The notes beneath the pieces are model-generated. The model saw only the letters and a program-made list of their open reading frames with translations, was not told where the DNA came from and searched no databases. From Alphaproteobacteria bacterium (GTDB lineage Bacteria > Pseudomonadota > Alphaproteobacteria > VGDZ01), in NCBI GenBank assembly GCA_016869515.1, contig VGDZ01000008.1, positions 2,437-66,436 of the forward strand: a DNA stretch of 64,000 nucleotides. The letters are read 5' to 3'. The stretch's first letter is position 1. Every line of letters begins with the position of its first letter. Below are positions 1 to 64,000 of the stretch, piece after piece. Position numbers and translations under genes: made by a program.

Positions 1-686
1 TCGCCCGGCAGCAGCGCCCGCCGCTCGGGCAGCCAGACGAACATCTGGTCCTCGGTCTCGCCGGGCGCATGGACGATGCGCAGGCGGATGCCGGCGATGG
101 TCATCTCTTCCTCGCCGTCGACGATGCGGGTGGGACGCGCCAGCGCCAACTCGCTCTGGCCGTGGCGGTAGTCGAGGAACGGACCGATCCCGGCATTGGC
201 GTGCAGATCGGGCGGCAGCAGGACGCCGAACTGGCGCAGGTTGCGCGCGAACATCGCCGGCGCCACCACGTCCAGCGCCTCGTTCATCTCGGTCTCGGTG
301 TGACGGTTGGCGATGATCGTCGCGCCGCCCTCGGCCATGACGCGTGCCCCGAAGCTGTGATCGGGATGGTAATGGGTCAGGATCACCGCTCGGATCGGCT
401 TCGGCGTCAGCTTGGCGAACTCGGCTTTGACCCGGCGTGCGGCTTCGCCGCTTTCCATCGCGTCGACCACCACGGCGCCGTCGCTGCCCTCGATCAGGAT
501 CGAGTTCGCCAAGCCGTAGCCGACCGCGACCCACAGCCCCTCGGCGATGCGGATCACTTCGGGCTTGAACTCGGCGCCATGTTCGGCCAGGCGGCGTTCG
601 GCCGGCGCGGGCACGGTCTTGGTCTTGGGCTGGTCGTCGCAGGCAGCCAACGCCATGACCAGGATCGCGGACAAGAGACTGCGCAT
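1..686 (-). CDS. MBL-fold metallo-hydrolase, alkyl/aryl-sulfatase-like lipoprotein (N-terminal part; C-terminus lies beyond the left edge)
   Basis: Own translation from ATG at 686: MRSLLSAILVMALAAC (lipobox), ILTHYHPDH (HxHxDH metallo-beta-lactamase motif), HAPGETEDQMFVWLPERRALLPG typical of SdsA1/BDS1-type sulfatases. The frame is open to position 1, so it is not in the ORF track. Confidence 0.7.
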   Translation of the reverse strand, partial: MRSLLSAILVMALAACDDQPKTKTVPAPAERRLAEHGAEFKPEVIRIAEGLWVAVGYGLANSILIEGSDGAVVVDAMESGEAARRVKAEFAKLTPKPIRAVILTHYHPDHSFGARVMAEGGATIIANRHTETEMNEALDVVAPAMFARNLRQFGVLLPPDLHANAGIGPFLDYRHGQSELALARPTRIVDGEEEMTIAGIRLRIVHAPGETEDQMFVWLPERRALLPG

Positions 687-695
687 GGATCCTCC

Positions 696-1226
696 TCAGG
701 CCGGCCGACAGCTCATGCCGCGGCGCGCCGCCTCGGCCGCTTCTCGGTTCTCGCCATCCGCCACCAGAACCCGGAACAGCACTACCCCGCGCCGGGTCGG
801 AGAGACGACGGCGCGAGCGCCTTCGGGAGCCGCGACCGGACCGTCGGTCAGCATCAACCGGATCGGGCGCGCGCCGGCCTCGCGATCGTTGAGCACGAAG
901 AAATTGTCGGAATTGTCGGCATAGAACGCGACCGACCAATAGGGCAGGCGCGCGGCCTCGGACTGGGGCACGGCCTCGACCGTAAGCGGCCCTTTCGCCA
1001 GATCGAAGGCGCAGATGACGTAAAGCAGATCGGGGCTGGGCATGACGACGCGCCGGCTGGTGTGATCGGGCAAGGGCGGCCGCGCCGGCCGGTTGAGGCC
1101 GATCTCCTGCCCGAGGCGCTCGATCAACTGGTGCATGATCACCTGCGGCAGCAGCCACAGCGCCAGCCAATGCGTCGCCGCCGCCAGCGCCAGGACATAG
1201 GCGATGCGCAAGGCCCAGCTTCTCAT
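696..1226 (-). CDS. DUF1254-like membrane-anchored protein
   Basis: 3' part of track ORF 696..1778. Internal ATG at 1226 gives [20 protein letters not shown] (TM) and [25 protein letters not shown] overlap with the upstream gene's stop at 1223. Confidence 0.6.
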
Positions 1227-1798
1227 CGGCAGCCCTCTTCGGCGCGGATGCGAGGCGCGATCAGCGCCTCGGGCCGCGCCGCCAATTCGGTTGCCGGGTT
1301 GTACAGCCGCAAGGTCAGTTCGAACGGCGCGTTCCTCGGCACCGGCAGCCAGGGCTCGGCGCGGGCCTCGGCCGCAAGCGTCACCGCGAGGTCGCCGGCG
1401 GCTCCGGCCTGGGCCGAGTTGATGCTGAAACGGCGGGTCGGATGATCGATCAGGAAATGATCGGCGTCGTAGACCGTCAGGCTCCACCAGCGCGCGGCCG
1501 GGGCCGGGCCTTCGATGCGATAGGCGCAGGCGCCGTCGAGCGGGCGGCCGCGATCGTCGCTGCGGGCGACGAAATAAAGCGTCTCGGCGCGGCCGAGGCC
1601 GAGCAGCCCGCTCATGGCCACGCGGGCGCGGGTGTAGAGGCCGGCCTGCCGGGATCCGACCAGAAGGTCGGCGCGCCAGGGGCCGAGCGCGAGGCTTTGT
1701 CCCGGGCCAGGGCCGCGGATCGCCCACCAGGCCGAGCCCCCGCCCAGGCCGAGCCCGGCCGCGGTCAAGGCGATCCAAAGCGCGACTCTTTGGATCAC
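1223..1798 (-). CDS. DUF1214-like protein (usual partner of DUF1254 proteins)
   Basis: 191-aa ORF with N-terminal TM and the [17 protein letters not shown] / LTLRLYNP motifs. Confidence 0.6.
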
Positions 1799-1876
1799 CG
1801 TCCTGCCCTTGCCAGCGCGGCCTCGCCTTGCATAATCGGCGCCGGCATCCGGAAGCGTCGGGGAAAGCGAGGCGTC

Positions 1877-3811
<1,935 letters not shown>

Positions 3812-5089
3812 TCAGCGGTTCTCGGCCAGGATCTTGCCGGCGAAGTAGAGCGAGCCGGCCAACAGCATCCGCGGCGACGGCTCGGCCGGTACGGCCCGGA
3901 TCGCGGACGCGGCATCGGCCGCGGTCTCGGCGTCAAGCCCGACGTCCCGGGCGAAGGCCGCCAGCGCCTCGGGCGGATGGCAAGGCTCGCCCGGGATCGG
4001 CACGGCGAAAACCCGCGCCACCCGGCCCCGGAACGGGGCGAAGTAGCCGCGCGCGTCCTTGTTCTCGAGCATGCCGACGACCATGTGCACCGGCCGTGTG
4101 CCGCGCCACTGATCGAGCGTGGCGGCGATCGCCTCCCCAGCCCCGGGGTTGTGCCCGCCGTCGAGCCAGATCTCGCCGCCCGCCGGCAGCAGGTCGACCA
4201 GCGGTCCCGCCGCCAGCCGCTGCATCCGGGCCGGCCACTCGACCGCGCGCAGGCCGCGGGCGACGGCGTCGGCCGGAATCCGCAGCGCCTGCTGGCGTTC
4301 GACGCAGGCGATGGCGGTGGCGGCGTTGGGGATCTGATGCGGCCCGATCAGCCCGGGCGGCGGCAGATCGCGCTGCCCTTGGGCGGATTCGAAGCGCATT
4401 CCGCTCGGGCTCGCTTCGGCTCGGAAGTCCTGGCCCCACACCGCCAGCGGCGCCCGCAAGTCATCGGCCCTGGCCTGCAACACCGCCATGGCCTCGGCCA
4501 CTTGCGGGCCGATCGTCGCCGGCACCCCGGCCTTGAGGATGCCGGCCTTCTCGAAAGCAATCTTGGCGACCGTGTCGCCGAGATACTGCATGTGATCGAG
4601 CGAGATCGGCGTGATCGCCACGCCCAAGGGCCGCGCCACGATGTTGGTCGCATCCAGTCGCCCGCCCAACCCGGTCTCGAGCAAGAGCAGATCGGCCGGC
4701 TCGCGGGCGAAGGCCAGGAAGGCGGCGGCGGTGGTGATCTCGAACAGGGTGATCGGCTCCTCGCCGTTGACCCGCTCGCATTCCTCCAGCAGGGCCGAGA
4801 ACTGCGCATCCTCGATCAGCCGCCCGGCGAGGCGGATGCGCTCGTTGAAGCGCACCAGATGCGGCGAAGTATAGACGTGAACGCGATACCCGGCGGCCTC
4901 GGCGAAGGCACGCAGGAAGGCCACGGTCGAGCCCTTGCCGTTGGTGCCGGCGACGTGGATCGCCGGCGGGAAGCGATGCTCGGGATGACCCAACCGCGCC
5001 AACAACCGCTCGATCCGCCCCAGCGACAAATCGATCGATTTGGGATGGAGCCGCTTCAGCCGCTCCAGCAGCAGGTCAGGCGCGACCAT
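3812..5089 (-). CDS. folC: bifunctional folylpolyglutamate synthase / dihydrofolate synthase
   Basis: 425 aa, HVAGTNGKGST P-loop of the Mur ligase family. Classic accD-folC adjacency. Confidence 0.9.
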   Translation of the reverse strand: MVAPDLLLERLKRLHPKSIDLSLGRIERLLARLGHPEHRFPPAIHVAGTNGKGSTVAFLRAFAEAAGYRVHVYTSPHLVRFNERIRLAGRLIEDAQFSALLEECERVNGEEPITLFEITTAAAFLAFAREPADLLLLETGLGGRLDATNIVARPLGVAITPISLDHMQYLGDTVAKIAFEKAGILKAGVPATIGPQVAEAMAVLQARADDLRAPLAVWGQDFRAEASPSGMRFESAQGQRDLPPPGLIGPHQIPNAATAIACVERQQALRIPADAVARGLRAVEWPARMQRLAAGPLVDLLPAGGEIWLDGGHNPGAGEAIAATLDQWRGTRPVHMVVGMLENKDARGYFAPFRGRVARVFAVPIPGEPCHPPEALAAFARDVGLDAETAADAASAIRAVPAEPSPRMLLAGSLYFAGKILAENR

Positions 5090-5978
5090 CGGCCGGCGCC
5101 GGTTCGACCGCCGCCGGCGCCGCCGCCTTGGGCCTCATCAGCAGGTCGATCACCTGGGCCAGGGTCTCGCGCAGCTTGGCGCGCGGCACCACCATGTCGA
5201 CCATGCCGTGGTCGAGCAGGTACTCGGCGCGCTGGAAGCCCTCGGGCAGCTGCTCGCGGATGGTCTTCTCGATCACCCGCGGTCCGGCGAAGCCGATCTG
5301 CGCGCCGGGCTCGGCGATGGCGATGTCGCCCAGCATGGCGAAGCTGGCGGTGACGCCGCCGGTGGTGGGATCGGTCAGCACGACGATGTAGGGCAGGCCG
5401 GCCTCGTGCATCTGTTCGACGGCGATGGTGGTGCGCGGCATCTGCATCAAGGACAGGATGCCTTCCTGCATGCGCGCACCGCCCGAGGCGGTGACCGCGA
5501 CCAGCGCCGCCTTGGCGGCGATGGCCCGCGCCGCGGCGGCAAGGAAGGCCTCGCCCACCGCCAAGCCCATCGAGCCGCCCATGAAGCCGAAATCCAGCGC
5601 CGCGATCACCGTCGGCTGCCCGCCGATCTTGCCCTCGGCCACCAGCATGGCGTCCTTCTCGCCCGAGCGGGCGCGCGAATCCTTGAGCCGGTCGGGATAG
5701 CGCTTATGGTCGCGGAACTTGAGCGGATCCTGCACCACTGCCGGAGTCTCGACCCGCGCATGGACGCCGTCGTCGAACAGCATGGCGAAGCGCTCGACCG
5801 CCGAAACCCGCAGATGATGGCCGCAATGCTGGCAGACCGAAAGATTGGCCTTGAGGTCGCGGGCGAAGATCATCTGCCCGCAGGACGGGCAGGTCTGCCA
5901 CAGATTGCCTGGCACGTCGCGCTTGCGGTTGACCAGCGCGTTGATCCGCGGCTTGACGAAGTTAGTCAGCCAGTTCAT
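5076..5978 (-). CDS. accD: acetyl-CoA carboxylase carboxyltransferase beta subunit
   Basis: 300 aa, N-terminal zinc ribbon CPSCGQ...CQHCGHH, carboxyltransferase domain. Confidence 0.95.
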
Positions 5979-6790
5979 GCCGACGCCCTGGCCACGCCCT
6001 TGGCCAGCTCCCGAACCAGGGCGGTGATGCCGGAAACGGCAGCCGCCTTGTCGGCCCCTGCCCGCTCGATCGCCTGCACCAGCGCGGTACCGACCACGGC
6101 GCCGTCGGCGACGCGGGCGATGGCTTCGGCCCGCGCCGCGTCGCGAATGCCGAAGCCGACCATCACCGGAAGCCTGGTGGCGGCCTTGATGCGCGCCACC
6201 TGAGCCCCCACCGGCGCCACTTCGGGCACGGCCGCGCCGGTGGTGCCGGTGATCGAGACGTAATAGACGAAGCCCGACGATCCGTTCAGCACCGCCGGCA
6301 GGCGCTTGGCGTCGGTGGTCGGCGTCGCCAGCCGGATCAGATCGATCTCGGCCGCGCGCAGATCGGGCAGCAGTTCGTCGGCCTCCTCGGGCGGCAGGTC
6401 GACCAGGATCAGGCCGTCGATCCCGGCCTTGGATGCCGATTGAGCGAAGGCCTTGCCGCCGCGGCGATGGATCGGATTGTAGTAGCCCATCAGAACGATC
6501 GGCGTGTCGTCGTCTTCCTTGCGGAACCGCGCCACCAGATCGAGCGTCCGATCCAGCGTCATGCCCGCCGCCAGCGCGCGCAGGCCCGCGGCCTGGACCG
6601 CCGGGCCGTCGGCCATGGGGTCGGTGAACGGCATGCCGAGTTCGATGATGTCGGCGCCGGCCGCCGGCAGCTTGCGGACGTATTCGAGGCAGGTCGCGGA
6701 ATCGGGATCGCCGGCCATGACGAAGGTGACCAGCGCCTTGCGGCGTTCGGCCGCCAGTCTGGCGAGGCGTCGGGAAAGCCGTGCGCTCAC
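5975..6790 (-). CDS. trpA: tryptophan synthase alpha chain
   Basis: Track ORF 5975..6847. Probable GTG start at 6790 forms a GTGA overlap with the trpB stop. [26 protein letters not shown] motifs. Confidence 0.9.
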
Positions 6791-7998
6791 AGCTTGCGCC
6801 CCAGCGCTTCGGCGACGGTGAACACGTCCTTGTCGCCGCGCCCGCACAGGTTCATCAAGACGATGTGCGGCTTGGGCAGCTTGGGCGCGATCTTCAGCAC
6901 ATGCGCCAGCGCATGCGCCGGCTCCAGCGCCGGGATGATGCCTTCGAGGCGCGAGCAGAGCTGGAAGGCATCCAGCGCCTCCTGGTCAGTGGCCGAGACG
7001 TATTCCACCCGCCCGACCTCGTGCAGCCACGAATGCTCGGGACCGATGCCGGGATAGTCCAGCCCGGCCGAAATCGAATGCGCCTCGTCGATCTGGCCGT
7101 CGGCGTCTTGCAACAGATAGGTGCGGTTGCCGTGCAGCACGCCCGGCTGGCCGCGGCTGAGCGAGGCCGCGGTCTTGCCGGAATCGAGCCCCAACCCCGC
7201 CGCCTCGACGCCGTGAATCCGCACCGAAGGCTCGTCGAGGAATTCGTGGAACAGGCCCATGGCGTTCGACCCGCCGCCGATGCAGGCCACCAGCGTGTCG
7301 GGCAACCGGCCCTCGGCCTGCATCATCTGCTCGCGCGCTTCCTTGCCGATCACCGCCTGGAAGTCGCGCACCATGGCGGGATAGGGATGCGGCCCGGCGA
7401 CGGTGCCGATGATGTAATAGGTGTCGGCGACGTTGGTGACCCAATCGCGCAGCGCCTCGTTCATCGCGTCCTTGAGGGTGCGCGAGCCCGAAGTCACGGC
7501 GCGCACCTCGGCGCCCAGCAGCTTCATGCGGAAGACGTTGGGCTTCTGGCGCTCGATGTCGACCTCGCCCATGTAGATCACGCAGGGCATGCCGAACAGC
7601 GCGGCGACGGTGGCGGTGGCGACGCCGTGCTGGCCGGCCCCGGTCTCGGCGATAATGCGGGTCTTGCCCATGCGTTGGGCCAGCAGGATCTGGCCCATGC
7701 AGTTGTTGATCTTGTGGGCACCGGTGTGGTTCAGCTCGTCGCGCTTGAAGTAGACCTTGGCGCCGCCGCAATGCCGGGTGATGCGCTCGGCGTGATAAAG
7801 CGGCGAGGGCCGGCCGACGTAATGGGTCATGTAGCGGCCGAGTTCGGCATGGAAGGCAGGATCGGCCTTGGCCCGGGCGTAGGCCTTCTCCAACTCGAGG
7901 ATCAGCGGCATCAGCGTTTCGGCGACGAAACGGCCGCCGAAGCGGCCGAAATGGCCGCGTTCGTCGGGACCGATGCGAAACGAATTGGGCGCCGCCAT
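6787..7998 (-). CDS. trpB: tryptophan synthase beta chain
   Basis: 403 aa, [12 protein letters not shown]-lysine motif, GGGSNAMG. Confidence 0.97.
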
Positions 7999-8005
7999 GA
8001 ACCCC

Positions 8006-8653
8006 TCAGATCGCCGCCGCCGCGGCCAGGAAAGCGCGGATCAAGTCCGGGTTCTTGACCCCGGGCGCATCCTCCACGCCCGAGGACACGTCGACCGCCC
8101 GCGCTCCGCTAGCCGCCACGGCCTCGGCCAGGTTGCCGGCATCGAGACCGCCGGCCAGCATCCACGGGCAGCCGAAGCGCCTTCCCTTGAGCAAGGACCA
8201 ATCGAAGCTCAGCCGATTGCCGCCGGGCAGCGCGCCGGGCAAAGTTTTAGGGGTTTTGGCGTCGAACAGCAACCAATCGGCGATGTCCTCATAGGGCTCG
8301 GTCTGCGCGAAATCCTCGGCCGCGCCGATCTTGATCGCCTTGATCACGGTGCGGCCGAGCTTGGTCCGCAGGCGCTCGACCGTGGCCGGGGTCTCGCGGC
8401 CGTGAAGCTGCAGCATGTCCAGCTTGGCGACGCGCACCGTGTCGCGGATGCGTTCGATGCCGGCATCGACAAACAGCCCGACCTTGGCGACGTGATCGGG
8501 CAGATCGCGCGTGATCTCGGCCGCCTGCTCGGGCGTCACCGCGCGCGGGCTCTTGTCGTAGAACACCAGGCCGACATAGCCGGCGCCTCCGGCAGCGGCC
8601 GCGGCGACTGCTTCGGCGGTGCTGAGACCGCAGATCTTGGCCAGGACCGGCAT
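8006..8653 (-). CDS. trpF: phosphoribosylanthranilate isomerase
   Basis: 3' part of track ORF 8006..8890, from ATG 8653: [10 protein letters not shown]..., 215 aa. Confidence 0.9.
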
Positions 8654-8658
8654 CGGCG

Positions 8659-9360
8659 TCAGTCCGCGATCTGCTCGATCATGGCGCGAGCTGCGGCCCG
8701 CGGATCGGGCGCCTGGACGATCGGCCGGCCGATCACCAGCACATCGGCGCCGGCGGCCCGTGCCTCGGCCGGAGTCATGACCCGCTTCTGATCCCCGGCG
8801 GCGGCGCCTGCCGGCCGCACCCCCGGCACCACCAGCAGCATGTCGCGCCCCAGCGCCGCCCGCAGCGGCTTGACCTCGTGCGGCGAACACACCACCCCGG
8901 CCAGCCCGGCCGCCTTGGCCAGCCGGGCCATGCGCACGGCGTGATCGGCCAGGCCGCCCTGAATGCCGCCCTCGGACAGATCGCTTTGGTCGAGGCTGGT
9001 CAGCACGGTGACGGCGATCACCCGGGACGAAGCACGCGCCGCCAGCACGGTCTCGGCCGCGGCCTGCATCATCGCCCTTCCGCCGCCGGCATGGACGGTG
9101 AGGAAGGTCGGACCCAGCGCCAGCGCGCTTTTCACGGCGCCGGCGACGGTGTTGGGAATGTCGTGCAGCTTGAGATCGAGGAACAGCGGCTGGTCGGCAG
9201 CCAAGGCACGCACGCCGGCGGGGCCTTCGGCGACAAACAGTTCGAGGCCAATCTTCAACCCGACGCCGATTCCGGCCAGCTTCTTGGCCATGCGTCCGGC
9301 CTCGGTCGCGTTGGGCAGGTCAAGGGCGACGAACAGCCGGGGCGGCGGGCGCTCGCTCAT
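8659..9360 (-). CDS. pyrF: orotidine 5'-phosphate decarboxylase
   Basis: Track ORF 8659..9396. Start at ATG 9360 (MSERPPPRLFVALDLP...); FLDLKLHDIPNT motif. Confidence 0.9.
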   Translation of the reverse strand: MSERPPPRLFVALDLPNATEAGRMAKKLAGIGVGLKIGLELFVAEGPAGVRALAADQPLFLDLKLHDIPNTVAGAVKSALALGPTFLTVHAGGGRAMMQAAAETVLAARASSRVIAVTVLTSLDQSDLSEGGIQGGLADHAVRMARLAKAAGLAGVVCSPHEVKPLRAALGRDMLLVVPGVRPAGAAAGDQKRVMTPAEARAAGADVLVIGRPIVQAPDPRAAARAMIEQIAD

Positions 9361-9367
9361 GGCAGGG

Positions 9368-9577
9368 TTATAGCGCCAATGCCCGCCCGGCGTCATCGTG
9401 AGCGCCGGCGTGGATCGAGCCGAGTTCGGCGGCGTCCAGCCGATACTCGCCCCCGTCGCGCAGCCGATCGCGGATCGGCGCGATCACGGCCTCGCCCTCG
9501 GCCGGCGAGGGTTCGCGCACCAGATCGGGATCGGCTGCAGGGCCGAGAATGCCGGCGCCGACGACGGCGACTTTCAT
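9368..9577 (-). CDS. hypothetical 69-aa protein with Rossmann-like N-terminus (MKVAVVGAGILG)
   Basis: ATG 9577 overlaps the stop of the upstream OCD gene (ATGA). High third-position GC. No recognisable family beyond GxGxxG. Confidence 0.35.
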   Translation of the reverse strand: MKVAVVGAGILGPAADPDLVREPSPAEGEAVIAPIRDRLRDGGEYRLDAAELGSIHAGAHDDAGRALAL

Positions 9578-10503
9578 GCCGCCTCCGCCACCAGCTCGGC
9601 CGCTGCCAGATCTTCGATCGCCGAGCCGACCGACTTGAACAGGGTGATTTCCTCGGCCGAGCGGCGGCCGGGATGGCGGCCGCGCGCCAGATCGTGCAGA
9701 TCGGCCAGGACCGCGCCGCGCTCGATCGTGCCCGCCGCCAGCGGGGCGGTCAGATCGCCCGCCTCCGTCAGCGCGCCGCCCATGGTGTCGACGAAGATCC
9801 GGGCGCGCCTGACCGTATCGTCGTCGGCCTCGCGCATCGCCGGGGTGAAACCGCCGACCAGATCGAGATGGGTGCCCGGCTTGAGCCACTGGCCGCGGAT
9901 CAGCGGCGTCGGGCTGAGCGTGGCGCAGGAGACGATGTCGGCCGTGCTGACGGCCGCGGCCAAGTCCGCGACCGCCTCGCCGCCGACTCTCGATGCCAGC
10001 TCGCGCGCGCGTTGGGCGGTGCGATTCCAGACCAGCACCCGCTTCAGGCTCGGCCGCGCCGCGCGATGGGCACGGATCAGATGCGGCGCCAACGCGCCGG
10101 CACCGACCATCAGCAGCGTCGCCGCGTCGGCGCGCGACAGGTAGTCGGAGGCCAAGGCCGATGCCGCGCCGGTGCGATGCAGGGTCAGCACGCGGCCGTC
10201 CATTACCGCCCGCACCGCGCCGGTCACGGCATCGAGCAGCAGATAGGTGCCGAGCACGGAATCCAGCCCATGCTTGCGGTTGTCGGGAAAGACGGTGACG
10301 ATCTTGACGCCCATCGCGCCGCCCGGCCGCCAGGCCGGCATCAGCAGCAGCATGCCCTCGCTGGCGCCCGGCACGGCGACCGGATGGTGATGGCGCACCG
10401 GCACCGCCACTTCGGCGGCGAAGGCGGCGCGCAGCCGTTCGATCAGGGCGCGGTCGTCGAGCGCGCGCGCCACCGCCTGCGCATCGTAGAACCGCGGACC
10501 CAT
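9574..10503 (-). CDS. ornithine cyclodeaminase / mu-crystallin family protein
   Basis: 309 aa; LLMVGAGALAPHLIRAH Rossmann motif and family-typical layout. Confidence 0.8.
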   Translation of the reverse strand: MGPRFYDAQAVARALDDRALIERLRAAFAAEVAVPVRHHHPVAVPGASEGMLLLMPAWRPGGAMGVKIVTVFPDNRKHGLDSVLGTYLLLDAVTGAVRAVMDGRVLTLHRTGAASALASDYLSRADAATLLMVGAGALAPHLIRAHRAARPSLKRVLVWNRTAQRARELASRVGGEAVADLAAAVSTADIVSCATLSPTPLIRGQWLKPGTHLDLVGGFTPAMREADDDTVRRARIFVDTMGGALTEAGDLTAPLAAGTIERGAVLADLHDLARGRHPGRRSAEEITLFKSVGSAIEDLAAAELVAEAA

Positions 10504-10504
10504 G

Positions 10505-10810
10505 TCAGTAAGGGATCGGCGGCGGGATCGGAACCGGGGCGACGCCGTCGCCGGCGCGCTTCATGGCGGCCAGCTCGCGCGCCAGCACCGCCGCCCGCGC
10601 CCGCGCCGCCACCATCCGCCACCAACCGATCGCCCCGCCGATGACGATCCCGACCGCGATCCCGCCCAGCCCCAGCGCATAGACCGGAAGTTCGAGGGAC
10701 AGCGGCAGCGGATCGAGGCTGATGCGCAAGGGCGCGCGATTGGCGACGGCGAAGGCCGCGACCGAGGCCGCAAGCACGACAAAACACAGCATGCCGAGGA
10801 GCCGCATCAT
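10505..10810 (-). CDS. LapA-domain (DUF1049) inner-membrane protein
   Basis: 101 aa, two TM segments. Conserved position downstream of ihfB in alphaproteobacteria. Confidence 0.7.
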   Translation of the reverse strand: MMRLLGMLCFVVLAASVAAFAVANRAPLRISLDPLPLSLELPVYALGLGGIAVGIVIGGAIGWWRMVAARARAAVLARELAAMKRAGDGVAPVPIPPPIPY

Positions 10811-10822
10811 GGCGGCTCGCGG

Positions 10823-11152
10823 TCAACCGCCGGCGCTGGGGGCGGCGCTGCGCGCGGCGCCGGCCTGGGCGTTGCCGGAATTGAGGCGTTCGCGCAATTC
10901 CTTGCCGGTCTTGAAGAACGGCACCCGCTTTTCGCTGACCTGCACGGCTTCGCCCGAGCGCGGGTTGCGGCCGACGCGGGCCGGGCGGCGCTTGACCGAG
11001 AACGCGCCGAAGCCGCGCAACTCGACCCGGTCGCCGCGCGCCAGCGCATCGGCGATCTCGGCGAACACCGTGGTGACGATGCGCTCGATGTCGCGCTGGT
11101 AGAGATGCGGATTGGTTACCGCCAGATGGGCGATGAGCTCGGATTTGGTCAT
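10823..11152 (-). CDS. ihfB: integration host factor beta subunit
   Basis: 109 aa, [11 protein letters not shown]..., [28 protein letters not shown] arm. Confidence 0.95.
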
Positions 11153-11179
11153 GGCCGGATGGATGGCGGGTCCCCTGGG

Positions 11180-12085
11180 TCAGCGCGAAGGGTGCCAAAG
11201 CGAGGTCAAGCCGTCAAGGCTATGTCGTTCCGGCAAAAGGACTTTTTGGGCCCGGCCGAGCATGTCCTCGAGCCAGGATTCGGCCCGGCCGCGCAGCTTG
11301 ACGTCGCGCACTGGAAGTCCAACCGGCACCTCGCGCGAAGCCAGCCAGGCCCGCGCCTCGCTTTCGCCGCCCAGACCGTCGATCAACTTGTTTGCGACCG
11401 CCTGGCGGCCGGTATAGACCCGGCCGTCGGCCAGCTTGCGCGCCGCCTCGCGTTCGAGCCCGCGTCGTTCGATCAGGAGGTCGAGAAACCATTCATAGGT
11501 GTCGTCGACCAGCGCCTGGGTCGCCTCGCGCGCGCCCGGCGCCAACGGCTCGAGCGGATTGGGCTGGGCTTTGAGCGGGCTCGACTTGAAGCTCAGCGGC
11601 GTCACGCCCAGCTTGTCCAGCAGCCGCGTCACCTCGACCGTCTCCATCGCCACGCCGATCGAGCCGGTGATGGTGGTCTCGCGCGCCAGCAGATGATCGG
11701 CGGCCAGCGCGGCGAGGTAGCCGCCCGACGCCGCCACCGTGCCCATCACCGCCACCGTCGGCCGCCGTTCCGCGATCCGGCGCAGGCCGCGATAGACCAT
11801 CTCGGCGCCGGTGGTGGTCCCGCCCGGGCTGTTGACGCGCAGGATCAGCGCCCGCACGGCGCGATCCTCGGCCAGCTCGGCCAGCTTCTCCTCCAGCCGT
11901 CGCTCGTCGAGGATCACGCCCTCGAGATCGAGCCGCGCGACATAAGGCCGCTCGGGCAGCGCGCCGAACTCGCTCGCCGCCACGCCGACCAGCGCCACCA
12001 GCGCCACCACCGCCGCCACGCGCCAGCGCCGCAGCCGCCGCTTGAGCCGGCGGCGGTCCAGCACGGCATCGGCGTCGAACGCCAT
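11180..12085 (-). CDS. sppA: signal peptide peptidase SppA (36K type)
   Basis: 301 aa, N-terminal TM, SPGGTTTGAE and AASGGY ClpP/crotonase-fold motifs. Confidence 0.85.
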   Translation of the reverse strand: MAFDADAVLDRRRLKRRLRRWRVAAVVALVALVGVAASEFGALPERPYVARLDLEGVILDERRLEEKLAELAEDRAVRALILRVNSPGGTTTGAEMVYRGLRRIAERRPTVAVMGTVAASGGYLAALAADHLLARETTITGSIGVAMETVEVTRLLDKLGVTPLSFKSSPLKAQPNPLEPLAPGAREATQALVDDTYEWFLDLLIERRGLEREAARKLADGRVYTGRQAVANKLIDGLGGESEARAWLASREVPVGLPVRDVKLRGRAESWLEDMLGRAQKVLLPERHSLDGLTSLWHPSR

Positions 12086-12103
12086 GGCGCCAGCCGCGTC
12101 CCG

Positions 12104-13837
<1,734 letters not shown>

Positions 13838-13906
13838 GTCTTGTCCTGTGTCTTTCGGCGCCCGAACCGACCCCATGTCGGCGCGGGCGCGATCGTCGGA
13901 TTTGGA

Positions 13907-14560
13907 TTAGGACCGGGGACCGATCCTGCCGACGACCATCTCCCAAGCTGCGGAGAGGGCCGCTTCTATAGACAAATCGCTGGTATCGAGCAAGAGGGCA
14001 TCGGCCGCGGGCTTGAGGGGGGCGGCGGCGCGGTCGGAATCGCGCCGGTCGCGGGCCTCCATTTCGGCCCGTACCGCCTCGGCATCGGGCCGCTCGCCGC
14101 GCGCCAGCAGCTCGGCATGACGCCGGCGCGCGCGTGCCGCCAGCGAGGCGGTGACATAGAGCTTGGCCTGGGCATCGGGGCAGACCACGGTGCCGACGTC
14201 GCGGCCGTCCAGCACCGCCCCCGGCTTGCCGCCGGGCGGCTGAGCCGCAAAGCGGCGCTGGTAGGCGAGCAGCGCCGCCCGCACCTCGGGCATGGCGGCC
14301 ACGACCGAGGACAGCTTGGCCACGGCTTCGCTGCGCAGATCGCGCGCCGTCAGATCCTCGGCCGCCAGGCTCTCGGCCACCAGCCGGGCGTCGTCGGCCT
14401 CGGGCCCCTGCCCGAGCGCCAACAGCTTGGCGGCGACGGCGCGATAGAGCGAGCCGGTGTCGAGATGGGCGAAGCCGAGCCTTGCCGCCAGCGCCTTGGC
14501 CAGCGTGCCCTTGCCGGCCGCGGCCGGGCCGTCGACGGCGATGACGATGCTGCGGCTCAC
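13907..14560 (-). CDS. cmk: cytidylate kinase
   Basis: 3' part of read-through ORF 13907..16018. The GTG at 14560 overlaps the aroA stop (GTGA). [20 protein letters not shown]-loop. Confidence 0.9.
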
Positions 14561-15915
14561 GGCGCCGCCAGATCCGCGCCCAGGCCGCGCATCAGGGCGA
14601 CGAAGTCGGGAAACGAAGTCGCGATCGAAGCAATGTCGTCGATCGCCACCGGGTCCCGCGAGGCCAGCCCCAACACCAAAAAGCTCATGGCGATGCGATG
14701 GTCCAGCCGCGCGGCGATGCTTGCCCCGCCGGCGGGCGGCTTGCCTTGGCCGTGGATGACAAGGCTGTCCTTGCCCTCTTCGACCTTTACCCCGCAAGCG
14801 GCCAGGCCCTGCGCCACCGCCCCCAGCCGGTCGCTTTCCTTGACCCGCAGCTCGGCCAGGCCGCGCATCTCGGTCTTGCCCTCGGCGCAAGCCGCGGCCA
14901 CGGCCAGGATGGGATATTCGTCGATCATCGACGGCGCGCGCTCGGGCGGCACGATCGTGCCCTTGAGCCGCCCGTGGCGCACGGTCAGCTCGGCCACCGG
15001 CTCGCCGCCGACCTCGCGCCGCTGGCCATAGGACAGATCGCAGCCCATTTCCTCGAGCGTCGCCAGCAGCCCGGTGCGCAGCGGATTGAGCCCCACCCCC
15101 GCCACCGTCACCCGGCTGCCCGGCACGATCGCGGCCGCCACCAGCGCAAAGGCGGCCGAGGACGGATCGGCCGGAACGTCGATCGAGCGACCTTCCAATT
15201 CGGGCTGGCCGACCAGGGTGACGACGCGGCCCTCGGCCGTGTCCTCGACCCGCACCGTCGCCCCGAAATGGCGCAGCATGCGCTCGGAATGATCGCGCGT
15301 CGGCTCGGGCTCGATCACCGTTGTCTCGCCGCGCGCGTTCAGCCCCGCCAGCAGAATGGCGGACTTGACCTGCGCCGAGGGCACCGGCAGGCGATAGCGG
15401 ATCGGCAGCGCCTCGCCGGTGCCGCGGATCGCGCCCGGCAGCCGATCGCCCGCGCGCAAGCGCAGCTCGGCGCCCATCGACTCCAACGGCCGCGCCACCC
15501 GGCCCATCGGCCGGCGTCGCAGCGAAGCATCGCCGGTCGCGACCGCCAGCAAAGGATGACTCGCCAGCACGCCCATCATCAGCCGCGCGCCGGTGCCGGA
15601 ATTGCCGAAATCGAGCACGTCCTCGGGTTCGACCAAGCCGCCGATGCCGCGCCCCTGCACGCGCGCCTCGCCGGCGGCCGAGATTTCGACCGCGGCACCC
15701 AACGCGCGGCAGGCGGCGGCGGTGTTCAGCACGTCCTCGGCCATCAGCAGGCCGCGCACCCGCGTCTCGCCCACCGCCAGCAGGCCGAGGATCAGCGACC
15801 GATGGGAAATCGACTTGTCGCCGGGCGCCGTGACGCGGCCGACCAGCGGCCCCGAACGGCGGGCGCGAAGCGGCTGGATGCGGGCGGCGGCGGTCACGGC
15901 GCGCCTCTCTAACAC
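14557..15915 (-). CDS. aroA: 3-phosphoshikimate 1-carboxyvinyltransferase (EPSP synthase)
   Basis: 452 aa, [10 protein letters not shown] motif. Confidence 0.95.
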
Positions 15916-16011
15916 GGGCCCGGGGCCAAGCGAATATTGTTTTGACAGCGGTCGGGGCTTCTGGCAAAGCCTTGCGCCGCTTCCGTCTCAAGTCAGTTCC
16001 GGAGTCCGCCC

Positions 16012-16362
16012 GTGGCAAAACCCGAATGGGGTCAGAAGCGTCGCTGCCAATCCTGCGCCGCCAAGTACTACGACCTCGGCAAGTCCAAGATCGAATGCCC
16101 GAAATGCGGCGTCGAGTGGCAGCCCGACGTGATCGTGCGCAGCGCGCGCGATGCCGCCAAGGCCGCGCCGCCGGTCGCCAAGCCCAAGCCGCAGCCGGCG
16201 CTGGAGACCGCCAAGATGGAGGAGGCCGCGACCGACGAGGAAATCGCCGAGGGCGACGAGGAGGAAGTTCTCGAGGACGCCTCCGACCTGGGCGAGGACG
16301 AGGACGTGGCCGAAGTGATCGACAAGCCGATCGACGGCGAGAAGGAAAAGGACGCCGATTGA
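16012..16362 (+). CDS. TIGR02300-family zinc-ribbon protein with acidic tail
   Basis: GTG start; MAKPEWGQKRRCQSCAAKYYDLGKSKIECPKCG followed by a D/E-rich C-terminus. Commonly next to aroA in alphaproteobacteria. Confidence 0.8.
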   Translation: MAKPEWGQKRRCQSCAAKYYDLGKSKIECPKCGVEWQPDVIVRSARDAAKAAPPVAKPKPQPALETAKMEEAATDEEIAEGDEEEVLEDASDLGEDEDVAEVIDKPIDGEKEKDAD

Positions 16363-16432
16363 CCCTTTGCCCGGCGCGGCGCCGGGGCTTGAATTCGCCG
16401 ACCGTCGGGCCTAGGTTCCGGCCCGACCGCGC

Positions 16433-16508
<76 letters not shown>

Positions 16509-16513
16509 GTTTT

Positions 16514-16554
16514 CCGAGGGCTCGGCCGGATGCGGCCGGGCCCTCGGCGCTTTT
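16514..16554. terminator. Rho-independent terminator after tRNA-Ala (possibly bidirectional)
   Basis: Stem ccgagggc (16514-16521) / gccctcgg (16540-16547) with an inner GC stem, followed by cgcTTTTc. It lies between tRNA-Ala and the convergent SRPBCC gene. Confidence 0.6.
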
Positions 16555-16565
16555 CGGATCGGTCT

Positions 16566-17054
16566 TCAGCCTTTGGCCAACCACTCGACCAGCTTGTCGA
16601 ACGAGCCGGTCCAGCCCTCGCCGTGGTTGTCGCGCGCGCCCTTGCTGTCGAAGCGCTCGTGGCGCAGCGTCATCTCGGTGCGCTCGCCCAGCGCGCGCAG
16701 GCTGATGGTGACCAGGGATTCGTGGCCGAGCTTGCCGCTGGCCGCGTCTTCCCACGCCCAAGTGAAGACCAGCTTGCGATCGGGCACCACCTCGCGATAG
16801 ACGCCGCAGACGGTGTGGGTCGCGCCCGACTCGCCGCGCATGCCGATGCGATAGCGCCCGCCCGGACGGACCTCGAGCGGGCCGACATCCGAGGTCTTGA
16901 TGCTGCGCGGGCCCATCCAGGACGCCAGCGCCTCGGCCGTGGTCCAGGCGCGATAGATCGCGGCGGGCGAGGCCTTGAAGACGCGGGTCAGGACCAGGGT
17001 GCGGTCAGTTTCGGTTTCGGCCGGGGCTCGGGCGGCGGCGGTTTGGGCGGTCAT
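16566..17054 (-). CDS. SRPBCC (Aha1/START-like) domain protein
   Basis: 162 aa; usual partner gene of ArsR-type regulators. 50-nt overlap with the upstream arsR-like ORF, so the true start is uncertain. Confidence 0.7.
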   Translation of the reverse strand: MTAQTAAARAPAETETDRTLVLTRVFKASPAAIYRAWTTAEALASWMGPRSIKTSDVGPLEVRPGGRYRIGMRGESGATHTVCGVYREVVPDRKLVFTWAWEDAASGKLGHESLVTISLRALGERTEMTLRHERFDSKGARDNHGEGWTGSFDKLVEWLAKG

Positions 17055-17388
17055 GGCGGGGTCCTTCCTTCGGTGTCGTGCGTTCGAGATGTTCGGCCAG
17101 CCGATCCAGGCTTTGGTTCCAGAACTGCCGGTAGTGATCGAGCCAATCCGAGGCTTGGCGCAGCGGATCGGCGGTCAGCGCGCAGGGACGGAACTGGCCC
17201 TCGGCCGCGCGCGAAATCAGCGCCGCCCGCTCCAGCACTTTGAGATGGCGGGAAATCGCCGGCAGCGAAATGGCGAACGGTTCCGCCAGTTCGGTGACGC
17301 TGGCCTGGCCGAGCGCCAGCCGAGCCAGGATGGCGCGGCGGGTCGGGTCGGCCAGGGCAGCGAAGGTACGATCGAGATTGGGGCTCAT
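17005..17388 (-). CDS. ArsR/SmtB-family transcriptional regulator
   Basis: 127 aa; FAALADPTRRAILARL ... SVTELAEPFAISLPAISRHLKVLE winged-HTH. Confidence 0.85.
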   Translation of the reverse strand: MSPNLDRTFAALADPTRRAILARLALGQASVTELAEPFAISLPAISRHLKVLERAALISRAAEGQFRPCALTADPLRQASDWLDHYRQFWNQSLDRLAEHLERTTPKEGPRHDRPNRRRPSPGRNRN

Positions 17389-17401
17389 GGCGGCACGCTT
17401 T

Positions 17402-17423
17402 TATTTAACCTATTGGTTAAATA
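17402..17423. promoter_or_regulatory. Candidate ArsR operator (AT-rich inverted repeat)
   Basis: tatttaacc-tatt-ggttaaata, perfect 9-bp arms, 14 nt upstream of the arsR-like ATG. Nested inside the outer complementary arms ggcggcac (17390-17397) / gtgccgcc (17431-17438). Confidence 0.5.
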
Positions 17424-17442
17424 GTCGCTGTGCCGCCCGTTG

Positions 17443-18627
17443 TCAAGCCACGGGCGCGAACACCTCGCTGGCGCCTTCGACCCCGCGCAGCGCGTGTCGG
17501 CCGAGCGAGCGCAGCAGGCCCGGCAGATAGGCTGCGACCTCGGCCGAGATCACGATCGGCTGGCCGAGCGGCTTGGCCAGAGATTCCAGCCGCGTGACGT
17601 GGTTGACCGCCGGGCCGATGACGGTGAAGTCGAGCCTGCGGCTGGTGCCGATATTGCCGAACAGCACCTCGCCGATATGGACGCCGAGGCCAAAGCGAAT
17701 CTCGGGCTGGCCGGCCGCGGCACGCTTCCGATTGGTTTCGGCCACCGCCGCCTTCGCCGCCAGCGCCACGTCCAGCGCCGCTGCGCAGGCCGGTCCGTCG
17801 CCGCCCTCGCGCACCGGCAGAATTGCCAGCATGGCATCGCCGATGAATTTCAGGATCTCGCCGCCCTTGGCCGTCACCGGCTCGCCGACGGCATCGAAAT
17901 AGTCGTTGAGCAGGCCGATCACCGTCTCGCGCGGCAGCGTGTCCGACAGCCGGGTGAAGTCGCGCAAATCCGCGAACCAGATCACGGCGCGGATGGTCTC
18001 GCCGTCGCCGCGCTGCACCACGCCCGACAGGATCCGCGCCCCCGCCTCGTGGCCGACATAGGCGTCGAGCAGGTTGATCGCCGTGATCCGCAGGGCGTGG
18101 ATTTCGACGATCCGCGCCAGCAGCATCTGCAGCGCGTACATGCGATCGAGTTGGGCGGCGGTGAATCCGTCCGATCCGTCGGCGACCACCGACAGGGCGT
18201 CGATATGGCCGTTGCCGAAGAACACCGGCATGATGACGTAGTCGGTGGCGCCTTCGGCCTTGAGTTCCTTGAGCAAAGGAAAGCGCGGTTCGACCTCTTT
18301 CAGCCGCACCCGTACGGTCTTGCCCTGGGCGTAGACGATGGGCAGCGGGTTATCGAGATAGTCGACGTCCTTGAGGATCGAATAGGGCGCGTTATAGGCC
18401 ACGACCTCCTGGCCGCGGCGCCAGAAATAGGCCGTGCCGAGGAATTCGGGCCGCGGCGAGCGGCGGAAATAGGCCAAGCGGAACAACGGAATGCCGGCCT
18501 CGACCAGGCGCTGGGCGATGCCGGCGACCAGATCCTTGGTCTCGGTCAGGAGAAAGGCCTCGGTCACCAGCCAACGCGCGATGGGATCGCCGTAATCGGT
18601 GTTGGGCATGGCAATGCGCCGGTCCAT
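17443..18627 (-). CDS. class III adenylate/guanylate cyclase with uncharacterised about 190-aa N-terminal domain
   Basis: 394 aa; C-terminal FADLRDFTRLS ... KFIGDAMLA ... GVHIGEVLFGNIG ... DFTVIGPAVNHVTRLE cyclase motifs. Confidence 0.85.
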   Translation of the reverse strand: MDRRIAMPNTDYGDPIARWLVTEAFLLTETKDLVAGIAQRLVEAGIPLFRLAYFRRSPRPEFLGTAYFWRRGQEVVAYNAPYSILKDVDYLDNPLPIVYAQGKTVRVRLKEVEPRFPLLKELKAEGATDYVIMPVFFGNGHIDALSVVADGSDGFTAAQLDRMYALQMLLARIVEIHALRITAINLLDAYVGHEAGARILSGVVQRGDGETIRAVIWFADLRDFTRLSDTLPRETVIGLLNDYFDAVGEPVTAKGGEILKFIGDAMLAILPVREGGDGPACAAALDVALAAKAAVAETNRKRAAAGQPEIRFGLGVHIGEVLFGNIGTSRRLDFTVIGPAVNHVTRLESLAKPLGQPIVISAEVAAYLPGLLRSLGRHALRGVEGASEVFAPVA

Positions 18628-18689
18628 GGCCGAACGCTACGCCCAAACCGGGCAAAGGCGCAAACCCGCGCCTCGACCGCGACCGGGTT

Positions 18690-18763
18690 CATCGGAAATC
18701 GCGGCCGCGATTCCCCATGAACCGTGAATCGCGGTCCGGAGCGGGGTACGAGGGCATGATTCA
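18690..18763. repeat. Left portion of intergenic mosaic palindromic repeat, interrupted by the IS
   Basis: 18720-18763 aligns with 49693-49736 with 2 mismatches (aaccgtgaatcgcggtccRgagcgggRtacgagggcatgattca). It is preceded by a small hairpin analogous to 49661-49694. Confidence 0.75.
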
Positions 18764-18780
18764 TGTGTGGACGGCTCCCG

Positions 18781-18998
18781 TTGGGCAAGAACTTTCGACG
18801 GCGGCGTGACGATTGGGTCAGATGCATTCATGTGTCCGGCTTGTGTCGCGCGGCATCGTGAGAGCCGCTGGCCATGATGATGTCCTGGGATCGGGTCCTC
18901 ATCACGCTTGCGCGCTTGGTGGCGCGGTGAATCATTCGGGGCGTCCCGATCCTCGGCTTGACCGATCGTCATCGCGTTCGTCGCTCTCCCTTGCCCAA
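18781..18998 (-). ncRNA. Candidate IS-encoded guide RNA (seekRNA / bridge-RNA-like) in the 3' non-coding tail of the IS
   Basis: 266-nt non-coding tail downstream of the transposase stop. It holds short exact matches to both halves of the intact target site and to the IS end junction. Complementary 9-mers ttgggcaag (18781-18789) / cttgcccaa (18990-18998) could close the structure. See finding. Confidence 0.4.
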
Positions 18999-19029
18999 AT
19001 GGTTGGATCGTCGTTGGCGCCGACCCGCC

Positions 19030-20052
19030 TTAGCCTGCGCTCGGCATGGGGCGATAGGCCTCTCCGCGCGCCATCACCGCCCAGGCGATTCGCGCCATCT
19101 TGTTGGCGACGGCGACCGTCACCAGCCGGGCCGGCTTGCGTTCGAGCAGTCGATTGGCCCAGAGGCTGAGGTCGTTGGTTCGGCGACCGGCGAACCGAAC
19201 GACGGCAGTGGCGCCGACGACCAGGAGCTGGCGCAAATAGCGATCCCCCTTTTTCGAAATGCCGCCGAGGCGTTGCTTGCCGCCGCTCGAGTGCTGGCGC
19301 GGCGTCAGCCCCAGCCAAGCCGCGAATTGCCGCCCCGAACGAAATGCGCGTGCGTCGCTTACCGTCGCCGCCAAGGCCGTCGCCGTGATCAGGCCGATGC
19401 CCGGAACGCCCTCCAGTCGCTGACTGGCCGGGTGAGCGCGATGCCAGGCCTGGAGTTCGATCTCGATGGCGCGAACCTGCTCGCTCAGCGCCTCGATCAT
19501 GCGCGCGATCAGGACCAGCGTCCGCCGCGCCAACTCCGGCAGCGCATCCGATCCGCGTTCCAGCACCGTCCAGAGATCGCGCGCCCGTTCCCGGCCCTTG
19601 GCCGCGACAATCCCGTACTCGGCCAAATGCGCCCGCAACGCCGTCACCTGCGCCGTGCGCTGACGCACCAAGAGATGTCGCGCCCGATGCAACATCACGA
19701 CACTCTGCCCCTCCGCCGACTTGATCGGTACGAACCGCATCGTCGGTCGCGTCACCGCCTCGCAGATCGCCTCGGCATCCGCCGCGTCGTTCTTGTTCCG
19801 CTTCACATACGGCTTCACGTAACCGGGCGGCATCAACCGCACATCGTGCCCCAACGCCAATATCTGCCGTGCCCAATGGTGCGCGGTCGCGCAAGCCTCC
19901 AGACCGACCAAGCACGGCTCCAGGCTCCCGAACAGCTTCAAAACCTGATCCCGCCGCAGCTTGCGCCGCAGCGCCACGCCGCCGTCTGCATCGACGCCGT
20001 GAACCTGAAAAACACTCTTGGCGATATCCAGTCCGATCGTGGCAATCTTCAT
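19030..20052 (-). CDS. IS110-family transposase (DEDD recombinase)
   Basis: Track ORF 19030..20100; likely start MKIATIGLDIAKSVFQVHGVD at 20052. GVPGIGLITATALAATV ... LGLTPRQHSSGGK C-terminal domain. Confidence 0.9.
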   Translation of the reverse strand: MKIATIGLDIAKSVFQVHGVDADGGVALRRKLRRDQVLKLFGSLEPCLVGLEACATAHHWARQILALGHDVRLMPPGYVKPYVKRNKNDAADAEAICEAVTRPTMRFVPIKSAEGQSVVMLHRARHLLVRQRTAQVTALRAHLAEYGIVAAKGRERARDLWTVLERGSDALPELARRTLVLIARMIEALSEQVRAIEIELQAWHRAHPASQRLEGVPGIGLITATALAATVSDARAFRSGRQFAAWLGLTPRQHSSGGKQRLGGISKKGDRYLRQLLVVGATAVVRFAGRRTNDLSLWANRLLERKPARLVTVAVANKMARIAWAVMARGEAYRPMPSAG

Positions 20053-20136
20053 GGGGCGGCTCCTCTCCGTTGGTGGCCCGTGACAGCGCCACCTTGGCAC
20101 AGCACGATGCCGTGGAATCGGGAGCCGTCCACCCCA

Positions 20137-20187
20137 TCACGATCCGTCTTGAACCACTTGGTTCAAGACAAATCGATCATGCCCTAG
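20137..20187. repeat. Right portion of the interrupted mosaic repeat
   Basis: tcacgatccgtcttgaaccacttggttcaagacAAatcgatcatgccctag matches 49734-49784 with 2 mismatches. The terminal cta supplies the TAG stop of the gene at 20184. Confidence 0.8.
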
Positions 20188-21047
20188 CCTTGGATCTGCG
20201 ATTGCACGTAGCCGGCGAGCTGCGCCACCAAGGCGGTCATGTCGTCGCGCAGCCGGTCGAAATTGCGCCGTTTGACGAAGGCGTCTTCGTCCATATAGAG
20301 GCCGCGGTTGATCTCGATCTGCAGCGAATGGCGCTTGCGCGCCGGATCCGAGAAGCGCCGCACCAGCTCGACCCCCTTGTAGGGATCGTTGATCTTGACC
20401 CAGTAACCAAGCTTGCGCAACGCGTTGGCGACCAATTGAGTGAATTCGGCCGAGCAGGTCGTGCCGTCGCGATCTCCCAGGACGATATCGGCGCGGCGCT
20501 TGCCGGCATCGGGCGCGCGGGCGTCGCCGACCGCGCCCATCGAATGGCAGTTGACGTGCCAGACCGCGCCGAAATGACCGTAGAGCGCCTCGTAGGAGCG
20601 CCGCATCTGGTCGTGATAGGGCCGATGGTAGCGGACGATGCGCGATTCGACTTCGGTCACGGTCAGCTTGCGGGCGTAGAGCGGCACGCTGTCCGGACCG
20701 ACCAGGCGCCAGATCAGGCCCTTGCCGTCGCGGGTCTTAATCGAAGGCGAGACGGGATAGGGCCAGGGCCGGTCCAACAGCTCGGGATCGATGTCCTTCT
20801 CGTCGCGGTTGGCATCGATGTAGACCCGCGGGAACAGGGCAGCGACCAGGGTGGCTCCGAATTCGGGCGCAAGACCGAAGATCTCGTCGATGAACATGTC
20901 CTCGCCGCGGCGATAGGCCTCGGGCGGAGCCGAAGGCGAAAAATCGGCCGGGTAGGCATAACCCGAATGCGGCGAGTCGAGCAGCAAAGGCAAGGGCGCG
21001 ACGCGCGGCCCGACCAGGCGCAGGACGCCGGGAATCGTTTGCTCCAT
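20184..21047 (-). CDS. N-formylglutamate amidohydrolase (FGase, HutG-like) family protein
   Basis: 287 aa; LLLDSPHSG ... VNCHSM family motifs. Confidence 0.75.
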   Translation of the reverse strand: MEQTIPGVLRLVGPRVAPLPLLLDSPHSGYAYPADFSPSAPPEAYRRGEDMFIDEIFGLAPEFGATLVAALFPRVYIDANRDEKDIDPELLDRPWPYPVSPSIKTRDGKGLIWRLVGPDSVPLYARKLTVTEVESRIVRYHRPYHDQMRRSYEALYGHFGAVWHVNCHSMGAVGDARAPDAGKRRADIVLGDRDGTTCSAEFTQLVANALRKLGYWVKINDPYKGVELVRRFSDPARKRHSLQIEINRGLYMDEDAFVKRRNFDRLRDDMTALVAQLAGYVQSQIQG

Positions 21048-21056
21048 GACGCTATC

Positions 21057-22487
21057 TTAGCCGGGCCAGGCGGCCTTGGGCATGGGGTCCATGGCGGCGA
21101 TGTCGGGCAGCACCGCCGAGCCGAAACCCGGGCAGTCGAGCGAACCCAGCGCCAGCCGCCCGCCCGAAATCCGGAGCCGTACCGTACCCGATCCCGGCTC
21201 GTAGAGATCGGGATGAGCCGCAAGGAACGCGTCCTGCTCGGCGCGCGGCCGCCCGCTCATGCCGTGGACGAAATGATGGCCGTTGCGCTCGACATGGCCA
21301 AGGCCGAGATAGCCCACCAAGACCAGGTCCTGCTGCACGCACAGCCCGGCCAGCGTGGTCAGGTCTTCGGCCGACAGGAAATAGCGGTTCCGCGCCAGGC
21401 CGACGTTCCACAGATCGACCCGGGCGCGGTTGACGACGGATTTGTAGAACCCCTTGCAGGCCTTCGAGGATACGCCGCCATAACCCAGCGCGCGGGCGCG
21501 CGGGAAGGAATCGTATTCGCCGTCGGATTCGTCGATGATCACCGCCTTGGCCGCGACCAGCGCGGTGACGCTTTCGCTCAGCGCCGCCTGGCGCTTGATC
21601 GGCTGCTCGATGAACAGGATCGAATCGCACAGCCGCCGCAATGCCTTGGTCCGCGCCATCGCCCGCCACAACTCGGCCACGCCCTTGGCGTCGGCGTACT
21701 GCTCGTTGCCGTCGAGCGTGGCGTGATAGGGCCCGGATATGCGATCCAGCACCTGGGCGATGCGCGACAGCCGCGCCACGTCGCGCTCGACATCGCCGCC
21801 GACCTTGAGCTTGTAGTAACGGCAGCCATAGCGCGTCACCACTTCTTCCAGCGTCTCGGGCAGGCCGTCGTCGACCCGCTTGTCCTGATCGGCGGCGACG
21901 ATCGGATCGACCATGCCGACGGTGTGGCGGACATGAATATGGTCGGCCGGGTCCAGGCCGGCGAGGAAGGACTCGAAATCGAAACCGCCGAGATCGCCGA
22001 TCTCGTGATGCGGCGTCATGCCGGCGCGGTTGGCCTGCATGGCGCAGCGGAAGGACAGGCCCTCCAGCCGGCACAGCGCATCGAGCACCGCGCGATCGAC
22101 CATCGCCGGGCCGAAGCTTGTCACCAGGGGCGAAAGACCTTCGCGCATGCCGGCCTGGCGCAGCGGGCGATAGTGCTCGATCGACAGGCCGAAAGCGGTA
22201 TTCGCGCCCGCGGCCAGATAGGCGTCGCGGGTCAATTCGACCGCACGCCGCAATTGGGCGAAGTTCTGCGCATCGGTCAGCCCCGGGTCCTTCTCGAACC
22301 ACTTCGCCGCCAGCGCCTCGGCGGCATAGCCCCAGCCCTCGCGCCCGTCGGCCAGCCGTATGCGGGCGCGCACCACCAGCTGCCGGCCATGGGTGTGGGT
22401 GACGGCACCGAAGCGGAAAGGCAGGCGCAGCACGTACGGCCATTCGTAGCCCTCGACCGCGCGCACGCTCAGCTTGGGGGCGTTCAT
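21057..22487 (-). CDS. enolase-superfamily enzyme (MR/MLE-like), unusually long (476 aa)
   Basis: YKLKVGGD (KxK), LDGNEQY, FIEQP, IIDESD metal-ligand pattern. Confidence 0.7.
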   Translation of the reverse strand: MNAPKLSVRAVEGYEWPYVLRLPFRFGAVTHTHGRQLVVRARIRLADGREGWGYAAEALAAKWFEKDPGLTDAQNFAQLRRAVELTRDAYLAAGANTAFGLSIEHYRPLRQAGMREGLSPLVTSFGPAMVDRAVLDALCRLEGLSFRCAMQANRAGMTPHHEIGDLGGFDFESFLAGLDPADHIHVRHTVGMVDPIVAADQDKRVDDGLPETLEEVVTRYGCRYYKLKVGGDVERDVARLSRIAQVLDRISGPYHATLDGNEQYADAKGVAELWRAMARTKALRRLCDSILFIEQPIKRQAALSESVTALVAAKAVIIDESDGEYDSFPRARALGYGGVSSKACKGFYKSVVNRARVDLWNVGLARNRYFLSAEDLTTLAGLCVQQDLVLVGYLGLGHVERNGHHFVHGMSGRPRAEQDAFLAAHPDLYEPGSGTVRLRISGGRLALGSLDCPGFGSAVLPDIAAMDPMPKAAWPG

Positions 22488-23314
22488 GACAGGCTCTCCA
22501 TCAGCGCCTTGACGTAGCCGGCGGCGTGGGCCGCCGCGGCCGGACCGTCGGGAACATAGTCGAACGGCTCGGCCGCGATCCAGCCGTCATAATTCCAGCG
22601 CTTGAGCGCCTGGAACAGCGGCAAGAAACGATCCCCGCCCTGCCCCGGCCCCCGCCGATTGCGGTCGTTGACCTGGACATGGGCGATCAGACCGGTCGGC
22701 AACCAGCGATCGGCCACGGCCTCCAACGGCTCGCCTTCGGTCAGGCCGGCGGCGCTGCAATCGATCATGGTCCGCAAGCCGGGGCTGCCGATCCGGCGCA
22801 CGATCTCGGCGGCCTCGGCGATGCGATTGACGAAATTGGCGTCGGGCGGCGCCAGCGCTTCCAGGCAATAGGTCACGCCCGCCGCCTCGGCCGCCCGTGC
22901 CGCCAGCGCCAGGGTCTCGATCGCCCGCTCACGCGCGGCAGCGCGGTCCGCGCCCTCGGGCAAGCGGCGCTGATGCGGCGAACCGTGCACCAGATATTGC
23001 CCACCCAACTCGGCGCAAAGATCGATCAAGCGGCGCATCACGTCGCGGGTGCGATCCCGTATCGCCGGATCGGCATCCGTAATCGAAAGACCCTTGGGCG
23101 CGATCAACAGCCAATGCAGGCCGGCGACGGCGATGCCGGCATCGGCGGCTGTGCGCTTGAGCCGCGCCGCCTCGCCCGCCCCGATCAGATGCGGCTCGGC
23201 GCCCAGCGTATAGGGCGCGACTTCGAGGCCGCGAAAGCCCAGCGCTGCGGAAAACGCGCATTGCCGCGGCCAATCGAATGCGGCGATGACCTCGTTGCAC
23301 AGCGCCGGCTTCAC
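22484..23314 (-). CDS. sugar phosphate isomerase/epimerase (xylose isomerase-like TIM barrel)
   Basis: 276 aa, family-typical layout. 4-nt overlaps with both neighbours. Confidence 0.7.
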   Translation of the reverse strand: MKPALCNEVIAAFDWPRQCAFSAALGFRGLEVAPYTLGAEPHLIGAGEAARLKRTAADAGIAVAGLHWLLIAPKGLSITDADPAIRDRTRDVMRRLIDLCAELGGQYLVHGSPHQRRLPEGADRAAARERAIETLALAARAAEAAGVTYCLEALAPPDANFVNRIAEAAEIVRRIGSPGLRTMIDCSAAGLTEGEPLEAVADRWLPTGLIAHVQVNDRNRRGPGQGGDRFLPLFQALKRWNYDGWIAAEPFDYVPDGPAAAAHAAGYVKALMESLS

Positions 23315-24300
23315 GGCCGCACCGCCTGCCCTAGCGCCGACGACCGTTCCGCTGCTTCGATTAGACGCATGATGTCGACTCCGGCATCCATCAACCCCGA
23401 TTCAGGCGCACGCCGCGCCCGGACGCAATCCCGGAAATGCGCGAGTTCGGCCGCCACCACCGCCACCGGGTCGGCCGGCCAGGCGCCGACCGGCTCGCGC
23501 GCGAGTTCGGGCGGCTTGGCATCGGCCAGATGGTGGCGCGCCCGCCAGGCGGTCATGGCCTCGGCGGCGAAGTCGATCTCGAGCGCGCCCTCGGAACCGG
23601 TCACGGTCAGGCGCTTGTCGGTGATCGCGCCCGGCACCACCGCATCCGGCCAGCGCCCCGGTTGCACCAGCCCGACCTCCAATTGCGCCGCCGGCCCGTT
23701 TTCCCAGGTCAGGGTCAGCAGCGCAAAGTCCTCCAGCCCGCGGCCGGAATGATCGCGCAACACGGCGTGGACCGAACTCGGCATCCCACCGACCAGCCAG
23801 CGCATCAGATCGAGGAAATGGATCGCATCGTTGCGCAGCACGCCCGCATCCCGGCGCGCGCGCTTGAAGCCGGCGAAGCGCCCGCTCAGCGCCCAAATCC
23901 GCCCGATCGTGCCGGCGGCGATGCGTCGCTTGGCCTCGATGGCGCGGGGATGAAAGCGGAAATACATCCCCACCATGGCGACGGCGCCGCCGGCAAGCCG
24001 GTGCAAAGTCTCGGCTTCGGCGGCAGTCGCCGTCGCCGGCTTTTCGATGAAAACCGGCTTGCCGGCGGTCAGCACCTCCTGGGCCAGGGCGAAATGCGTG
24101 TCGCTGGGCCCCAGCACCGTCACCGCCTCGGCCGCGGCCAGCGCCGGACGCCAGTCCTCGAGCGCGCGGCAGCCCGCCGCCTCGGCCCGCGCCCGCGCCG
24201 CCGGATCGGGGTCGAACACCCAAGGGGCCTCGCCCAGCGCCCGCCAGGCCCGCAGATGAGTCTCGCCGAACGCGCCGTTGCCGAGCTGAAGCAGGTTCAC
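23311..24300 (-). CDS. Gfo/Idh/MocA-family NAD(P)-dependent oxidoreductase
   Basis: 3' part of read-through ORF 23311..26010. GTG 24300 overlaps the tctA stop (GTGA). GKPVFIEKP motif. Confidence 0.75.
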   Translation of the reverse strand: MNLLQLGNGAFGETHLRAWRALGEAPWVFDPDPAARARAEAAGCRALEDWRPALAAAEAVTVLGPSDTHFALAQEVLTAGKPVFIEKPATATAAEAETLHRLAGGAVAMVGMYFRFHPRAIEAKRRIAAGTIGRIWALSGRFAGFKRARRDAGVLRNDAIHFLDLMRWLVGGMPSSVHAVLRDHSGRGLEDFALLTLTWENGPAAQLEVGLVQPGRWPDAVVPGAITDKRLTVTGSEGALEIDFAAEAMTAWRARHHLADAKPPELAREPVGAWPADPVAVVAAELAHFRDCVRARRAPESGLMDAGVDIMRLIEAAERSSALGQAVRP

Positions 24301-25805
24301 GTCCGCGCCCAGCGCGCCGCCAGCGACCGAATACGGCTCTCTATCCCAGGCACGCGCGACAGCAGGATCGCCGCCACCAACAGCCACAGCACGATGCAGA
24401 TTGGACGGGTGAAGAAAGCGGTGACGTCGCCCTCGGCCAACACCAGCCCGCGCACCAGGTTCTTGTCCAGCAGATCGCCCAGCACGATGCCCAGCACCAA
24501 GGGCGCCATCGGGAAATCGAGCTGGCGCAGGACATAGCCGATGACGCCGAAGGACAGCATCACCCAGACGTCGAACATCCGGCTGGCGATGGCGAAGGAG
24601 CCCACCAGGCACAAGACGAACACGATCGGCATGACGATCTCGCGCGGCACCAGCAGCACCTTGACCAGCGCCTTGGTCAGCACCAGGCCGTAGATCAGGA
24701 TGCCGATCGAGGCCAGCAGCATCATCGCCACCACGTCGTAGACGAATTGCGGGCTCTCGATCATGATCATCGGCCCGGCGCGCACGCCGTGGATCAGCAT
24801 CGCCGCCAGCAGCACCGCCGCCGGCGCCGACCCCGGGATCGCCAGCGTCAGCACCGGAATCACCGCCCCCGGCACGCAGGCATTGTCGCCGGTCTCGGCC
24901 GCCATCAGGCCCTCGATCGAGCCCTTGCCGAACTTGTCCCGCTCTTTCGAGAACCGCTTGGCCGCGGCGTAGGACGACCAGGCGGCGACATCCTCGCCCA
25001 CGCCCGGCACGATGCCGATGAAGGTGCCGATCGCGCCCGAGCGGACGATGGTCCGCCAATACTGGAACACGTCCTTCAGCCTGGGGATGACGGAATCGAA
25101 AGCGTTGATGATCGCCTTCTGCTTGGGACTGCCCAGCACCGCCAGCACCTCGGCGAAGCCGAAGGCGCCGACCAGCGCCGGGATCAGCGAAATGCCGCCG
25201 GACAGGTCGGCAAAGCCGAAGGTAAAGCGGATATAGGCGTGCACCGGCTCCTGGCCGATGCCGGCGACGAACAGGCCGAGGAAGCCGATGATCCAGCCCT
25301 TGAGCGGATCGCCGCCGGTGAGGTTGCCCGAGATGACGATGCCGAACACCGCCAGCCAGAAGAACTCGTAGGAGCCGAAATCGAGCGCGACGTTGCCCAG
25401 CACCGGGGTGAACAGCGCCAGCGCCAGCATGCCGATCCAGGTGCCGAGGATCGAGCCCGAGGTTGCGATGCCCATGGCGCGGCCGGCCAGTCCCTGCTTG
25501 GCCAGCGCATGGCCGTCCAGGCAGGAGGCGGCCGAAGCCGGCGTGCCCGGAATGTTGAGCAGGATGGCCGAGCGGCTGCCGCCGTAGATCGCGCCGACAT
25601 AGGTGCAGATCAGCACCAGGATGGCCTCGCTGGCCTTCATCTTGAAGGTCAGCGTGGTCATCAGCGCCACGCCCATGGTCGCGGTCAGGCCGGGCAGCGC
25701 GCCGATGACGACGCCCAGCAGGCTCGACCACAGCATGGTGAAGACGGCATCGAAGGTGGCATAGGCCGCCAGCGAGCGCCCGAAGGCTTCGAGTCCCTCG
25801 AACAT
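24297..25805 (-). CDS. tctA: tripartite tricarboxylate transporter, large permease
   Basis: Track ORF 24297..26021; start at MFEGLEAFG (25805). Polytopic, 502 aa. Confidence 0.9.
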   Translation of the reverse strand: MFEGLEAFGRSLAAYATFDAVFTMLWSSLLGVVIGALPGLTATMGVALMTTLTFKMKASEAILVLICTYVGAIYGGSRSAILLNIPGTPASAASCLDGHALAKQGLAGRAMGIATSGSILGTWIGMLALALFTPVLGNVALDFGSYEFFWLAVFGIVISGNLTGGDPLKGWIIGFLGLFVAGIGQEPVHAYIRFTFGFADLSGGISLIPALVGAFGFAEVLAVLGSPKQKAIINAFDSVIPRLKDVFQYWRTIVRSGAIGTFIGIVPGVGEDVAAWSSYAAAKRFSKERDKFGKGSIEGLMAAETGDNACVPGAVIPVLTLAIPGSAPAAVLLAAMLIHGVRAGPMIMIESPQFVYDVVAMMLLASIGILIYGLVLTKALVKVLLVPREIVMPIVFVLCLVGSFAIASRMFDVWVMLSFGVIGYVLRQLDFPMAPLVLGIVLGDLLDKNLVRGLVLAEGDVTAFFTRPICIVLWLLVAAILLSRVPGIESRIRSLAARWART

Positions 25806-26314
25806 CAGGGCAGCCGCACCAGGAACAGTTCCTGGAAGACGTAATGCACGCCGATCGCCACCGCCGCCGCGATCGCCAGGACCTTGACGAGGCTGCGGCG
25901 GGTGGTGCCGGCATCGCGCCACTCCTCCCAGCCCAGCACGATGAAGCTGGCGGACAGAAAGGCGAAACTCGCCAGCCAGAACGGCAGCCGGCCGACCGCC
26001 ACCAGGGCAAAGGCCAGGCACAAGACCAGGGTCACCAGCATGGTGCGGAACGGGGTGCCGGCGCGCTCGAACACCGTCTCGCCCGTGCCCAGCCGATGGC
26101 CGCCCTGGCGAGTCGAGCGCCAGATCAGCGCCAGCGACAGCAGCAAGACGATGGCGCCATGGAAACTAGGCACCAGCCCCGGCCAGGTGTAGAGGCCGGT
26201 GCCGCCCGAAGTCATCGCCGGGATGCGCTGGGCCTCGGCGACGATGCCGAGGCCCAGCAGCGCGAAAAACACGCCGGCGAGAAAATCGCGCTTGGACTGA
26301 CGGGTTGGAATCAT
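25805..26314 (-). CDS. tctB: tripartite tricarboxylate transporter, small subunit
   Basis: 169 aa, 4 TM. Its stop overlaps the tctA start by 1 nt. Confidence 0.8.
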   Translation of the reverse strand: MIPTRQSKRDFLAGVFFALLGLGIVAEAQRIPAMTSGGTGLYTWPGLVPSFHGAIVLLLSLALIWRSTRQGGHRLGTGETVFERAGTPFRTMLVTLVLCLAFALVAVGRLPFWLASFAFLSASFIVLGWEEWRDAGTTRRSLVKVLAIAAAVAIGVHYVFQELFLVRLP

Positions 26315-26363
26315 GCCGAAACCGATGCCGGGCGGGTCGGATCGGCCCGCCCGGCGCTGCGGC

Positions 26364-27368
26364 TCACTTAGCCGGACGCGGAATGCCTACGGTCGAAGGA
26401 TCGAGCTTGGCCTTGCCGGCGTCGAAGTAGTTCCACGAGATTTCCTGCACCATGGCGAAGCCGCGCTTGTGCGCCTCGGCGCCCGAGGACGGATCGAACG
26501 CCGCGCCGCGCGCGGTGGCATAGGCCCGCAGCTTGGCCGAGTTGGCGATCTTGCTCGACCACACTTGGTTCATGGTCTCGATCACCTCTTTGGGCGTGTC
26601 CTTGTGGGCCCACATGCCGAAATAATTGGCCGCGCTGACGAAATTGGGCAGCCAGTTGGTCACCGGCGGGATGTCGCCATAGCCGTCCAGCGTCAGCGGC
26701 TTGCCGGCCAGCACCGCCAGCGGACGGACCCGCTTGGCGCGGATCATCTCGGCCTGTTCCGAGGCCAGCTGGGCGGTGGCGTGGGCCTCGCCCGAGGCGA
26801 CCGCGATCACCGCCGGATTGCCGCCGTCATAGGTGACGTGCTTGTACTTCATGCCGGGGTTGAGCTTGACCAGCAGTTCCATGGCGTTGTGCGCGGCCGA
26901 GCTGATGCCGGCGGTGGCGACGGGAATGCCGTCGCCGCGGGCCTTGAGCAGGTCGACGAATTCCTTGAAGTCCTTGTAGGGCGTGGCGGCGCCGACGCCG
27001 ACCACCGAAACGTTGGCGATGGCGAGATAGAAATGCCAATCGGCCATGCCGGTATCGAGCAGCCCGGTGACGCGGTAGGAACCGACATCGCCGGCCGCGC
27101 CCGAGGCCCAGGTGTAGCCGTCCTTGGGCGCTTCCAGCACGCTCTTGGTGCCGATCGAGCCCGAGGCGCCGGGCTGGTTGACGACCACGAATTTCTGGCC
27201 GAGCGCATCCTCCAGCTCGCCGGCGACGACGCGGATGACCTGGTCGGTCGAGCCGCCTGCCGCCCAGGGCACGATGATGTTGACCGGCTTGGTCGGCTTC
27301 CAGTTTTGCGCCCCGGCCGGCAGCGCCAGAACCACCGCCGCCGCGGCGGCCAACAGCATGCGTGTCAT
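26364..27368 (-). CDS. tctC: Bug/TctC-family periplasmic substrate-binding protein
   Basis: Start at MTRMLLAAAAAVVLALPAGAQN (signal peptide); 334 aa. Confidence 0.85.
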   Translation of the reverse strand: MTRMLLAAAAAVVLALPAGAQNWKPTKPVNIIVPWAAGGSTDQVIRVVAGELEDALGQKFVVVNQPGASGSIGTKSVLEAPKDGYTWASGAAGDVGSYRVTGLLDTGMADWHFYLAIANVSVVGVGAATPYKDFKEFVDLLKARGDGIPVATAGISSAAHNAMELLVKLNPGMKYKHVTYDGGNPAVIAVASGEAHATAQLASEQAEMIRAKRVRPLAVLAGKPLTLDGYGDIPPVTNWLPNFVSAANYFGMWAHKDTPKEVIETMNQVWSSKIANSAKLRAYATARGAAFDPSSGAEAHKRGFAMVQEISWNYFDAGKAKLDPSTVGIPRPAK

Positions 27369-27484
27369 GGCAATCCCCTTCGCTTGGTTGATCCGCATTG
27401 GCCTTAACTGTGCGTGGGCAGGCAAAGCCGAGTCAAGCGGCTTGCCGATTGCCGCGGGAGGAGCAATTAAGTATCAAAGGGGCA

Positions 27485-28558
27485 ATGTCGGTCCATTTTG
27501 GTTCGCGAATTGATTCTATCGATGCGCTGCGGGCAGTTGCCGTCACCTGCGTTTTGATCGATCATCTAGTTTCGGCGGGGAGCTCGGGTACATTCGGCGT
27601 CTGCCTATTTTTTGTTGTCAGCGGATTTGTAATTCCTGGGAGTCTCGTCTCAGATCGTCGATGGACTCTGTTGCGATTTGGGATAGCTCGATTTTTTCGG
27701 CTGTATCCGGTTTACTGGATCACTTTGGCGGCAGCCCTAGCCTTCGGAGGCATCAGCCCCGGATCGATCACGTGGGAGCGTGTGCTGACCAGCATTCTCA
27801 TGGTTCCACGCTTATTCGGTCAGGCCTATTTTCAGGGCGTTTATTGGACGCTCGAAGTTGAGCTGCTGTTTTACGTATTTATGGCCTGCGCGTTCGCCGC
27901 CGGGCTGTTGAGTAACCCGTCACGTGTCGAGCGCCTGATTGTCGCGATGGGGAGCGCGCTACTTATTGCCGGTTCGCTGAATGCCTGGGCCGGGATGGCG
28001 CTGCGAGTCCAACCCTTGGCCTATCTGTTTCTGATGCTTTCCGGCAGTTGGTTGCGGGTCCGCCCAGAAGCATCATGGACTAGGTCCACCCTGTGGATGG
28101 TTGGCATGATGACAATATTGGTCGCATTCCACGTCACGAACTACGTCATCGCACCGATCAATTATCCCGAAAATTATGATCCGGTCGAGCATCCGCCAGA
28201 ATCGATCGAACACTTGTTCACCGCGATCTATTTCCTCTTGGAGCCACGGAATCTTAGCGGCGTCTTGATGCCGCCTTTCGTATTGTTGGTGGTGCTTCGC
28301 ACGATGGAGTATCCGCCAGCATGGCTCTCCGCACTTGGCCGAATTAGCTATTCTGTCTATTTGCTTCACGTGCCGGTCGCATACCTCGTGTACGTTTCGA
28401 TTCGGGAAGTCGTGCCGTCGGTCGTCGAGAGAGCGATCGGAATTGCCTCCATAATTCTCGTAAGCGCCGCGACCTATCGCTGGATCGAACGACCGACCAT
28501 CGCCCTTGGCGGCCGGATTCATGCGCGACTCAGCGCAGATCACCGCCGCCAGGCGTGA
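27485..28558 (+). CDS. acyltransferase family 3 (OafA/NolL-like) integral membrane protein
   Basis: Start MSVHFGSRIDSIDALRAVAV...; LFFVVSGFVI, FFRLYPVYW motifs; about 10 TM. Clearly lower GC than the flanks. Confidence 0.8.
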   Translation: MSVHFGSRIDSIDALRAVAVTCVLIDHLVSAGSSGTFGVCLFFVVSGFVIPGSLVSDRRWTLLRFGIARFFRLYPVYWITLAAALAFGGISPGSITWERVLTSILMVPRLFGQAYFQGVYWTLEVELLFYVFMACAFAAGLLSNPSRVERLIVAMGSALLIAGSLNAWAGMALRVQPLAYLFLMLSGSWLRVRPEASWTRSTLWMVGMMTILVAFHVTNYVIAPINYPENYDPVEHPPESIEHLFTAIYFLLEPRNLSGVLMPPFVLLVVLRTMEYPPAWLSALGRISYSVYLLHVPVAYLVYVSIREVVPSVVERAIGIASIILVSAATYRWIERPTIALGGRIHARLSADHRRQA

Positions 28559-30312
28559 TCCAACCGCACCAACCGACCGAGCAGCGCCAGCAGCGCGACG
28601 GTGGCGACGATGATCAGCGTGCTGACGGCGTTGATGGTGTTTTCGAGGCTGAAACTGGCCTCGGCGTAGATCCGCACCGGCAGGGTCTGGGTCTGGGCGG
28701 TGACCAGGAAGGCGGTGACCGTGACCTCGCCGAACGAGATCAGGAAACCGATGATCGAGGCCGCCACCAGTCCGGGCGCAAGCTGGGGAAGGATCACCTG
28801 CACCAGCGTCGCCAGCCTGCCCGCACCCAAGCCCTGCGCCGCCTCCTCCAAGCCGCGGTCCAGCGCCGCGACCGAGGCGCGCAGCATCGCCAGCATGAAG
28901 GGCGAGACCATCACCACATGGATCGCCAGCAGCCCGAAAAAGGCCGGGATTTCTATGTACCACTGCAGCAGCTTGAGCATGCCCACCGCCTTGGCGATTC
29001 CAGGCAGCGCCAAGGGCAGCATCAACAGCGCCGCGATCAATTCGCGCCGGCCGAGCTTGTGCCGGGCCAAGGCGAAGGCCGCCGGCACGGTCAGCAAGAG
29101 CGCGATCGAAATGGTGGCGAAGGCCAGCTGCAGCGAGACCTGGAATGCGCCGATATAGCGCTGGTTGTCGAGCACCGCCCGATACCAGCGCCAGGTGAAG
29201 CCGTGGAACGAGGCCACCGTCGCCTGCGGCACGTCGTTGACCGAGGCCACCACCACCAAGCCCATCGGCAGCAACAACAGGCCCAGCCCGAGCGCCAGCA
29301 GCAGCCGGTAGACCCAGGGCGCCAGCGCATCCGCCGCCGCCCAACCCGACCGCGCCAGCCAGGGCCAACGCGTGCCGCCGAGATCCGTCGTCGCCCGCTG
29401 CGCCACCCACGGCGTCAACCTGGCGACGACCAGATTGACCATCGCCGTCGCCAGGATCGAGCAGGCCAGCATGATCATCGCCAGCGCCGCGGCGAAGGGA
29501 TAGTTCAGCAGCGCCATCGCCTCCTGCATCACCAGCATGCCGCTGACCCAAATCTTCTTGCCGCCCAGCAGCGTCGCCGAGACATAGGCCGATGACGCCA
29601 GCAGGAAGACGACGACGATGCCCCCGCGCAAGGAAGGCAACGACAACGGCAAGGTCACGCCGAAGAAGGTCCGCGCCCGCCCCGCGCCCAGACCTTCCGC
29701 CGCCTCGACCAGCCGCCGGTCCTGGCCCTGCAGCCCGTCATAGAGCGCCATGATCATGAACGGCAGGAACACCTGGGTCAGCGCCAGCCCGACCGCGAAC
29801 CAGCCGAACAGCAGCTGCACCTGACCGAATCCCAACCCGCGCAGGGCGCTGGCGAAGATTCCGCCCGGGGCCAGCAGCATCATCACGCCGAGAGACCGCA
29901 CCACCACATTGGTCAACAGCGGCACCAGCACCAGCGCGATCGCCAGCGACTTCCATCGCGCCGGCACCGAAGCCAGCCACGCCGCCACCGGGTAACCCAG
30001 GACGATGCAAGCCGTCGTGACTCCAAGACCGAGCAGGACGGTGTTGACGATGATGCGGACGTAATAGGCGTCGGTCAGCAGCGCCTGGAAGTGCTCGGCC
30101 GTGAGTTCAGCCGTGATCGGCGCGAACGGCGCTCCGGCCGGTTGGAACGACAGCAGCGCCACCACCGCCAGCGGCAGGGCGAAGCCGCCCGCCAGCCACA
30201 GCACGATCGGGGCGAGGAACAGCCCCGGTCGCCCCTCGCCTGCCGACCAGGCGACCGACTCTCTCGCCCCGGACCTGGCCGCCCCGCCTGCCGGGGCGGC
30301 CGACGCCACCAC
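28540..30312 (-). CDS. ABC transporter permease, fused two-domain type
   Basis: 590 aa with two tandem binding-protein-dependent permease domains. Confidence 0.8.
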   Translation of the reverse strand: MVASAAPAGGAARSGARESVAWSAGEGRPGLFLAPIVLWLAGGFALPLAVVALLSFQPAGAPFAPITAELTAEHFQALLTDAYYVRIIVNTVLLGLGVTTACIVLGYPVAAWLASVPARWKSLAIALVLVPLLTNVVVRSLGVMMLLAPGGIFASALRGLGFGQVQLLFGWFAVGLALTQVFLPFMIMALYDGLQGQDRRLVEAAEGLGAGRARTFFGVTLPLSLPSLRGGIVVVFLLASSAYVSATLLGGKKIWVSGMLVMQEAMALLNYPFAAALAMIMLACSILATAMVNLVVARLTPWVAQRATTDLGGTRWPWLARSGWAAADALAPWVYRLLLALGLGLLLLPMGLVVVASVNDVPQATVASFHGFTWRWYRAVLDNQRYIGAFQVSLQLAFATISIALLLTVPAAFALARHKLGRRELIAALLMLPLALPGIAKAVGMLKLLQWYIEIPAFFGLLAIHVVMVSPFMLAMLRASVAALDRGLEEAAQGLGAGRLATLVQVILPQLAPGLVAASIIGFLISFGEVTVTAFLVTAQTQTLPVRIYAEASFSLENTINAVSTLIIVATVALLALLGRLVRLDHAWRR

Positions 30313-30318
30313 GATGCC

Positions 30319-31385
30319 CTACGCCCCCGCGATCTCGCGCACGAAGCGCTGGGTCCATTGCGGCTGCATCTTGATGACGTGATCCCAGTCGAAGTCGACC
30401 AGGGTCTTCACCTGGGCATCGCCGATGATCAGCTTGGCGTTGAGACCGGCCGGCAGGTTGGCGTTGCGGATGGTGGGGCTGTAGTAGATCTGTTCGGCAT
30501 AGGCCTTCTGGCAAGCTGGCGACAGGTGCAGGTCGATCCAGGCCTCGGCCAAGGCCTGGTTCTTGGTGCCGACGGTGATGCAGGCGAAGTTGGCGGCGAT
30601 GGCTTGGCCCTCGACCGGATTGGCGATGACGATGCGCGGATTGCGCGTCTCGGCATAGTTGCGGGTGAAGCTGCCGAATTCGATCGAAGCCGCCGCCACC
30701 TTCTGGTCGAACATGCCGTAAAGCTGGTCCTGGCTCGACTGAATGGCGGCGAAAGGCTTGAGTTCGGCGATCTTGCGGAAGGCGACGTCGACGTCCTTCT
30801 CGCTGCCGCCGAAGGCCCGCGCCGTCATCAGCAGCGCGGCCGTGCCTTGCGCACCGGGATATGACGGCCAGGCGATCTTGCCCTTGAGGTCGGGCCGCCA
30901 GAAATCCTTCCAGCTGGTCATCGGCGTGGTGATGACTTCCTTGTCGTAGACCACGGTGACCGGATTGAACGCCACGCCGTAGCCGCCGATCCTGGCGACG
31001 TCGTAGAGATTGGCGAAATTCGGCACGGCGGCGGTGGGCGGTTGGGTGACTTTGTCGGCTACCGCCTGGCGGCTTTCGAAGATGTTGAGATAGATGATGT
31101 CGAAGCTGGGCCGGCCGCGCTCGGCATAGGCGCGCGAGCGGCGATCGGGGGTGCCGCCCAGCACGTAGTTGATCTTGACGCCGTATTTTTCTTCCAGCGG
31201 CTTGGCGCAATGCTCGCGGGTGATGCGCTCCTGCGCCCCGCCCCAGATGCCGACGGTCAACGTGTCGCCGCGATTGATTGCGGCGCGCACCGAGGTCGAA
31301 AGGATGGCCGGCGCTAGGCCGGCGGCGAACATCATGCCGCCGGCGTGACGGCGGGTCAGGCCGGTGCGCGAAACGGGCTTGCGGG

Positions 31386-31389
<4 letters not shown>
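30319..31389 (-). CDS. ABC transporter periplasmic substrate-binding protein (family 1, PotD/FbpA-like)
   Basis: 3' part of track ORF 30319..32544, from ATG 31389 (MTRKPVSRTGLTRRHAGGMMFAAGLAPAIL...). ATGA overlap with the ATPase stop. Confidence 0.75.
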
Positions 31390-32468
<1,079 letters not shown>

Positions 32469-32606
32469 TCGCCTGCCGAAACGCGGCGCCCTCCTCGCTC
32501 CCAAAACGCTGCCACAACCGCCTCCACCCGGCAACCCGACGCAATCCAGGATTGCGCGCAATGCGGCCCGATTGCCCGGCGACGGCCGGACGGCTAGCCT
32601 TGCGCC

Positions 32607-33386
32607 ATGGCCAAACGCGGCATGCTCGCCTTGGGTTCGGCGCCGGCGACGGCGTGGCGGGTCTCGGCCACGGCGGTCGACATGACCCGGCCCCGGCACC
32701 GGCCGCGCAAGGTGACCGTCGCCGCCCAGCCGCAGCGCGTGACCTTCGATGCCGCGCGCGCCGCCATGATCGTGATCGACATGCAGAACGATTTCTGCTC
32801 GCCCAAGGGCTGGCTGGCGCATATCGGCGTCGACGTGCGCCCGGCGCGGGCGCCGATCAGGCGGTTGAACGGATTGCTGCCGGCGCTGCGCCGGGCCGGC
32901 ATGCCGGTGATCTGGGTGAATTGGGGAAACCGGCCGGACCGCCTCAATCTCAGCCCGTCATTGCTGCATGTCTACAAGCCGAGCGGGCGCGGCATCGGTC
33001 TGGGCGATCCCTTGCCCGGCAATCGCGCGCCCGTGTTGCAGCGCGGCAGTTGGGCGGCGGCGATCGTCGACGGCCTCGAGACCGATCGCCGCGACATCCA
33101 TGTCGCCAAGTACCGCATGAGCGGATTCTGGGACACCGAACTCGACAGCATGTTGCGCAATCTCGGCGTGACGACCTTGCTGTTCGGCGGCGTCAACGCC
33201 GACCAGTGCGTGCTGTGCACGCTGCAGGACGCCAATTTCCTGGGCTATGACTGCCTGCTGGTCGAAGATTGCACCGCCACCACCTCGCCCGGCTTCTGCC
33301 TGGAGGCGACGCTCTACAACGTCAAGCAGTGCTTCGGCTTCGTCACCGATTCGACCGCGTTGCGGCGAGGCTTCGCCCGGCGATGA
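32607..33386 (+). CDS. isochorismatase-family cysteine hydrolase
   Basis: MIVIDMQNDF ... FGGVNADQCV catalytic Cys motif. The start may be the internal ATG at 32682. Confidence 0.8.
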   Translation: MAKRGMLALGSAPATAWRVSATAVDMTRPRHRPRKVTVAAQPQRVTFDAARAAMIVIDMQNDFCSPKGWLAHIGVDVRPARAPIRRLNGLLPALRRAGMPVIWVNWGNRPDRLNLSPSLLHVYKPSGRGIGLGDPLPGNRAPVLQRGSWAAAIVDGLETDRRDIHVAKYRMSGFWDTELDSMLRNLGVTTLLFGGVNADQCVLCTLQDANFLGYDCLLVEDCTATTSPGFCLEATLYNVKQCFGFVTDSTALRRGFARR

Positions 33387-33817
33387 CTGCGCCGGCGGTG
33401 CACAAGGCGATGGCCGATTGTCCGGCCTTCCGCATCTCGCCGCGCGACACCAATTACTTCGCGCTGGTGTTCGATCCCCAGGGCGAGGAGGTCGATCTGG
33501 TCTGCGTGGTCGAAATCTTCCAGCAAGGCGGCAAGACCCCGCCCAATGTCCATCAGCGCGCCGAGGAGATGTTCTTCGTGCTCAAGGGCGAGGGCGTCGC
33601 CAGCTGCGGTGGCACCGACACGCCGATTCGGGCCGGCGATGCGCTTTTGCTGCGCCGCGGCCAAAGCCACGTCATCGCCAACACCGGCACGGGCAAGCTC
33701 TATACGCTGACGGTGATGGTGCCGAACGAGGATTTCGCCGAGCTGATTCGCAAAGGCACTCCGGTCGCGCTCGATGCCGAGGATCGGGCGGTCATCGCCG
33801 GCCTGCACCGCGGCTGA
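33383..33817 (+). CDS. cupin-domain protein
   Basis: The ATG at 33383 overlaps the isochorismatase stop (ATGA). PPNVHQRAEEMFFVLKGEG ... GQSHVIANTG cupin motifs. Confidence 0.7.
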   Translation: MTAPAVHKAMADCPAFRISPRDTNYFALVFDPQGEEVDLVCVVEIFQQGGKTPPNVHQRAEEMFFVLKGEGVASCGGTDTPIRAGDALLLRRGQSHVIANTGTGKLYTLTVMVPNEDFAELIRKGTPVALDAEDRAVIAGLHRG

Positions 33818-34685
33818 TTCCGCGCTCGGCGGCGTAGAGCGCCAAGGCGACCCCGCCCAGGATTCCGACCGACGCCAGCAGCAACCGCATCGACAGCGCC
33901 TCGCCGATGAATGCCACCCCGCCGGCGGCGGCGATGGCCGGAACCGTGAGTTGGACGAAGGCGGCGCTGCTGCGCGGCAGGTGCGGCAGCACGCTGTACC
34001 ACACCGCATAGCCCAGGCCCGAAGCCGCCGCGCCCGAAGCGACGGCATAGGTGAAGCCCGCCGGGCTGGGCGCTTGCCAGACGATGCCGACCGCGGCGAC
34101 GGCCAGCGCTACCGGCAGGCAGCGAATGAAGTTGCCGGCGGTATCGGCCATGGGCGCGCGCGAACCGCGGCCGATCAGCGAGTATCCCGCCCAGCACAGC
34201 CCGGCCAGCGCCATCAGCCCCGCTCCCAACGGATCGGGCGCGCTCAGTCCCGGCGACAGCAGATAGACCAGGGCGACAAAAGCGACGACGAAGCCCGCCC
34301 AGCCCAGGGCCGGCGGACGCTCGCCGCGCCGGATGGCCCAGATCAACATGCCAGCCTGGACTGAGGAGAACAGGATCAGCGCCCCCGTACCTGCGTCCAA
34401 AGCGAGATAGGCAAGCGAGAAGGCGATGGCATAGCCGAACAGCGCCGCGGCCCCGGCCCAACTGCCGGCGATGGCGCGGCCCGGCCGCCAGTCGCCGCGC
34501 AGCCAGAGGATCGCGCCCAGGGCCAGCGCGCCCGAAACCATGCGCAAGCCGGTATAGCCCAGCGCCTCGGCTTCGCCCGTGCCCAGCGCCAACCGCGCCA
34601 GCACCGAATTGGCGGCGAACGCCACCATGGTCAAGGCGGTCAATGCCGCCACGCGCGCAAAGGCGTCGCTCACGAACCGATCCAA
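33792..34685 (-). CDS. DMT-superfamily (EamA) transporter
   Basis: 297 aa, about 10 TM, two EamA repeats. Confidence 0.8.
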   Translation of the reverse strand: MDRFVSDAFARVAALTALTMVAFAANSVLARLALGTGEAEALGYTGLRMVSGALALGAILWLRGDWRPGRAIAGSWAGAAALFGYAIAFSLAYLALDAGTGALILFSSVQAGMLIWAIRRGERPPALGWAGFVVAFVALVYLLSPGLSAPDPLGAGLMALAGLCWAGYSLIGRGSRAPMADTAGNFIRCLPVALAVAAVGIVWQAPSPAGFTYAVASGAAASGLGYAVWYSVLPHLPRSSAAFVQLTVPAIAAAGGVAFIGEALSMRLLLASVGILGGVALALYAAERGISRGAGRR

Positions 34686-34701
34686 GGTCGCGGGGGTGCG
34701 G

Positions 34702-34777
<76 letters not shown>

Positions 34778-34857
34778 GTACCGACCGGGGCCGGGCATAT
34801 AGCAAAGCCGGCCGGGCTTGTCGATGGCCGCGCCGCGGCGCCCGGCAGGCGGGCCGC

Positions 34858-36009
34858 TCAGGTGCCAAGCGGCGCCTCGCGGTGGATATAGGCGCCGATC
34901 AAGAGGCCGAACCCGGCCATCAGCGTCAGCATGGCCGAACCGCCATAGGAGATCAGCGGCAGCGGAATTCCCACCACCGGCAGCACGCCCATCACCATGC
35001 CGATGTTGACGAAGACATAGATGAACATGATGTTGACGATGCCCATCGCCACCAGCCGGCCGAACTGGTGGCGAATGCGCACGGCCAGCGCAAAGCCGTA
35101 ACCCAGCACCGCGGCATAGAGCAGCAGCAGGAACACCCCCCCGACCATGCCCCATTCCTCGGCCAGCATGGTGAAGATGAAATCGGTCTGCTTCTCGGGC
35201 AGGAAGTTGAGGTGGCTTTGCGTGCCCTGCATGAAGCCCTTGCCGAAGATGCCGCCCGAACCCAGCGCGATCTTGGACTGGATGATGTGATAGCCGGCGC
35301 CGAGCGGGTCGCTCTCGGGATTGAGGAACATCAGGATGCGGCGCTTCTGGTAGTCGCGCAGCCGCTCCCACAAGAACGGCATCGCCGCCAGCGCGCCGGC
35401 AATGACAAGCGCGAACTTCCACATCCTGACCCCGGCCAGATAGAACATCGCGCCGCCGCCCAGCACCAGCGTCAGCGCAGTGCCGAGATCGGGCTGCTTC
35501 ATCACCAAGATCGCCGGGGCGAACACCATCAGGAGGGGCGGGATCAGGTAATGCGGGCGCGCCACCGCCTCCAATGTCAGGCCGTGAAAGTAGCGCGCCA
35601 GCGCCAGCACCATGGCGATCTTCATCAGCTCCGAGGGCTGGATGTTGACCGGCCCCAGGTCCAACCAGCGCTGCGCCCCCATCGCCGTGGTGCCGATGGT
35701 CTCGACCGCGACCAGCAGCAAGAGCCCCACCCCGTAGATCGCATAGGCAAAACGCAGCCAGATGCGGAAATCGGTCAGCGCCACCACCACCAGCGCCGTC
35801 AATCCGACGCCGAAGCGAAGCAGTTGCCGATCCGCCCAGGGCGAGAAGCTGCCGCGACCGGCGGAATAGAGCGTCGCCACCCCGATCGCCACCAGCGCGG
35901 CCAGCAACAAGAGCATCAGCCAACGAAACCCCAAGATGCGCTGGCCGAAAGTCAGGTCGCCGTCGCGCGTGCTCAGGCTGCGCCGCACCCGGCCGAGATC
36001 GAGCGCCAT
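34858..36009 (-). CDS. rodA: rod shape-determining SEDS protein RodA
   Basis: 383 aa FtsW/RodA/SpoVE family, directly downstream of mrdA. Confidence 0.9.
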   Translation of the reverse strand: MALDLGRVRRSLSTRDGDLTFGQRILGFRWLMLLLLAALVAIGVATLYSAGRGSFSPWADRQLLRFGVGLTALVVVALTDFRIWLRFAYAIYGVGLLLLVAVETIGTTAMGAQRWLDLGPVNIQPSELMKIAMVLALARYFHGLTLEAVARPHYLIPPLLMVFAPAILVMKQPDLGTALTLVLGGGAMFYLAGVRMWKFALVIAGALAAMPFLWERLRDYQKRRILMFLNPESDPLGAGYHIIQSKIALGSGGIFGKGFMQGTQSHLNFLPEKQTDFIFTMLAEEWGMVGGVFLLLLYAAVLGYGFALAVRIRHQFGRLVAMGIVNIMFIYVFVNIGMVMGVLPVVGIPLPLISYGGSAMLTLMAGFGLLIGAYIHREAPLGT

Positions 36010-36010
36010 C

Positions 36011-37858
36011 TCACGCGCTCCTTTCGCCGGGGCCGCGACGCGAGGGATCGCGCTTGAGGCATTCCATCATGATGTCGCGCGCCACCGGCGCCGCCGCACC
36101 CGAGCCCGAGCCGCCATGCTCGACCAGCACCGCCACGGCATAGCGCGGCGCCTCATAAGGCGCATAGCCCACGAACAGCGCGTGGTCGCGCTCGATCCAC
36201 GGCTTCTCCTCGTTCTTGCGCATGCGCCCGGTGCGTTCCTGCTTGGAGATGCGGCGCACCTGCGAGGAGCCGGTCTTGCCGGCAAAGGCCCAACCGGCCT
36301 GGGCGATGCGCGAGCGCTTGGCGGTGCCGAAATCGCCGTTGACTACCCGGAACATGCCGTCCTGGACGATCTTGAGCTGGGCGGGATTGACGCCCAAGGC
36401 GGGCGCCGGCGGCAGCGCCATGGCCTCGCCGCCGATGTCGAGCAGCAACCGCGGCCGCACCGCCAAGCCGCCATTGGCGATGCGCGCCGCCATCACGCAC
36501 AGTTGCAGCGGCGTCGACAGGACGAAGCCCTGGCCGATGCCGGCGTTGAAGGAATCGCCGGGCGTCCAGGGCTGGCCCTGCGCGGTCTGCTTCCATTGCC
36601 GGGTCGGAATCAGGCCCGGGCGCTCGCCCGGAAGGCCGAGTTGATGGGAATGGCCGAGGCCGAATTTGTGGCAGATGGCGGCGATGCGGTCGGGTCCGAC
36701 GCGACGCGCCAGTTCGTAGAAATAGCAATCGCAGCTCTGTTCCAGCGCTTCGGCCATGCGCAGCGCGCCGTGCCCGGGTTTGCGCTTCCAGCAATGGAAC
36801 TCGATCGGCCCCAGCTCGATCGAGCCGGTGCAGGGCAGCCGCGTATCGGGCGTGACGACTCCGGCGTCCAGCCCGGCCAGCGCGGTCATCATCTTGAAAG
36901 TCGAGCCCGGCGGATACTGGCCGGCGATCGATTTCGACACCAGCGGCGCCAGCGGATTCGACACCAGCTCCTGCCAGGCCCGCTGCGTCAGGCCGGTGTT
37001 GAACGCCGCCGGGTCGTAGCCCGGCACCGACAGCAGCGTCAGCAGATCGCCGGTGTGCACGTCCATCACCACCGCCGACGCGCTCTCGCCGTCCAGCCGT
37101 TCGGCGGCGAAACGCTGCAGGGTGGCATCGACGGTCAGGGCGACGTCGGCGCCGCGCTGGCCGTCGTCGCGCGACAGCTCGCGGATGGTGCGGCCGAGCG
37201 CATTGACCTCGACCCGGCTGCTGCCGGCCTTGCCGCGCAGCGCGATGTCCTGCAGGCGCTCGACGCCGTTCTTGCCGATGCGGAAGCCGGGCAGTTCCAA
37301 CAGCGGCTCGCCGGTGAGGTCAGCCTCGGCCACCGGCGCGACATAGCCGATCAGGTGTGCGAAGGCCTCGCCCATCGGATAGCCGCGGGTCTCGCCGATG
37401 TCGGGCTGCACGCCCGGCAGATCGGGGGAATGCAGGTTGACCGCCGCGAACTGCTCCCAACTCAGGTTCTCGGCCACCGTCACCGGCAGGAATTTGCGCT
37501 TGCGCCGCACCTCGCGCAGGATGCGCCGCTCGTCGTGCTCGGCGATCGGAATGGCGCGGCGCAGCGCCGCCAGCACGCGTTCGACGTTGCCGGCGGCTTC
37601 GGGGATCATCAGCACGCGCAGGTTCTGCTTCGAATTGGCCAGTTCCTCGCCGAAGCGGTCGACGATCCGCCCGCGCACCGGAGGCAGCAGCCGGATCTGG
37701 ATGCGATTCTCGTCGGCCAGCACGGCGTACTGGTCGCTCTCGACCACCTGCAGATAGTACATGCGGCCGATCAAGACGCCGAACAGCGCCGCCTGGCCGC
37801 CCATCAGCATGGCGGCCCGGCGCGTGAATACGGTCTGCCGCGTCGCGTCGTGACGCAT
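36011..37858 (-). CDS. mrdA: penicillin-binding protein 2 (elongasome transpeptidase)
   Basis: 615 aa, STFK active-site motif (PGSTFKMMTA). Confidence 0.9.
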   Translation of the reverse strand: MRHDATRQTVFTRRAAMLMGGQAALFGVLIGRMYYLQVVESDQYAVLADENRIQIRLLPPVRGRIVDRFGEELANSKQNLRVLMIPEAAGNVERVLAALRRAIPIAEHDERRILREVRRKRKFLPVTVAENLSWEQFAAVNLHSPDLPGVQPDIGETRGYPMGEAFAHLIGYVAPVAEADLTGEPLLELPGFRIGKNGVERLQDIALRGKAGSSRVEVNALGRTIRELSRDDGQRGADVALTVDATLQRFAAERLDGESASAVVMDVHTGDLLTLLSVPGYDPAAFNTGLTQRAWQELVSNPLAPLVSKSIAGQYPPGSTFKMMTALAGLDAGVVTPDTRLPCTGSIELGPIEFHCWKRKPGHGALRMAEALEQSCDCYFYELARRVGPDRIAAICHKFGLGHSHQLGLPGERPGLIPTRQWKQTAQGQPWTPGDSFNAGIGQGFVLSTPLQLCVMAARIANGGLAVRPRLLLDIGGEAMALPPAPALGVNPAQLKIVQDGMFRVVNGDFGTAKRSRIAQAGWAFAGKTGSSQVRRISKQERTGRMRKNEEKPWIERDHALFVGYAPYEAPRYAVAVLVEHGGSGSGAAAPVARDIMMECLKRDPSRRGPGERSA

Positions 37859-37864
37859 CGGCGA

Positions 37865-38380
37865 TCAGCTTTCCCGCAACAGGCTCAGCTGCGCCCGTCC
37901 CAGCAGCAGGAACAAGGGCGGATAGAGCGCGACGGTCAGCAGCGACTGGACCGCGCTGGCGCCGGCCGGCATCGGCGCGCCGCGCACCAACGAGGCCATC
38001 GTCCACTCCAGCAACGACACTGCCACCATCACCACCGCGAACCCGGCCCAGCCGGTGACGAAGGAATCGCCCGACAGCACGCGGCGCTGGCTCGAGGCAT
38101 AGCCCGCCAGCAGCACGAAGACGAAGGCATAGAGCCCGACCAGCCCGCCCGAGGCGAGATCGAGCATCAGGCCGATGGCGAAGGCCGCCCAGGGCGGCAG
38201 CAGATCGGGCCGGAACACGCTCCAGTAATGCACCGCGATCGCCGCCAACAGCGGCGTGATCCGCGTCAGTCCGCCGACGTCGATCGGCAGCAGGCCGACC
38301 ATGCCCAGCAGCAGCGTCGACAGCGCCGGAATGGCGCCCCCCGCCAGCCGGATCGATCTGCGCCCAAGCGCGCCCAGCAT
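37865..38380 (-). CDS. mreD: rod shape-determining protein MreD
   Basis: 171 aa polytopic protein between mreC and mrdA. Confidence 0.8.
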   Translation of the reverse strand: MLGALGRRSIRLAGGAIPALSTLLLGMVGLLPIDVGGLTRITPLLAAIAVHYWSVFRPDLLPPWAAFAIGLMLDLASGGLVGLYAFVFVLLAGYASSQRRVLSGDSFVTGWAGFAVVMVAVSLLEWTMASLVRGAPMPAGASAVQSLLTVALYPPLFLLLGRAQLSLLRES

Positions 38381-38386
38381 GGCGCC

Positions 38387-39271
38387 CTAGCGCGTGACCG
38401 CGGTCTGACCGTCGCGCCCGCCGGCACCGCCGACCCGCGGCGGATCGTGCTGCAGCACACGGACGAATTCGAGCAGCGACAGATCGGCGAACAGGGCTAC
38501 GCGCGGATCCCCCGGACCGAGCGAGGCGATCACGCCGACCGGCAGGCCCGGCGGCAACACGCCGTCATGGCCCGAGGTGACGATCCGCTCGCCCACCGTC
38601 GGCCGCGCAGCCGACGCGAGGAACACCAAGCGCGGCTGGCCGCTGTTGTCGCCGGCCAGGATGCCGCGGTAACGGCCGTTTTCGAGCATGATCGGCACGC
38701 GGCTGTTGAGATCGCTCAGCAGCAGGATGCGCGAGGCGCGCTCGCCGACCTCGACCAGCCGCCCCACCAGACCCTCGCCGACGACCGCGGCATTGCCCGC
38801 CTTGAGCCCGTCGCGGCCGCCCGCACCCAGCAGCAGCGTGCGCACGAAAGGCCCGCCGGAATCGCCCACCACCCGCGCGGTGACGAAGCGCGGGCCGGCT
38901 TCGCCGCGCACCGCCAGCTGCGCGCGCAGGGCCGCGTTCTCCTGTTCGAGCTTGCGGGCCACGGTCTGCCACTGGCGCAAACGATCGTTCTCCTCGGTCA
39001 GGCGGGCATTTTGGCGCCGCACCTCGACCCAGGCCCCGGCCTCGGTCGCAACCCGCCTGGCCGTGACCACGGGTTGAGACATCGCCTCGATCGCCGGCAC
39101 CGCCAAATCGGTGAACTCGATCCGCAGCCGCTCGACCGCGGCGTTGTCGATCCGATCCAGCACCATCAGCGTCGCCGCCGTCGCCGCCAGCAAGCCGATC
39201 CCGACCCCGCCGGTCAGCAGGCGTCGCGCCCGGCCGATCGCCTTGGCGGACAAGCCGCGGGGAGGTGCCAT
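38387..39271 (-). CDS. mreC: rod shape-determining protein MreC
   Basis: 294 aa, N-terminal TM, coiled-coil, then beta domains. Confidence 0.85.
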   Translation of the reverse strand: MAPPRGLSAKAIGRARRLLTGGVGIGLLAATAATLMVLDRIDNAAVERLRIEFTDLAVPAIEAMSQPVVTARRVATEAGAWVEVRRQNARLTEENDRLRQWQTVARKLEQENAALRAQLAVRGEAGPRFVTARVVGDSGGPFVRTLLLGAGGRDGLKAGNAAVVGEGLVGRLVEVGERASRILLLSDLNSRVPIMLENGRYRGILAGDNSGQPRLVFLASAARPTVGERIVTSGHDGVLPPGLPVGVIASLGPGDPRVALFADLSLLEFVRVLQHDPPRVGGAGGRDGQTAVTR

Positions 39272-39302
39272 CGCGGTTCCTCGGCGCGCGCCTCAGGCCC
39301 GC

Positions 39303-41969
<2,667 letters not shown>

Positions 41970-42059
41970 GACTGCGTGTCCTTGTCGCGGGAGTGCTGCC
42001 GGTGCGGGCGATCGCCCATTTCGACCCCTAAGCGCTCGCGCATGTTCGGCGCGCCTCGC

Positions 42060-42179
42060 TCAGGGGCGAATAAGCAGCAGCAGACCGTCGATCAGGCCCA
42101 GCGAAAAAGGCACGATTCCAGCCGCGATCCGAACGCTGCGATCGCGTGGCGACAGGGTCTCGTTACGACGAACCGTCAT
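42060..42179 (-). CDS. Candidate leucine-rich leader peptide upstream of leuA (39 aa)
   Basis: Own translation: MTVRRNETLSPRDRSVRIAAGIVPFSLGLIDGLLLLIRP*, with CTG CTG CTG CTT near the end. The stop codon lies inside a 10-bp stem. Too short for the ORF track. Confidence 0.4.
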   Translation of the reverse strand: MTVRRNETLSPRDRSVRIAAGIVPFSLGLIDGLLLLIRP

Positions 42180-42200
42180 TGGGGTCGTGCCTTGCCGCGG

Positions 42201-42229
42201 GTTTTACCGGCTATTTCCTGGCTTGGCAA
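42201..42229 (-). promoter_or_regulatory. Putative sigma70-like promoter for the leuA leader
   Basis: Minus-strand TTGCCA (42229-42224) - 17 nt - TAAAAC (42206-42201), about 22 nt upstream of the leader ATG. Confidence 0.35.
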
Positions 42230-42283
42230 GGGGTTGGACGGTTTTCTTCGTGGTTTTCAGGGGCTTAGGCCGGAACCTGGAGA

Positions 42284-42311
42284 TTGACATTGCAGCCTTG
42301 AACCATAGGTT
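42284..42311 (+). promoter_or_regulatory. Putative sigma70-like promoter for the racemase-like gene
   Basis: TTGACA (42284-42289) - 16 nt - TAGGTT (42306-42311), 27 nt upstream of ATG 42339. Confidence 0.4.
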
Positions 42312-42338
42312 GGCGCCTGACCAGCGGGACCCGACGAC

Positions 42339-43070
42339 ATGAACCCACGCATCGCCCAAGGCGGCAAGGCGATCTACGGCGCGCCGCTCGGCATCTTGAT
42401 GCTGGAGGCGCGCTTTCCCCGCATTCCGGGCGACATGGGCAATGCGGCGACTTGGCCGTTTCCGGTGCTCTATCGCGTGGTTCCCGGCGCCAGCCCCAAG
42501 CGCGTGGTGCTGGAAGGCGCGCGCGGCCTGTTGCCCGATTTCGTCGCCGCGGCCGAGGATCTGGTCCGGCTCGGCGCCGAGGCCATCACCACCAATTGCG
42601 GCTTTCTGTCCCTGTTCCAAGCCGAGCTGGCAGCGCGGGTCAAGGTACCGGTAGCGACGTCGTCGCTGTTGCAAGTGCCTTGGGTCCAGGCGCTGCTGCC
42701 GCCCGGACAGCGCGTCGGCGTGCTGACGGTCTCGGCGGCCACGCTCACGCCCGAACACTTGCGCGCGGCCGGCGTGCCGCTGGACACGCCCATCGCCGGC
42801 ACCGAGCGCGGCCGCGAATTCTATCCGGTGCTGATCGAGGGCCGCAGCCAACAGATGGACATCGCTCTGGCCGAAGCCGACATTCTTGCCGCCGGGCGCG
42901 ACCTGGTCGCGCGCCATCCCGAGATCGGCGCAGTGGTGCTGGAATGCACCAACATGCCGCCCTATGCCGCCGCGCTGCGGGCGGCGATCGGCCGGCCGGT
43001 CTACGACATCTATTCGATGATCGCCTGGTTCCAGCAGGGCCTTCGGCCGCGGCGCTTTGCCTTCGACTGA
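42339..43070 (+). CDS. Asp/Glu/hydantoin racemase-family protein
   Basis: 243 aa with two Cys-containing motifs, ITTNCGFLS and VLECTNMPPY. Confidence 0.65.
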   Translation: MNPRIAQGGKAIYGAPLGILMLEARFPRIPGDMGNAATWPFPVLYRVVPGASPKRVVLEGARGLLPDFVAAAEDLVRLGAEAITTNCGFLSLFQAELAARVKVPVATSSLLQVPWVQALLPPGQRVGVLTVSAATLTPEHLRAAGVPLDTPIAGTERGREFYPVLIEGRSQQMDIALAEADILAAGRDLVARHPEIGAVVLECTNMPPYAAALRAAIGRPVYDIYSMIAWFQQGLRPRRFAFD

Positions 43071-43073
43071 GGT

Positions 43074-43766
43074 CTATTCGAAACCGCAGGCCGCGCGCGC
43101 GGTAGCGGTGTCCTTGCCGCTCAGCCAAGCCACCAGCCGCCGCGCCAGCTCGGGCGTGGTGGATGCCGTGGCGACCGTGGCGACGTAAGTCGTCTCCAGC
43201 GCGAAGGGCGGCGGCAAGGCTCCCACCATCGCCACGCCCGGCGTGGCCAGGATCTCGGTGACTTGGGTGCAGCCGACGGCTCGCGGATCGGCTTCCGCCG
43301 CCAGCGCCCGCATTGCCGTCATGCCGTTGGGGTGCGGGCGCAAACGCGCCGCAAGCGAGGCGTAGAGCCCAAGCTGCCTGAGCACGCCCGCGAAATGGAT
43401 GCCGGCGGTGGCGCGCACCGGATCGGGCAGATGGATCGCACTGGCAGAGGCCAGCAGCGTTCGAAGCTGCTCGCTGTCCGAGATAGCCGGCTTGGCCGCG
43501 CCGGCCGGGGCCGCGATCGCCGTCCGCACCCGCCCCAACACCCCCGCCTCGCCCGCGGCCGCGCGGCCCTCGCCCTCCAAGGTCCGGATCAGTTCGGCGG
43601 TCAGCACCAGCACGTCGCAGGGCGCCCCTGCGGCCAGCGCCTCGCGCATCGCCCCGACCGCGCCGAAGCGGCCCGCAAGCACGATGCCCGCCATGCGCTC
43701 GAACTCGGCGCCCAGCCGGCCGAACAGGCCCTCGGCCGCGCCGCCGCTCAGAACATGCAATGCCAT
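43074..43766 (-). CDS. ModA-like type-2 periplasmic-binding-fold protein without a signal peptide
   Basis: 230 aa, starts MALHVLSGGAAEGLF with no hydrophobic leader. Molybdate/anion-binding-protein-like fold inferred from the sequence pattern. Confidence 0.5.
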   Translation of the reverse strand: MALHVLSGGAAEGLFGRLGAEFERMAGIVLAGRFGAVGAMREALAAGAPCDVLVLTAELIRTLEGEGRAAAGEAGVLGRVRTAIAAPAGAAKPAISDSEQLRTLLASASAIHLPDPVRATAGIHFAGVLRQLGLYASLAARLRPHPNGMTAMRALAAEADPRAVGCTQVTEILATPGVAMVGALPPPFALETTYVATVATASTTPELARRLVAWLSGKDTATARAACGFE

Positions 43767-43808
43767 GCCGACTCCCGGGCGAAGATTAGCCTCGGCTCCG
43801 GCTGCGAC

Positions 43809-43834
43809 AAAATAGGTATTGACGTACCTATTTT
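43809..43834. promoter_or_regulatory. AT-rich perfect inverted repeat, candidate operator in a divergent promoter region
   Basis: aaaataggta-ttgacg-tacctatttt (10-bp arms, 6-nt spacer containing TTGACG). It lies 42 nt upstream of the thioesterase ATG in an otherwise GC-rich window. Confidence 0.5.
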
Positions 43835-43875
43835 AGTATTTAAGGCTGATCCGGACCAGAACCAGGGAGAGCGCG

Positions 43876-44286
43876 ATGAAAAGCTCGCTTGCCGCCGGCA
43901 TCGCCACCAGCCGCCGCATCACCGTCGACCGCGACCGCACCATCGGCTTCATGGGCGAGGAAGGACGGGTCTATGCCACGCCGATGCTGGTGCGCGACAT
44001 CGAGCAGACCTGCCGCGACTTCCTGCTCGAACATCTCGATCCGGGCGAGGATTCGGTCGGCACGCGGGTCGAACTCGACCACCTCGCGCCGACGCTGATG
44101 GACATGTGGGTCGAAATCGCCGTCACCGTCGCCGAGGTCAAGGGCCGGCTGGTGAGCTTCGAGATCGCCGCCAAGGACGCGCTCGACCCGGTCGGCAAGG
44201 GCCGCCACATCCGCTTCGTCTCCGACGTCGCCAAGACCAAGGAGCGGCTCAAGGCCAAGGCCGCCAAGCTCAAGGCCGCGGGCTAG
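43876..44286 (+). CDS. hotdog-fold thioesterase (FlK/COG5496-like)
   Basis: 136 aa; RVYATPMLVRDIEQTC ... VGTRVELDHLAPT pattern. GGGAGA RBS. Confidence 0.65.
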   Translation: MKSSLAAGIATSRRITVDRDRTIGFMGEEGRVYATPMLVRDIEQTCRDFLLEHLDPGEDSVGTRVELDHLAPTLMDMWVEIAVTVAEVKGRLVSFEIAAKDALDPVGKGRHIRFVSDVAKTKERLKAKAAKLKAAG

Positions 44287-44290
44287 CGCC

Positions 44291-47035
44291 ATGTCGGCCG
44301 CCCCGGAACGAAGCCAGGTTCCGGTCTATTGCTATCAGTGCGTCGCCGGCCCCGATCTGCTCAAGGTCGAGGTGGCGGGCGACGTGGCGTTGCGGGTCGC
44401 ACCCAATTTCGATTGCGCCGCCGAGCACCCGGGCGGCGGCAAGGTCTGCGTCAAGGCCTATGGCCTGGTGCAGAAGACCTACAATCCGCACCGCATCCGC
44501 CAACCGATGATGCGCACCAATCCGCGCAAGGGGCGCGACCAGGACCCGGGCTTCGTGCCGATCTCCTGGGACGAGGCGCTGACGCTGGTGGCCGACCGGC
44601 TGCGCGCGGTGCGCGAACAGGGCCTGGTCGACGAGCGGGGCTATCCCAGGCTTGCAGCCTCGTTCGGCGGTGGCGGCACGCCGACCCAGTATATGGGCAC
44701 CTTCCCCGCCTTCCTGTCGGCCTGGGGCCCGGTCGATCTCGGCTTCGGCTCGGGCCAGGGCGTCAAGTGCTACCACTCCGAACATCTTTACGGCGAGCTT
44801 TGGCATCGCGCCTTCATCGTCTCGCCCGACACGCCGCTGTGCCGTTTCGTGCTGTCCTTCGGCAACAACACCGATGCCTCGTCGGGCGTGGCCGGCGTGG
44901 CGCGGCACGCCGAGGCTCGCGCCCGCGGCCTGCGCCGCATCCAGATCGAGCCGCATCTGTCGATCTCGGCCGCGCTGGCCTCGGAATGGGTGCCGATCCG
45001 GCCCAAGACCGACGCGGCTTTTCTCTACGCCATGCTGCATCGCATTCTGATCGAGCGCGATTGGCGAATCTGCTGCGATCTGCCTTTCCTCGGACGGGAC
45101 ACCAACGCGCCCTATCTGGTCGGACCCAACGGCTATTTCCTGCGCGACCCCGAAAGCAAGAAGCCGCTGGTCTGGGACCAGAACGGCGGCTGCACCCGGC
45201 CGCAGGACGCGCCGATCGGCCGCCCGCTGCTCGACGGCACGGTTCGCGCCGGCGGCGTCGAGATCGGGCCCGACGGCCAAGTCTGGCGTCATGAAGAGGT
45301 CGAGGTTTCCACCGCCTTCCGCAAGCTGATCGACCATCTGCGGCCCTACTCTCCGGACTGGGCAGCGGCGGAATGCGAGGTTCCGGCCGACACCATCCGC
45401 CGCATCGCCGACGAGTTCGTCACGCAGGCCCGGGTCGGCGAGACCGTCGTCATCGACGGCGTAACGCTGCCCTACCGGCCGGTGGCGGTGATCCTGGGCA
45501 AGACCGTCAACAACGGCTGGGGCGGGTTCGAGGCCACCTGGGGACGGACGCTGCTGGCCTGCCTGGTCGGCGCGCTGGAAGTGCCGGGCGGCACGCTCGG
45601 CACCAACGTCAAGCTCAACCGGCCGGCCGACGATCGCCACGCCACCGTCACGCCGACCGCCGACGGCTTCATGGCCTATCCCTTCAACGCCACCGACCGC
45701 GCGGGCTGGCAATCGAAGCCGCATATCCGCAACGCCTATCGCACGCTGGTGCCGCTGGCGGCCAATTCGGCCTGGTCGCCGGCGCTGGGTCCGGCGCACC
45801 TGCCCTGGCTGTTCCTGAAGGCACCGCCCGAGCGGTGGCCGGCGCCGACGCGGCCGGCAGTGTGGTTCTGCTATCGCACCAATCCGGCGATCTCGTTCTG
45901 GGACACCGAAGCCGTGGCCGAACGCATCGCCGAATTCCCCTTCGTCGTCGCCTTTGCCTACACCCGCGACGAGACCAACCACATGGCCGACATCTTGCTG
46001 CCCGAGGCCGGCGACCTCGAGGGCCTGCAGCTGATCCCGATCGGCACCACCAAGTTCATCGAGCAGTTCTGGACCCGCCGGGGCTGGGCGATCCGCCAGC
46101 CGGCAGGCGCTTCGCCGGTCGACTGCCGCGACATGACCGACATCGCCACCGAACTGGCGCGGCGCCTCGGCCTGCTCGAAGCCTACAACCAGGCCATCAA
46201 CCGCGGCGCCGCCGGCGTGGCGCTGAAGGGCGAGGACTACGATTACGGCCTCGAGCCGCATCTGCTTCACGACCGCGACGCGATCTGGGACCGCGCCTGC
46301 CGCGCCGCCAGCCACGCCCTGACCGACGGCAAGCAGGTCCGCGACCTGGCGTGGTTCAAGGCACATGGCGCCATGACCGTACCCTTCCCGCAATTGCGCT
46401 GGTATCTCTACCCGACGCTCAAGGCCAAGGGCCTGCGCTTCGAATTGCCCTATCAGGAGCGCCTGCTGCGCCATGGCAGCGAGCTTGGGAACCGGCTGCA
46501 CGAAAGCGGCATTGCCTGGTGGGACAAGCAGTTGGGCGAATACCAGGCGCTGCCGGCCTATAAGCGCTTTCCCGAGATCTTCGTCGAATACGCCCGCGAG
46601 GTCGGGCGCGATCCGGCCGAGTTCCCGTTCTGGGCGCTGACCGCGCGCAGCATGCAGTATTCCTGGGGCGCCAATGCCGGCCTGCCGCTGATCGACGAGA
46701 TGGCGCGCAACATCGCCGGCCATTCCGGCGTGATCGTCAATGCCGACACCGCGGCCAAGCTTGGCATCGCGGAGGGCGATCCAGTCGAGATCGAATCCGT
46801 GGTCGGTCGCACCCACGGCCATGCCACGCTGCGCCAGGGCATCCGCCCCGACACCATCGTCATGATCGGCCAGTTCGATCATTGGGCGATGCCGGTGGCC
46901 AAGGATTTCGGCCGCGCCAGCCTCAATCCGCTGATGCCGATGGCGCTGTCGCTGACCGACGCCACCGGCTCGGGCTCGGACACGGTGCGCGTCGCGCTGC
47001 GCCGGGGCAGCGGGCCAAGGCGCGCCGAGCCATGA
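44291..47035 (+). CDS. molybdopterin (bis-PGD, DMSO-reductase family) oxidoreductase catalytic subunit, no Tat signal
   Basis: 914 aa. The N-terminus MSAAPERSQVPVYCYQC lacks RRxFLK. It has an N-terminal Cys cluster and molybdopterin oxidoreductase and dinucleotide-binding regions. It is followed by an FeS/anchor gene. Confidence 0.8.
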   Translation: MSAAPERSQVPVYCYQCVAGPDLLKVEVAGDVALRVAPNFDCAAEHPGGGKVCVKAYGLVQKTYNPHRIRQPMMRTNPRKGRDQDPGFVPISWDEALTLVADRLRAVREQGLVDERGYPRLAASFGGGGTPTQYMGTFPAFLSAWGPVDLGFGSGQGVKCYHSEHLYGELWHRAFIVSPDTPLCRFVLSFGNNTDASSGVAGVARHAEARARGLRRIQIEPHLSISAALASEWVPIRPKTDAAFLYAMLHRILIERDWRICCDLPFLGRDTNAPYLVGPNGYFLRDPESKKPLVWDQNGGCTRPQDAPIGRPLLDGTVRAGGVEIGPDGQVWRHEEVEVSTAFRKLIDHLRPYSPDWAAAECEVPADTIRRIADEFVTQARVGETVVIDGVTLPYRPVAVILGKTVNNGWGGFEATWGRTLLACLVGALEVPGGTLGTNVKLNRPADDRHATVTPTADGFMAYPFNATDRAGWQSKPHIRNAYRTLVPLAANSAWSPALGPAHLPWLFLKAPPERWPAPTRPAVWFCYRTNPAISFWDTEAVAERIAEFPFVVAFAYTRDETNHMADILLPEAGDLEGLQLIPIGTTKFIEQFWTRRGWAIRQPAGASPVDCRDMTDIATELARRLGLLEAYNQAINRGAAGVALKGEDYDYGLEPHLLHDRDAIWDRACRAASHALTDGKQVRDLAWFKAHGAMTVPFPQLRWYLYPTLKAKGLRFELPYQERLLRHGSELGNRLHESGIAWWDKQLGEYQALPAYKRFPEIFVEYAREVGRDPAEFPFWALTARSMQYSWGANAGLPLIDEMARNIAGHSGVIVNADTAAKLGIAEGDPVEIESVVGRTHGHATLRQGIRPDTIVMIGQFDHWAMPVAKDFGRASLNPLMPMALSLTDATGSGSDTVRVALRRGSGPRRAEP

Positions 47036-48630
47036 GCGCCGTGGCCGCGACCCGGCGCTGGGGCATGGCGATCGATCTCGATCGCTGCGTCGGCTGCCAG
47101 ACCTGCGCCGTCGCCTGCAAGCACGCGAACGACACCCCGCTGGGCATCCAATGGCGGCGGGTGCTGGACGTGGAGCTGGGCAAGTTCCCGGACGTGGCGC
47201 GGCTGTTCCTCCCGGTCGGCTGCCAGCATTGCGACGATCCGCCTTGCGTGCCGGTCTGTCCCTCGGGCGCCACGCGCCGGCGCGCCGACGGCATCGTCAC
47301 CCAGGATTACGATCTCTGCATCGGCTGCGGCTATTGCGCGGTGTCCTGCCCCTATGGCGCCCGCAGCATCGACCACGCGCCGCGCGGCTATTTCGGCGCC
47401 GCCCTGACGCGCCAGGAAGGCGCCGTCGCCCATGACGAGCGCCGCGGCGTGGCGCAGAAATGCACCTTCTGCGTCGAGCGCATCGATCGCGGCCTGGCCC
47501 GCGGCCTGGTGCCGGGCGTCGATCCCGAGGCGACGCCGGCCTGCGCCGCTGCCTGCATCGCCGGCGCGATGACCTTCGGCGATCTGGCCGATCCGGCCAG
47601 CCCGGTCGCGCGGCTGCTGGCCGCCAATCCCGGCACGGTGCTGAACGGCCCGCTCGGCGCCGGCCCCAATCTGCGTTATTTCACCCGCGCCCCCAGCGCC
47701 GACATCGCCTTGGCCATGCCCGCGACCAGCCCTTTGACCGGGCGCAGGCAGCGGCGCTGGGACATCCGCGCCGTGGCCAATTTCGGTCTCGGCGGCAGCG
47801 GGTCGGGCTTGGCGGCGGTGGCTTCGGCGTTCGGTCTGTTCGGCTTGCTGGACCGATCGGCGATCCTGCTGCTGCACCTGCTGGCGGCGGGGCTGATCGC
47901 CGCCGGCCTGACGGCGGTGTGGTTCGAGATCGGCCGCATGGAGCGCCTGCTCAACGCGCTGCGGCGTCCGCGGAGTTCGTGGATGAGCCGCGAGATGTAC
48001 GTCGTCGGCGCGCTGTTCGCGGCCCTCGGCGCCGAGTGGCTGTGGCCGGGTCCGGAATCGACCGGGCTGGTCGGTCTGCTCGCCCTCGCCTTCCTCTATT
48101 GCCAGGCGCGCATCCTGACCGCGGCCAAGGGCATTCCCGCTTGGCGGCCGCGGGCGATGCGCTGGCTGTTGCTGGCTTCCGGCCTGGCCGAAGGCTGCGG
48201 CTGGCTGGCGCTTGGGAATGCCTTGCTCCCGTTCGCGCCCGATCTGACCGCGCCGCTCGGCCTGGCCATGATCCTGGCGGCCGCCGCGCTGGCGACGCTG
48301 TGGCCGATCTACTGGCGCGAGGCCGTGGCCGGCGGTCTGGGCGATGGCGCCAAGCGCGAGATCGCCGGCCTGATGCCGGCCATGCTGGGCATCGGCCAGG
48401 TGCTGCCGGCGATGCTGGCGGCCGGCGCCCTGCTCGCTTCCGGCCTGGTCGCGCTCGCGCTTTCGGGCATAGCCGGCGCCATCCTGGTCGTCGGCGGCCT
48501 GTGCTGGAAGTACGCCGTCATCGTCGATGCCTCCCATGTCCAGGACCTGATCCTGCCGCAAGTGCCCCGGCGCGGCTCGGGCCGTCTGGCAGCCCTTCCG
48601 TCCGAACCCGTCGAGGTCCGCCCGTCATGA
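47032..48630 (+). CDS. fused DmsB-like 4x[4Fe-4S] ferredoxin domain + DmsC-like 8-TM membrane anchor
   Basis: The ATG at 47032 overlaps the upstream stop (ATGA). Four Cys groups: CVGCQTCAVAC, CQHCDDPPCVPVCP, CIGCGYCAVSCP, CTFC...CAAAC. These are followed by about 8 hydrophobic helices. Confidence 0.8.
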   Translation: MSAVAATRRWGMAIDLDRCVGCQTCAVACKHANDTPLGIQWRRVLDVELGKFPDVARLFLPVGCQHCDDPPCVPVCPSGATRRRADGIVTQDYDLCIGCGYCAVSCPYGARSIDHAPRGYFGAALTRQEGAVAHDERRGVAQKCTFCVERIDRGLARGLVPGVDPEATPACAAACIAGAMTFGDLADPASPVARLLAANPGTVLNGPLGAGPNLRYFTRAPSADIALAMPATSPLTGRRQRRWDIRAVANFGLGGSGSGLAAVASAFGLFGLLDRSAILLLHLLAAGLIAAGLTAVWFEIGRMERLLNALRRPRSSWMSREMYVVGALFAALGAEWLWPGPESTGLVGLLALAFLYCQARILTAAKGIPAWRPRAMRWLLLASGLAEGCGWLALGNALLPFAPDLTAPLGLAMILAAAALATLWPIYWREAVAGGLGDGAKREIAGLMPAMLGIGQVLPAMLAAGALLASGLVALALSGIAGAILVVGGLCWKYAVIVDASHVQDLILPQVPRRGSGRLAALPSEPVEVRPS

Positions 48631-49649
48631 ACCATGCCCAGCCCCAAGCCGCCCTGCGCCCGCTCGCGCCGGCCGATCTCGACGCCGTCGTCGCCTTGGA
48701 TGCGGCGCGCGCCGGCCGTTCGCGGCGGGGATATTTCCAGAAACGCCTGGCGGCGGCGCTGCGCGATCCCGCCGGCCATGTCCAGTTCGGCGCCGAGAGC
48801 GGCGGCAAGCTGGTTGGGCACGTGCTGGCGCGGCTGCGCGAAGAGGAGTTCGGGCGCCACGCGCCAGTGCTGGCGATCGAGGCGATCGCGGTCGCGCCGG
48901 AACAGGCCGGCCGCGGCCTCGGCCACCGGTTGATCGCGGCGCTGGAGGACACGATGTGGCGGCGCGGCGTCGACGAATTGCAGACCGACGCCGCCTGGAC
49001 CGACCACGCGCTGCTGCGCTTTTTCGATTCCTGCGGCTTTCGCCTGGCGCCAAGGCAAGTGATCGCGCGTGCCGTCGCCGGCGGCATCGCCCATCCCGCT
49101 CCGGCCGACGACGCCGCGGCGGTGCCGGTGACAGTCGAGCGGCCGGTCGAGATCGACTACGGCGCGCCGGGGCTGGCCGACTACCAGCCGCTGGCGCATG
49201 ATCGCCACGCCGTGCGCTCGATGCGCGCCGACGACCTGGCGGCCATCTCCCGCATCGACCGCCGCATCACTGGCCGCGACCGCAGCTTCTATTTCAAGAA
49301 GCGGCTCGACGAGGCGCTGCTGGATTCGGCGGTGCGGGTGTCGCTGGTGGCCGAGCAGGACGGCGCTCCGGTCGGCTTCGTCATGACCCGGACCGATGCC
49401 GGCGAGTTCGGCCACACCGAACCGACCGCGATCCTGGACACCATCGGCGTCGATCCGGCGCTGACCGGCCAGGGCGTCGGCACGGCCATGCTGTCGCAAC
49501 TGCTGGTCAATTTGGGCGGGCTGCGGATCGAGACCGTCGAGACCGAGGTCGCGCGCGAGGACTTCGCCCTGCTCAAATTCCTTTACGACGCCGGCTTCGT
49601 GCCGGCCCAGCGCCTGGTGTTCGCGCGCGCCGCCAAGCCGCGGCTCTAG
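48627..49649 (+). CDS. tandem GNAT-domain N-acetyltransferase-family protein
   Basis: The ATG at 48627 overlaps the upstream stop (ATGA). 340 aa with two GNAT cores (IAVAPEQAGRGLGHRLI and IGVDPALTGQGVGTAML). Confidence 0.7.
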   Translation: MNHAQPQAALRPLAPADLDAVVALDAARAGRSRRGYFQKRLAAALRDPAGHVQFGAESGGKLVGHVLARLREEEFGRHAPVLAIEAIAVAPEQAGRGLGHRLIAALEDTMWRRGVDELQTDAAWTDHALLRFFDSCGFRLAPRQVIARAVAGGIAHPAPADDAAAVPVTVERPVEIDYGAPGLADYQPLAHDRHAVRSMRADDLAAISRIDRRITGRDRSFYFKKRLDEALLDSAVRVSLVAEQDGAPVGFVMTRTDAGEFGHTEPTAILDTIGVDPALTGQGVGTAMLSQLLVNLGGLRIETVETEVAREDFALLKFLYDAGFVPAQRLVFARAAKPRL

Positions 49650-49660
49650 ACCGCGATCGG

Positions 49661-49784
49661 TTTGCATGGAATCGCAGACGCTATTCCATGCAAACCGTGA
49701 ATCGCGGTCCAGAGCGGGATACGAGGGCATGATTCACGATCCGTCTTGAACCACTTGGTTCAAGACGGATCGATCATGCCCTAG
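49661..49784. repeat. Intact intergenic mosaic palindromic repeat (empty-site copy of the IS target)
   Basis: Hairpin tttgcatggaat/attccatgcaaa (49661-49694). A perfect 34-bp palindrome gatccgtcttgaaccacttggttcaagacggatc (49738-49771) is flanked by gggcatgat/atcatgccc arms. The terminal cta is the stop of the ankyrin gene. Confidence 0.8.
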
Positions 49785-50461
49785 CGGCGGGAATCTACGG
49801 TAAGGATTTCGACCATGCGGGCATAACCCGTTCGCCGCGCGTGATCCAGCGGCGTCAGGCCGGCGCGGTCGGGGATCGAAATATCGGCGCCGGCCCCGAC
49901 CAGGGCGCGCAAGGTCGCCTGATGGCGCGACCCGCCATCGCCCAGCACCACCGCCTCCATCGCCGCCGTCCAGCCCAGATTGTTGACGTGATCGAGCGGC
50001 GCGCCGCCGGCGATCAGCGCCGCCACCACCTCGGCATGGCCAAGATGGGCGGCGGCGATCAGCGCGGTGCCGTCATAGGGCGAGGTGACGGCGCGCGCAT
50101 CCGCGCCCAGCGCCAGCGCCAATTCGACCATCGCCAGGTCGTTCTTGACCGCGGCGATGGTGACGATGTCGTAGCGCCGGGAATCCTTGGCGCGAAGATC
50201 GGCCCCGGCCCGCGCCAGCGCCTTGATCGCCTCGTAATGCGAGCCGTGAGCCGCGATGTGCACGGCGCTGCGGCCATGGCCGTCGCGCGCGTCGAGATCG
50301 GCCCCGGCCGCGATCGCCGCCGCGATCGCCCCGACATCGCCCTTGGCTGCCGCCGCCAGCAGCCCGGAATAGCTCGCGAGCTCGCGTGGCGACGGCGGTA
50401 CTTGCGCCAAGGCCAGCGACGCGGCCAGCCAGATGGCGAATGCCCAAACCCAATGTTTCAT
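49781..50461 (-). CDS. secreted ankyrin-repeat protein
   Basis: 226 aa; signal peptide MKHWVWAFAIWLAASLALAQ; about 5 ANK repeats (G.SAVHIAA..GH.E....L...GADL). Confidence 0.8.
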   Translation of the reverse strand: MKHWVWAFAIWLAASLALAQVPPSPRELASYSGLLAAAAKGDVGAIAAAIAAGADLDARDGHGRSAVHIAAHGSHYEAIKALARAGADLRAKDSRRYDIVTIAAVKNDLAMVELALALGADARAVTSPYDGTALIAAAHLGHAEVVAALIAGGAPLDHVNNLGWTAAMEAVVLGDGGSRHQATLRALVGAGADISIPDRAGLTPLDHARRTGYARMVEILTVDSRR

Positions 50462-50509
50462 GCGCCCGAGTGGACCACGATTCCGTCGGCGACGGAATTG
50501 CCCTCCGTC

Positions 50510-50755
50510 TCAGCCGTGGAGCGCGCGGTATTTTTCCATCAGCTGGTCCTGGCTTTCGGCATAATCCGGGTTGGCGACGATGCAGTCGGCCGGACACACC
50601 AGCTTGCATTGCGGCTCGTCGTGGGCGCCGACGCATTCGGTGCAGCGCAGCGCGTCGATGACGTAGACCGGATCGCCCTTGGCGATGGCCTCGTTGGGGC
50701 AGACCGGCACGCAGGCATCGCAATTGGTGCAGTCCTGGTTGATCAGCAGGGCCAT
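50510..50755 (-). CDS. fdx: 2x[4Fe-4S] ferredoxin (electron donor of benzoyl-CoA reductase, Thauera Fdx-like)
   Basis: 81 aa from ATG 50755: MALLINQDCTNCDACVPVCP ... CTECVGAHDEPQCKLVCP. Position directly after bcrD. Confidence 0.85.
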   Translation of the reverse strand: MALLINQDCTNCDACVPVCPNEAIAKGDPVYVIDALRCTECVGAHDEPQCKLVCPADCIVANPDYAESQDQLMEKYRALHG

Positions 50756-50772
50756 GACGCTTCTCCCCGATC

Positions 50773-51612
50773 TCAGGCGGCCTGGCGCTCGGCCAGCCGC
50801 GCCAGCTTGTCGTGACGATAGGCGCCCCACAACGCCGCCCCGAAGGCGCCGGCGAAGATCGAATCCGGATTGCAGCGGATGCGGGCCTTGAGCTTCTCCT
50901 TGGCCGCCGCCTCCTCCATCGCCGCCACCAGGCCGGAATCGAGCGCGAGGCCGCCCGACATGAAGATGTCGCCCTCGGCCACGCCCGCGGTCTTGACCAA
51001 CTTGGCCAGCCGGTCGGCCATCGACAGGTGGATGCCCTTGAGGATGTTGGCGGCCGAGATGCCGCGCGAGACCATGTTGATGACGTCGGTCTCGGCCAGC
51101 ACCGCGCAGATGCCCGACACCCGCTCGGGATTGTCGGCCTGGCGCGAGAGCGCGCCGATCTCGTCCTGGGCGATGCCGAGATAGCGGGCGATGTTCTCGA
51201 GGAACTGGCCCGAGCCCGAGGCGCATTGGCTGGTCATCTTGTAGGCCAGCACCTTGCCGCGCCCGTCCATGCGGATGGCGCGGCCGTGCAGCGCGCCGAC
51301 GTCGAGCGCGATGCGCGCCTCGGGGCACAGCCACATCGCGCCGCGGGCATGGGTGGTCATGGAATAGAAATGCCCGGTGTGAAAGGCCAGCGCCTCGCCC
51401 TCGCCGGTGGTGGCGGCATAGGCGACATCGCCGCGCTTGAGCCCGATCTCGGCCAGCACCTGATCGTAGGTATCGGCCGCCAGCTTGAGCGGATCGCGCT
51501 GGCGGACGCGCTCGACCCGCTTGGCCAGCACCTTGGCCTGCTCGCCCGCGACGTCGAGCACGGCGACCTTGATCGCCCCGGTGCCGACATCGATGCCCGC
51601 GGTGACGGTCAT
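50773..51612 (-). CDS. bcrD: benzoyl-CoA reductase subunit D (ATP-binding, BadG-like)
   Basis: 279 aa BcrAD_BadFG ATPase; GIDVGTGAIK, CASGSGQFLE, CAVLAETD motifs. Confidence 0.9.
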   Translation of the reverse strand: MTVTAGIDVGTGAIKVAVLDVAGEQAKVLAKRVERVRQRDPLKLAADTYDQVLAEIGLKRGDVAYAATTGEGEALAFHTGHFYSMTTHARGAMWLCPEARIALDVGALHGRAIRMDGRGKVLAYKMTSQCASGSGQFLENIARYLGIAQDEIGALSRQADNPERVSGICAVLAETDVINMVSRGISAANILKGIHLSMADRLAKLVKTAGVAEGDIFMSGGLALDSGLVAAMEEAAAKEKLKARIRCNPDSIFAGAFGAALWGAYRHDKLARLAERQAA

Positions 51613-51622
51613 GACGTTCTCC

Positions 51623-52933
51623 TCAGTTGACCGCGCGGCGGGCGAAGGTCGCCGCGCCCAGCGCGCCGGTGTAGATTGAATCCGGGTCGATGTTGATGTG
51701 CACCTCGCCGTAGTTCTCCTTGACCAGCTTGCGCAGCTCGCGCACGGCGGCGGCGTTCTTGGCCACGCCGCCGGTGAAGGTGAACTGGTCGCGGATGCCG
51801 CCGGCGCGCGAGATGATCGACATCGCCCGCAGCATGATGGCGCGGTGCAGCCCGGCCAGGATGTCCTCGCGCTTCTCGCCCAGCGCCAGCCGGTCGCGCA
51901 GCTCGGCGCCGGCGAAGACGGTGCAGGTCGAGTTGATGCGCGGCACCTTGGTGGCCTGCATCGCCATCGGCCCCAATTCGTGCAGGCCCAGGTTCATCTC
52001 GTCGGCGATGTAGCCGAGATAGCGCCCGCAGCCGGCGGCGCAGCGGTCGTTCATCTGGAAGTTCTCGACGATGCCGGTGGGGTCGACCTGGATGCCCTTG
52101 GTGTCCTGGCCGCCGATGTCCAGCACGGTGCGGGTGGCGGGGTACATCATGTGCGCGCCGAGGCCGTGGCACAGGATCTCGGAGCGGATGTGCTCCTTGG
52201 GGAAAGGCAGCCGCACGCGGCCATAGCCGGTGCCGACGACGTAGGTCTCCTCGATCTCGACCGCCAGCGCCGCATCGAGCGCGCGCTTGAGCGCGGCCGG
52301 CTCGAACGCCGCCTGGCCGTCCGCGGTCATGCGGGCGAAGCCGCGGGCGAATTTGTCGGCGCTGTCGTCCTCGGGGACGCGGCTTTCGACCTCGATGATC
52401 GACTTGTCGTAGACGTGCAACAGATCCTCGTAGGCCAGGCCGGATTCCTTGGCCAGGCCCTCGGCGATCTGGACGAAGCGCGAGCCGGCGTTGTCGCGGA
52501 AAAAGTCCGAACGCCGCGCCGCGCCCTTGGCGAACATCGCCGGCGCCTCGGCCCGCAGCCGCCGGAAGATTTCGTCCAGCGTCGCCGCCACGGCGCGCTT
52601 CTTGTCGGCCAAACGCGGGTCCTCGGCATGGCGGGCGCAGGCCTGGTGCAGCTGCTCGAGCTGACCCAGGAACTGCTCGAGCCGGAAGCCGCGTTCGAGG
52701 TCGCCGATCACCGCCTCGATCGCCGCGCGCCCGTTCCTGGCCTGGGATTCGAGCGCCTTGCGGAACAGGGTGAAGCGCGTGCCGATGCGCGCTTCCTGCT
52801 TGGTGACGGCGGTGGCGGTGTCGTAGTTCGAGCGCGAATTGGTGATGCCGCGGCCGAGGATCTCCAGGTTCTCGTCCATCAGCACCGCCTTGGTGGTGGT
52901 CGAGCCGAGATCGATGCCGATGAAGCAGCGCAT
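51623..52933 (-). CDS. bcrA: benzoyl-CoA reductase subunit A (ATP-binding, BadF-like)
   Basis: 436 aa; [29 protein letters not shown] motifs. Confidence 0.9.
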
Positions 52934-52946
52934 GACGGTTCCCCCC

Positions 52947-54251
52947 TCAGGCCGCCGCGCGCGGCGATGCGCCGCGGCGCTTCTGCTCGATCATCTGCAG
53001 ATAGCTTTCCAGCCGGTTCTTGACGTTGGCGGCCGAGAAGTAGCGCGGGTCGACCAGGTCGGTCTCGATGAAGGCGGCGGGCTTGCCGGTGCGGCGTTCG
53101 ATCTCGCGCAGCACCAGAAGCTGGCCGGCGCTGAAGCTGTTGCAGCTCTTGATCGAATTGATCAGCAGGCCGTCGGCCTCGTAGTCGCGGACGTATTTCT
53201 CGATCAGGTCGATGCGCGAGGGCAGGTTGCGGTTGGTGTAGCAACCCAGGCAATAGTCGGCGAGCGATTCCAAGGGATGGTCGGGATCGTGGCGGAAGCC
53301 GAGGTCGTAGAGCCCGCCGACCTTGGTGTAGGTGCTGGCCACCACCACCGCGCCCTCGTCGTGGAACATCTTCCAGAAGTCGCGGAAGCTGGTCCAGTTG
53401 GGCGGGCCCTCGACCACCAGCCGGTATTTCTCCTGGCCGAAATCGCCCTCGGGCGTGATCGGGCCCTGGCCCTGGGCGATGCGGGCGGCGATCTCCTGGC
53501 GCAAGAGGCGGTAGTATTCGGTGGCGTCGGGCGTGCCGCGGAAGGCGGTGAAGATCGGGCCGATGTAGTAGACCCCGCCGAAATAGGCGTCTATCGGCGA
53601 GGGCCGGCGCTTGGCCGATTCCAGCACCCAGACGAAATCGTCCTCGGCCTTGGCGGATTCGCGCAGGTATTGCCGCAGCCGGTCGATGTCGAACTTGACT
53701 CCCGAGACCTTCTCCAGCCCCGGGATCACGACCTCCTTCAATTGCTTGACGACGTAGTCGCGCATCGACTTGGTGGCGTGGCCCTCGCCCTCGTAGGGCA
53801 CGTGCAGCATCAGCGTCTCGCACTTGTACTGCTCGCGCACCAGTTCGAACCACTTCATGAAGGTGAAGCAGCCGGTATAGGACAGCAGCAGCACGTCGGG
53901 CTCGGGCAGCGGCTTGCCGTTGGGGCCGAGATTGCCCTTGGCCATCATGCCGAGATCGGCCTTGACGTAGGTGCAGACGTCCTCGGAATGGCCGCGCTTC
54001 TCGGCTTCCATGATCAGCATGCCGCTTTTCTTGCGCATGCCGTTCTGGATGGCGTTGATCTCGGGCAGGTTGTTGGCCAGATCGAAGCACATGATCAGTT
54101 CGTTGAGATTGCCGGGGACGAAGGTCGAGGCGACCTTGCGGCCCTGGGCCTTGGCGCCGGACAGGCGCTCGTAATTGGCCTCGATCATCTCCTTCTGCTT
54201 GAGCATCGAGGGTTCCTTGACCACGTCGGCGGCGGGCGGCTTCTGGCTCAT
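52947..54251 (-). CDS. bcrB: benzoyl-CoA reductase subunit B (BadE-like)
   Basis: 3' part of read-through ORF 52947..55388, from [14 protein letters not shown]; 434 aa, 2-hydroxyacyl-CoA dehydratase-like fold. Confidence 0.9.
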
Positions 54252-54253
54252 GG

Positions 54254-55417
54254 TCAGCTCCACAGCTTGATCGAATCGGCGAAGGTCCCGGCCTGCTCGC
54301 GGATCGGCTGCATCTGGCCGGAGTTCTCGGCGTATTTGAAGGCGATGTAGGGGATGTCGTGGCTGGCCAGGACCCGCTGCAACATCGGTCGTTCCAACAG
54401 CGCCGGATCGCAGAAGCTGGGGGCGGCGAAGATCACCCCTTCGGCGCCGCGCTTCTTGACCAGCTCGACCAGATAGCGCCCCTTGCGCGCCTGGTCGGGT
54501 TCGTATTTGGCGGCGGTGTCGGCCGAATCGCGCAAATACGAATCCGCCAGCGCCGCCAGCGGATCGCCCTGCTCGGCGACGTCGGACTGCTCCCAGCGAT
54601 TGACCAGCATGAAGTCGTCGTCGACGATGTAGCAGCCGGCCAGTTCGATCGACTTGATCAGGTTGAGCGGCGGCTGTTCGCAGAAGGCGCCGCTGACGAT
54701 GATGCGCGAATTGTCGCGCTTGGGGCGGTCGCTGGCCTTGGCCGCCGCCAGGTAGTCGGCCAGTAGCTTGGAGTGGGTCTCGACCGGCAGCACCATCCCC
54801 GCCCGCATCACCAGATAAACCTCGGACGAGGGCGCCTTCCACGGCTCGGCGGCGCGAAAGGCATAGACCTCGCGCACCAGCCGGCGATTGGCGTTGTAGG
54901 CCCGGATCGAGGCGCGCAGGTCGTCGTCGGTCGCGGGCTTGCCGGTCAGCTCGGCCAGCATGGCCCGCAATTCGCCCAGCTCGCCGCGATAGAACGTGCC
55001 GCCGATGTCGGCGCGGAAGTTCTGCGGCACGTCGAGATAGCGCGCCTTGACCTTGGGGAACATGATCTTCCACATCCCCGACAGGTTGCGGATGACGTCG
55101 CAGATGCTGGGGAACAGCATGGCGTCGACCATGTCGAGCTTGCCGGTCACCGCCAGCTCGATGGTCGAGCGCGGGATGCGGCAGATATAGGACTGGTAGT
55201 AGGCGTCGCCGTGGATCACCTCCAGCTGATCGCCGCCGCCGAGGATGCCGAAGGGCAGCGCGCCGGCGGCGTGGATCAGTTCGCGCGGCACGTAGAACGG
55301 CATGAAGCCGACCACCTTGCGGCCGGGGACGGCAGCCTTCCAGGCGCGCACGCCGGTGAAGGACAGATCCTCGAACATCGCCTCGCATTGGGCGACGATT
55401 GCGGCGGTGTCGCTCAT
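54254..55417 (-). CDS. bcrC: benzoyl-CoA reductase subunit C (BadD-like)
   Basis: 387 aa, HgdB/BcrC family. Gene order bcrC-B-A-D-fdx as in Thauera aromatica. Confidence 0.9.
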   Translation of the reverse strand: MSDTAAIVAQCEAMFEDLSFTGVRAWKAAVPGRKVVGFMPFYVPRELIHAAGALPFGILGGGDQLEVIHGDAYYQSYICRIPRSTIELAVTGKLDMVDAMLFPSICDVIRNLSGMWKIMFPKVKARYLDVPQNFRADIGGTFYRGELGELRAMLAELTGKPATDDDLRASIRAYNANRRLVREVYAFRAAEPWKAPSSEVYLVMRAGMVLPVETHSKLLADYLAAAKASDRPKRDNSRIIVSGAFCEQPPLNLIKSIELAGCYIVDDDFMLVNRWEQSDVAEQGDPLAALADSYLRDSADTAAKYEPDQARKGRYLVELVKKRGAEGVIFAAPSFCDPALLERPMLQRVLASHDIPYIAFKYAENSGQMQPIREQAGTFADSIKLWS

Positions 55418-56187
55418 CAGCGGTGCTCCCAGGCCGGTTGGCGCTTGGCGACGAAGGCTTCGAGGCCCTCGACCGCGTCGCGGCTCTGCATCAGTTCGTC
55501 GCGATAGAGCGCCTCGACCGCCGCCAGCTTGGCGGCCAGGCGCTCGACCAGGCCCATGCGCGCCGCCCGCAAGGCAAAGCGCAAGGCACGCGCGCTCTTG
55601 GGCGCGAGATGGCGCTCGAAATAGTCACGGGCCGCCGCCTCGGGGTCCTCGGCCACGGCGGTGACCAGGCCGAGCGTCGCCGCCTCGGCGGCGCCGATCG
55701 ACCGCCCCGACAGCAGCAAATCCTCGGCCGCGGCCGGGCCGATGCGTTCGGGCAGAAGGCACGAGGCGGCCGGGGCGAACACCCCCAATTGGATCTCGGG
55801 CTGGCCCAGCTTGGCGTCTGGCGCCGCGAACAAGAGATGCCCGGCGGCCGCCAATTCCAGCCCACCGCCCAGGCACTGGCCGCGGATCGCCACCAGCACC
55901 GGAATCGGGCTCGTCGCCAGGCGCAGGATCAGGGCATGAAATCCCCGCAGCATGGCGGCAAAGCGACCGGGCATGTGCTCCTCGACACTGGCGCCGAAGC
56001 TGAAATGCGGCCCTTCATGGCTGAGCAGGATCGCCCCCAGTCGGGGATCGCCGGCCTCGCGGTCCAGCGCCGCGCCCAAGGCCGCGATCATGGCCTCGTC
56101 CAGCACATTGGCCTTGGGCCGCGCCAAGGCCAGCCGCAAGAGGCGGCCATCGCGCTCGCGCGCGGCGCGGACCGGGGATTCGCTCAC
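55417..56187 (-). CDS. dch: cyclohexa-1,5-diene-1-carbonyl-CoA hydratase (crotonase family)
   Basis: 3' part of read-through ORF 55417..57672. GTG 56187 overlaps the oah stop. 256 aa enoyl-CoA hydratase fold. Assignment by position upstream of bcrC. Confidence 0.75.
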   Translation of the reverse strand: MSESPVRAARERDGRLLRLALARPKANVLDEAMIAALGAALDREAGDPRLGAILLSHEGPHFSFGASVEEHMPGRFAAMLRGFHALILRLATSPIPVLVAIRGQCLGGGLELAAAGHLLFAAPDAKLGQPEIQLGVFAPAASCLLPERIGPAAAEDLLLSGRSIGAAEAATLGLVTAVAEDPEAAARDYFERHLAPKSARALRFALRAARMGLVERLAAKLAAVEALYRDELMQSRDAVEGLEAFVAKRQPAWEHR

Positions 56188-57317
56188 CGCTTGCCCCCGG
56201 CCTTGGGGATCAGCTCCTCGATCATGCGCTCGGTCCAGCCGGCGCCGGCAGCCAGGCGCTGGCGCAGATCGACAAAGTCGATCTCGCGATCGTCCTTGGG
56301 ACCCTCGTTGAAGGCACGGAAGCCGGTGCGCGCCTCGGCCATCATGTTGAGCGCCAGCCAGGCACGGGCGTCTTCCTTGTTGCGGTTCCAGGATTCCAGC
56401 TTCGGCTTGCGCAGTTCCTCGAAGCTCTTGGTCAGGCATTCGGGGAAGGTCAGCATCAGCTTGGCGCACAGCGCGTCGACGCGTTCGTCGAGCGCCGAAA
56501 GATCGACCGTGCCGCGCGCCAGCGTGCGCTTGGCCTCGGCCAGGGCCTCGCCGGTCTTGGGCTCGCCGTGCAGGATGCGGCCCCATTCGTCGAGGTAGCG
56601 ATCGGTCCACACCAGCGGGTTGGGCGCGTACTTGCCGTCGACTTTCAGCGCCGGCGCGATGTCCGAGATCATGCCCAGCCGGTAGGCCTTGTGCGCCGAC
56701 CAGGGCTCGCACAACGTGCCGGATTCCATCGCCTTCTCGCAGCCGATCATCAGCGGCAGAAAATCGGTGGCGCCGCCGATCGCGGCCGAACCGTGCTTGG
56801 GGCCGGCCTGGCCGAAGCGCGCCAGGTCCTGCGCCACGGTGAAGTCGCAGGCCATGCCGATCTCCTGGCCGCCGCCGATGCGCATGCCGTTGACCCGGCA
56901 GATCACCGGCTTGTCGCAGCCGAGGATGGCCGAGACCATGTCGTTGAACAGCCGCATGTACTGCCGGTATTCCTGCGGGTTGCCGGCGTAGTACTCGGCG
57001 TATTCCTTGGTGTTGCCGCCGGTGCAGAAGGCCTTGTCGCCCGTGCCGGTGAACACCACCGCCACCACCTCGCGCGAGACCGAGGCATCGCGGAAGGCGC
57101 GGATCACCGCCTTGACCATGTCGGTGGTGTAGGAATTGAACTGCGTCGGGTTGTCGAGCACGATCCAGGCGTTGAACAGCCCGGGCGCCGGGCGGCCGTC
57201 GGGCCGCTTGGCCGGGCGCTTGTCGTAGATCACGCCCGGCTGCGGCGCGTAGGGCACCAGAGTGTGGTCCTTGAGGGCGTGGGCCGAACCGGTCGGAAGC
57301 TTGGGCTGGGCGGACAT
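56184..57317 (-). CDS. oah: 6-oxocyclohex-1-ene-1-carbonyl-CoA hydrolase (ring-cleaving, BamA/Oah)
   Basis: 377 aa long crotonase-family protein; VVFTGTGDKAFCTGGN and ICRVNGMRIGGGQE motifs. Length and context are typical of Oah. Confidence 0.85.
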   Translation of the reverse strand: MSAQPKLPTGSAHALKDHTLVPYAPQPGVIYDKRPAKRPDGRPAPGLFNAWIVLDNPTQFNSYTTDMVKAVIRAFRDASVSREVVAVVFTGTGDKAFCTGGNTKEYAEYYAGNPQEYRQYMRLFNDMVSAILGCDKPVICRVNGMRIGGGQEIGMACDFTVAQDLARFGQAGPKHGSAAIGGATDFLPLMIGCEKAMESGTLCEPWSAHKAYRLGMISDIAPALKVDGKYAPNPLVWTDRYLDEWGRILHGEPKTGEALAEAKRTLARGTVDLSALDERVDALCAKLMLTFPECLTKSFEELRKPKLESWNRNKEDARAWLALNMMAEARTGFRAFNEGPKDDREIDFVDLRQRLAAGAGWTERMIEELIPKAGGKR

Positions 57318-57341
57318 GGCGGTCTCCTCGTCGGGAACGGG

Positions 57342-58412
57342 TCAGGCGGCGGGCACCAGGATCGGACGCCGCGCCAGCTTGTGCGCGTGCGCCTCGGCGA
57401 AGACGGAGTTGATAGACTCCAGCGGGTGGCGCTGGACGAACGGCTTGATTGCGATCTTGCCGTCCAGCACCAGATCCAGCGCGCCGGGATAAAGCTCGGG
57501 CACGCAGCCCCAATTGCCGATGGCGCGGGCATCGAACGCCATCAGGTTCGACAGCCGCAGCTCGACCTTGGCCATGGTGAAGCCGACCACGCACAGCGTG
57601 GCGCCATGCACCAAAAGGCCGAAGGCGGTGGCTTGGCCCTGGGGGCTGCCCGAGCATTCGAAGATCGCCCATTCGGCCTGCGGCAGGCCGCGCGCCTTGG
57701 CGAAGTCGAAGATCGCCTTCTTCAGCGCGCGCTCGTCATGGGTCTTGGGGTTCAGCGTCAGGGCCGCGCCATGGCGCGAAATCGCTTCCAGCTTGTCGGC
57801 GTCGACGTCGATCGCCACCACCGCGGCACCGAAAGCGTGCGCGATCTGCACCGCATAGCCGCCGACGCCGCCCACACCCACCACCACCGCCAGCATGCCG
57901 GGCTTGATCTCGGCCCGCACCACCGCCTGATAGGGCGTGGTGACGGCATCGGCCACCACCGAGACCTCGGCCAGGTCGAGACCGCGCGCCGCCAGCCGCG
58001 CCTCGTCGACCGGGCAAAGATCGCGCGCCGGCACGACGATGTGGCTGGCGAAGCCGCCATGGATGTCGTTGCCGGGCATCTTCTGCTGGCGGCAGATGGC
58101 GCCGCGGCCCTTGCGGCAGAAATCGCAGCTTCCGCAGGGAATCACCGCCGGCACGATCACGGCGCGGCCGCGCCAGGCTTCGGCGCCGGCGCCGGTCGCC
58201 ACCACCCGGCCGCTGACCTCGTGTCCCAGCGCCAACGGCAGGGCATGCTTGGTGCGCACGCCGTCGTAGTAGTAGCCGAGATCGGTGTGACAGAGGCCGC
58301 AGCCGGCCACCGCCACCGCCGCCTCGCCCGGGCCCGGCTCGGCCTTGAAGCCCTCGCTCGCCAGCGGCGCGCCTGCCGCCGTCATCACCCACCGCCGCGC
58401 CTCGATCGACAT
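57342..58412 (-). CDS. had: 6-hydroxycyclohex-1-ene-1-carbonyl-CoA dehydrogenase (Zn-ADH family)
   Basis: 356 aa; [13 protein letters not shown] zinc-ADH motifs. Context had-oah-dch. Confidence 0.8.
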
Positions 58413-58437
58413 CGCCCGTCCCTCGCTCCGATCGCTC

Positions 58438-58467
58438 TTGACGTCTTATTCTGTAATTCGGTATATC
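58438..58467 (+). promoter_or_regulatory. Putative sigma70-like promoter for korAB within an AT-rich divergent control region
   Basis: TTGACG (58438-58443) - 18 nt - TATATC (58462-58467), about 40 nt upstream of the korA ATG. Confidence 0.4.
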
Positions 58468-58507
58468 TTTACCTGTTTACATCCTCCCTGTCAAGCGAGG
58501 TACCGCC

Positions 58508-60229
58508 ATGGCGCGCCATTCGATCTCCCTCGCCCTCACCGGCAGCGGCGGCGCCGGCGTGATGACCGCCGGCAACATGCTGCTGGATGCCGCCGCCGCG
58601 TCGGGCTGCCACGGCCTGATGACCCGTTCGGCCGGACCGCAGATCCGCGGCGGCGAGGCGGCGGCGCTGCTGCGGCTGGCGGATTTCCCCATCGACAGCC
58701 ATGACGACCGGCTCGACCTGGCGATCGCGGTCGACTGGGAGAACGTGCAGCGCTTCGCCGCCGAGCTGGCGCTCGACAAACAAAGCGCCATCGTCGCCGA
58801 TCCGGCGGCGGGCGAGATGCCGGCGGCGATCGCCGCCAAGGGCGCCAGGCTGCTGGCGGTGCCCCTCAAGCAGATCGCCAAGAGCTGCAATGGCCGACCC
58901 AACATGGTGGCGCTGGGCGTGGCGATGGCGGCGCTGGGCTTGGACGAGGGGTTCGGGCTCAAGGCGATCGACAAGACCCTGGAAGGGCGCGACGCCAAGA
59001 CCATCGAGGCCTCTTATGCCGCCTTCCGCGCCGGGCTGGCGGCGGGTGCGGCGCTCGACCTCGATTGCAGATTGGCGCGCGGCCAAACGTCGCACCCGTC
59101 GCATCGCTGGGTGAGTTCGGGCAATCACGCCGCCGGGCTGGGGGCGATCCGCGGCGGCATCCGCTTCGTCGCGGCTTATCCCATCACCCCGGCCTCGGAA
59201 GTGCTGGAATGGCTGGCGCCGGCCTTGCGGCGCGTCGGCGGCACGCTGGTCCAGGCCGAGGACGAGCTGGCCTCGATCAACATGGCGATCGGCGCCTCTT
59301 TCGGCGGCGTTCCGGCGCTGACCGCGACCTCGGGTCCGGGCCTGTCCCTGATGCTGGAATCGATCGGCTTGGCGGTGGCGTCCGAGACCCCGGTGGTGGT
59401 GATCGACGTCATGCGCGGCGGTCCCTCGACCGGCATTCCGACCAAGTCCGAGCAGGCCGATCTGGCGATCGCCATCCACGGCCTTCACGGCGATGCGCCG
59501 CATCTGGTGGTGGCGCCGCTGTCGGTAGCGGATTGCCTGTTCACGACGCAATGGGCGGTGCACCTGGCGGAATCGACCCAGGCGCCGGCGATCGTGCTGT
59601 CGGACCAGTTCCTCGGCCAGGCGCGGGCGGTGTTCGAGCGCCCGGCCGACATCGCCTTCGCCGGCGGCCGTCGGATCGAGACCGCGCCCGGCGCGGGTTA
59701 TGCCCGCTATGCCCTCACCGCCGACGGCGTCTCGCCCATGACCCTGCCCGGCACGCCGGGCGGCCAATACACCGCCGACGGACTCGAGCACGATGCGCGC
59801 GGCACGCCCTCCAGCCGCGCCGACGACCACACCGCGCAGATGGCCAAGCGCGCGCGCAAGCTCGACGGCTTCGACTACGGCCGGCATTGGGCCGAGATCG
59901 ACGGCGAGGGCGAGATCGCGGTGCTGAGCTGGGGTTCGACCGCGGGCGCGGTGCGCGAGGCGGTGGCGCGGGCGCGCGCCCAGGGCTTGCACGTGCGCCT
60001 GATCACGCCGCGCCTTCTGCTGCCGATCCAACCCGCGCGCATGGCGGCGGCGCTGGAGGGCGTGCGCCGCGTGCTGGTGGTCGAACAATCCGAGGGCGCC
60101 CAGTTCCATCGCTATCTGCGGGCGCATTACGATTTGCCGAAATCGGTCGAGGTCATGGCACGCACCGGCGCCCTGCCCTTCCGCCCCGGCGAAATCCTCG
60201 GCCGCATCGCGGCGGGAGGCGCGTCATGA
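58508..60229 (+). CDS. korA: 2-oxoglutarate:ferredoxin oxidoreductase alpha subunit (fused gamma-alpha)
   Basis: 573 aa; N-terminal PorG-like domain followed by the pyruvate-flavodoxin OR core. Two-subunit architecture as in the Thauera KGOR that re-reduces Fdx. Confidence 0.8.
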   Translation: MARHSISLALTGSGGAGVMTAGNMLLDAAAASGCHGLMTRSAGPQIRGGEAAALLRLADFPIDSHDDRLDLAIAVDWENVQRFAAELALDKQSAIVADPAAGEMPAAIAAKGARLLAVPLKQIAKSCNGRPNMVALGVAMAALGLDEGFGLKAIDKTLEGRDAKTIEASYAAFRAGLAAGAALDLDCRLARGQTSHPSHRWVSSGNHAAGLGAIRGGIRFVAAYPITPASEVLEWLAPALRRVGGTLVQAEDELASINMAIGASFGGVPALTATSGPGLSLMLESIGLAVASETPVVVIDVMRGGPSTGIPTKSEQADLAIAIHGLHGDAPHLVVAPLSVADCLFTTQWAVHLAESTQAPAIVLSDQFLGQARAVFERPADIAFAGGRRIETAPGAGYARYALTADGVSPMTLPGTPGGQYTADGLEHDARGTPSSRADDHTAQMAKRARKLDGFDYGRHWAEIDGEGEIAVLSWGSTAGAVREAVARARAQGLHVRLITPRLLLPIQPARMAAALEGVRRVLVVEQSEGAQFHRYLRAHYDLPKSVEVMARTGALPFRPGEILGRIAAGGAS

Positions 60230-61050
60230 GCGCCGCCCCCGCCTATGTCGCCAAGGACTACAAATCCGACGTCAAGCCGGTGTGGTGCCCGGGCTGCGGC
60301 GATTTCTCGGTGCTGGCGGCCTTCGGCAAGGCCTTCGCCGAGCTTGGCCTGGCGCCCGAGCGCGTCGCCGTGATCTCGGGCATTGGCTGTTCCTCGCGCA
60401 TCCCGGCCTATACCCGGACCTACGGCTTTCACGGCGTGCACGGCCGCGCGCTGGCGCTGGCCACCGGCCTCAAGCTGGCGCGGCCCGAGCTGACCGTGGT
60501 CGCCGCCGGCGGCGACGGCGACGGCTTCTCGATCGGCGGCAATCACTTCCTGCACGCCTGCCGGCGCAATGTCGATCTGACCTATGTGGTGATGGACAAC
60601 CGGGTCTACGGCATGACCAAGGGCCAGCCCTCGCCCACCACCGAGCCGGATTGGGACAGCGCGCTGTCGCCGGGCGGCACCGGCCTGCGGCCGTTCAATC
60701 CGCTGGTGATCGCGCTGGCCTCGGGCGCCAATTTCGTCGCCCGCGCCTTCTCGGGCGATCCCAATGCCTGCGCCGCGATGATCGTCGCCGCCATCCGCCA
60801 TCCCGGCTTCAGCTTCGTCGAGATCCTCAGCCCCTGCGTCACCTTCCGCCCCGATCAGCGCGGCTGGAAGGAGCAGGTGCGCCAAGCCCCGGTCGCGGCC
60901 ACCGGCGATCCCGCCCGCGCCGCGCGCCGGCTGATGACCGACGACGGCTTCAATCTCGGCGTGCTCTACCAGGGCGATCGGCTGCCCTATCGCCCGCCGC
61001 CGGGCGAGGGCGCGCGGCCGGCCGATCTCGAAGCCGAGTTCGCGGCATGA
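60226..61050 (+). CDS. korB: 2-oxoglutarate:ferredoxin oxidoreductase beta subunit (TPP-binding)
   Basis: The ATG at 60226 overlaps the korA stop. WCPGCGDF ... GGDGDG TPP motif; 274 aa. Confidence 0.85.
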   Translation: MSAAPAYVAKDYKSDVKPVWCPGCGDFSVLAAFGKAFAELGLAPERVAVISGIGCSSRIPAYTRTYGFHGVHGRALALATGLKLARPELTVVAAGGDGDGFSIGGNHFLHACRRNVDLTYVVMDNRVYGMTKGQPSPTTEPDWDSALSPGGTGLRPFNPLVIALASGANFVARAFSGDPNACAAMIVAAIRHPGFSFVEILSPCVTFRPDQRGWKEQVRQAPVAATGDPARAARRLMTDDGFNLGVLYQGDRLPYRPPPGEGARPADLEAEFAA

Positions 61051-61583
61051 GCGCCGATGACGCCATGCGCGCGGCGGCGCGCAAACTGGCGGCCGCGATC
61101 CGCGACGCCGAGGATTTCCGCGCCTGCGTCTTCGCGATCGAAAGCGAGGCGGCGGAACGCTACGCCGAACTGGCCGATCTGATGGCGACCCACAACAACC
61201 GCGAGGTGGCGGCACTGTTCCGCCGCCTAGCCGAGATCGAGGGCCTGCACGCCCGCAAGATGCTGGCGCCCGACGGCAGCGCGCCGCGGCTCCTTCCGGC
61301 CGGAATCGACTTCGTCGGCGCCGAGACCGTGTCGCACGAGGCCATGCACTATCTGATGACGCCGCGCCAGGCCTTGGCGCTGGCGCTGGAGGGCGAATGC
61401 AAGGCGGTGGCGCTGTTCGAGGCGCTGGCCGAGGGCGCGGCCGATCCCGCCATCCGCCGCCTCGCCGCCGAGATGGCGGTCGAGGAGCGCGGCCATGTCG
61501 CGCTGGTCCAGGCCTGGATGACCAAATTCCCCGAGCCCGAGGCGGATTGGGACCACGACCCCGATCCGCCGCGGCTGGACTGA
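61047..61583 (+). CDS. ferritin-like / rubrerythrin-domain protein
   Basis: The ATG at 61047 overlaps the korB stop (ATGA). 178 aa with paired E..EA.ERY.. and EGEC...E.RGH helices suggesting a di-iron site. Confidence 0.6.
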   Translation: MSADDAMRAAARKLAAAIRDAEDFRACVFAIESEAAERYAELADLMATHNNREVAALFRRLAEIEGLHARKMLAPDGSAPRLLPAGIDFVGAETVSHEAMHYLMTPRQALALALEGECKAVALFEALAEGAADPAIRRLAAEMAVEERGHVALVQAWMTKFPEPEADWDHDPDPPRLD

Positions 61584-61595
61584 CGTCGTATTTTT

Positions 61596-62204
61596 TTATT
61601 CGGCCGTTTTCTTGGCGGCGTGCAGCGAGGGCGTGTCGCCGGCCATCACCTTGGGCCGACCGGGTTCCAGCGCGCGCAACGCCTCGGCCGGCCGCAGCGT
61701 CGCCAGCGAGCGCGCCGCCAGCTCTTGATAGGTCGCGGTGGCGCGGCGCTTCCATTCCATCTCGGCCTCGCTCAGCGCCCGCACCGGCCGCGCCGGAATC
61801 CCGGCCACCAGCGTGCGCGGCTCGACCTTCATGCCGGCCTTGACGAAGGCCATGGCGGCGACGAAGGCGGCCTCGCCGATCGTGGCCTCGTCCATCACCA
61901 CCGCCGAAATGCCGATCAGCGCCTCGGGCCCGACGGTACAACCGTGCAGCACCGCGCCGTGGCCGACATGGCCCGCGGGGCCGATGCTCATGTCCATGCC
62001 GGGAAAGCAGTGGACGATGCAGTTATCCTGCACGTTCGATCCGCGCCGCAGCACGATGCGGCCCATGTCGCCGCGCAAGGACGCGCCCGGCGCCACGTAG
62101 CAGCCGGCCTCGATCACCACGTCGCCGATCAGCGTCGCCTGGGGATGGACGAAGGCGCCGGCCTCGATCACCGGCACCACGCCGTCGATGGCGTAGATCG
62201 GCAC
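61596..62204 (-). CDS. left-handed beta-helix (hexapeptide) protein, PaaY / gamma-carbonic-anhydrase-like
   Basis: 3' part of track ORF 61596..62402 from a GTG (VPIYAIDGVVPVIEAGAFVHPQATLIGDV...); 202 aa. Confidence 0.75.
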   Translation of the reverse strand: MPIYAIDGVVPVIEAGAFVHPQATLIGDVVIEAGCYVAPGASLRGDMGRIVLRRGSNVQDNCIVHCFPGMDMSIGPAGHVGHGAVLHGCTVGPEALIGISAVVMDEATIGEAAFVAAMAFVKAGMKVEPRTLVAGIPARPVRALSEAEMEWKRRATATYQELAARSLATLRPAEALRALEPGRPKVMAGDTPSLHAAKKTAE

Positions 62205-62214
62205 CGCGCCGGCC

Positions 62215-62655
62215 TCAGTCGTCGGCGGCGGCGGCGGCCGGCGCCGCCGGCTCGCTGCGGGCATGCTTGAGCAGGGTCTCGATGGTGACCGAGCGCAACG
62301 TGGCGCGGGCGATGTCCTCGATCTCGGCCAAGACGCCGTGCAGCGCCTGGCCGAGGTGGGTATCGGGACCCTGGCCGTCGCCCGCTGCCTTGCCGGCGCC
62401 AATGTCCTCGAAGATCTCGATCACGTCCATCAGCGTCACCCGCTTGGGATTGCCGACGAAACGATAGCCGCCGCCGACGCCGCGCGCCGCCTCGACCAGG
62501 CCGGCACGGCCGAGATCGCGCAGCACCTTGGCGAGGTGGTTGAGCGAGATGCCGTATTTGGCGGCGATGTCGCCGGCCGCGATCTGGCGGTCGCGGTCCT
62601 CGGCCAGTTCGAGCACGGCGTAGAGCGCGAACAAGGTCGCCTTGTTGAGCCTCAC
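62215..62655 (-). CDS. Rrf2-family transcriptional regulator
   Basis: 3' part of track ORF 62215..63195. GTG 62655 overlaps the upstream GNAT stop (GTGA). VRLNKATLFALYAVLELAE ... ISLNHLAKVLRDLGRAGLVEAARGVGGGYR. Confidence 0.85.
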   Translation of the reverse strand: MRLNKATLFALYAVLELAEDRDRQIAAGDIAAKYGISLNHLAKVLRDLGRAGLVEAARGVGGGYRFVGNPKRVTLMDVIEIFEDIGAGKAAGDGQGPDTHLGQALHGVLAEIEDIARATLRSVTIETLLKHARSEPAAPAAAAADD

Positions 62656-63182
62656 TCGATGACCTTCTCGAGCTGGATGAAGGGGCCGGCCATCATGCCC
62701 TGGCTGCGGAAGAAGGACAGGTTGAGGTTGTCGTCGCGCCGCAGCATGGTGCGCAGGTGCTTGATGCCGGCGCCGCGGAAGCGTTCGGCCACGGCATCGA
62801 CCAGCCGGCTGCCGACATTGCGCAGCCGCGCCCCCGGATCGACGCCGATGGCGAACACCCAGCCGCAGGGCGGCGAGCCGAACTCCCAGGCGCGGATTTC
62901 GCCGATGGCGAAGCCGAGGAAGCGCCCCTCCGCCTCGGCCACCAGGAACCAGCGTTCCTTCGGCCGGCGCAGCACGCGGCGATGCAGATCGCGCCAATAG
63001 GCCGGCTTGGCCTCGCCGGTGTTGCGCGCGTCCAGCGCCGCCACCGCCGGCAGATCGCCCGGCCGCGCGGCGCGGATCACGGGCTCGATCCGGCCTCTTG
63101 ACGGCGCCGGGGAGGCGCCCCGGGGAGGCGCCGGGGAGGCGCTCGAGGCGGTCTTGCGCACGGATCGCGACTCCATTGTCAT
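62652..63182 (-). CDS. GNAT-family N-acetyltransferase
   Basis: 176 aa from ATG 63182. An alternative GTG start at 63080 would give a canonical MIRAARPGDLPAV N-terminus. FAIGVDPGARLRNVGSRLV acetyl-CoA motif. Confidence 0.75.
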   Translation of the reverse strand: MTMESRSVRKTASSASPAPPRGASPAPSRGRIEPVIRAARPGDLPAVAALDARNTGEAKPAYWRDLHRRVLRRPKERWFLVAEAEGRFLGFAIGEIRAWEFGSPPCGWVFAIGVDPGARLRNVGSRLVDAVAERFRGAGIKHLRTMLRRDDNLNLSFFRSQGMMAGPFIQLEKVIE

Positions 63183-63249
63183 ATTTCAATACCATAATGA
63201 CGATTTAAGCGGCCGACAAGCGCCGCGCGCCGGCAACCGAGACGCGGTG

Positions 63250-64000
63250 TCAGAGCCCGAACAGTTTCCGCGCGTTGCCGCCGCGAATCGCCTCGCGCTG
63301 GTCGGCCGGCAGGGCGGCGGTGTTGGCCAGGGCGCCGTCGATGTCGTGGACCTGGTGCGGCCAGTCGGTGCCGAACAGCACCCGATCCGCGCCGGCGACC
63401 GAGATCAGATAGCGCAGCGCGCCGAGGTCGTAGGTGATGCAGTCGTACCAGATATGGCGCAGGTAGTCGGTCGGCTTGCGCTTCATCTTGCGGCGCTGCG
63501 GCAGCTCGACCGCATCGCCCTTCTCGAACCGGCCGACCAGATAGGGCAGCGCGCCGCCGCCATGCGAGGCGATCAGCTTGAAGTTGGGATAGAGATCGAA
63601 AAAGCCGTCGAACGCCATCCGCGCCACCGCCAGCGTGGTGTCGAACATGAAGCCGACCGCCCAACTCAGGTCGTACTTGCCCATGTCCATGACTTCGCAG
63701 CCGGGCGGCTCGGTCGGGTGCAGCAGCACCGGCAGCGCGCGGCGATCGATCGCCGACCACACCGGCGCGAACCGGGGATCGGTCAGGCTGCGGCCGCCGA
63801 TATTGGCCAGCACCATCACCCCGACGGCGCCGGCATCGCAGGCGCGGTCCAGCTCCTCGACCGCGCGCTGGGGATATTCCCAGGGCAGCGAGGCGAACCA
63901 GCGCAGCCGGTCGGGATGGGCCTTCTGCGCCGCCGCCATGCTGGCGTTGGATTCGCGCGCCGCCTCGGCGCTCACCGCCTCGCCGCCCCAATAGACGTTG
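63250..64000 (-). CDS. amidohydrolase-2 (ACMSD/LigW-type decarboxylase/hydratase) family protein, N-terminus beyond the right edge
   Basis: The frame stays open upstream of the track start (…NVYWGGEAVSAEAARESN). Motifs LLHPTEP, IASHGGGALPY, LFGTDWPH. Confidence 0.75.
   Translation of the reverse strand, partial: NVYWGGEAVSAEAARESNASMAAAQKAHPDRLRWFASLPWEYPQRAVEELDRACDAGAVGVMVLANIGGRSLTDPRFAPVWSAIDRRALPVLLHPTEPPGCEVMDMGKYDLSWAVGFMFDTTLAVARMAFDGFFDLYPNFKLIASHGGGALPYLVGRFEKGDAVELPQRRKMKRKPTDYLRHIWYDCITYDLGALRYLISVAGADRVLFGTDWPHQVHDIDGALANTAALPADQREAIRGGNARKLFGL

What the first reader, a model, noticed from the sequence alone, without database searches (positions are those of the whole stretch)
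18781..18998. Candidate target-guiding RNA (seekRNA / bridge-RNA-like) in the IS tail, matching both halves of the known target
The 266-nt non-coding tail downstream of the transposase stop contains four notable matches.
1. gtgaatcat (18927-18935) is the exact reverse complement of atgattcac. Those are the 9 nt spanning the insertion point in the intact target (49729-49737).
2. Eleven nt further, cgatcc (18947-18952) is identical to the 6 nt on the right of the insertion point (49737-49742). The two target halves are therefore addressed on opposite strands, as in the bipartite guide loops described for IS110-family bridge RNAs.
3. attcatgtgt (18826-18835) is identical to the left junction (18759-18768). 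That is, core plus IS left end, preceded by ttgggt, which resembles the complement of the right IS end (acccca). This could be a donor-binding loop.
4. ttgggcaag (18781-18789) and cttgcccaa (18990-18998) are complementary and could close the whole structure.
By naive 4^-9 counting, a 9-nt exact match to a specified ~20-nt window within 266 nt is expected far less than once. A 3'-located guide RNA is what has been reported for IS1111-type elements.
Basis: partly seen in the sequence, partly recalled or inferred. Interest (0 to 1): 0.7.

Follow-up and report, generated by a model that had tools for sequence, protein, structure and literature searches.

The report
Guide RNA gene of an IS1111-type insertion sequence

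Summary
The window holds one intact IS1111-type (IS110-family) insertion sequence on the minus strand, at 18764-20139. It sits without target duplication in the 3-nt bulge of a REP-like hairpin. An empty copy of that hairpin lies at 49725-49781.

The 266-nt tail after the transposase stop encodes a roughly 218-nt structured RNA (18998-18781). It has the anatomy of a bridge RNA / seekRNA. This rests on about 90 distinct relatives with different targets and ends. The stems show compensatory changes. Four loop segments track, position by position, the flanking target and the element's own ends.

- **Reader item 1 (18927-18935):** correct. It is the guide for the core plus the right half of the target.
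- **Reader item 3 (18826-18835):** correct. It is the guide for the right IS end plus core, with 2-3 nt that mirror the right flank.
- **Reader item 4:** correct. It is the conserved closing stem.
- **Reader item 2 (cgatcc):** not a guide. It is one strand of a conserved stem, kept in relatives with unrelated targets. The real left-half guide is AAGCG-UG at 18909-18903.
- **"ttgggt":** also a stem strand. The real guide for the left IS end is UCAUCAUG at 18880-18873.

This is a new member of a known kind. Expression was not tested.

The parts
18764..20139 (-). Whole insertion sequence (1374-bp body plus one copy of the TG core at 20139-20138). The second core copy is at 18763-18762, next to the right flank.
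   Evidence: Joining the two flanks and removing the IS with one core copy recreates the intact repeat at 49645-49789 without duplication. The family-wide junctions TG|ATGNNG-TGGACGG and CCGTCCA(C/T)ACA|TG define the ends. There is a single copy in the window.
19030..20052 (-). Transposase gene, 340 aa (DEDD RuvC-like domain plus Tnp domain).
   Evidence: Pfam PF01548 (E 1e-15) and PF02371 (E 1e-26). The nearest solved structures are the ISCro4 and IS621 bridge recombinases. Aligned there are IGLDIAK, GLEAC, NDAADAEA and GLTPRQHSSG, the last being the GL-P----SG motif.
20119..20132 (-). Left subterminal inverted repeat GTGGACGGCTCCCG, 4 nt inside the left end (TG-ATGG-GG...).
   Evidence: The repeat is conserved in nearly all relatives.
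18767..18780 (-). Right subterminal inverted repeat CGGGAGCCGTCCAC, followed by the end ACA and then the TG core.
18781..18998 (-). Predicted bridge RNA / long seekRNA, measured from the 5' strand to the 3' strand of closing stem P1 (218 nt). The true transcript ends are unknown.
   Evidence: MFE -89.3 kcal/mol, z = -3.9, 0/200 shuffles fold as well. A covariance model built from relatives gives one hit in the window, 18806-18975 on the minus strand, 156 bits.
18990..18998 (-). P1 closing stem, 5' strand UUGGGCAAG. It pairs with 18789-18781 (reader item 4).
   Evidence: It is conserved in the 74-80% clade with G.U changes, and as GCGAGGG/CCCUUGC in more distant relatives.
18781..18789 (-). P1 closing stem, 3' strand CUUGCCCAA. 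UUGCCC (18788-18783) would also be the -35 box of the circle-junction promoter.
   Evidence: CTTGC is invariant in 22 relatives. The spacing to the junction is 17 nt, read from the sequence.
18959..18970 (-). P2 stem, 5' strand GACGAUCGGUCA. It pairs with 18820-18808.
   Evidence: Helices 1 and 2: 11 of 12 pairs show changes on both sides.
18808..18820 (-). P2 stem, 3' strand UGACCCAAUCGUC. It is structural, not a donor guide.
18945..18952 (-). Outer stem of the target-binding loop, 5' strand GGAUCGGG.
   Evidence: Helices 3 and 4: all 8 pairs show compensatory changes, and 86-96% of cells are paired. Relatives with unrelated targets keep the same sequence.
18888..18895 (-). Outer stem of the target-binding loop, 3' strand CCCGAUCC.
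18927..18935 (-). Target guide 1, AUGAUUCAC. It pairs with the top strand (IS orientation) G-TG-AATCAT, that is, position -1, the core and the right half of the target (reader item 1).
   Evidence: Exact 9-nt complement. An unbiased scan of columns against target positions puts target +2, +3, +4, +6 and -1 on this antiparallel diagonal. For -1 to +7, observed complementarity is 0.42-0.83 and exceeds the maximum of 500 target permutations. Close relatives switch A/G/C at its first base with T/C/G in the target, and C/A at its last base with G/T.
18911..18926 (-). Inner hairpin of the target-binding loop, CGCGC-CACCAA-GCGCG.
   Evidence: Helix 6 (for example GC 47 / AU 46 at one pair).
18903..18909 (-). 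Target guide 2, AAGCG-UG. [quoted passage not shown] In this copy only -4, -2, -1 and the core match the actual flank GATCG-TG. It is followed by AUGAGG (18902-18897), whose AUG matches the left IS end and whose GG pairs back into the loop.
   Evidence: Identity diagonal for target -5 to -1 on columns 102-106, observed 0.66-0.85 against a permuted maximum of 0.45-0.62. Clade examples: GCU-UG for aGCT|TG, CAG-UG for cAG|TG, GCG-UG for tCG|TG.
18873..18880 (-). Donor guide 1, UCAUCAUG. It is complementary to the top strand of the circle junction CA-TG-ATG(G), that is, the right-end tip, the core and the left-end start.
   Evidence: It changes with the left end in relatives: ACUUCA for TGAAGT, UCAUCA for TGATGA, ACAUCA for TGATGT, GCAUCA for TGATGC, CCCAUCA for TGATGGG.
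18850..18868 (-). Hairpin GCGGC-loop-GCCGC inside the donor-binding region.
   Evidence: Compensatory variants in relatives: GCGGU/ACCGC, GCAGC/GCUGC, GCGAGGC/GCCUCGC, GCGAU/AUCGC. It aligns poorly in distant relatives (helix 9).
18826..18835 (-). Donor guide 2, ACACA-UG-AAU. [quoted passage not shown]
   Evidence: The last 5 nt of the right end are mirrored in 90/92 distinct relatives across 6 end variants. The 2 nt after the core equal the right flank in 75/92 and the left IS end in 0/92. Columns 242-243 against target +2 and +3 score 0.89.
20140..20145 (-). Left half of the occupied target (GGATCG in IS orientation), at the base of the intact inner REP hairpin 20141-20175.
18752..18761 (-). 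Right half of the occupied target (AATCATGCCC in IS orientation).
49725..49781 (+). Intact, unoccupied copy of the target: a 57-nt REP-like hairpin. The insertion point (core 'ca' at 49735-49736) lies in its 3-nt bulge TCA.
   Evidence: fold -44.7 kcal/mol.

Best explanation
The tail of this IS1111-type element encodes a bridge RNA (long seekRNA) of about 200 nt, transcribed in the transposase sense.

**Anatomy (shown).** Two long-range stems, P1 and P2, close a junction that carries two guide modules.
- Target module: an 8-bp stem closes an internal loop. [quoted passage not shown] A small hairpin sits between them.
- Donor module: it has the same layout. [quoted passage not shown] - Each bottom-strand guide carries 2-3 further bases that match the non-cognate partner: AUG matches the left IS end, and AAU matches the right flank. 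This is the logic of handshake guides.

**Mechanism (inferred from IS621 and ISEc11 work).**
- The excised circle joins right end, TG and left end.
- That junction probably creates a promoter, TTGCCC-17-CATGAT.
- The long transcript is processed, and the RNA loads onto transposase dimers.
- The RNA brings the circle junction and the REP bulge (CG-TG-AATCAT) together.
- Serine/DEDD-catalysed strand exchange at TG then inserts the element, in one orientation and without duplication.
For: **The element.**
- The transposase has both family domains and the catalytic motifs.
- There is a 14-bp subterminal inverted repeat, an 87-nt left non-coding end against a 266-nt right one, and insertion without duplication.

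**The structure.**
- The 218-nt region folds with z = -3.9.
- RNAalifold on 22 relatives recovers the target-loop stems and P2 with compensatory changes.
- On 96 model-aligned relatives, 85% of cells pair, 30/37 pairs change on both sides, 0/500 shuffles reach this, and slid controls give 19-39%.

**The guides.**
- The longest core-spanning match to an element's own target averages 7.3 nt, against 4.5 +/- 0.14 with targets permuted. For the left guide the figures are 4.6 against 3.5 +/- 0.11.
- An unbiased scan of columns against target positions finds exactly the two expected diagonals, plus the flank-mirroring extension.
- Within the 74-80% clade, single-base target differences are matched by single-base guide differences.
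- The donor guides mirror six variants of the right end (90/92) and follow left-end variants.

**Agreement with the literature.**
- The order, with the top-strand binder 5' of the bottom-strand binder, is the one reported for IS1111 seekRNAs (PMC11187229).
- The location in the right end and a multi-loop donor site match PMC11208160.
Against: - No transcript, promoter or terminator is shown. The sigma-70 and terminator scans of the integrated copy find nothing.
- The strand is not settled by wobble pairs overall: 133 G.U against 147 A.C cells. Only the two variable hairpins favour the sense strand, 68 against 9.
- In this copy the left guide matches only 3 of 5 flank positions plus the core.
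- UCAUCAUG needs a U.G pair at its first base.
- The model-based alignment is fitted to the structure it tests.
- Rfam 15 has no matching family, so no published model could be applied.
- Single-sequence statistics for the 9-nt match are only p of about 0.05-0.12.
Confidence: 0.88

Rival explanations
1. Only the target arm is the working RNA: a short seekRNA of about 70-100 nt, roughly 18955-18885. The donor-matching segments further 3' would then act as part of a precursor or at the DNA level, rather than as a second guide loop on the same molecule.
For: Siddiquee et al. found that the predominant transposase-bound species in ISEc11, ISPa11 and ISKpn4 is 82-96 nt and carries the two target matches. 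A longer form of about 154 nt is less abundant (PMC11187229). The target arm here is a self-contained stem-loop.
Against: The donor-side segments covary with the element's own ends. The extension mirrors the right flank, not the left IS end, which is hard to explain without base pairing. P1 and P2 enclose both modules and are conserved. Durrant et al. predict donor-binding nucleotides in IS1111 RNAs (PMC11208160).
Confidence: 0.08
2. The conserved tail acts only as DNA, providing transposase-binding sites and subterminal repeats. The matches to target and ends would be by-products of end conservation or of captured target sequence.
For: The right end carries a conserved subterminal repeat. The invariant CTTGC could be a promoter element. 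Wobble counts do not clearly pick a strand.
Against: Compensatory changes on both sides in 30 of 37 pairs indicate selection on a folded single strand. The guide segments change with the flanking target, which is not part of the element. Homologous elements are experimentally RNA-guided (PMC11187229, PMC11208160).
Confidence: 0.03
3. The matches in this copy are chance, and the element is an inactive relic.
For: The single-sequence p-values are modest. There is one copy in the window, and an identical empty target 30 kb away is unoccupied.
Against: The ORF, both repeats and every RNA stem are intact. The matching segments fall exactly in the family's covarying guide columns.
Confidence: 0.02

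Closest known systems
seekRNAs of IS1111-family elements (ISEc11, ISPa11, ISKpn4, ISPst6; Siddiquee et al. 2024, PMC11187229)
   Same: - A DEDD transposase of 330-350 aa with the GL-P----SG motif.
- Subterminal inverted repeats and a long non-coding region downstream of tnp.
- An RNA with one segment pairing with the top strand placed 5' of one pairing with the bottom strand, overlapping at the insertion point.
- A REP hairpin target, as for ISPa11, and no target duplication.
   Different: - The transposase is only distantly related to the studied ones; no ISfinder comparison was possible.
- The best public DNA relatives are about 72% identical, and the best proteins 79-80%.
- The core here is TG.
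- The left half of the target is read by only 2-5 nt.
- The published short seekRNA description does not include the donor-matching segments that are evident here.
IS621 / IS110-group bridge RNA (Durrant et al. 2024, PMC11208160; Hiraizumi et al. 2024, PMC11208158)
   Same: - Two loops, each with two guides reading opposite strands and overlapping at a 2-nt core.
- One loop is for the target and one for the circle junction.
- 2-3-nt extensions match the non-cognate partner (handshake logic).
- The recombinase fold and catalytic residues align.
   Different: - The RNA lies 3' of tnp, in the right end rather than the left.
- The order of the guides within each loop is reversed relative to the transposase orientation: the long top-strand binder is 5', and the short bottom-strand binder plus extension is 3'.
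- The subterminal repeats are long.
- The donor site sits in a multi-branch region rather than a simple internal loop.
- Sequence similarity of the proteins is weak (E about 1e-9, Tnp domain only).
REP-targeting IS110-family elements of Pseudomonas (ISPpu9, ISPpu10, ISPa11; PMC12288879)
   Same: - Orientation-specific insertion at a fixed position of a repetitive extragenic palindrome.
- The circle-junction promoter concept.
   Different: - A different host group: the closest relatives are alphaproteobacterial.
- The insertion point lies in a 3-nt bulge of the hairpin.
- No native promoter or antisense sRNA was identified here.

Membership tests
IS110 family, IS1111 group (insertion sequence) | DEDD transposase with the PF01548 and PF02371 domains, 330-350 aa, with the GL-P----S(T)G motif | tested here: met
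   340 aa. Both Pfam domains score above their cut-offs. GLTPRQHSSG and the D/E/D/D positions align to the ISCro4 and IS621 transposases.
IS110 family, IS1111 group (insertion sequence) | Subterminal inverted repeats of 7-17 bp, a few nt inside the ends | tested here: met
   A 14-bp GTGGACGGCTCCCG at 20132-20119 and 18780-18767. It is conserved across relatives.
IS110 family, IS1111 group (insertion sequence) | The long non-coding region lies downstream of tnp | tested here: met
   The left non-coding end is 87 nt (20139-20053). The right one is 266 nt (19029-18764).
IS110 family, IS1111 group (insertion sequence) | Site- and orientation-specific insertion without target duplication | tested here: met
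   The flanks rejoin exactly to the intact repeat. Relatives with identical RNAs sit at the same target motif in several independent sites.
Bridge RNA / seekRNA | A loop with two segments pairing with opposite strands of the target, overlapping at the core | tested here: met
   18935-18927 is complementary to the top strand over 9 nt. 18909-18903 is identical to the top strand at -4, -2, -1 and the core. The overlap is at G-TG.
Bridge RNA / seekRNA | The guides covary with the targets across orthologues | tested here: met
   Permutation tests and the column scan. Single-base switches occur in the close clade.
Bridge RNA / seekRNA | A second pair of segments matches the element's own joined ends (donor) | tested here: met
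   18880-18873 and 18835-18826. They covary with left-end and right-end variants.
Bridge RNA / seekRNA | A conserved secondary structure that places the guides in loops | tested here: met
   The donor side is a multi-branch region, and its fine structure is less certain (helix 9 is only 57% paired).
Bridge RNA / seekRNA | IS1111-type order: the top-strand match lies 5' of the bottom-strand match | tested here: met
   This holds in both modules, as stated for IS1111 elements in PMC11187229.
Bridge RNA / seekRNA | The RNA is transcribed, processed and bound by the transposase, and is required for transposition | not testable with these tools
   No expression data are available. No promoter or terminator consensus is found in the integrated copy.
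Bridge RNA / seekRNA | A match to a published or curated covariance model | tested here: inconclusive
   Rfam 15 gives no relevant hit at E up to 10. Since close homologues are certainly bridge-RNA carriers, the family is probably absent from that library. The published IS1111 models were not available.

The most novel reading that the evidence does not exclude
In this clade the IS1111-type RNA is the IS621 architecture read in the flipped frame. Each loop has a long guide on the 5' side, and a short guide on the 3' side followed by a 2-3-nt handshake guide for the non-cognate partner (right flank mirrored in 75/92, left IS end in 0/92). This would imply the same order of strand exchange as IS621, on the opposite strand relative to tnp. 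In addition, the left half of the target is read by so few bases (2-5) that the 3-nt bulge of the REP hairpin may contribute structural specificity.
Probability: 0.4. Interest if true: 0.4.

Novelty: new member of a known kind. Interest (0 to 1): 0.3.

Why it matters
It shows that the 2024 bridge-RNA/seekRNA logic can be read directly from sequence in an uncharacterised alphaproteobacterial-type IS1111 element. It also gives base-resolution guide assignments: target CG-TG-AATCAT, and donor ACACA-TG-ATGG.

The family comparison of about 90 distinct RNA/target pairs is a small natural reprogramming table for a compact 340-aa recombinase. It documents handshake-like extensions in the IS1111 group.

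For genome annotation, the 266-nt "non-coding tail" should be annotated as an ncRNA gene. The REP copy at 49725-49781 is a predicted free landing site.

None of this changes current understanding of the system.

Tried and rejected
- **Rfam 15 scan** of 18500-20400 at E up to 10: only spurious miRNA/lncRNA hits in the flank.
- **Exact 19-mer from the target loop** searched in 185k genomes: 6 hits, none an IS copy, which is the number expected by chance.
- **Sigma-70 promoter and intrinsic terminator scan** of the integrated element: nothing.
- **RNAalifold on a plain MAFFT alignment** also paired the two donor guides with each other, and paired GUGAUG with the right-end repeat. I treat both as artefacts of palindromic CAUG and of DNA-level conservation. 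It also missed the local GCGGC/GCCGC hairpin, which manual inspection supports.
- **A long 6-nt handshake:** the AUGAGG after the left guide resembles the left end ATGGGG. This is not supported. More distant relatives have ACCGGG or UUUGGG against ATGCTG or ATGTGG. The GG pairs with CC on the other side of the loop.
- **Kink-turn or C/D-box reading** of the nearly invariant GUGAUG box: no convincing partner was found, so I dropped it (for the literature).
- **Strand call from G.U against A.C counts:** inconclusive overall.
- **Metagenome scan:** it added only three close relatives. Closer ones had to be fetched protein by protein.

Full report
**1. What is in the window**

On the minus strand there is one intact insertion sequence, 18764-20139.
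- It encodes a 340-aa protein (20052-19030) with both IS110-family domains: PF01548 at E 1e-15 and PF02371 at E 1e-26.
- Its nearest solved relatives are the ISCro4 and IS621 bridge recombinases. The catalytic D/E/D/D positions and the GLTPRQHSSG serine motif align with them.
- A 14-bp subterminal inverted repeat, GTGGACGGCTCCCG, lies a few bases inside each end (20132-20119 and 18780-18767).
- The left non-coding end is 87 nt and the right one 266 nt.

Removing the element and one copy of the core from the two flanks recreates a roughly 145-bp repeat that is present intact at 49645-49789. The join is continuous across the junction, so there is no target duplication.

The heart of that repeat is a 57-nt hairpin (49725-49781). 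The insertion point lies in its 3-nt bulge, TCA on the + strand. In IS orientation the target reads ...CAAGACGGATCG-TG-AATCATGCCC....

Comparison with relatives shows that the exchanged core is the dinucleotide TG. The third shared base in this copy is coincidental.

All of this is the definition of an IS1111-group element as given in PMC11187229 and PMC11208160.

**2. Checking the observation**

Their single-sequence significance is weaker than claimed.
- A match of at least 9 nt that spans the core arises in 91 of 2000 dinucleotide shuffles of the tail.
- The 10-nt junction match arises in 13 of 1000 shuffles.
- Shared hexamers arise in 999 of 1000 shuffles.
- GTGAATCAT occurs just twice in the window, once in the tail and once in the intact target.

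The sequence alone therefore made a reasonable lead, not a demonstration.

**3. Relatives**

I fetched 218 loci encoding relatives of the transposase at 55-80% identity. They came from genomes, metagenomes and individual contigs.

Nearly all share the end architecture: left flank, TG, ATGNNG-TGGACGG ... CCGTCCA(C/T)ACA, TG, right flank. This lets the target halves and the donor ends be read for each copy.

Targets differ between lineages. Examples are ..CCGCTTN|TG|GC(A/C)CA.., ..GCGAT|TG|ACCCA.., ..(G/C)CT|TG|AATCAC.. and ..AG|TG|AATCAG...

**4. Structure**

The 218-nt stretch 18998-18781 folds at -89.3 kcal/mol, z = -3.9, and no shuffle among 200 folds as well.

RNAalifold on 22 relatives recovers three elements with many compensatory changes:
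- an 8-bp stem (GGAUCGGG with CCCGAUCC);
- a 3-bp CCU/AGG element;
- a small inner hairpin, and a long-range stem P2.

I built a covariance model from 18 sequences with a hand-checked structure. It hits the window once, at 18806-18975 on the minus strand, with 156 bits. It also hits every family member.

On that alignment of 96 sequences:
- 85% of cells form standard pairs;
- 30 of 37 pairs show changes on both sides;
- none of 500 shuffles reaches any of the five measures;
- sliding the partners by 1-3 columns drops pairing to 19-39%.

The alignment is fitted to the model, so these figures lean towards the structure. The plain-alignment result agrees for the main helices.

It exists as GCGAGGG/CCCUUGC in more distant relatives.

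**5. Guides**

Without using any alignment, I measured the longest exact match spanning the core between each element's tail and its own target.
- For the segment complementary to the top strand it averages 7.3 nt, against 4.5 +/- 0.14 when targets are permuted among elements.
- For the segment identical to the top strand it averages 4.6 nt, against 3.5 +/- 0.11.

I then scanned every alignment column against every target position from -8 to +11. Two diagonals emerge.
- An antiparallel, complementary diagonal covers target -1 and +2, +3, +4 and +6. In the window this is 18927-18934.
- A parallel, identical diagonal covers target -5 to -1. In the window this is 18909-18905.

Every internal position exceeds the maximum of 500 permutations.

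In the 74-80% clade the changes are single bases:

| Element | Top-strand guide | Target it reads | Bottom-strand guide | Left flank it reads |
|---|---|---|---|---|
| Window | AUGAUUCAC | G-TG-AATCAT | GCG-UG | tCG\|TG |
| L167 group | GUGAUUCAA | T-TG-AATCAC | GCU-UG | aGCT\|TG |
| L178 | CUGAUUCAA | T-TG-AATCAG | not listed | not listed |
| L185 | CUGAUUCAC | G-TG-AATCAG | CAG-UG | cAG\|TG |

Item 2 is not. GGAUCG is the 5' strand of the stem that closes the loop.
- It is retained in L195, L002, L003 and L178, whose left flanks are unrelated.
- Elsewhere it changes together with its partner strand.

In this copy the true left guide, AAGCG, matches the flank GATCG at three of five positions. 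This is at the low end of the family range but within it.

**6. Donor side**

A segment about 60 nt before the right end repeats the last five bases of that end plus TG.
- It does so in 90 of 92 distinct relatives, across six end variants: ACACA, AUACA, ACACG, ACAUA, AGACA and ACAGA.
- The next two bases equal the right flank in 75 of 92 and the left IS end in none.

Its partner is (N)CAUCA(UG), just after the target arm. It is complementary to TG plus the start of the left end and follows that end's variants. In the window it is UCAUCAUG at 18880-18873.

**7. How it most likely works**

*Shown:* the anatomy and the covariation.

*Inferred from the experimentally studied relatives (PMC11187229, PMC11208160, PMC11208158, PMC12288879):*
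- The RNA is cut out of a transcript that reads through tnp, or one driven by the promoter formed when the ends join. Here that promoter would be TTGCCC, 17 nt, CATGAT, which is 8 of 12 consensus positions. CTTGC is invariant in relatives.
- The RNA binds transposase dimers.
- One module pairs with both strands of the REP bulge site. The other pairs with both strands of the circle junction.
- Strands are then exchanged at TG.

The 2-3-nt extensions that mirror the non-cognate partner correspond to the handshake guides of IS621.

Read in the flipped frame, each loop has the IS621 layout: a long guide 5', and a short guide plus handshake 3'. This fits the reversed order reported for IS1111 elements. 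I offer this as an interpretation, not a result.

**8. What is not shown**

- There is no evidence of transcription, and no promoter or terminator consensus in the integrated copy.
- Wobble-pair counts do not decide the strand overall (133 against 147). The two variable hairpins favour the transposase sense, 68 against 9.
- Rfam 15 has no family that matches.
- The published IS1111 models were not available to me.

**9. Novelty**

This kind of RNA was described in 2024, and NCBI already names close relatives 'IS110 family RNA-guided transposase'.
- The element itself has no close public copy. The best DNA identity in plasmids is about 72%, the best protein identity is 79-80%, and no copy is found in 185k reference genomes by exact word.
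- It is a new member of a known kind.
Two of its four segment assignments need correcting.

Noticed in passing
window 18671-18763 + 20140-20191, and 49645-49789: The target belongs to a roughly 145-bp repeat present twice in the window at about 90% identity. Its core is a 57-nt hairpin with a 3-nt bulge exactly at the insertion point, so this is REP/BIME-like intergenic repeat DNA.
   Followed up: partly
window 49729-49742: An unoccupied copy of the same target (CG-TG-AATCAT in IS orientation) lies 30 kb from the element. It is either a free landing site or a sign of low activity.
   Followed up: partly
window 18783-18788 with the junction of 18764 and 20137: Joining the ends would create TTGCCC, a 17-nt spacer and CATGAT, a candidate circle-junction promoter. 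The -35-like CTTGC is invariant in 22 relatives and is also the 3' strand of the RNA's closing stem.
   Followed up: partly
L167-L176, L197-L202, L204, L212: The closest relatives (74-80% identity) are inserted next to DUF4096/DDE_Tnp_1 genes, that is, inside other insertion sequences. Their motif is ..(G/C)CT|TG|AATCA(C/G). This contrasts with the REP hairpin used by the window's copy.
   Followed up: partly
L080 2544-2712 and 2911-3079; L059 1104-1270 and 2580-2751; L106 2036-2200 (reverse strand): Some relatives carry two hits to the RNA model, or a weak reverse-strand hit. These could be tandem or orphan RNA modules, or neighbouring IS copies.
   Followed up: no
window 18970-18975 (GCGAUG); alignment A2 columns 1-6: A GUGAUG box just 5' of stem P2 is nearly invariant across the family and looks like a box C. 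No box D partner or kink-turn could be assigned.
   Followed up: partly
window 20184-21047 (minus strand): A 287-aa ORF on the same strand ends 45 nt upstream of the element's left end. Only the REP half-hairpin lies between them, so read-through transcription into the IS is conceivable.
   Followed up: no

Follow-up and report, generated by a model that had tools for sequence, protein, structure and literature searches.

The window, as we call the whole 64-kb stretch of DNA analysed here, holds four tightly packed genes for an FlK-type hotdog thioesterase, a PadB-type molybdenum (Mo) catalytic subunit, a fused iron-sulfur (FeS)/membrane anchor protein and a double GNAT acyltransferase (Table 1). 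The hotdog and Mo-subunit genes are separated by 4 nt, and ATGA overlaps join the Mo-subunit and FeS/anchor genes (47032–47035) and the FeS/anchor and double-GNAT genes (48627–48630). This reading of the open reading frames and junctions agrees with an earlier note on this DNA, whose start coordinate of 43767 takes in a 109-bp promoter gap ahead of the first gene. A GGAG-type ribosome-binding site is found upstream of the hotdog gene. The unit abuts bcrDABC and converges on the bcr cluster. The neighboring benzoyl-CoA cluster reported in the note is real and consists of a ferredoxin gene, bcrD/A/B/C, korAB and, at the positions of dch, oah and had, two genes of the enoyl-CoA hydratase family and one for a Zn-dependent alcohol dehydrogenase. 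The region upstream of 42.3 kb holds the housekeeping genes leuA, mreBCD, PBP2 and rodA. No genes for a PaaK/PadJ-type ligase, the PadEFGHI phenylglyoxylate oxidoreductase, an FdhD-like protein, PaaX or Hcr were found in the 64-kb window. With no such ligase, PadEFGHI or Hcr genes, both the substrate supply and the product fate are invisible within these 64 kb. The flanking racemase-like, signal-less SBP and ankyrin genes were considered as parts of the unit and rejected, as they are not conserved near PadB' elsewhere.

Table 1. Positions of the genes and sequence features in and around the four-gene unit.
Feature	Positions	Strand	Basis
Perfect 24-bp palindrome, AAATAGGTA-ttgacg-TACCTATTT	43810..43833	.	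Direct reading, 109-bp gap before hotdog gene
Hotdog gene, FlK-type thioesterase, 136 aa	43876..44286	+	Pfam, PDB matches, neighborhood counts
Mo subunit, PadB-type molybdopterin catalytic, 914 aa, clade B	44291..47035	+	Pfam, identity, trees, Cys conservation
FeS/anchor, PadC-like domain fused to PadD/PsrC/NrfD-like anchor, 532 aa	47032..48630	+	Pfam, NCBIfam, topology, AF2, Foldseek
Double GNAT acyltransferase, 340 aa	48627..49649	+	Pfam, alignment, family scan of 80 loci
Two highly stable hairpins, in the gap separating the convergent GNAT and ankyrin genes	49648..49785	.	RNA fold
Rrf2-family regulator (about 62215–62655) and single GNAT (62652–63182)	62215..63182	-	Translation, Pfam

A pattern search found one exact match to the palindrome of the promoter gap in the 64 kb, where 0.04 matches would be expected when up to three mismatches are allowed. 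The palindrome overlaps a TTGACG −35-like hexamer and is a candidate operator. A scan of positions 43000–50600 found no consensus sigma-70 promoter, and the sole terminator-like site that it found lies outside the four-gene unit. The hairpins downstream of the double-GNAT gene (−94 kcal/mol, z = −11.2) probably mark where transcription of the unit stops. The second of them is a repeated palindromic element, whose arm GATCCGTCTTGAACC is found again as a palindrome at 20141–20174. On the opposite strand, the Rrf2/GNAT stretch translates as VRLNKATLFALYAVLELAE..., with the GNAT identified by Pfam match. Such a pair is the divergent neighbor of the hotdog-PadB' operon in the close relatives L245 and L246 and in the P0011 locus, and the same type of single GNAT adjoins the L003 and L005 loci.

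The Mo subunit contains Molybdopterin (PF00384) and Molydop_binding (PF01568) domains and is 58% identical over 901 aa to PadB of Aromatoleum evansii KB740, whose locus holds the full pad operon, and 61% identical to P0121, a Thauera-type PadB representative. Close homologues of both the Mo and FeS/anchor subunits are already named phenylacetyl-CoA:acceptor oxidoreductase by JGI. The earlier note had chosen PadBCD as precedent and had not recognized this combination of genes from any system described. The choice was right, but with identities of 58, 55, and 36% to A. evansii PadB, PadC, and PadD, respectively, the window proteins are homologues rather than mere analogues of PadBCD, and the enzyme type is already a recognized one. 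Judged by its sequences, the unit is a new form of a known PadBCD-type enzyme, not a new kind of system. Shared with PadBCD of Thauera aromatica, A. evansii KB740 and A. aromaticum EbN1 are the motif GVKC(Y/V)HSEH, in which Cys160 is the probable Mo ligand, and the N-terminal cluster motif CxxCxxGPD...C. A twin-arginine leader is lacking in both. No earlier start codon lies between the preceding in-frame stop and 44291, which leaves no room for a hidden leader on the Mo subunit. Tat motifs were absent from the window protein and the 16 orthologues read, and no RRxFLK was seen in orthologue or Thauera-type N-termini. The case that the note had raised against its own reading, a Tat signal reached from an upstream in-frame start, was seen in none of these proteins. 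A tblastn search of PLSDB for plasmid relatives of the Mo subunit returned nothing above 28% identity, and hence no close relative with an annotation.

A respiratory reductase of the Psr/Phs/Arr type (for polysulfide, thiosulfate or arsenate) that has lost its export signal was weighed against this assignment. The best solved-structure and NCBIfam matches of the Mo subunit, which was also aligned to ArrA and PsrA, are ArrA, PhsA and PsrA, and PsrABC and ArrAB resemble the window complex in their Mo-bisPGD with Cys ligand, four-cluster ferredoxin subunit (PsrB-like) and NrfD-type 8-helix quinone site (PsrC-like). These matches are, however, partial (E = 1e-18 to 1e-40) and far under the family cutoffs, with no NCBIfam equivalog reaching its own (PhsA 138 vs. 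694 bits; ArrA 117 vs. 1600). The Psr and Arr structures (E = 3e-29 and 8e-18) match partial stretches only and are much more distant than PadB, whose identity of 58–61% extends over the full length. PsrABC and ArrAB are, moreover, Tat-exported periplasmic enzymes that reduce inorganic substrates, and a cytoplasmic orientation is at odds with such reductases. Such an origin of the unit is very improbable, and a cytoplasmic Psr/Arr-type reductase was rejected on PadB identity and family cutoffs.

In the fused protein, a four-[4Fe-4S] PadC-like domain with 16 Cys (about residues 1–215) precedes an 8-helix anchor (about residues 245–498), which confirms the order of FeS domain and membrane helices given in the note. 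Pfam identified Fer4_11 and other 4Fe-4S families in it, and NrfD and DmsC at sub-threshold scores only. Its AF2 model (mean pLDDT 80, mostly >90 in the membrane part; pTM 0.83) has eight long helices. In Foldseek searches the N-terminal domain matched PsrB (TM 0.80, target-normalised) and ArrB, and the C-terminal domain matched PsrC (2vpw_C; E = 1.6e-4, TM 0.76, target-normalised) and the ActC subunits of alternative complex III, so that an NrfD/PsrC-type anchor of eight transmembrane helices with the PsrC fold is present. The predicted cytoplasmic segments contain 6, 6, 3, 3, and 4 Lys+Arg residues (22 in total), vs. 1, 0, 0, and 0 in the periplasmic loops (1 in total). This strong positive-inside pattern and the lack of a Tat leader in the clade support the cytoplasm-facing active site that had been predicted, and fold and topology support a complex with a PsrC/NrfD-type anchor, from which we infer the use of quinone. 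PadBCD consists of three separate subunits of 93, 27, and 26 kDa (PadB, PadC, and PadD), whereas the counterparts of PadC and PadD are one polypeptide in the window. The fusion described in the note is genuine but not peculiar to this DNA, being found in 74 of 75 loci of clade B (see below) and in none of 74 clade-A loci, all of which have separate genes. A natural PadC-PadD fusion pins the FeS module to the cytoplasmic face of the anchor and could ease expression and structural study.

Relatives of the Mo subunit were found in 481 stretches of a species-genome collection. They form three well-supported clades, A, B, and C, whose joint monophyly with respect to outgroups of at most 49% identity is recovered in 100/100 bootstraps; the window protein falls within clade B in 100/100 and clade A pairs with clade C in 98/100. 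A first neighbor-joining tree had put the window protein at the base of clade B. This placement was rejected as a long-branch effect, because the protein nests with L001–L005 once P0002 and other close proteins are added, P0002 being its sister (60/60 bootstraps). Clade B has an invariant Cys262 in place of the Leu found in clades A and C. Clade A corresponds to the classical pad operon (FdhD-like, PadB, PadC, PadD, PadEFGHI, PadJ, and PaaX). PadEFGHI, the PadJ ligase, the FdhD-like protein and PaaX, which the window vicinity lacks, are found in 42–59 of 80 clade-A loci but in none of 84 clade-B loci, except for the ligase (9 loci). Clade-C loci (Burkholderiales and others) adjoin bcr and follow a logic like that of the window, (AMP-ligase)-FlK hotdog-PadB-...-PaaK-type ligase-(HcrCAB)-double GNAT-bcr; they differ in having separate PadC and PadD and in being sister to clade A, not clade B. 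In the literature searched, we found no characterized representative of clade B or C and no description of a fused or bcr-linked form of PadBCD, which is mentioned there in genome papers only.

Among the close relatives of the window unit, the P0002, L003, L004, P0008, and P0011 loci carry AMP-ligase, FlK, PadB', PadCD', PaaK-type ligase and HcrCAB genes, which in L004 and P0008 are followed by the GNAT pair and by genes of the bcr set. The window unit looks like a condensed form of this larger conserved supercluster, whose PaaK-type ligase, AMP-ligase and 4-hydroxybenzoyl-CoA reductase genes are missing from it. Conservation of the four genes as a unit was not borne out: the Mo and FeS/anchor genes are always conserved together, hotdog genes adjoin the PadB-type gene in 34 of 80 clade-B loci (and 51 of 80 clade-A loci), and adjacency of the double GNAT to the Mo operon or PadCD' was seen in the window only, among the loci found. 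Clade B is also heterogeneous, and thus the substrate may vary inside it. Its neighbors include AMP-forming ligases, CoA-transferase and enoyl-CoA hydratase, and one large subclade has CoA-transferase III, SDR and enoyl-CoA hydratase genes and no aromatic genes.

The hotdog protein belongs to the FlK family (PF22636; E = 1.5e-29, 102.6 bits vs. a 27-bit cutoff) and matches FlK chains in the PDB with E of about 5e-12. Its T35, E43, and H69 align with Thr42, Glu50, and His76 of FlK, which we take to be the catalytic residues in FlK numbering, so that the triad is intact. The resemblance to FlK, the fluoroacetyl-CoA thioesterase of Streptomyces cattleya, is distant, and FlK-type hotdog genes accompany all three clades. 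Since the genomic partner of the window protein is a PadB-type enzyme, its substrate is presumably arylglyoxylyl-CoA rather than fluoroacetyl-CoA. A phenylglyoxylyl-CoA hydrolase activity co-purified with PadBCD. The FlK-type hotdog protein is a candidate hydrolase of the 2-oxoacyl-CoA product, and we nominate its gene for this activity.

The double GNAT contains two Acetyltransf_1 stretches. In the alignment, the acyl-CoA motif QxxGxA is canonical and invariant in the C-terminal half (QGVGTA) and degenerate at its last position in the N-terminal half (RGLGHR). A PDB sequence search gave no match, and a genome scan with the single sequence gave no relative; a four-sequence alignment recovered 80 loci, with bcrD within 10 kb in 43, where the homologue is a neighbor of bcrD/bcrA and often has no PadB nearby, a PaaK-type ligase in 27 and PadB in 18. 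In L246 the two GNATs are encoded separately on the bcr strand, where they follow ferredoxin and hemerythrin genes, and relatives have PaaK and Hcr genes between PadCD' and the pair. By its gene neighborhoods, the double GNAT appears to belong functionally to the bcr gene set, though apparently co-transcribed here with the Mo operon, and we flag it as a bcr-associated component that might acylate pathway enzymes in an acyl-CoA-dependent manner or regulate them. That the four genes are not one system, the double GNAT having been coupled to the Mo operon by local rearrangement or deletion, has a probability only slightly short of even. The ATGA overlap and the lack of a terminator before 49650 favor co-transcription in the window, and at least 18 loci have the double GNAT in the same supercluster as PadB.

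Together, these findings suggest, with a fair degree of probability, that the unit encodes a membrane-bound, cytoplasm-facing Mo-FeS enzyme of the PadBCD family, a (hydroxy)arylacetyl-CoA:quinone oxidoreductase, and a hotdog protein that hydrolyses its 2-oxoacyl-CoA product. The PadBCD family is characterized by a four-electron oxidation of phenylacetyl-CoA with quinone and hydrolysis of the resulting CoA ester, to which the intact FlK triad in the window and the PaaK-type ligase of the nearest relatives point indirectly here. PadBCD converts phenylacetyl-CoA to phenylglyoxylyl-CoA, which is then hydrolysed, as set out in PMC9765128, which cites Rhee and Fuchs (1999). In the mechanism that we propose, the Mo-bisPGD subunit with its Cys ligand would oxidize the alpha-methylene group of an arylacetyl-CoA, most likely phenylacetyl-CoA or 4-hydroxyphenylacetyl-CoA, to an arylglyoxylyl-CoA with oxygen from water. 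Electrons would pass from the Asp/Cys-ligated N-terminal cluster through the four [4Fe-4S] clusters of the PadC-like domain to quinone in the covalently fused 8-helix domain. The hotdog protein would release free arylglyoxylate, whose conversion to (4-hydroxy)benzoyl-CoA would feed the adjacent benzoyl-CoA reductase pathway. The FlK, ligase and bcr context makes it very probable, as the note had proposed, that the substrate is a CoA thioester and that the enzyme serves the anaerobic metabolism of aromatic compounds or arylalkanoates. Homology, domain content, topology and synteny are observed here, whereas the substrate, the use of quinone, the specificity of the thioesterase and the role of the double GNAT are inferred. 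To our knowledge, PadBCD is the only O2-independent alpha-oxidiser of a CoA-activated carboxylic acid and has been studied in Thauera and Aromatoleum only.

An identity of 58–61% to PadB does not guarantee an identical substrate. The same enzyme type might be dedicated to 4-hydroxyphenylacetyl-CoA from tyrosine or 4-hydroxyphenylacetate, with clade A as the phenylacetyl-CoA enzyme; 4-hydroxyphenylglyoxylate would then yield 4-hydroxybenzoyl-CoA, and its dehydroxylation by 4-hydroxybenzoyl-CoA reductase benzoyl-CoA. Biochemically, an anaerobic alpha-oxidation of 4-hydroxyphenylacetate has reportedly been established (Mohamed et al. 1993), but we are not aware of any genes for it. In those of the nearest relatives whose flanks are long enough (L003, L004, P0008, and P0011), PadCD' and the PaaK-type ligase are followed by HcrC/A/B genes, which are likewise found in L043 (whose HcrA matches PDB 1RM6_A with E = 1e-301), L059, L066, and many clade-C loci, while at strict thresholds HcrA is found in only 1 of 80 clade-A loci. 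However, strict counts in clade B are also low (HcrA 6/80, HcrC 8/80), the window has no hcr genes, several clade-C loci, such as L172, L192, L196, and L218, read hotdog-PadB...PaaK-double GNAT-bcr with no Hcr between, and Hcr may be just another module of an aromatic island. We regard a dedicated 4-hydroxyphenylacetyl-CoA enzyme as possible but unlikely. Still less likely, though not negligible, is a PadB-like enzyme for general alpha-oxidation or hydroxylation of another, possibly non-aromatic acyl-CoA, with an incidental position beside bcr. Clade B is widespread among Alpha-, Beta-, and Gammaproteobacteria of marine and soil origin, and some of its contexts lack aromatic genes (CoA-transferase III-SDR-Mo-FeS/anchor-ECH, a MetE-like group, and a TPP-enzyme-hotdog group; a PDB search with the TPP enzyme of the marine loci gave no match). 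Its AMP-ligase partner is closer to FadD and feruloyl-CoA synthetases than to benzoate-CoA ligases, and these generic PDB matches leave the substrate unsettled. Against this, the subclade of the window protein carries the PaaK-type ligase, Hcr, the GNAT pair and bcr, and clade C, which is sister to the classical PadB clade, has the same aromatic context.

A broader and rather speculative proposal is that clades B and C represent a second widespread, PadEFGHI-independent anaerobic arylacetate route, maybe the missing 4-hydroxyphenylacetate/tyrosine branch. It would combine alpha-oxidation by fused PadB'CD', an FlK arylglyoxylyl-CoA thioesterase, an IorAB-like or other 2-oxoacid oxidoreductase and 4-hydroxybenzoyl-CoA reductase feeding bcr, with the double GNAT as a new regulatory or acyl-transfer component of the benzoyl-CoA pathway. 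Each of the three clades occurs in many species-level genomes, and two of them (B and C) are without PadEFGHI. The ties of these two clades to bcr, 4-hydroxybenzoyl-CoA reductase and PaaK-type ligase genes point to unstudied variants of anaerobic phenylalanine, tyrosine and arylacetate catabolism.

The four plus-strand genes described in the earlier note were present as claimed when their ORFs and junctions were read directly: a gap of 4 nt separates the hotdog gene from that of the Mo subunit (PadB'), and an ATGA overlap is found at each of the junctions between the Mo-subunit and FeS/anchor (PadCD') genes and between the FeS/anchor and double GNAT genes. Because their third-position GC is 0.87-0.92 in a window with a GC content of 69%, the four ORFs are real genes. 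An NCBIfam search assigned none of the unit's proteins to an equivalog at its cutoff, the top partial matches being PhsA, ArrA, DsrO, QrcC and ArrB.

Genes of the unit, with window positions, strand and Pfam matches
Gene	Position	Strand	Pfam
Hotdog	43876-44286	+	FlK (PF22636)
Mo subunit	44291-47035	+	Molybdopterin + Molydop_binding
FeS/anchor	47032-48630	+	several 4Fe-4S families; NrfD + DmsC below threshold
Double GNAT	48627-49649	+	two GNAT stretches

A word-indexed protein search identified more than 3000 homologues of the Mo subunit, the best 120 of which were all about 910 aa long with identities of 64-76%, and many of these 120 carried the JGI label "phenylacetyl-CoA:acceptor oxidoreductase". 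The top match in an exhaustive search of 50% representatives was P0121 (61% identity), a protein 97% identical to one from a Thauera MAG. Genome scanning with P0121 matched Aromatoleum evansii KB740, A. toluclasticum, A. diolicum and A. anaerobium as well as Azoarcus sp. Aa7, Sulfuritalea, Rhodoblastus and Rhodoplanes. The A. evansii locus, which reads PaaX, then FdhD-like-PadB (919 aa)-PadC (215)-PadD (302)-PadE...POR-like subunits-PaaK-type ligase, is a classical pad operon, and its PadB, PadC and PadD share 58, 55 and 36% identity, respectively, with their counterparts in the window. The window system belongs to the PadBCD family. The precedent, structural reading and functional guess of the earlier note were largely right, but the combination of genes is not the unprecedented one that it had proposed: the fusion characterises the clade as a whole, the hotdog protein accompanies PadB across the family and the GNAT belongs with the benzoyl-CoA reductase (bcr) genes.

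Neighbour-joining trees (100 bootstraps) resolved the PadB family into three clades, of which clade A corresponds to the classical pad operon. The three together were monophyletic in 100/100 replicates, with outgroups at ≤49% identity; clade C was sister to clade A in 98/100 and the window protein fell in clade B in 100/100. No paper describing clade B or C was found in the literature searched, which was limited in coverage. PadC and PadD are fused in 74 of 75 clade-B loci, so that the fusion does not set the window system apart; all 74 clade-A loci and all clade-C loci examined encode them as separate proteins. The Mo-ligand position, Cys160 (GVKCYHSEH), is invariant across the three clades and aligns with the region of the ligand Cys of PsrA and ArrA. 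In the N-terminal cluster motif (CxxCxxGPD...C, with CxxCxxGPD at residues 14-22), Asp replaces the third Cys of more distant relatives; this substitution is found in clades A, B and C and in six of seven nearer outgroups (P0122-P0134, not P0125). Residue 262 is an invariant Cys in clade B alone and a Leu in clades A and C.

The claim that the Mo subunit has no twin-arginine leader held, as its ORF cannot be extended upstream in the window sequence and the signal is absent from all 16 orthologous N-termini inspected, each of which starts 8-40 residues ahead of the conserved CYQC motif. Tat-like leaders were found in more distant relatives (P0125, P0130 and P0177; ≤41% identity). The N-terminal 215 residues of the fused FeS/anchor protein, whose best 120 homologues are all 524-577 aa long, contain 16 Cys, which are sufficient for four [4Fe-4S] clusters. 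After this domain come eight hydrophobic helices, and Lys plus Arg number 6, 6, 3, 3 and 4 in the predicted cytoplasmic segments vs. 1, 0, 0 and 0 in the others. An AlphaFold model built with 53 homologues as input (pLDDT 80, pTM 0.83) also has 8 long helices. Foldseek matched its N-domain to ArrB and PsrB (target-normalised TM 0.69 and 0.80, respectively), while the matches of its C-domain were PsrC (2vpw_C, TM 0.76) and the ActC subunit of alternative complex III. The FeS domain and Mo subunit are therefore placed on the cytoplasmic side of a PsrC/NrfD-type quinone module, in agreement with the cytoplasmic active site proposed previously.

The hotdog protein keeps the Thr/Glu/His positions of FlK. 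Of 80 loci each from clades A and B, 51 and 34, respectively, have an FlK hotdog gene no more than 10 kb from PadB. Only clade A has PadEFGHI (phenylglyoxylate oxidoreductase), the FdhD-like gene and PaaX, which occur in 42-59 of its 80 loci, with none in 84 clade-B loci or in 80 loci anchored on the double GNAT. Clade B itself is heterogeneous in gene context. In addition to the arrangement AMP-ligase-hotdog-Mo-FeS/anchor, a subclade has CoA-transferase III-SDR-Mo-fused FeS/anchor (L014, L017, L019, L029-L031, L034, L035, L038 and L051), and related loci (L016, L024, L053 and L054) have enoyl-CoA hydratase downstream. No aromatic genes were found near these loci, which suggests a different acyl-CoA substrate. 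In marine Rhodospirillaceae (L028, L041, L044 and L081-L084), the gene for a 571-aa TPP-dependent enzyme immediately precedes hotdog-Mo-FeS/anchor; the enzyme may be a 2-oxoacid decarboxylase that uses the product, and a PDB sequence search with it gave no match at E≤1e-30.

The double GNAT had been grouped with the other three genes in a single operon. Genome scanning with a four-sequence alignment as query identified 80 loci, 62 of them with both GNAT halves. Within 10 kb were found bcrD (43 loci), a PaaK-type ligase (27), HcrB (19), PadB (18) and an FlK hotdog (12), and at L246 each GNAT of the pair has a gene of its own, on the same strand as bcr. The double GNAT is thus linked to bcr, and only in the window is it coupled directly to PadCD'. 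The QxxGxA motif is kept in its C-terminal half, the N-terminal half is degenerate, and no solved structure was matched by sequence. Regulatory acylation of acyl-CoA synthetases is known in Rhodopseudomonas palustris; a similar role of the double GNAT toward CoA ligases is only a lead.

Housekeeping genes lie upstream of 42.3 kb. Between them and the unit (42339-43766) are genes for a 243-aa Asp/Glu/hydantoin racemase-superfamily protein with the Cys motifs TNCGF and ECTN and for a signal-less SBP_bac_11 (ModA-like) protein, neither of which is conserved beside PadB-like genes elsewhere. A perfect 24-bp palindrome, AAATAGGTA-N6-TACCTATTT, precedes the hotdog gene (43810-43833), with a weaker copy, GGTA-N6-TACC, in the region of the divergent had/korA promoters (58457-58476); the two may form a shared operator, possibly bound by the Rrf2 regulator encoded at ~62215-62655. 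Two hairpins follow the GNAT stop (-94 kcal/mol, z = -11.2). The arm of the second (49723-49785), GATCCGTCTTGAACC, recurs 29 kb away in a palindrome at 20141-20174 and has 4 matches vs. 0.16 expected; this hairpin is a REP-like repeated extragenic palindrome. Past the hairpins are a convergent ankyrin gene, a ferredoxin gene, bcrDABC, two enoyl-CoA hydratase-family genes, a Zn-dependent alcohol dehydrogenase gene and korAB. An ORF with a rubrerythrin-like domain in its C-terminal part (60282-61583) follows korB, between the kor genes and the hexapeptide/Rrf2/single-GNAT module (61.6-63.2 kb, 13 kb from the unit).

The sister of the window protein is P0002 (60/60 bootstraps), and the pair is nested with L001-L005, P0008 and P0011. 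These nearest relatives have a larger cluster in common, with a BCAA-type ABC transporter, hexapeptide protein, Rrf2 and single GNAT on the minus strand to the left and AMP-ligase-FlK-PadB'-PadCD'-[IorAB-like]-PaaK-type ligase-HcrC-HcrA-HcrB-GNAT pair on the plus strand to the right, followed by ferredoxin and bcr genes on the opposite strand. The HcrA-like protein matches the alpha subunit of 4-hydroxybenzoyl-CoA reductase (1RM6_A) at E=1e-301. The 64-kb window contains no PaaK-type ligase, close AMP-ligase or Hcr genes. At the P0011 locus (JGI 3300059473, 14359-17948), the IorAB-like pair between PadCD' and the PaaK-type ligase comprises proteins of 705 aa (TPP_enzyme_C) and 505 aa (POR/DUF6537). 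This pair may either make arylacetyl-CoA from arylpyruvate or, in place of PadEFGHI, turn arylglyoxylate into aroyl-CoA.

These analyses establish homology to PadBCD, a cytoplasmic orientation, a PsrB/PsrC-type electron path and an intact thioesterase triad. In the closest relatives, they also show synteny of the genes with those for arylacetate-CoA ligase, Hcr and Bcr. In the proposed mechanism, arylacetyl-CoA would be oxidised at C-alpha to arylglyoxylyl-CoA, the electrons would pass to quinone and the hotdog protein would release the 2-oxoacid, an oxidation and subsequent release that match the PadBCD chemistry summarised in PMC9765128. The substrate would be phenylacetyl-CoA or its 4-hydroxy analogue, and the resulting glyoxylate would later be converted to (hydroxy)benzoyl-CoA.
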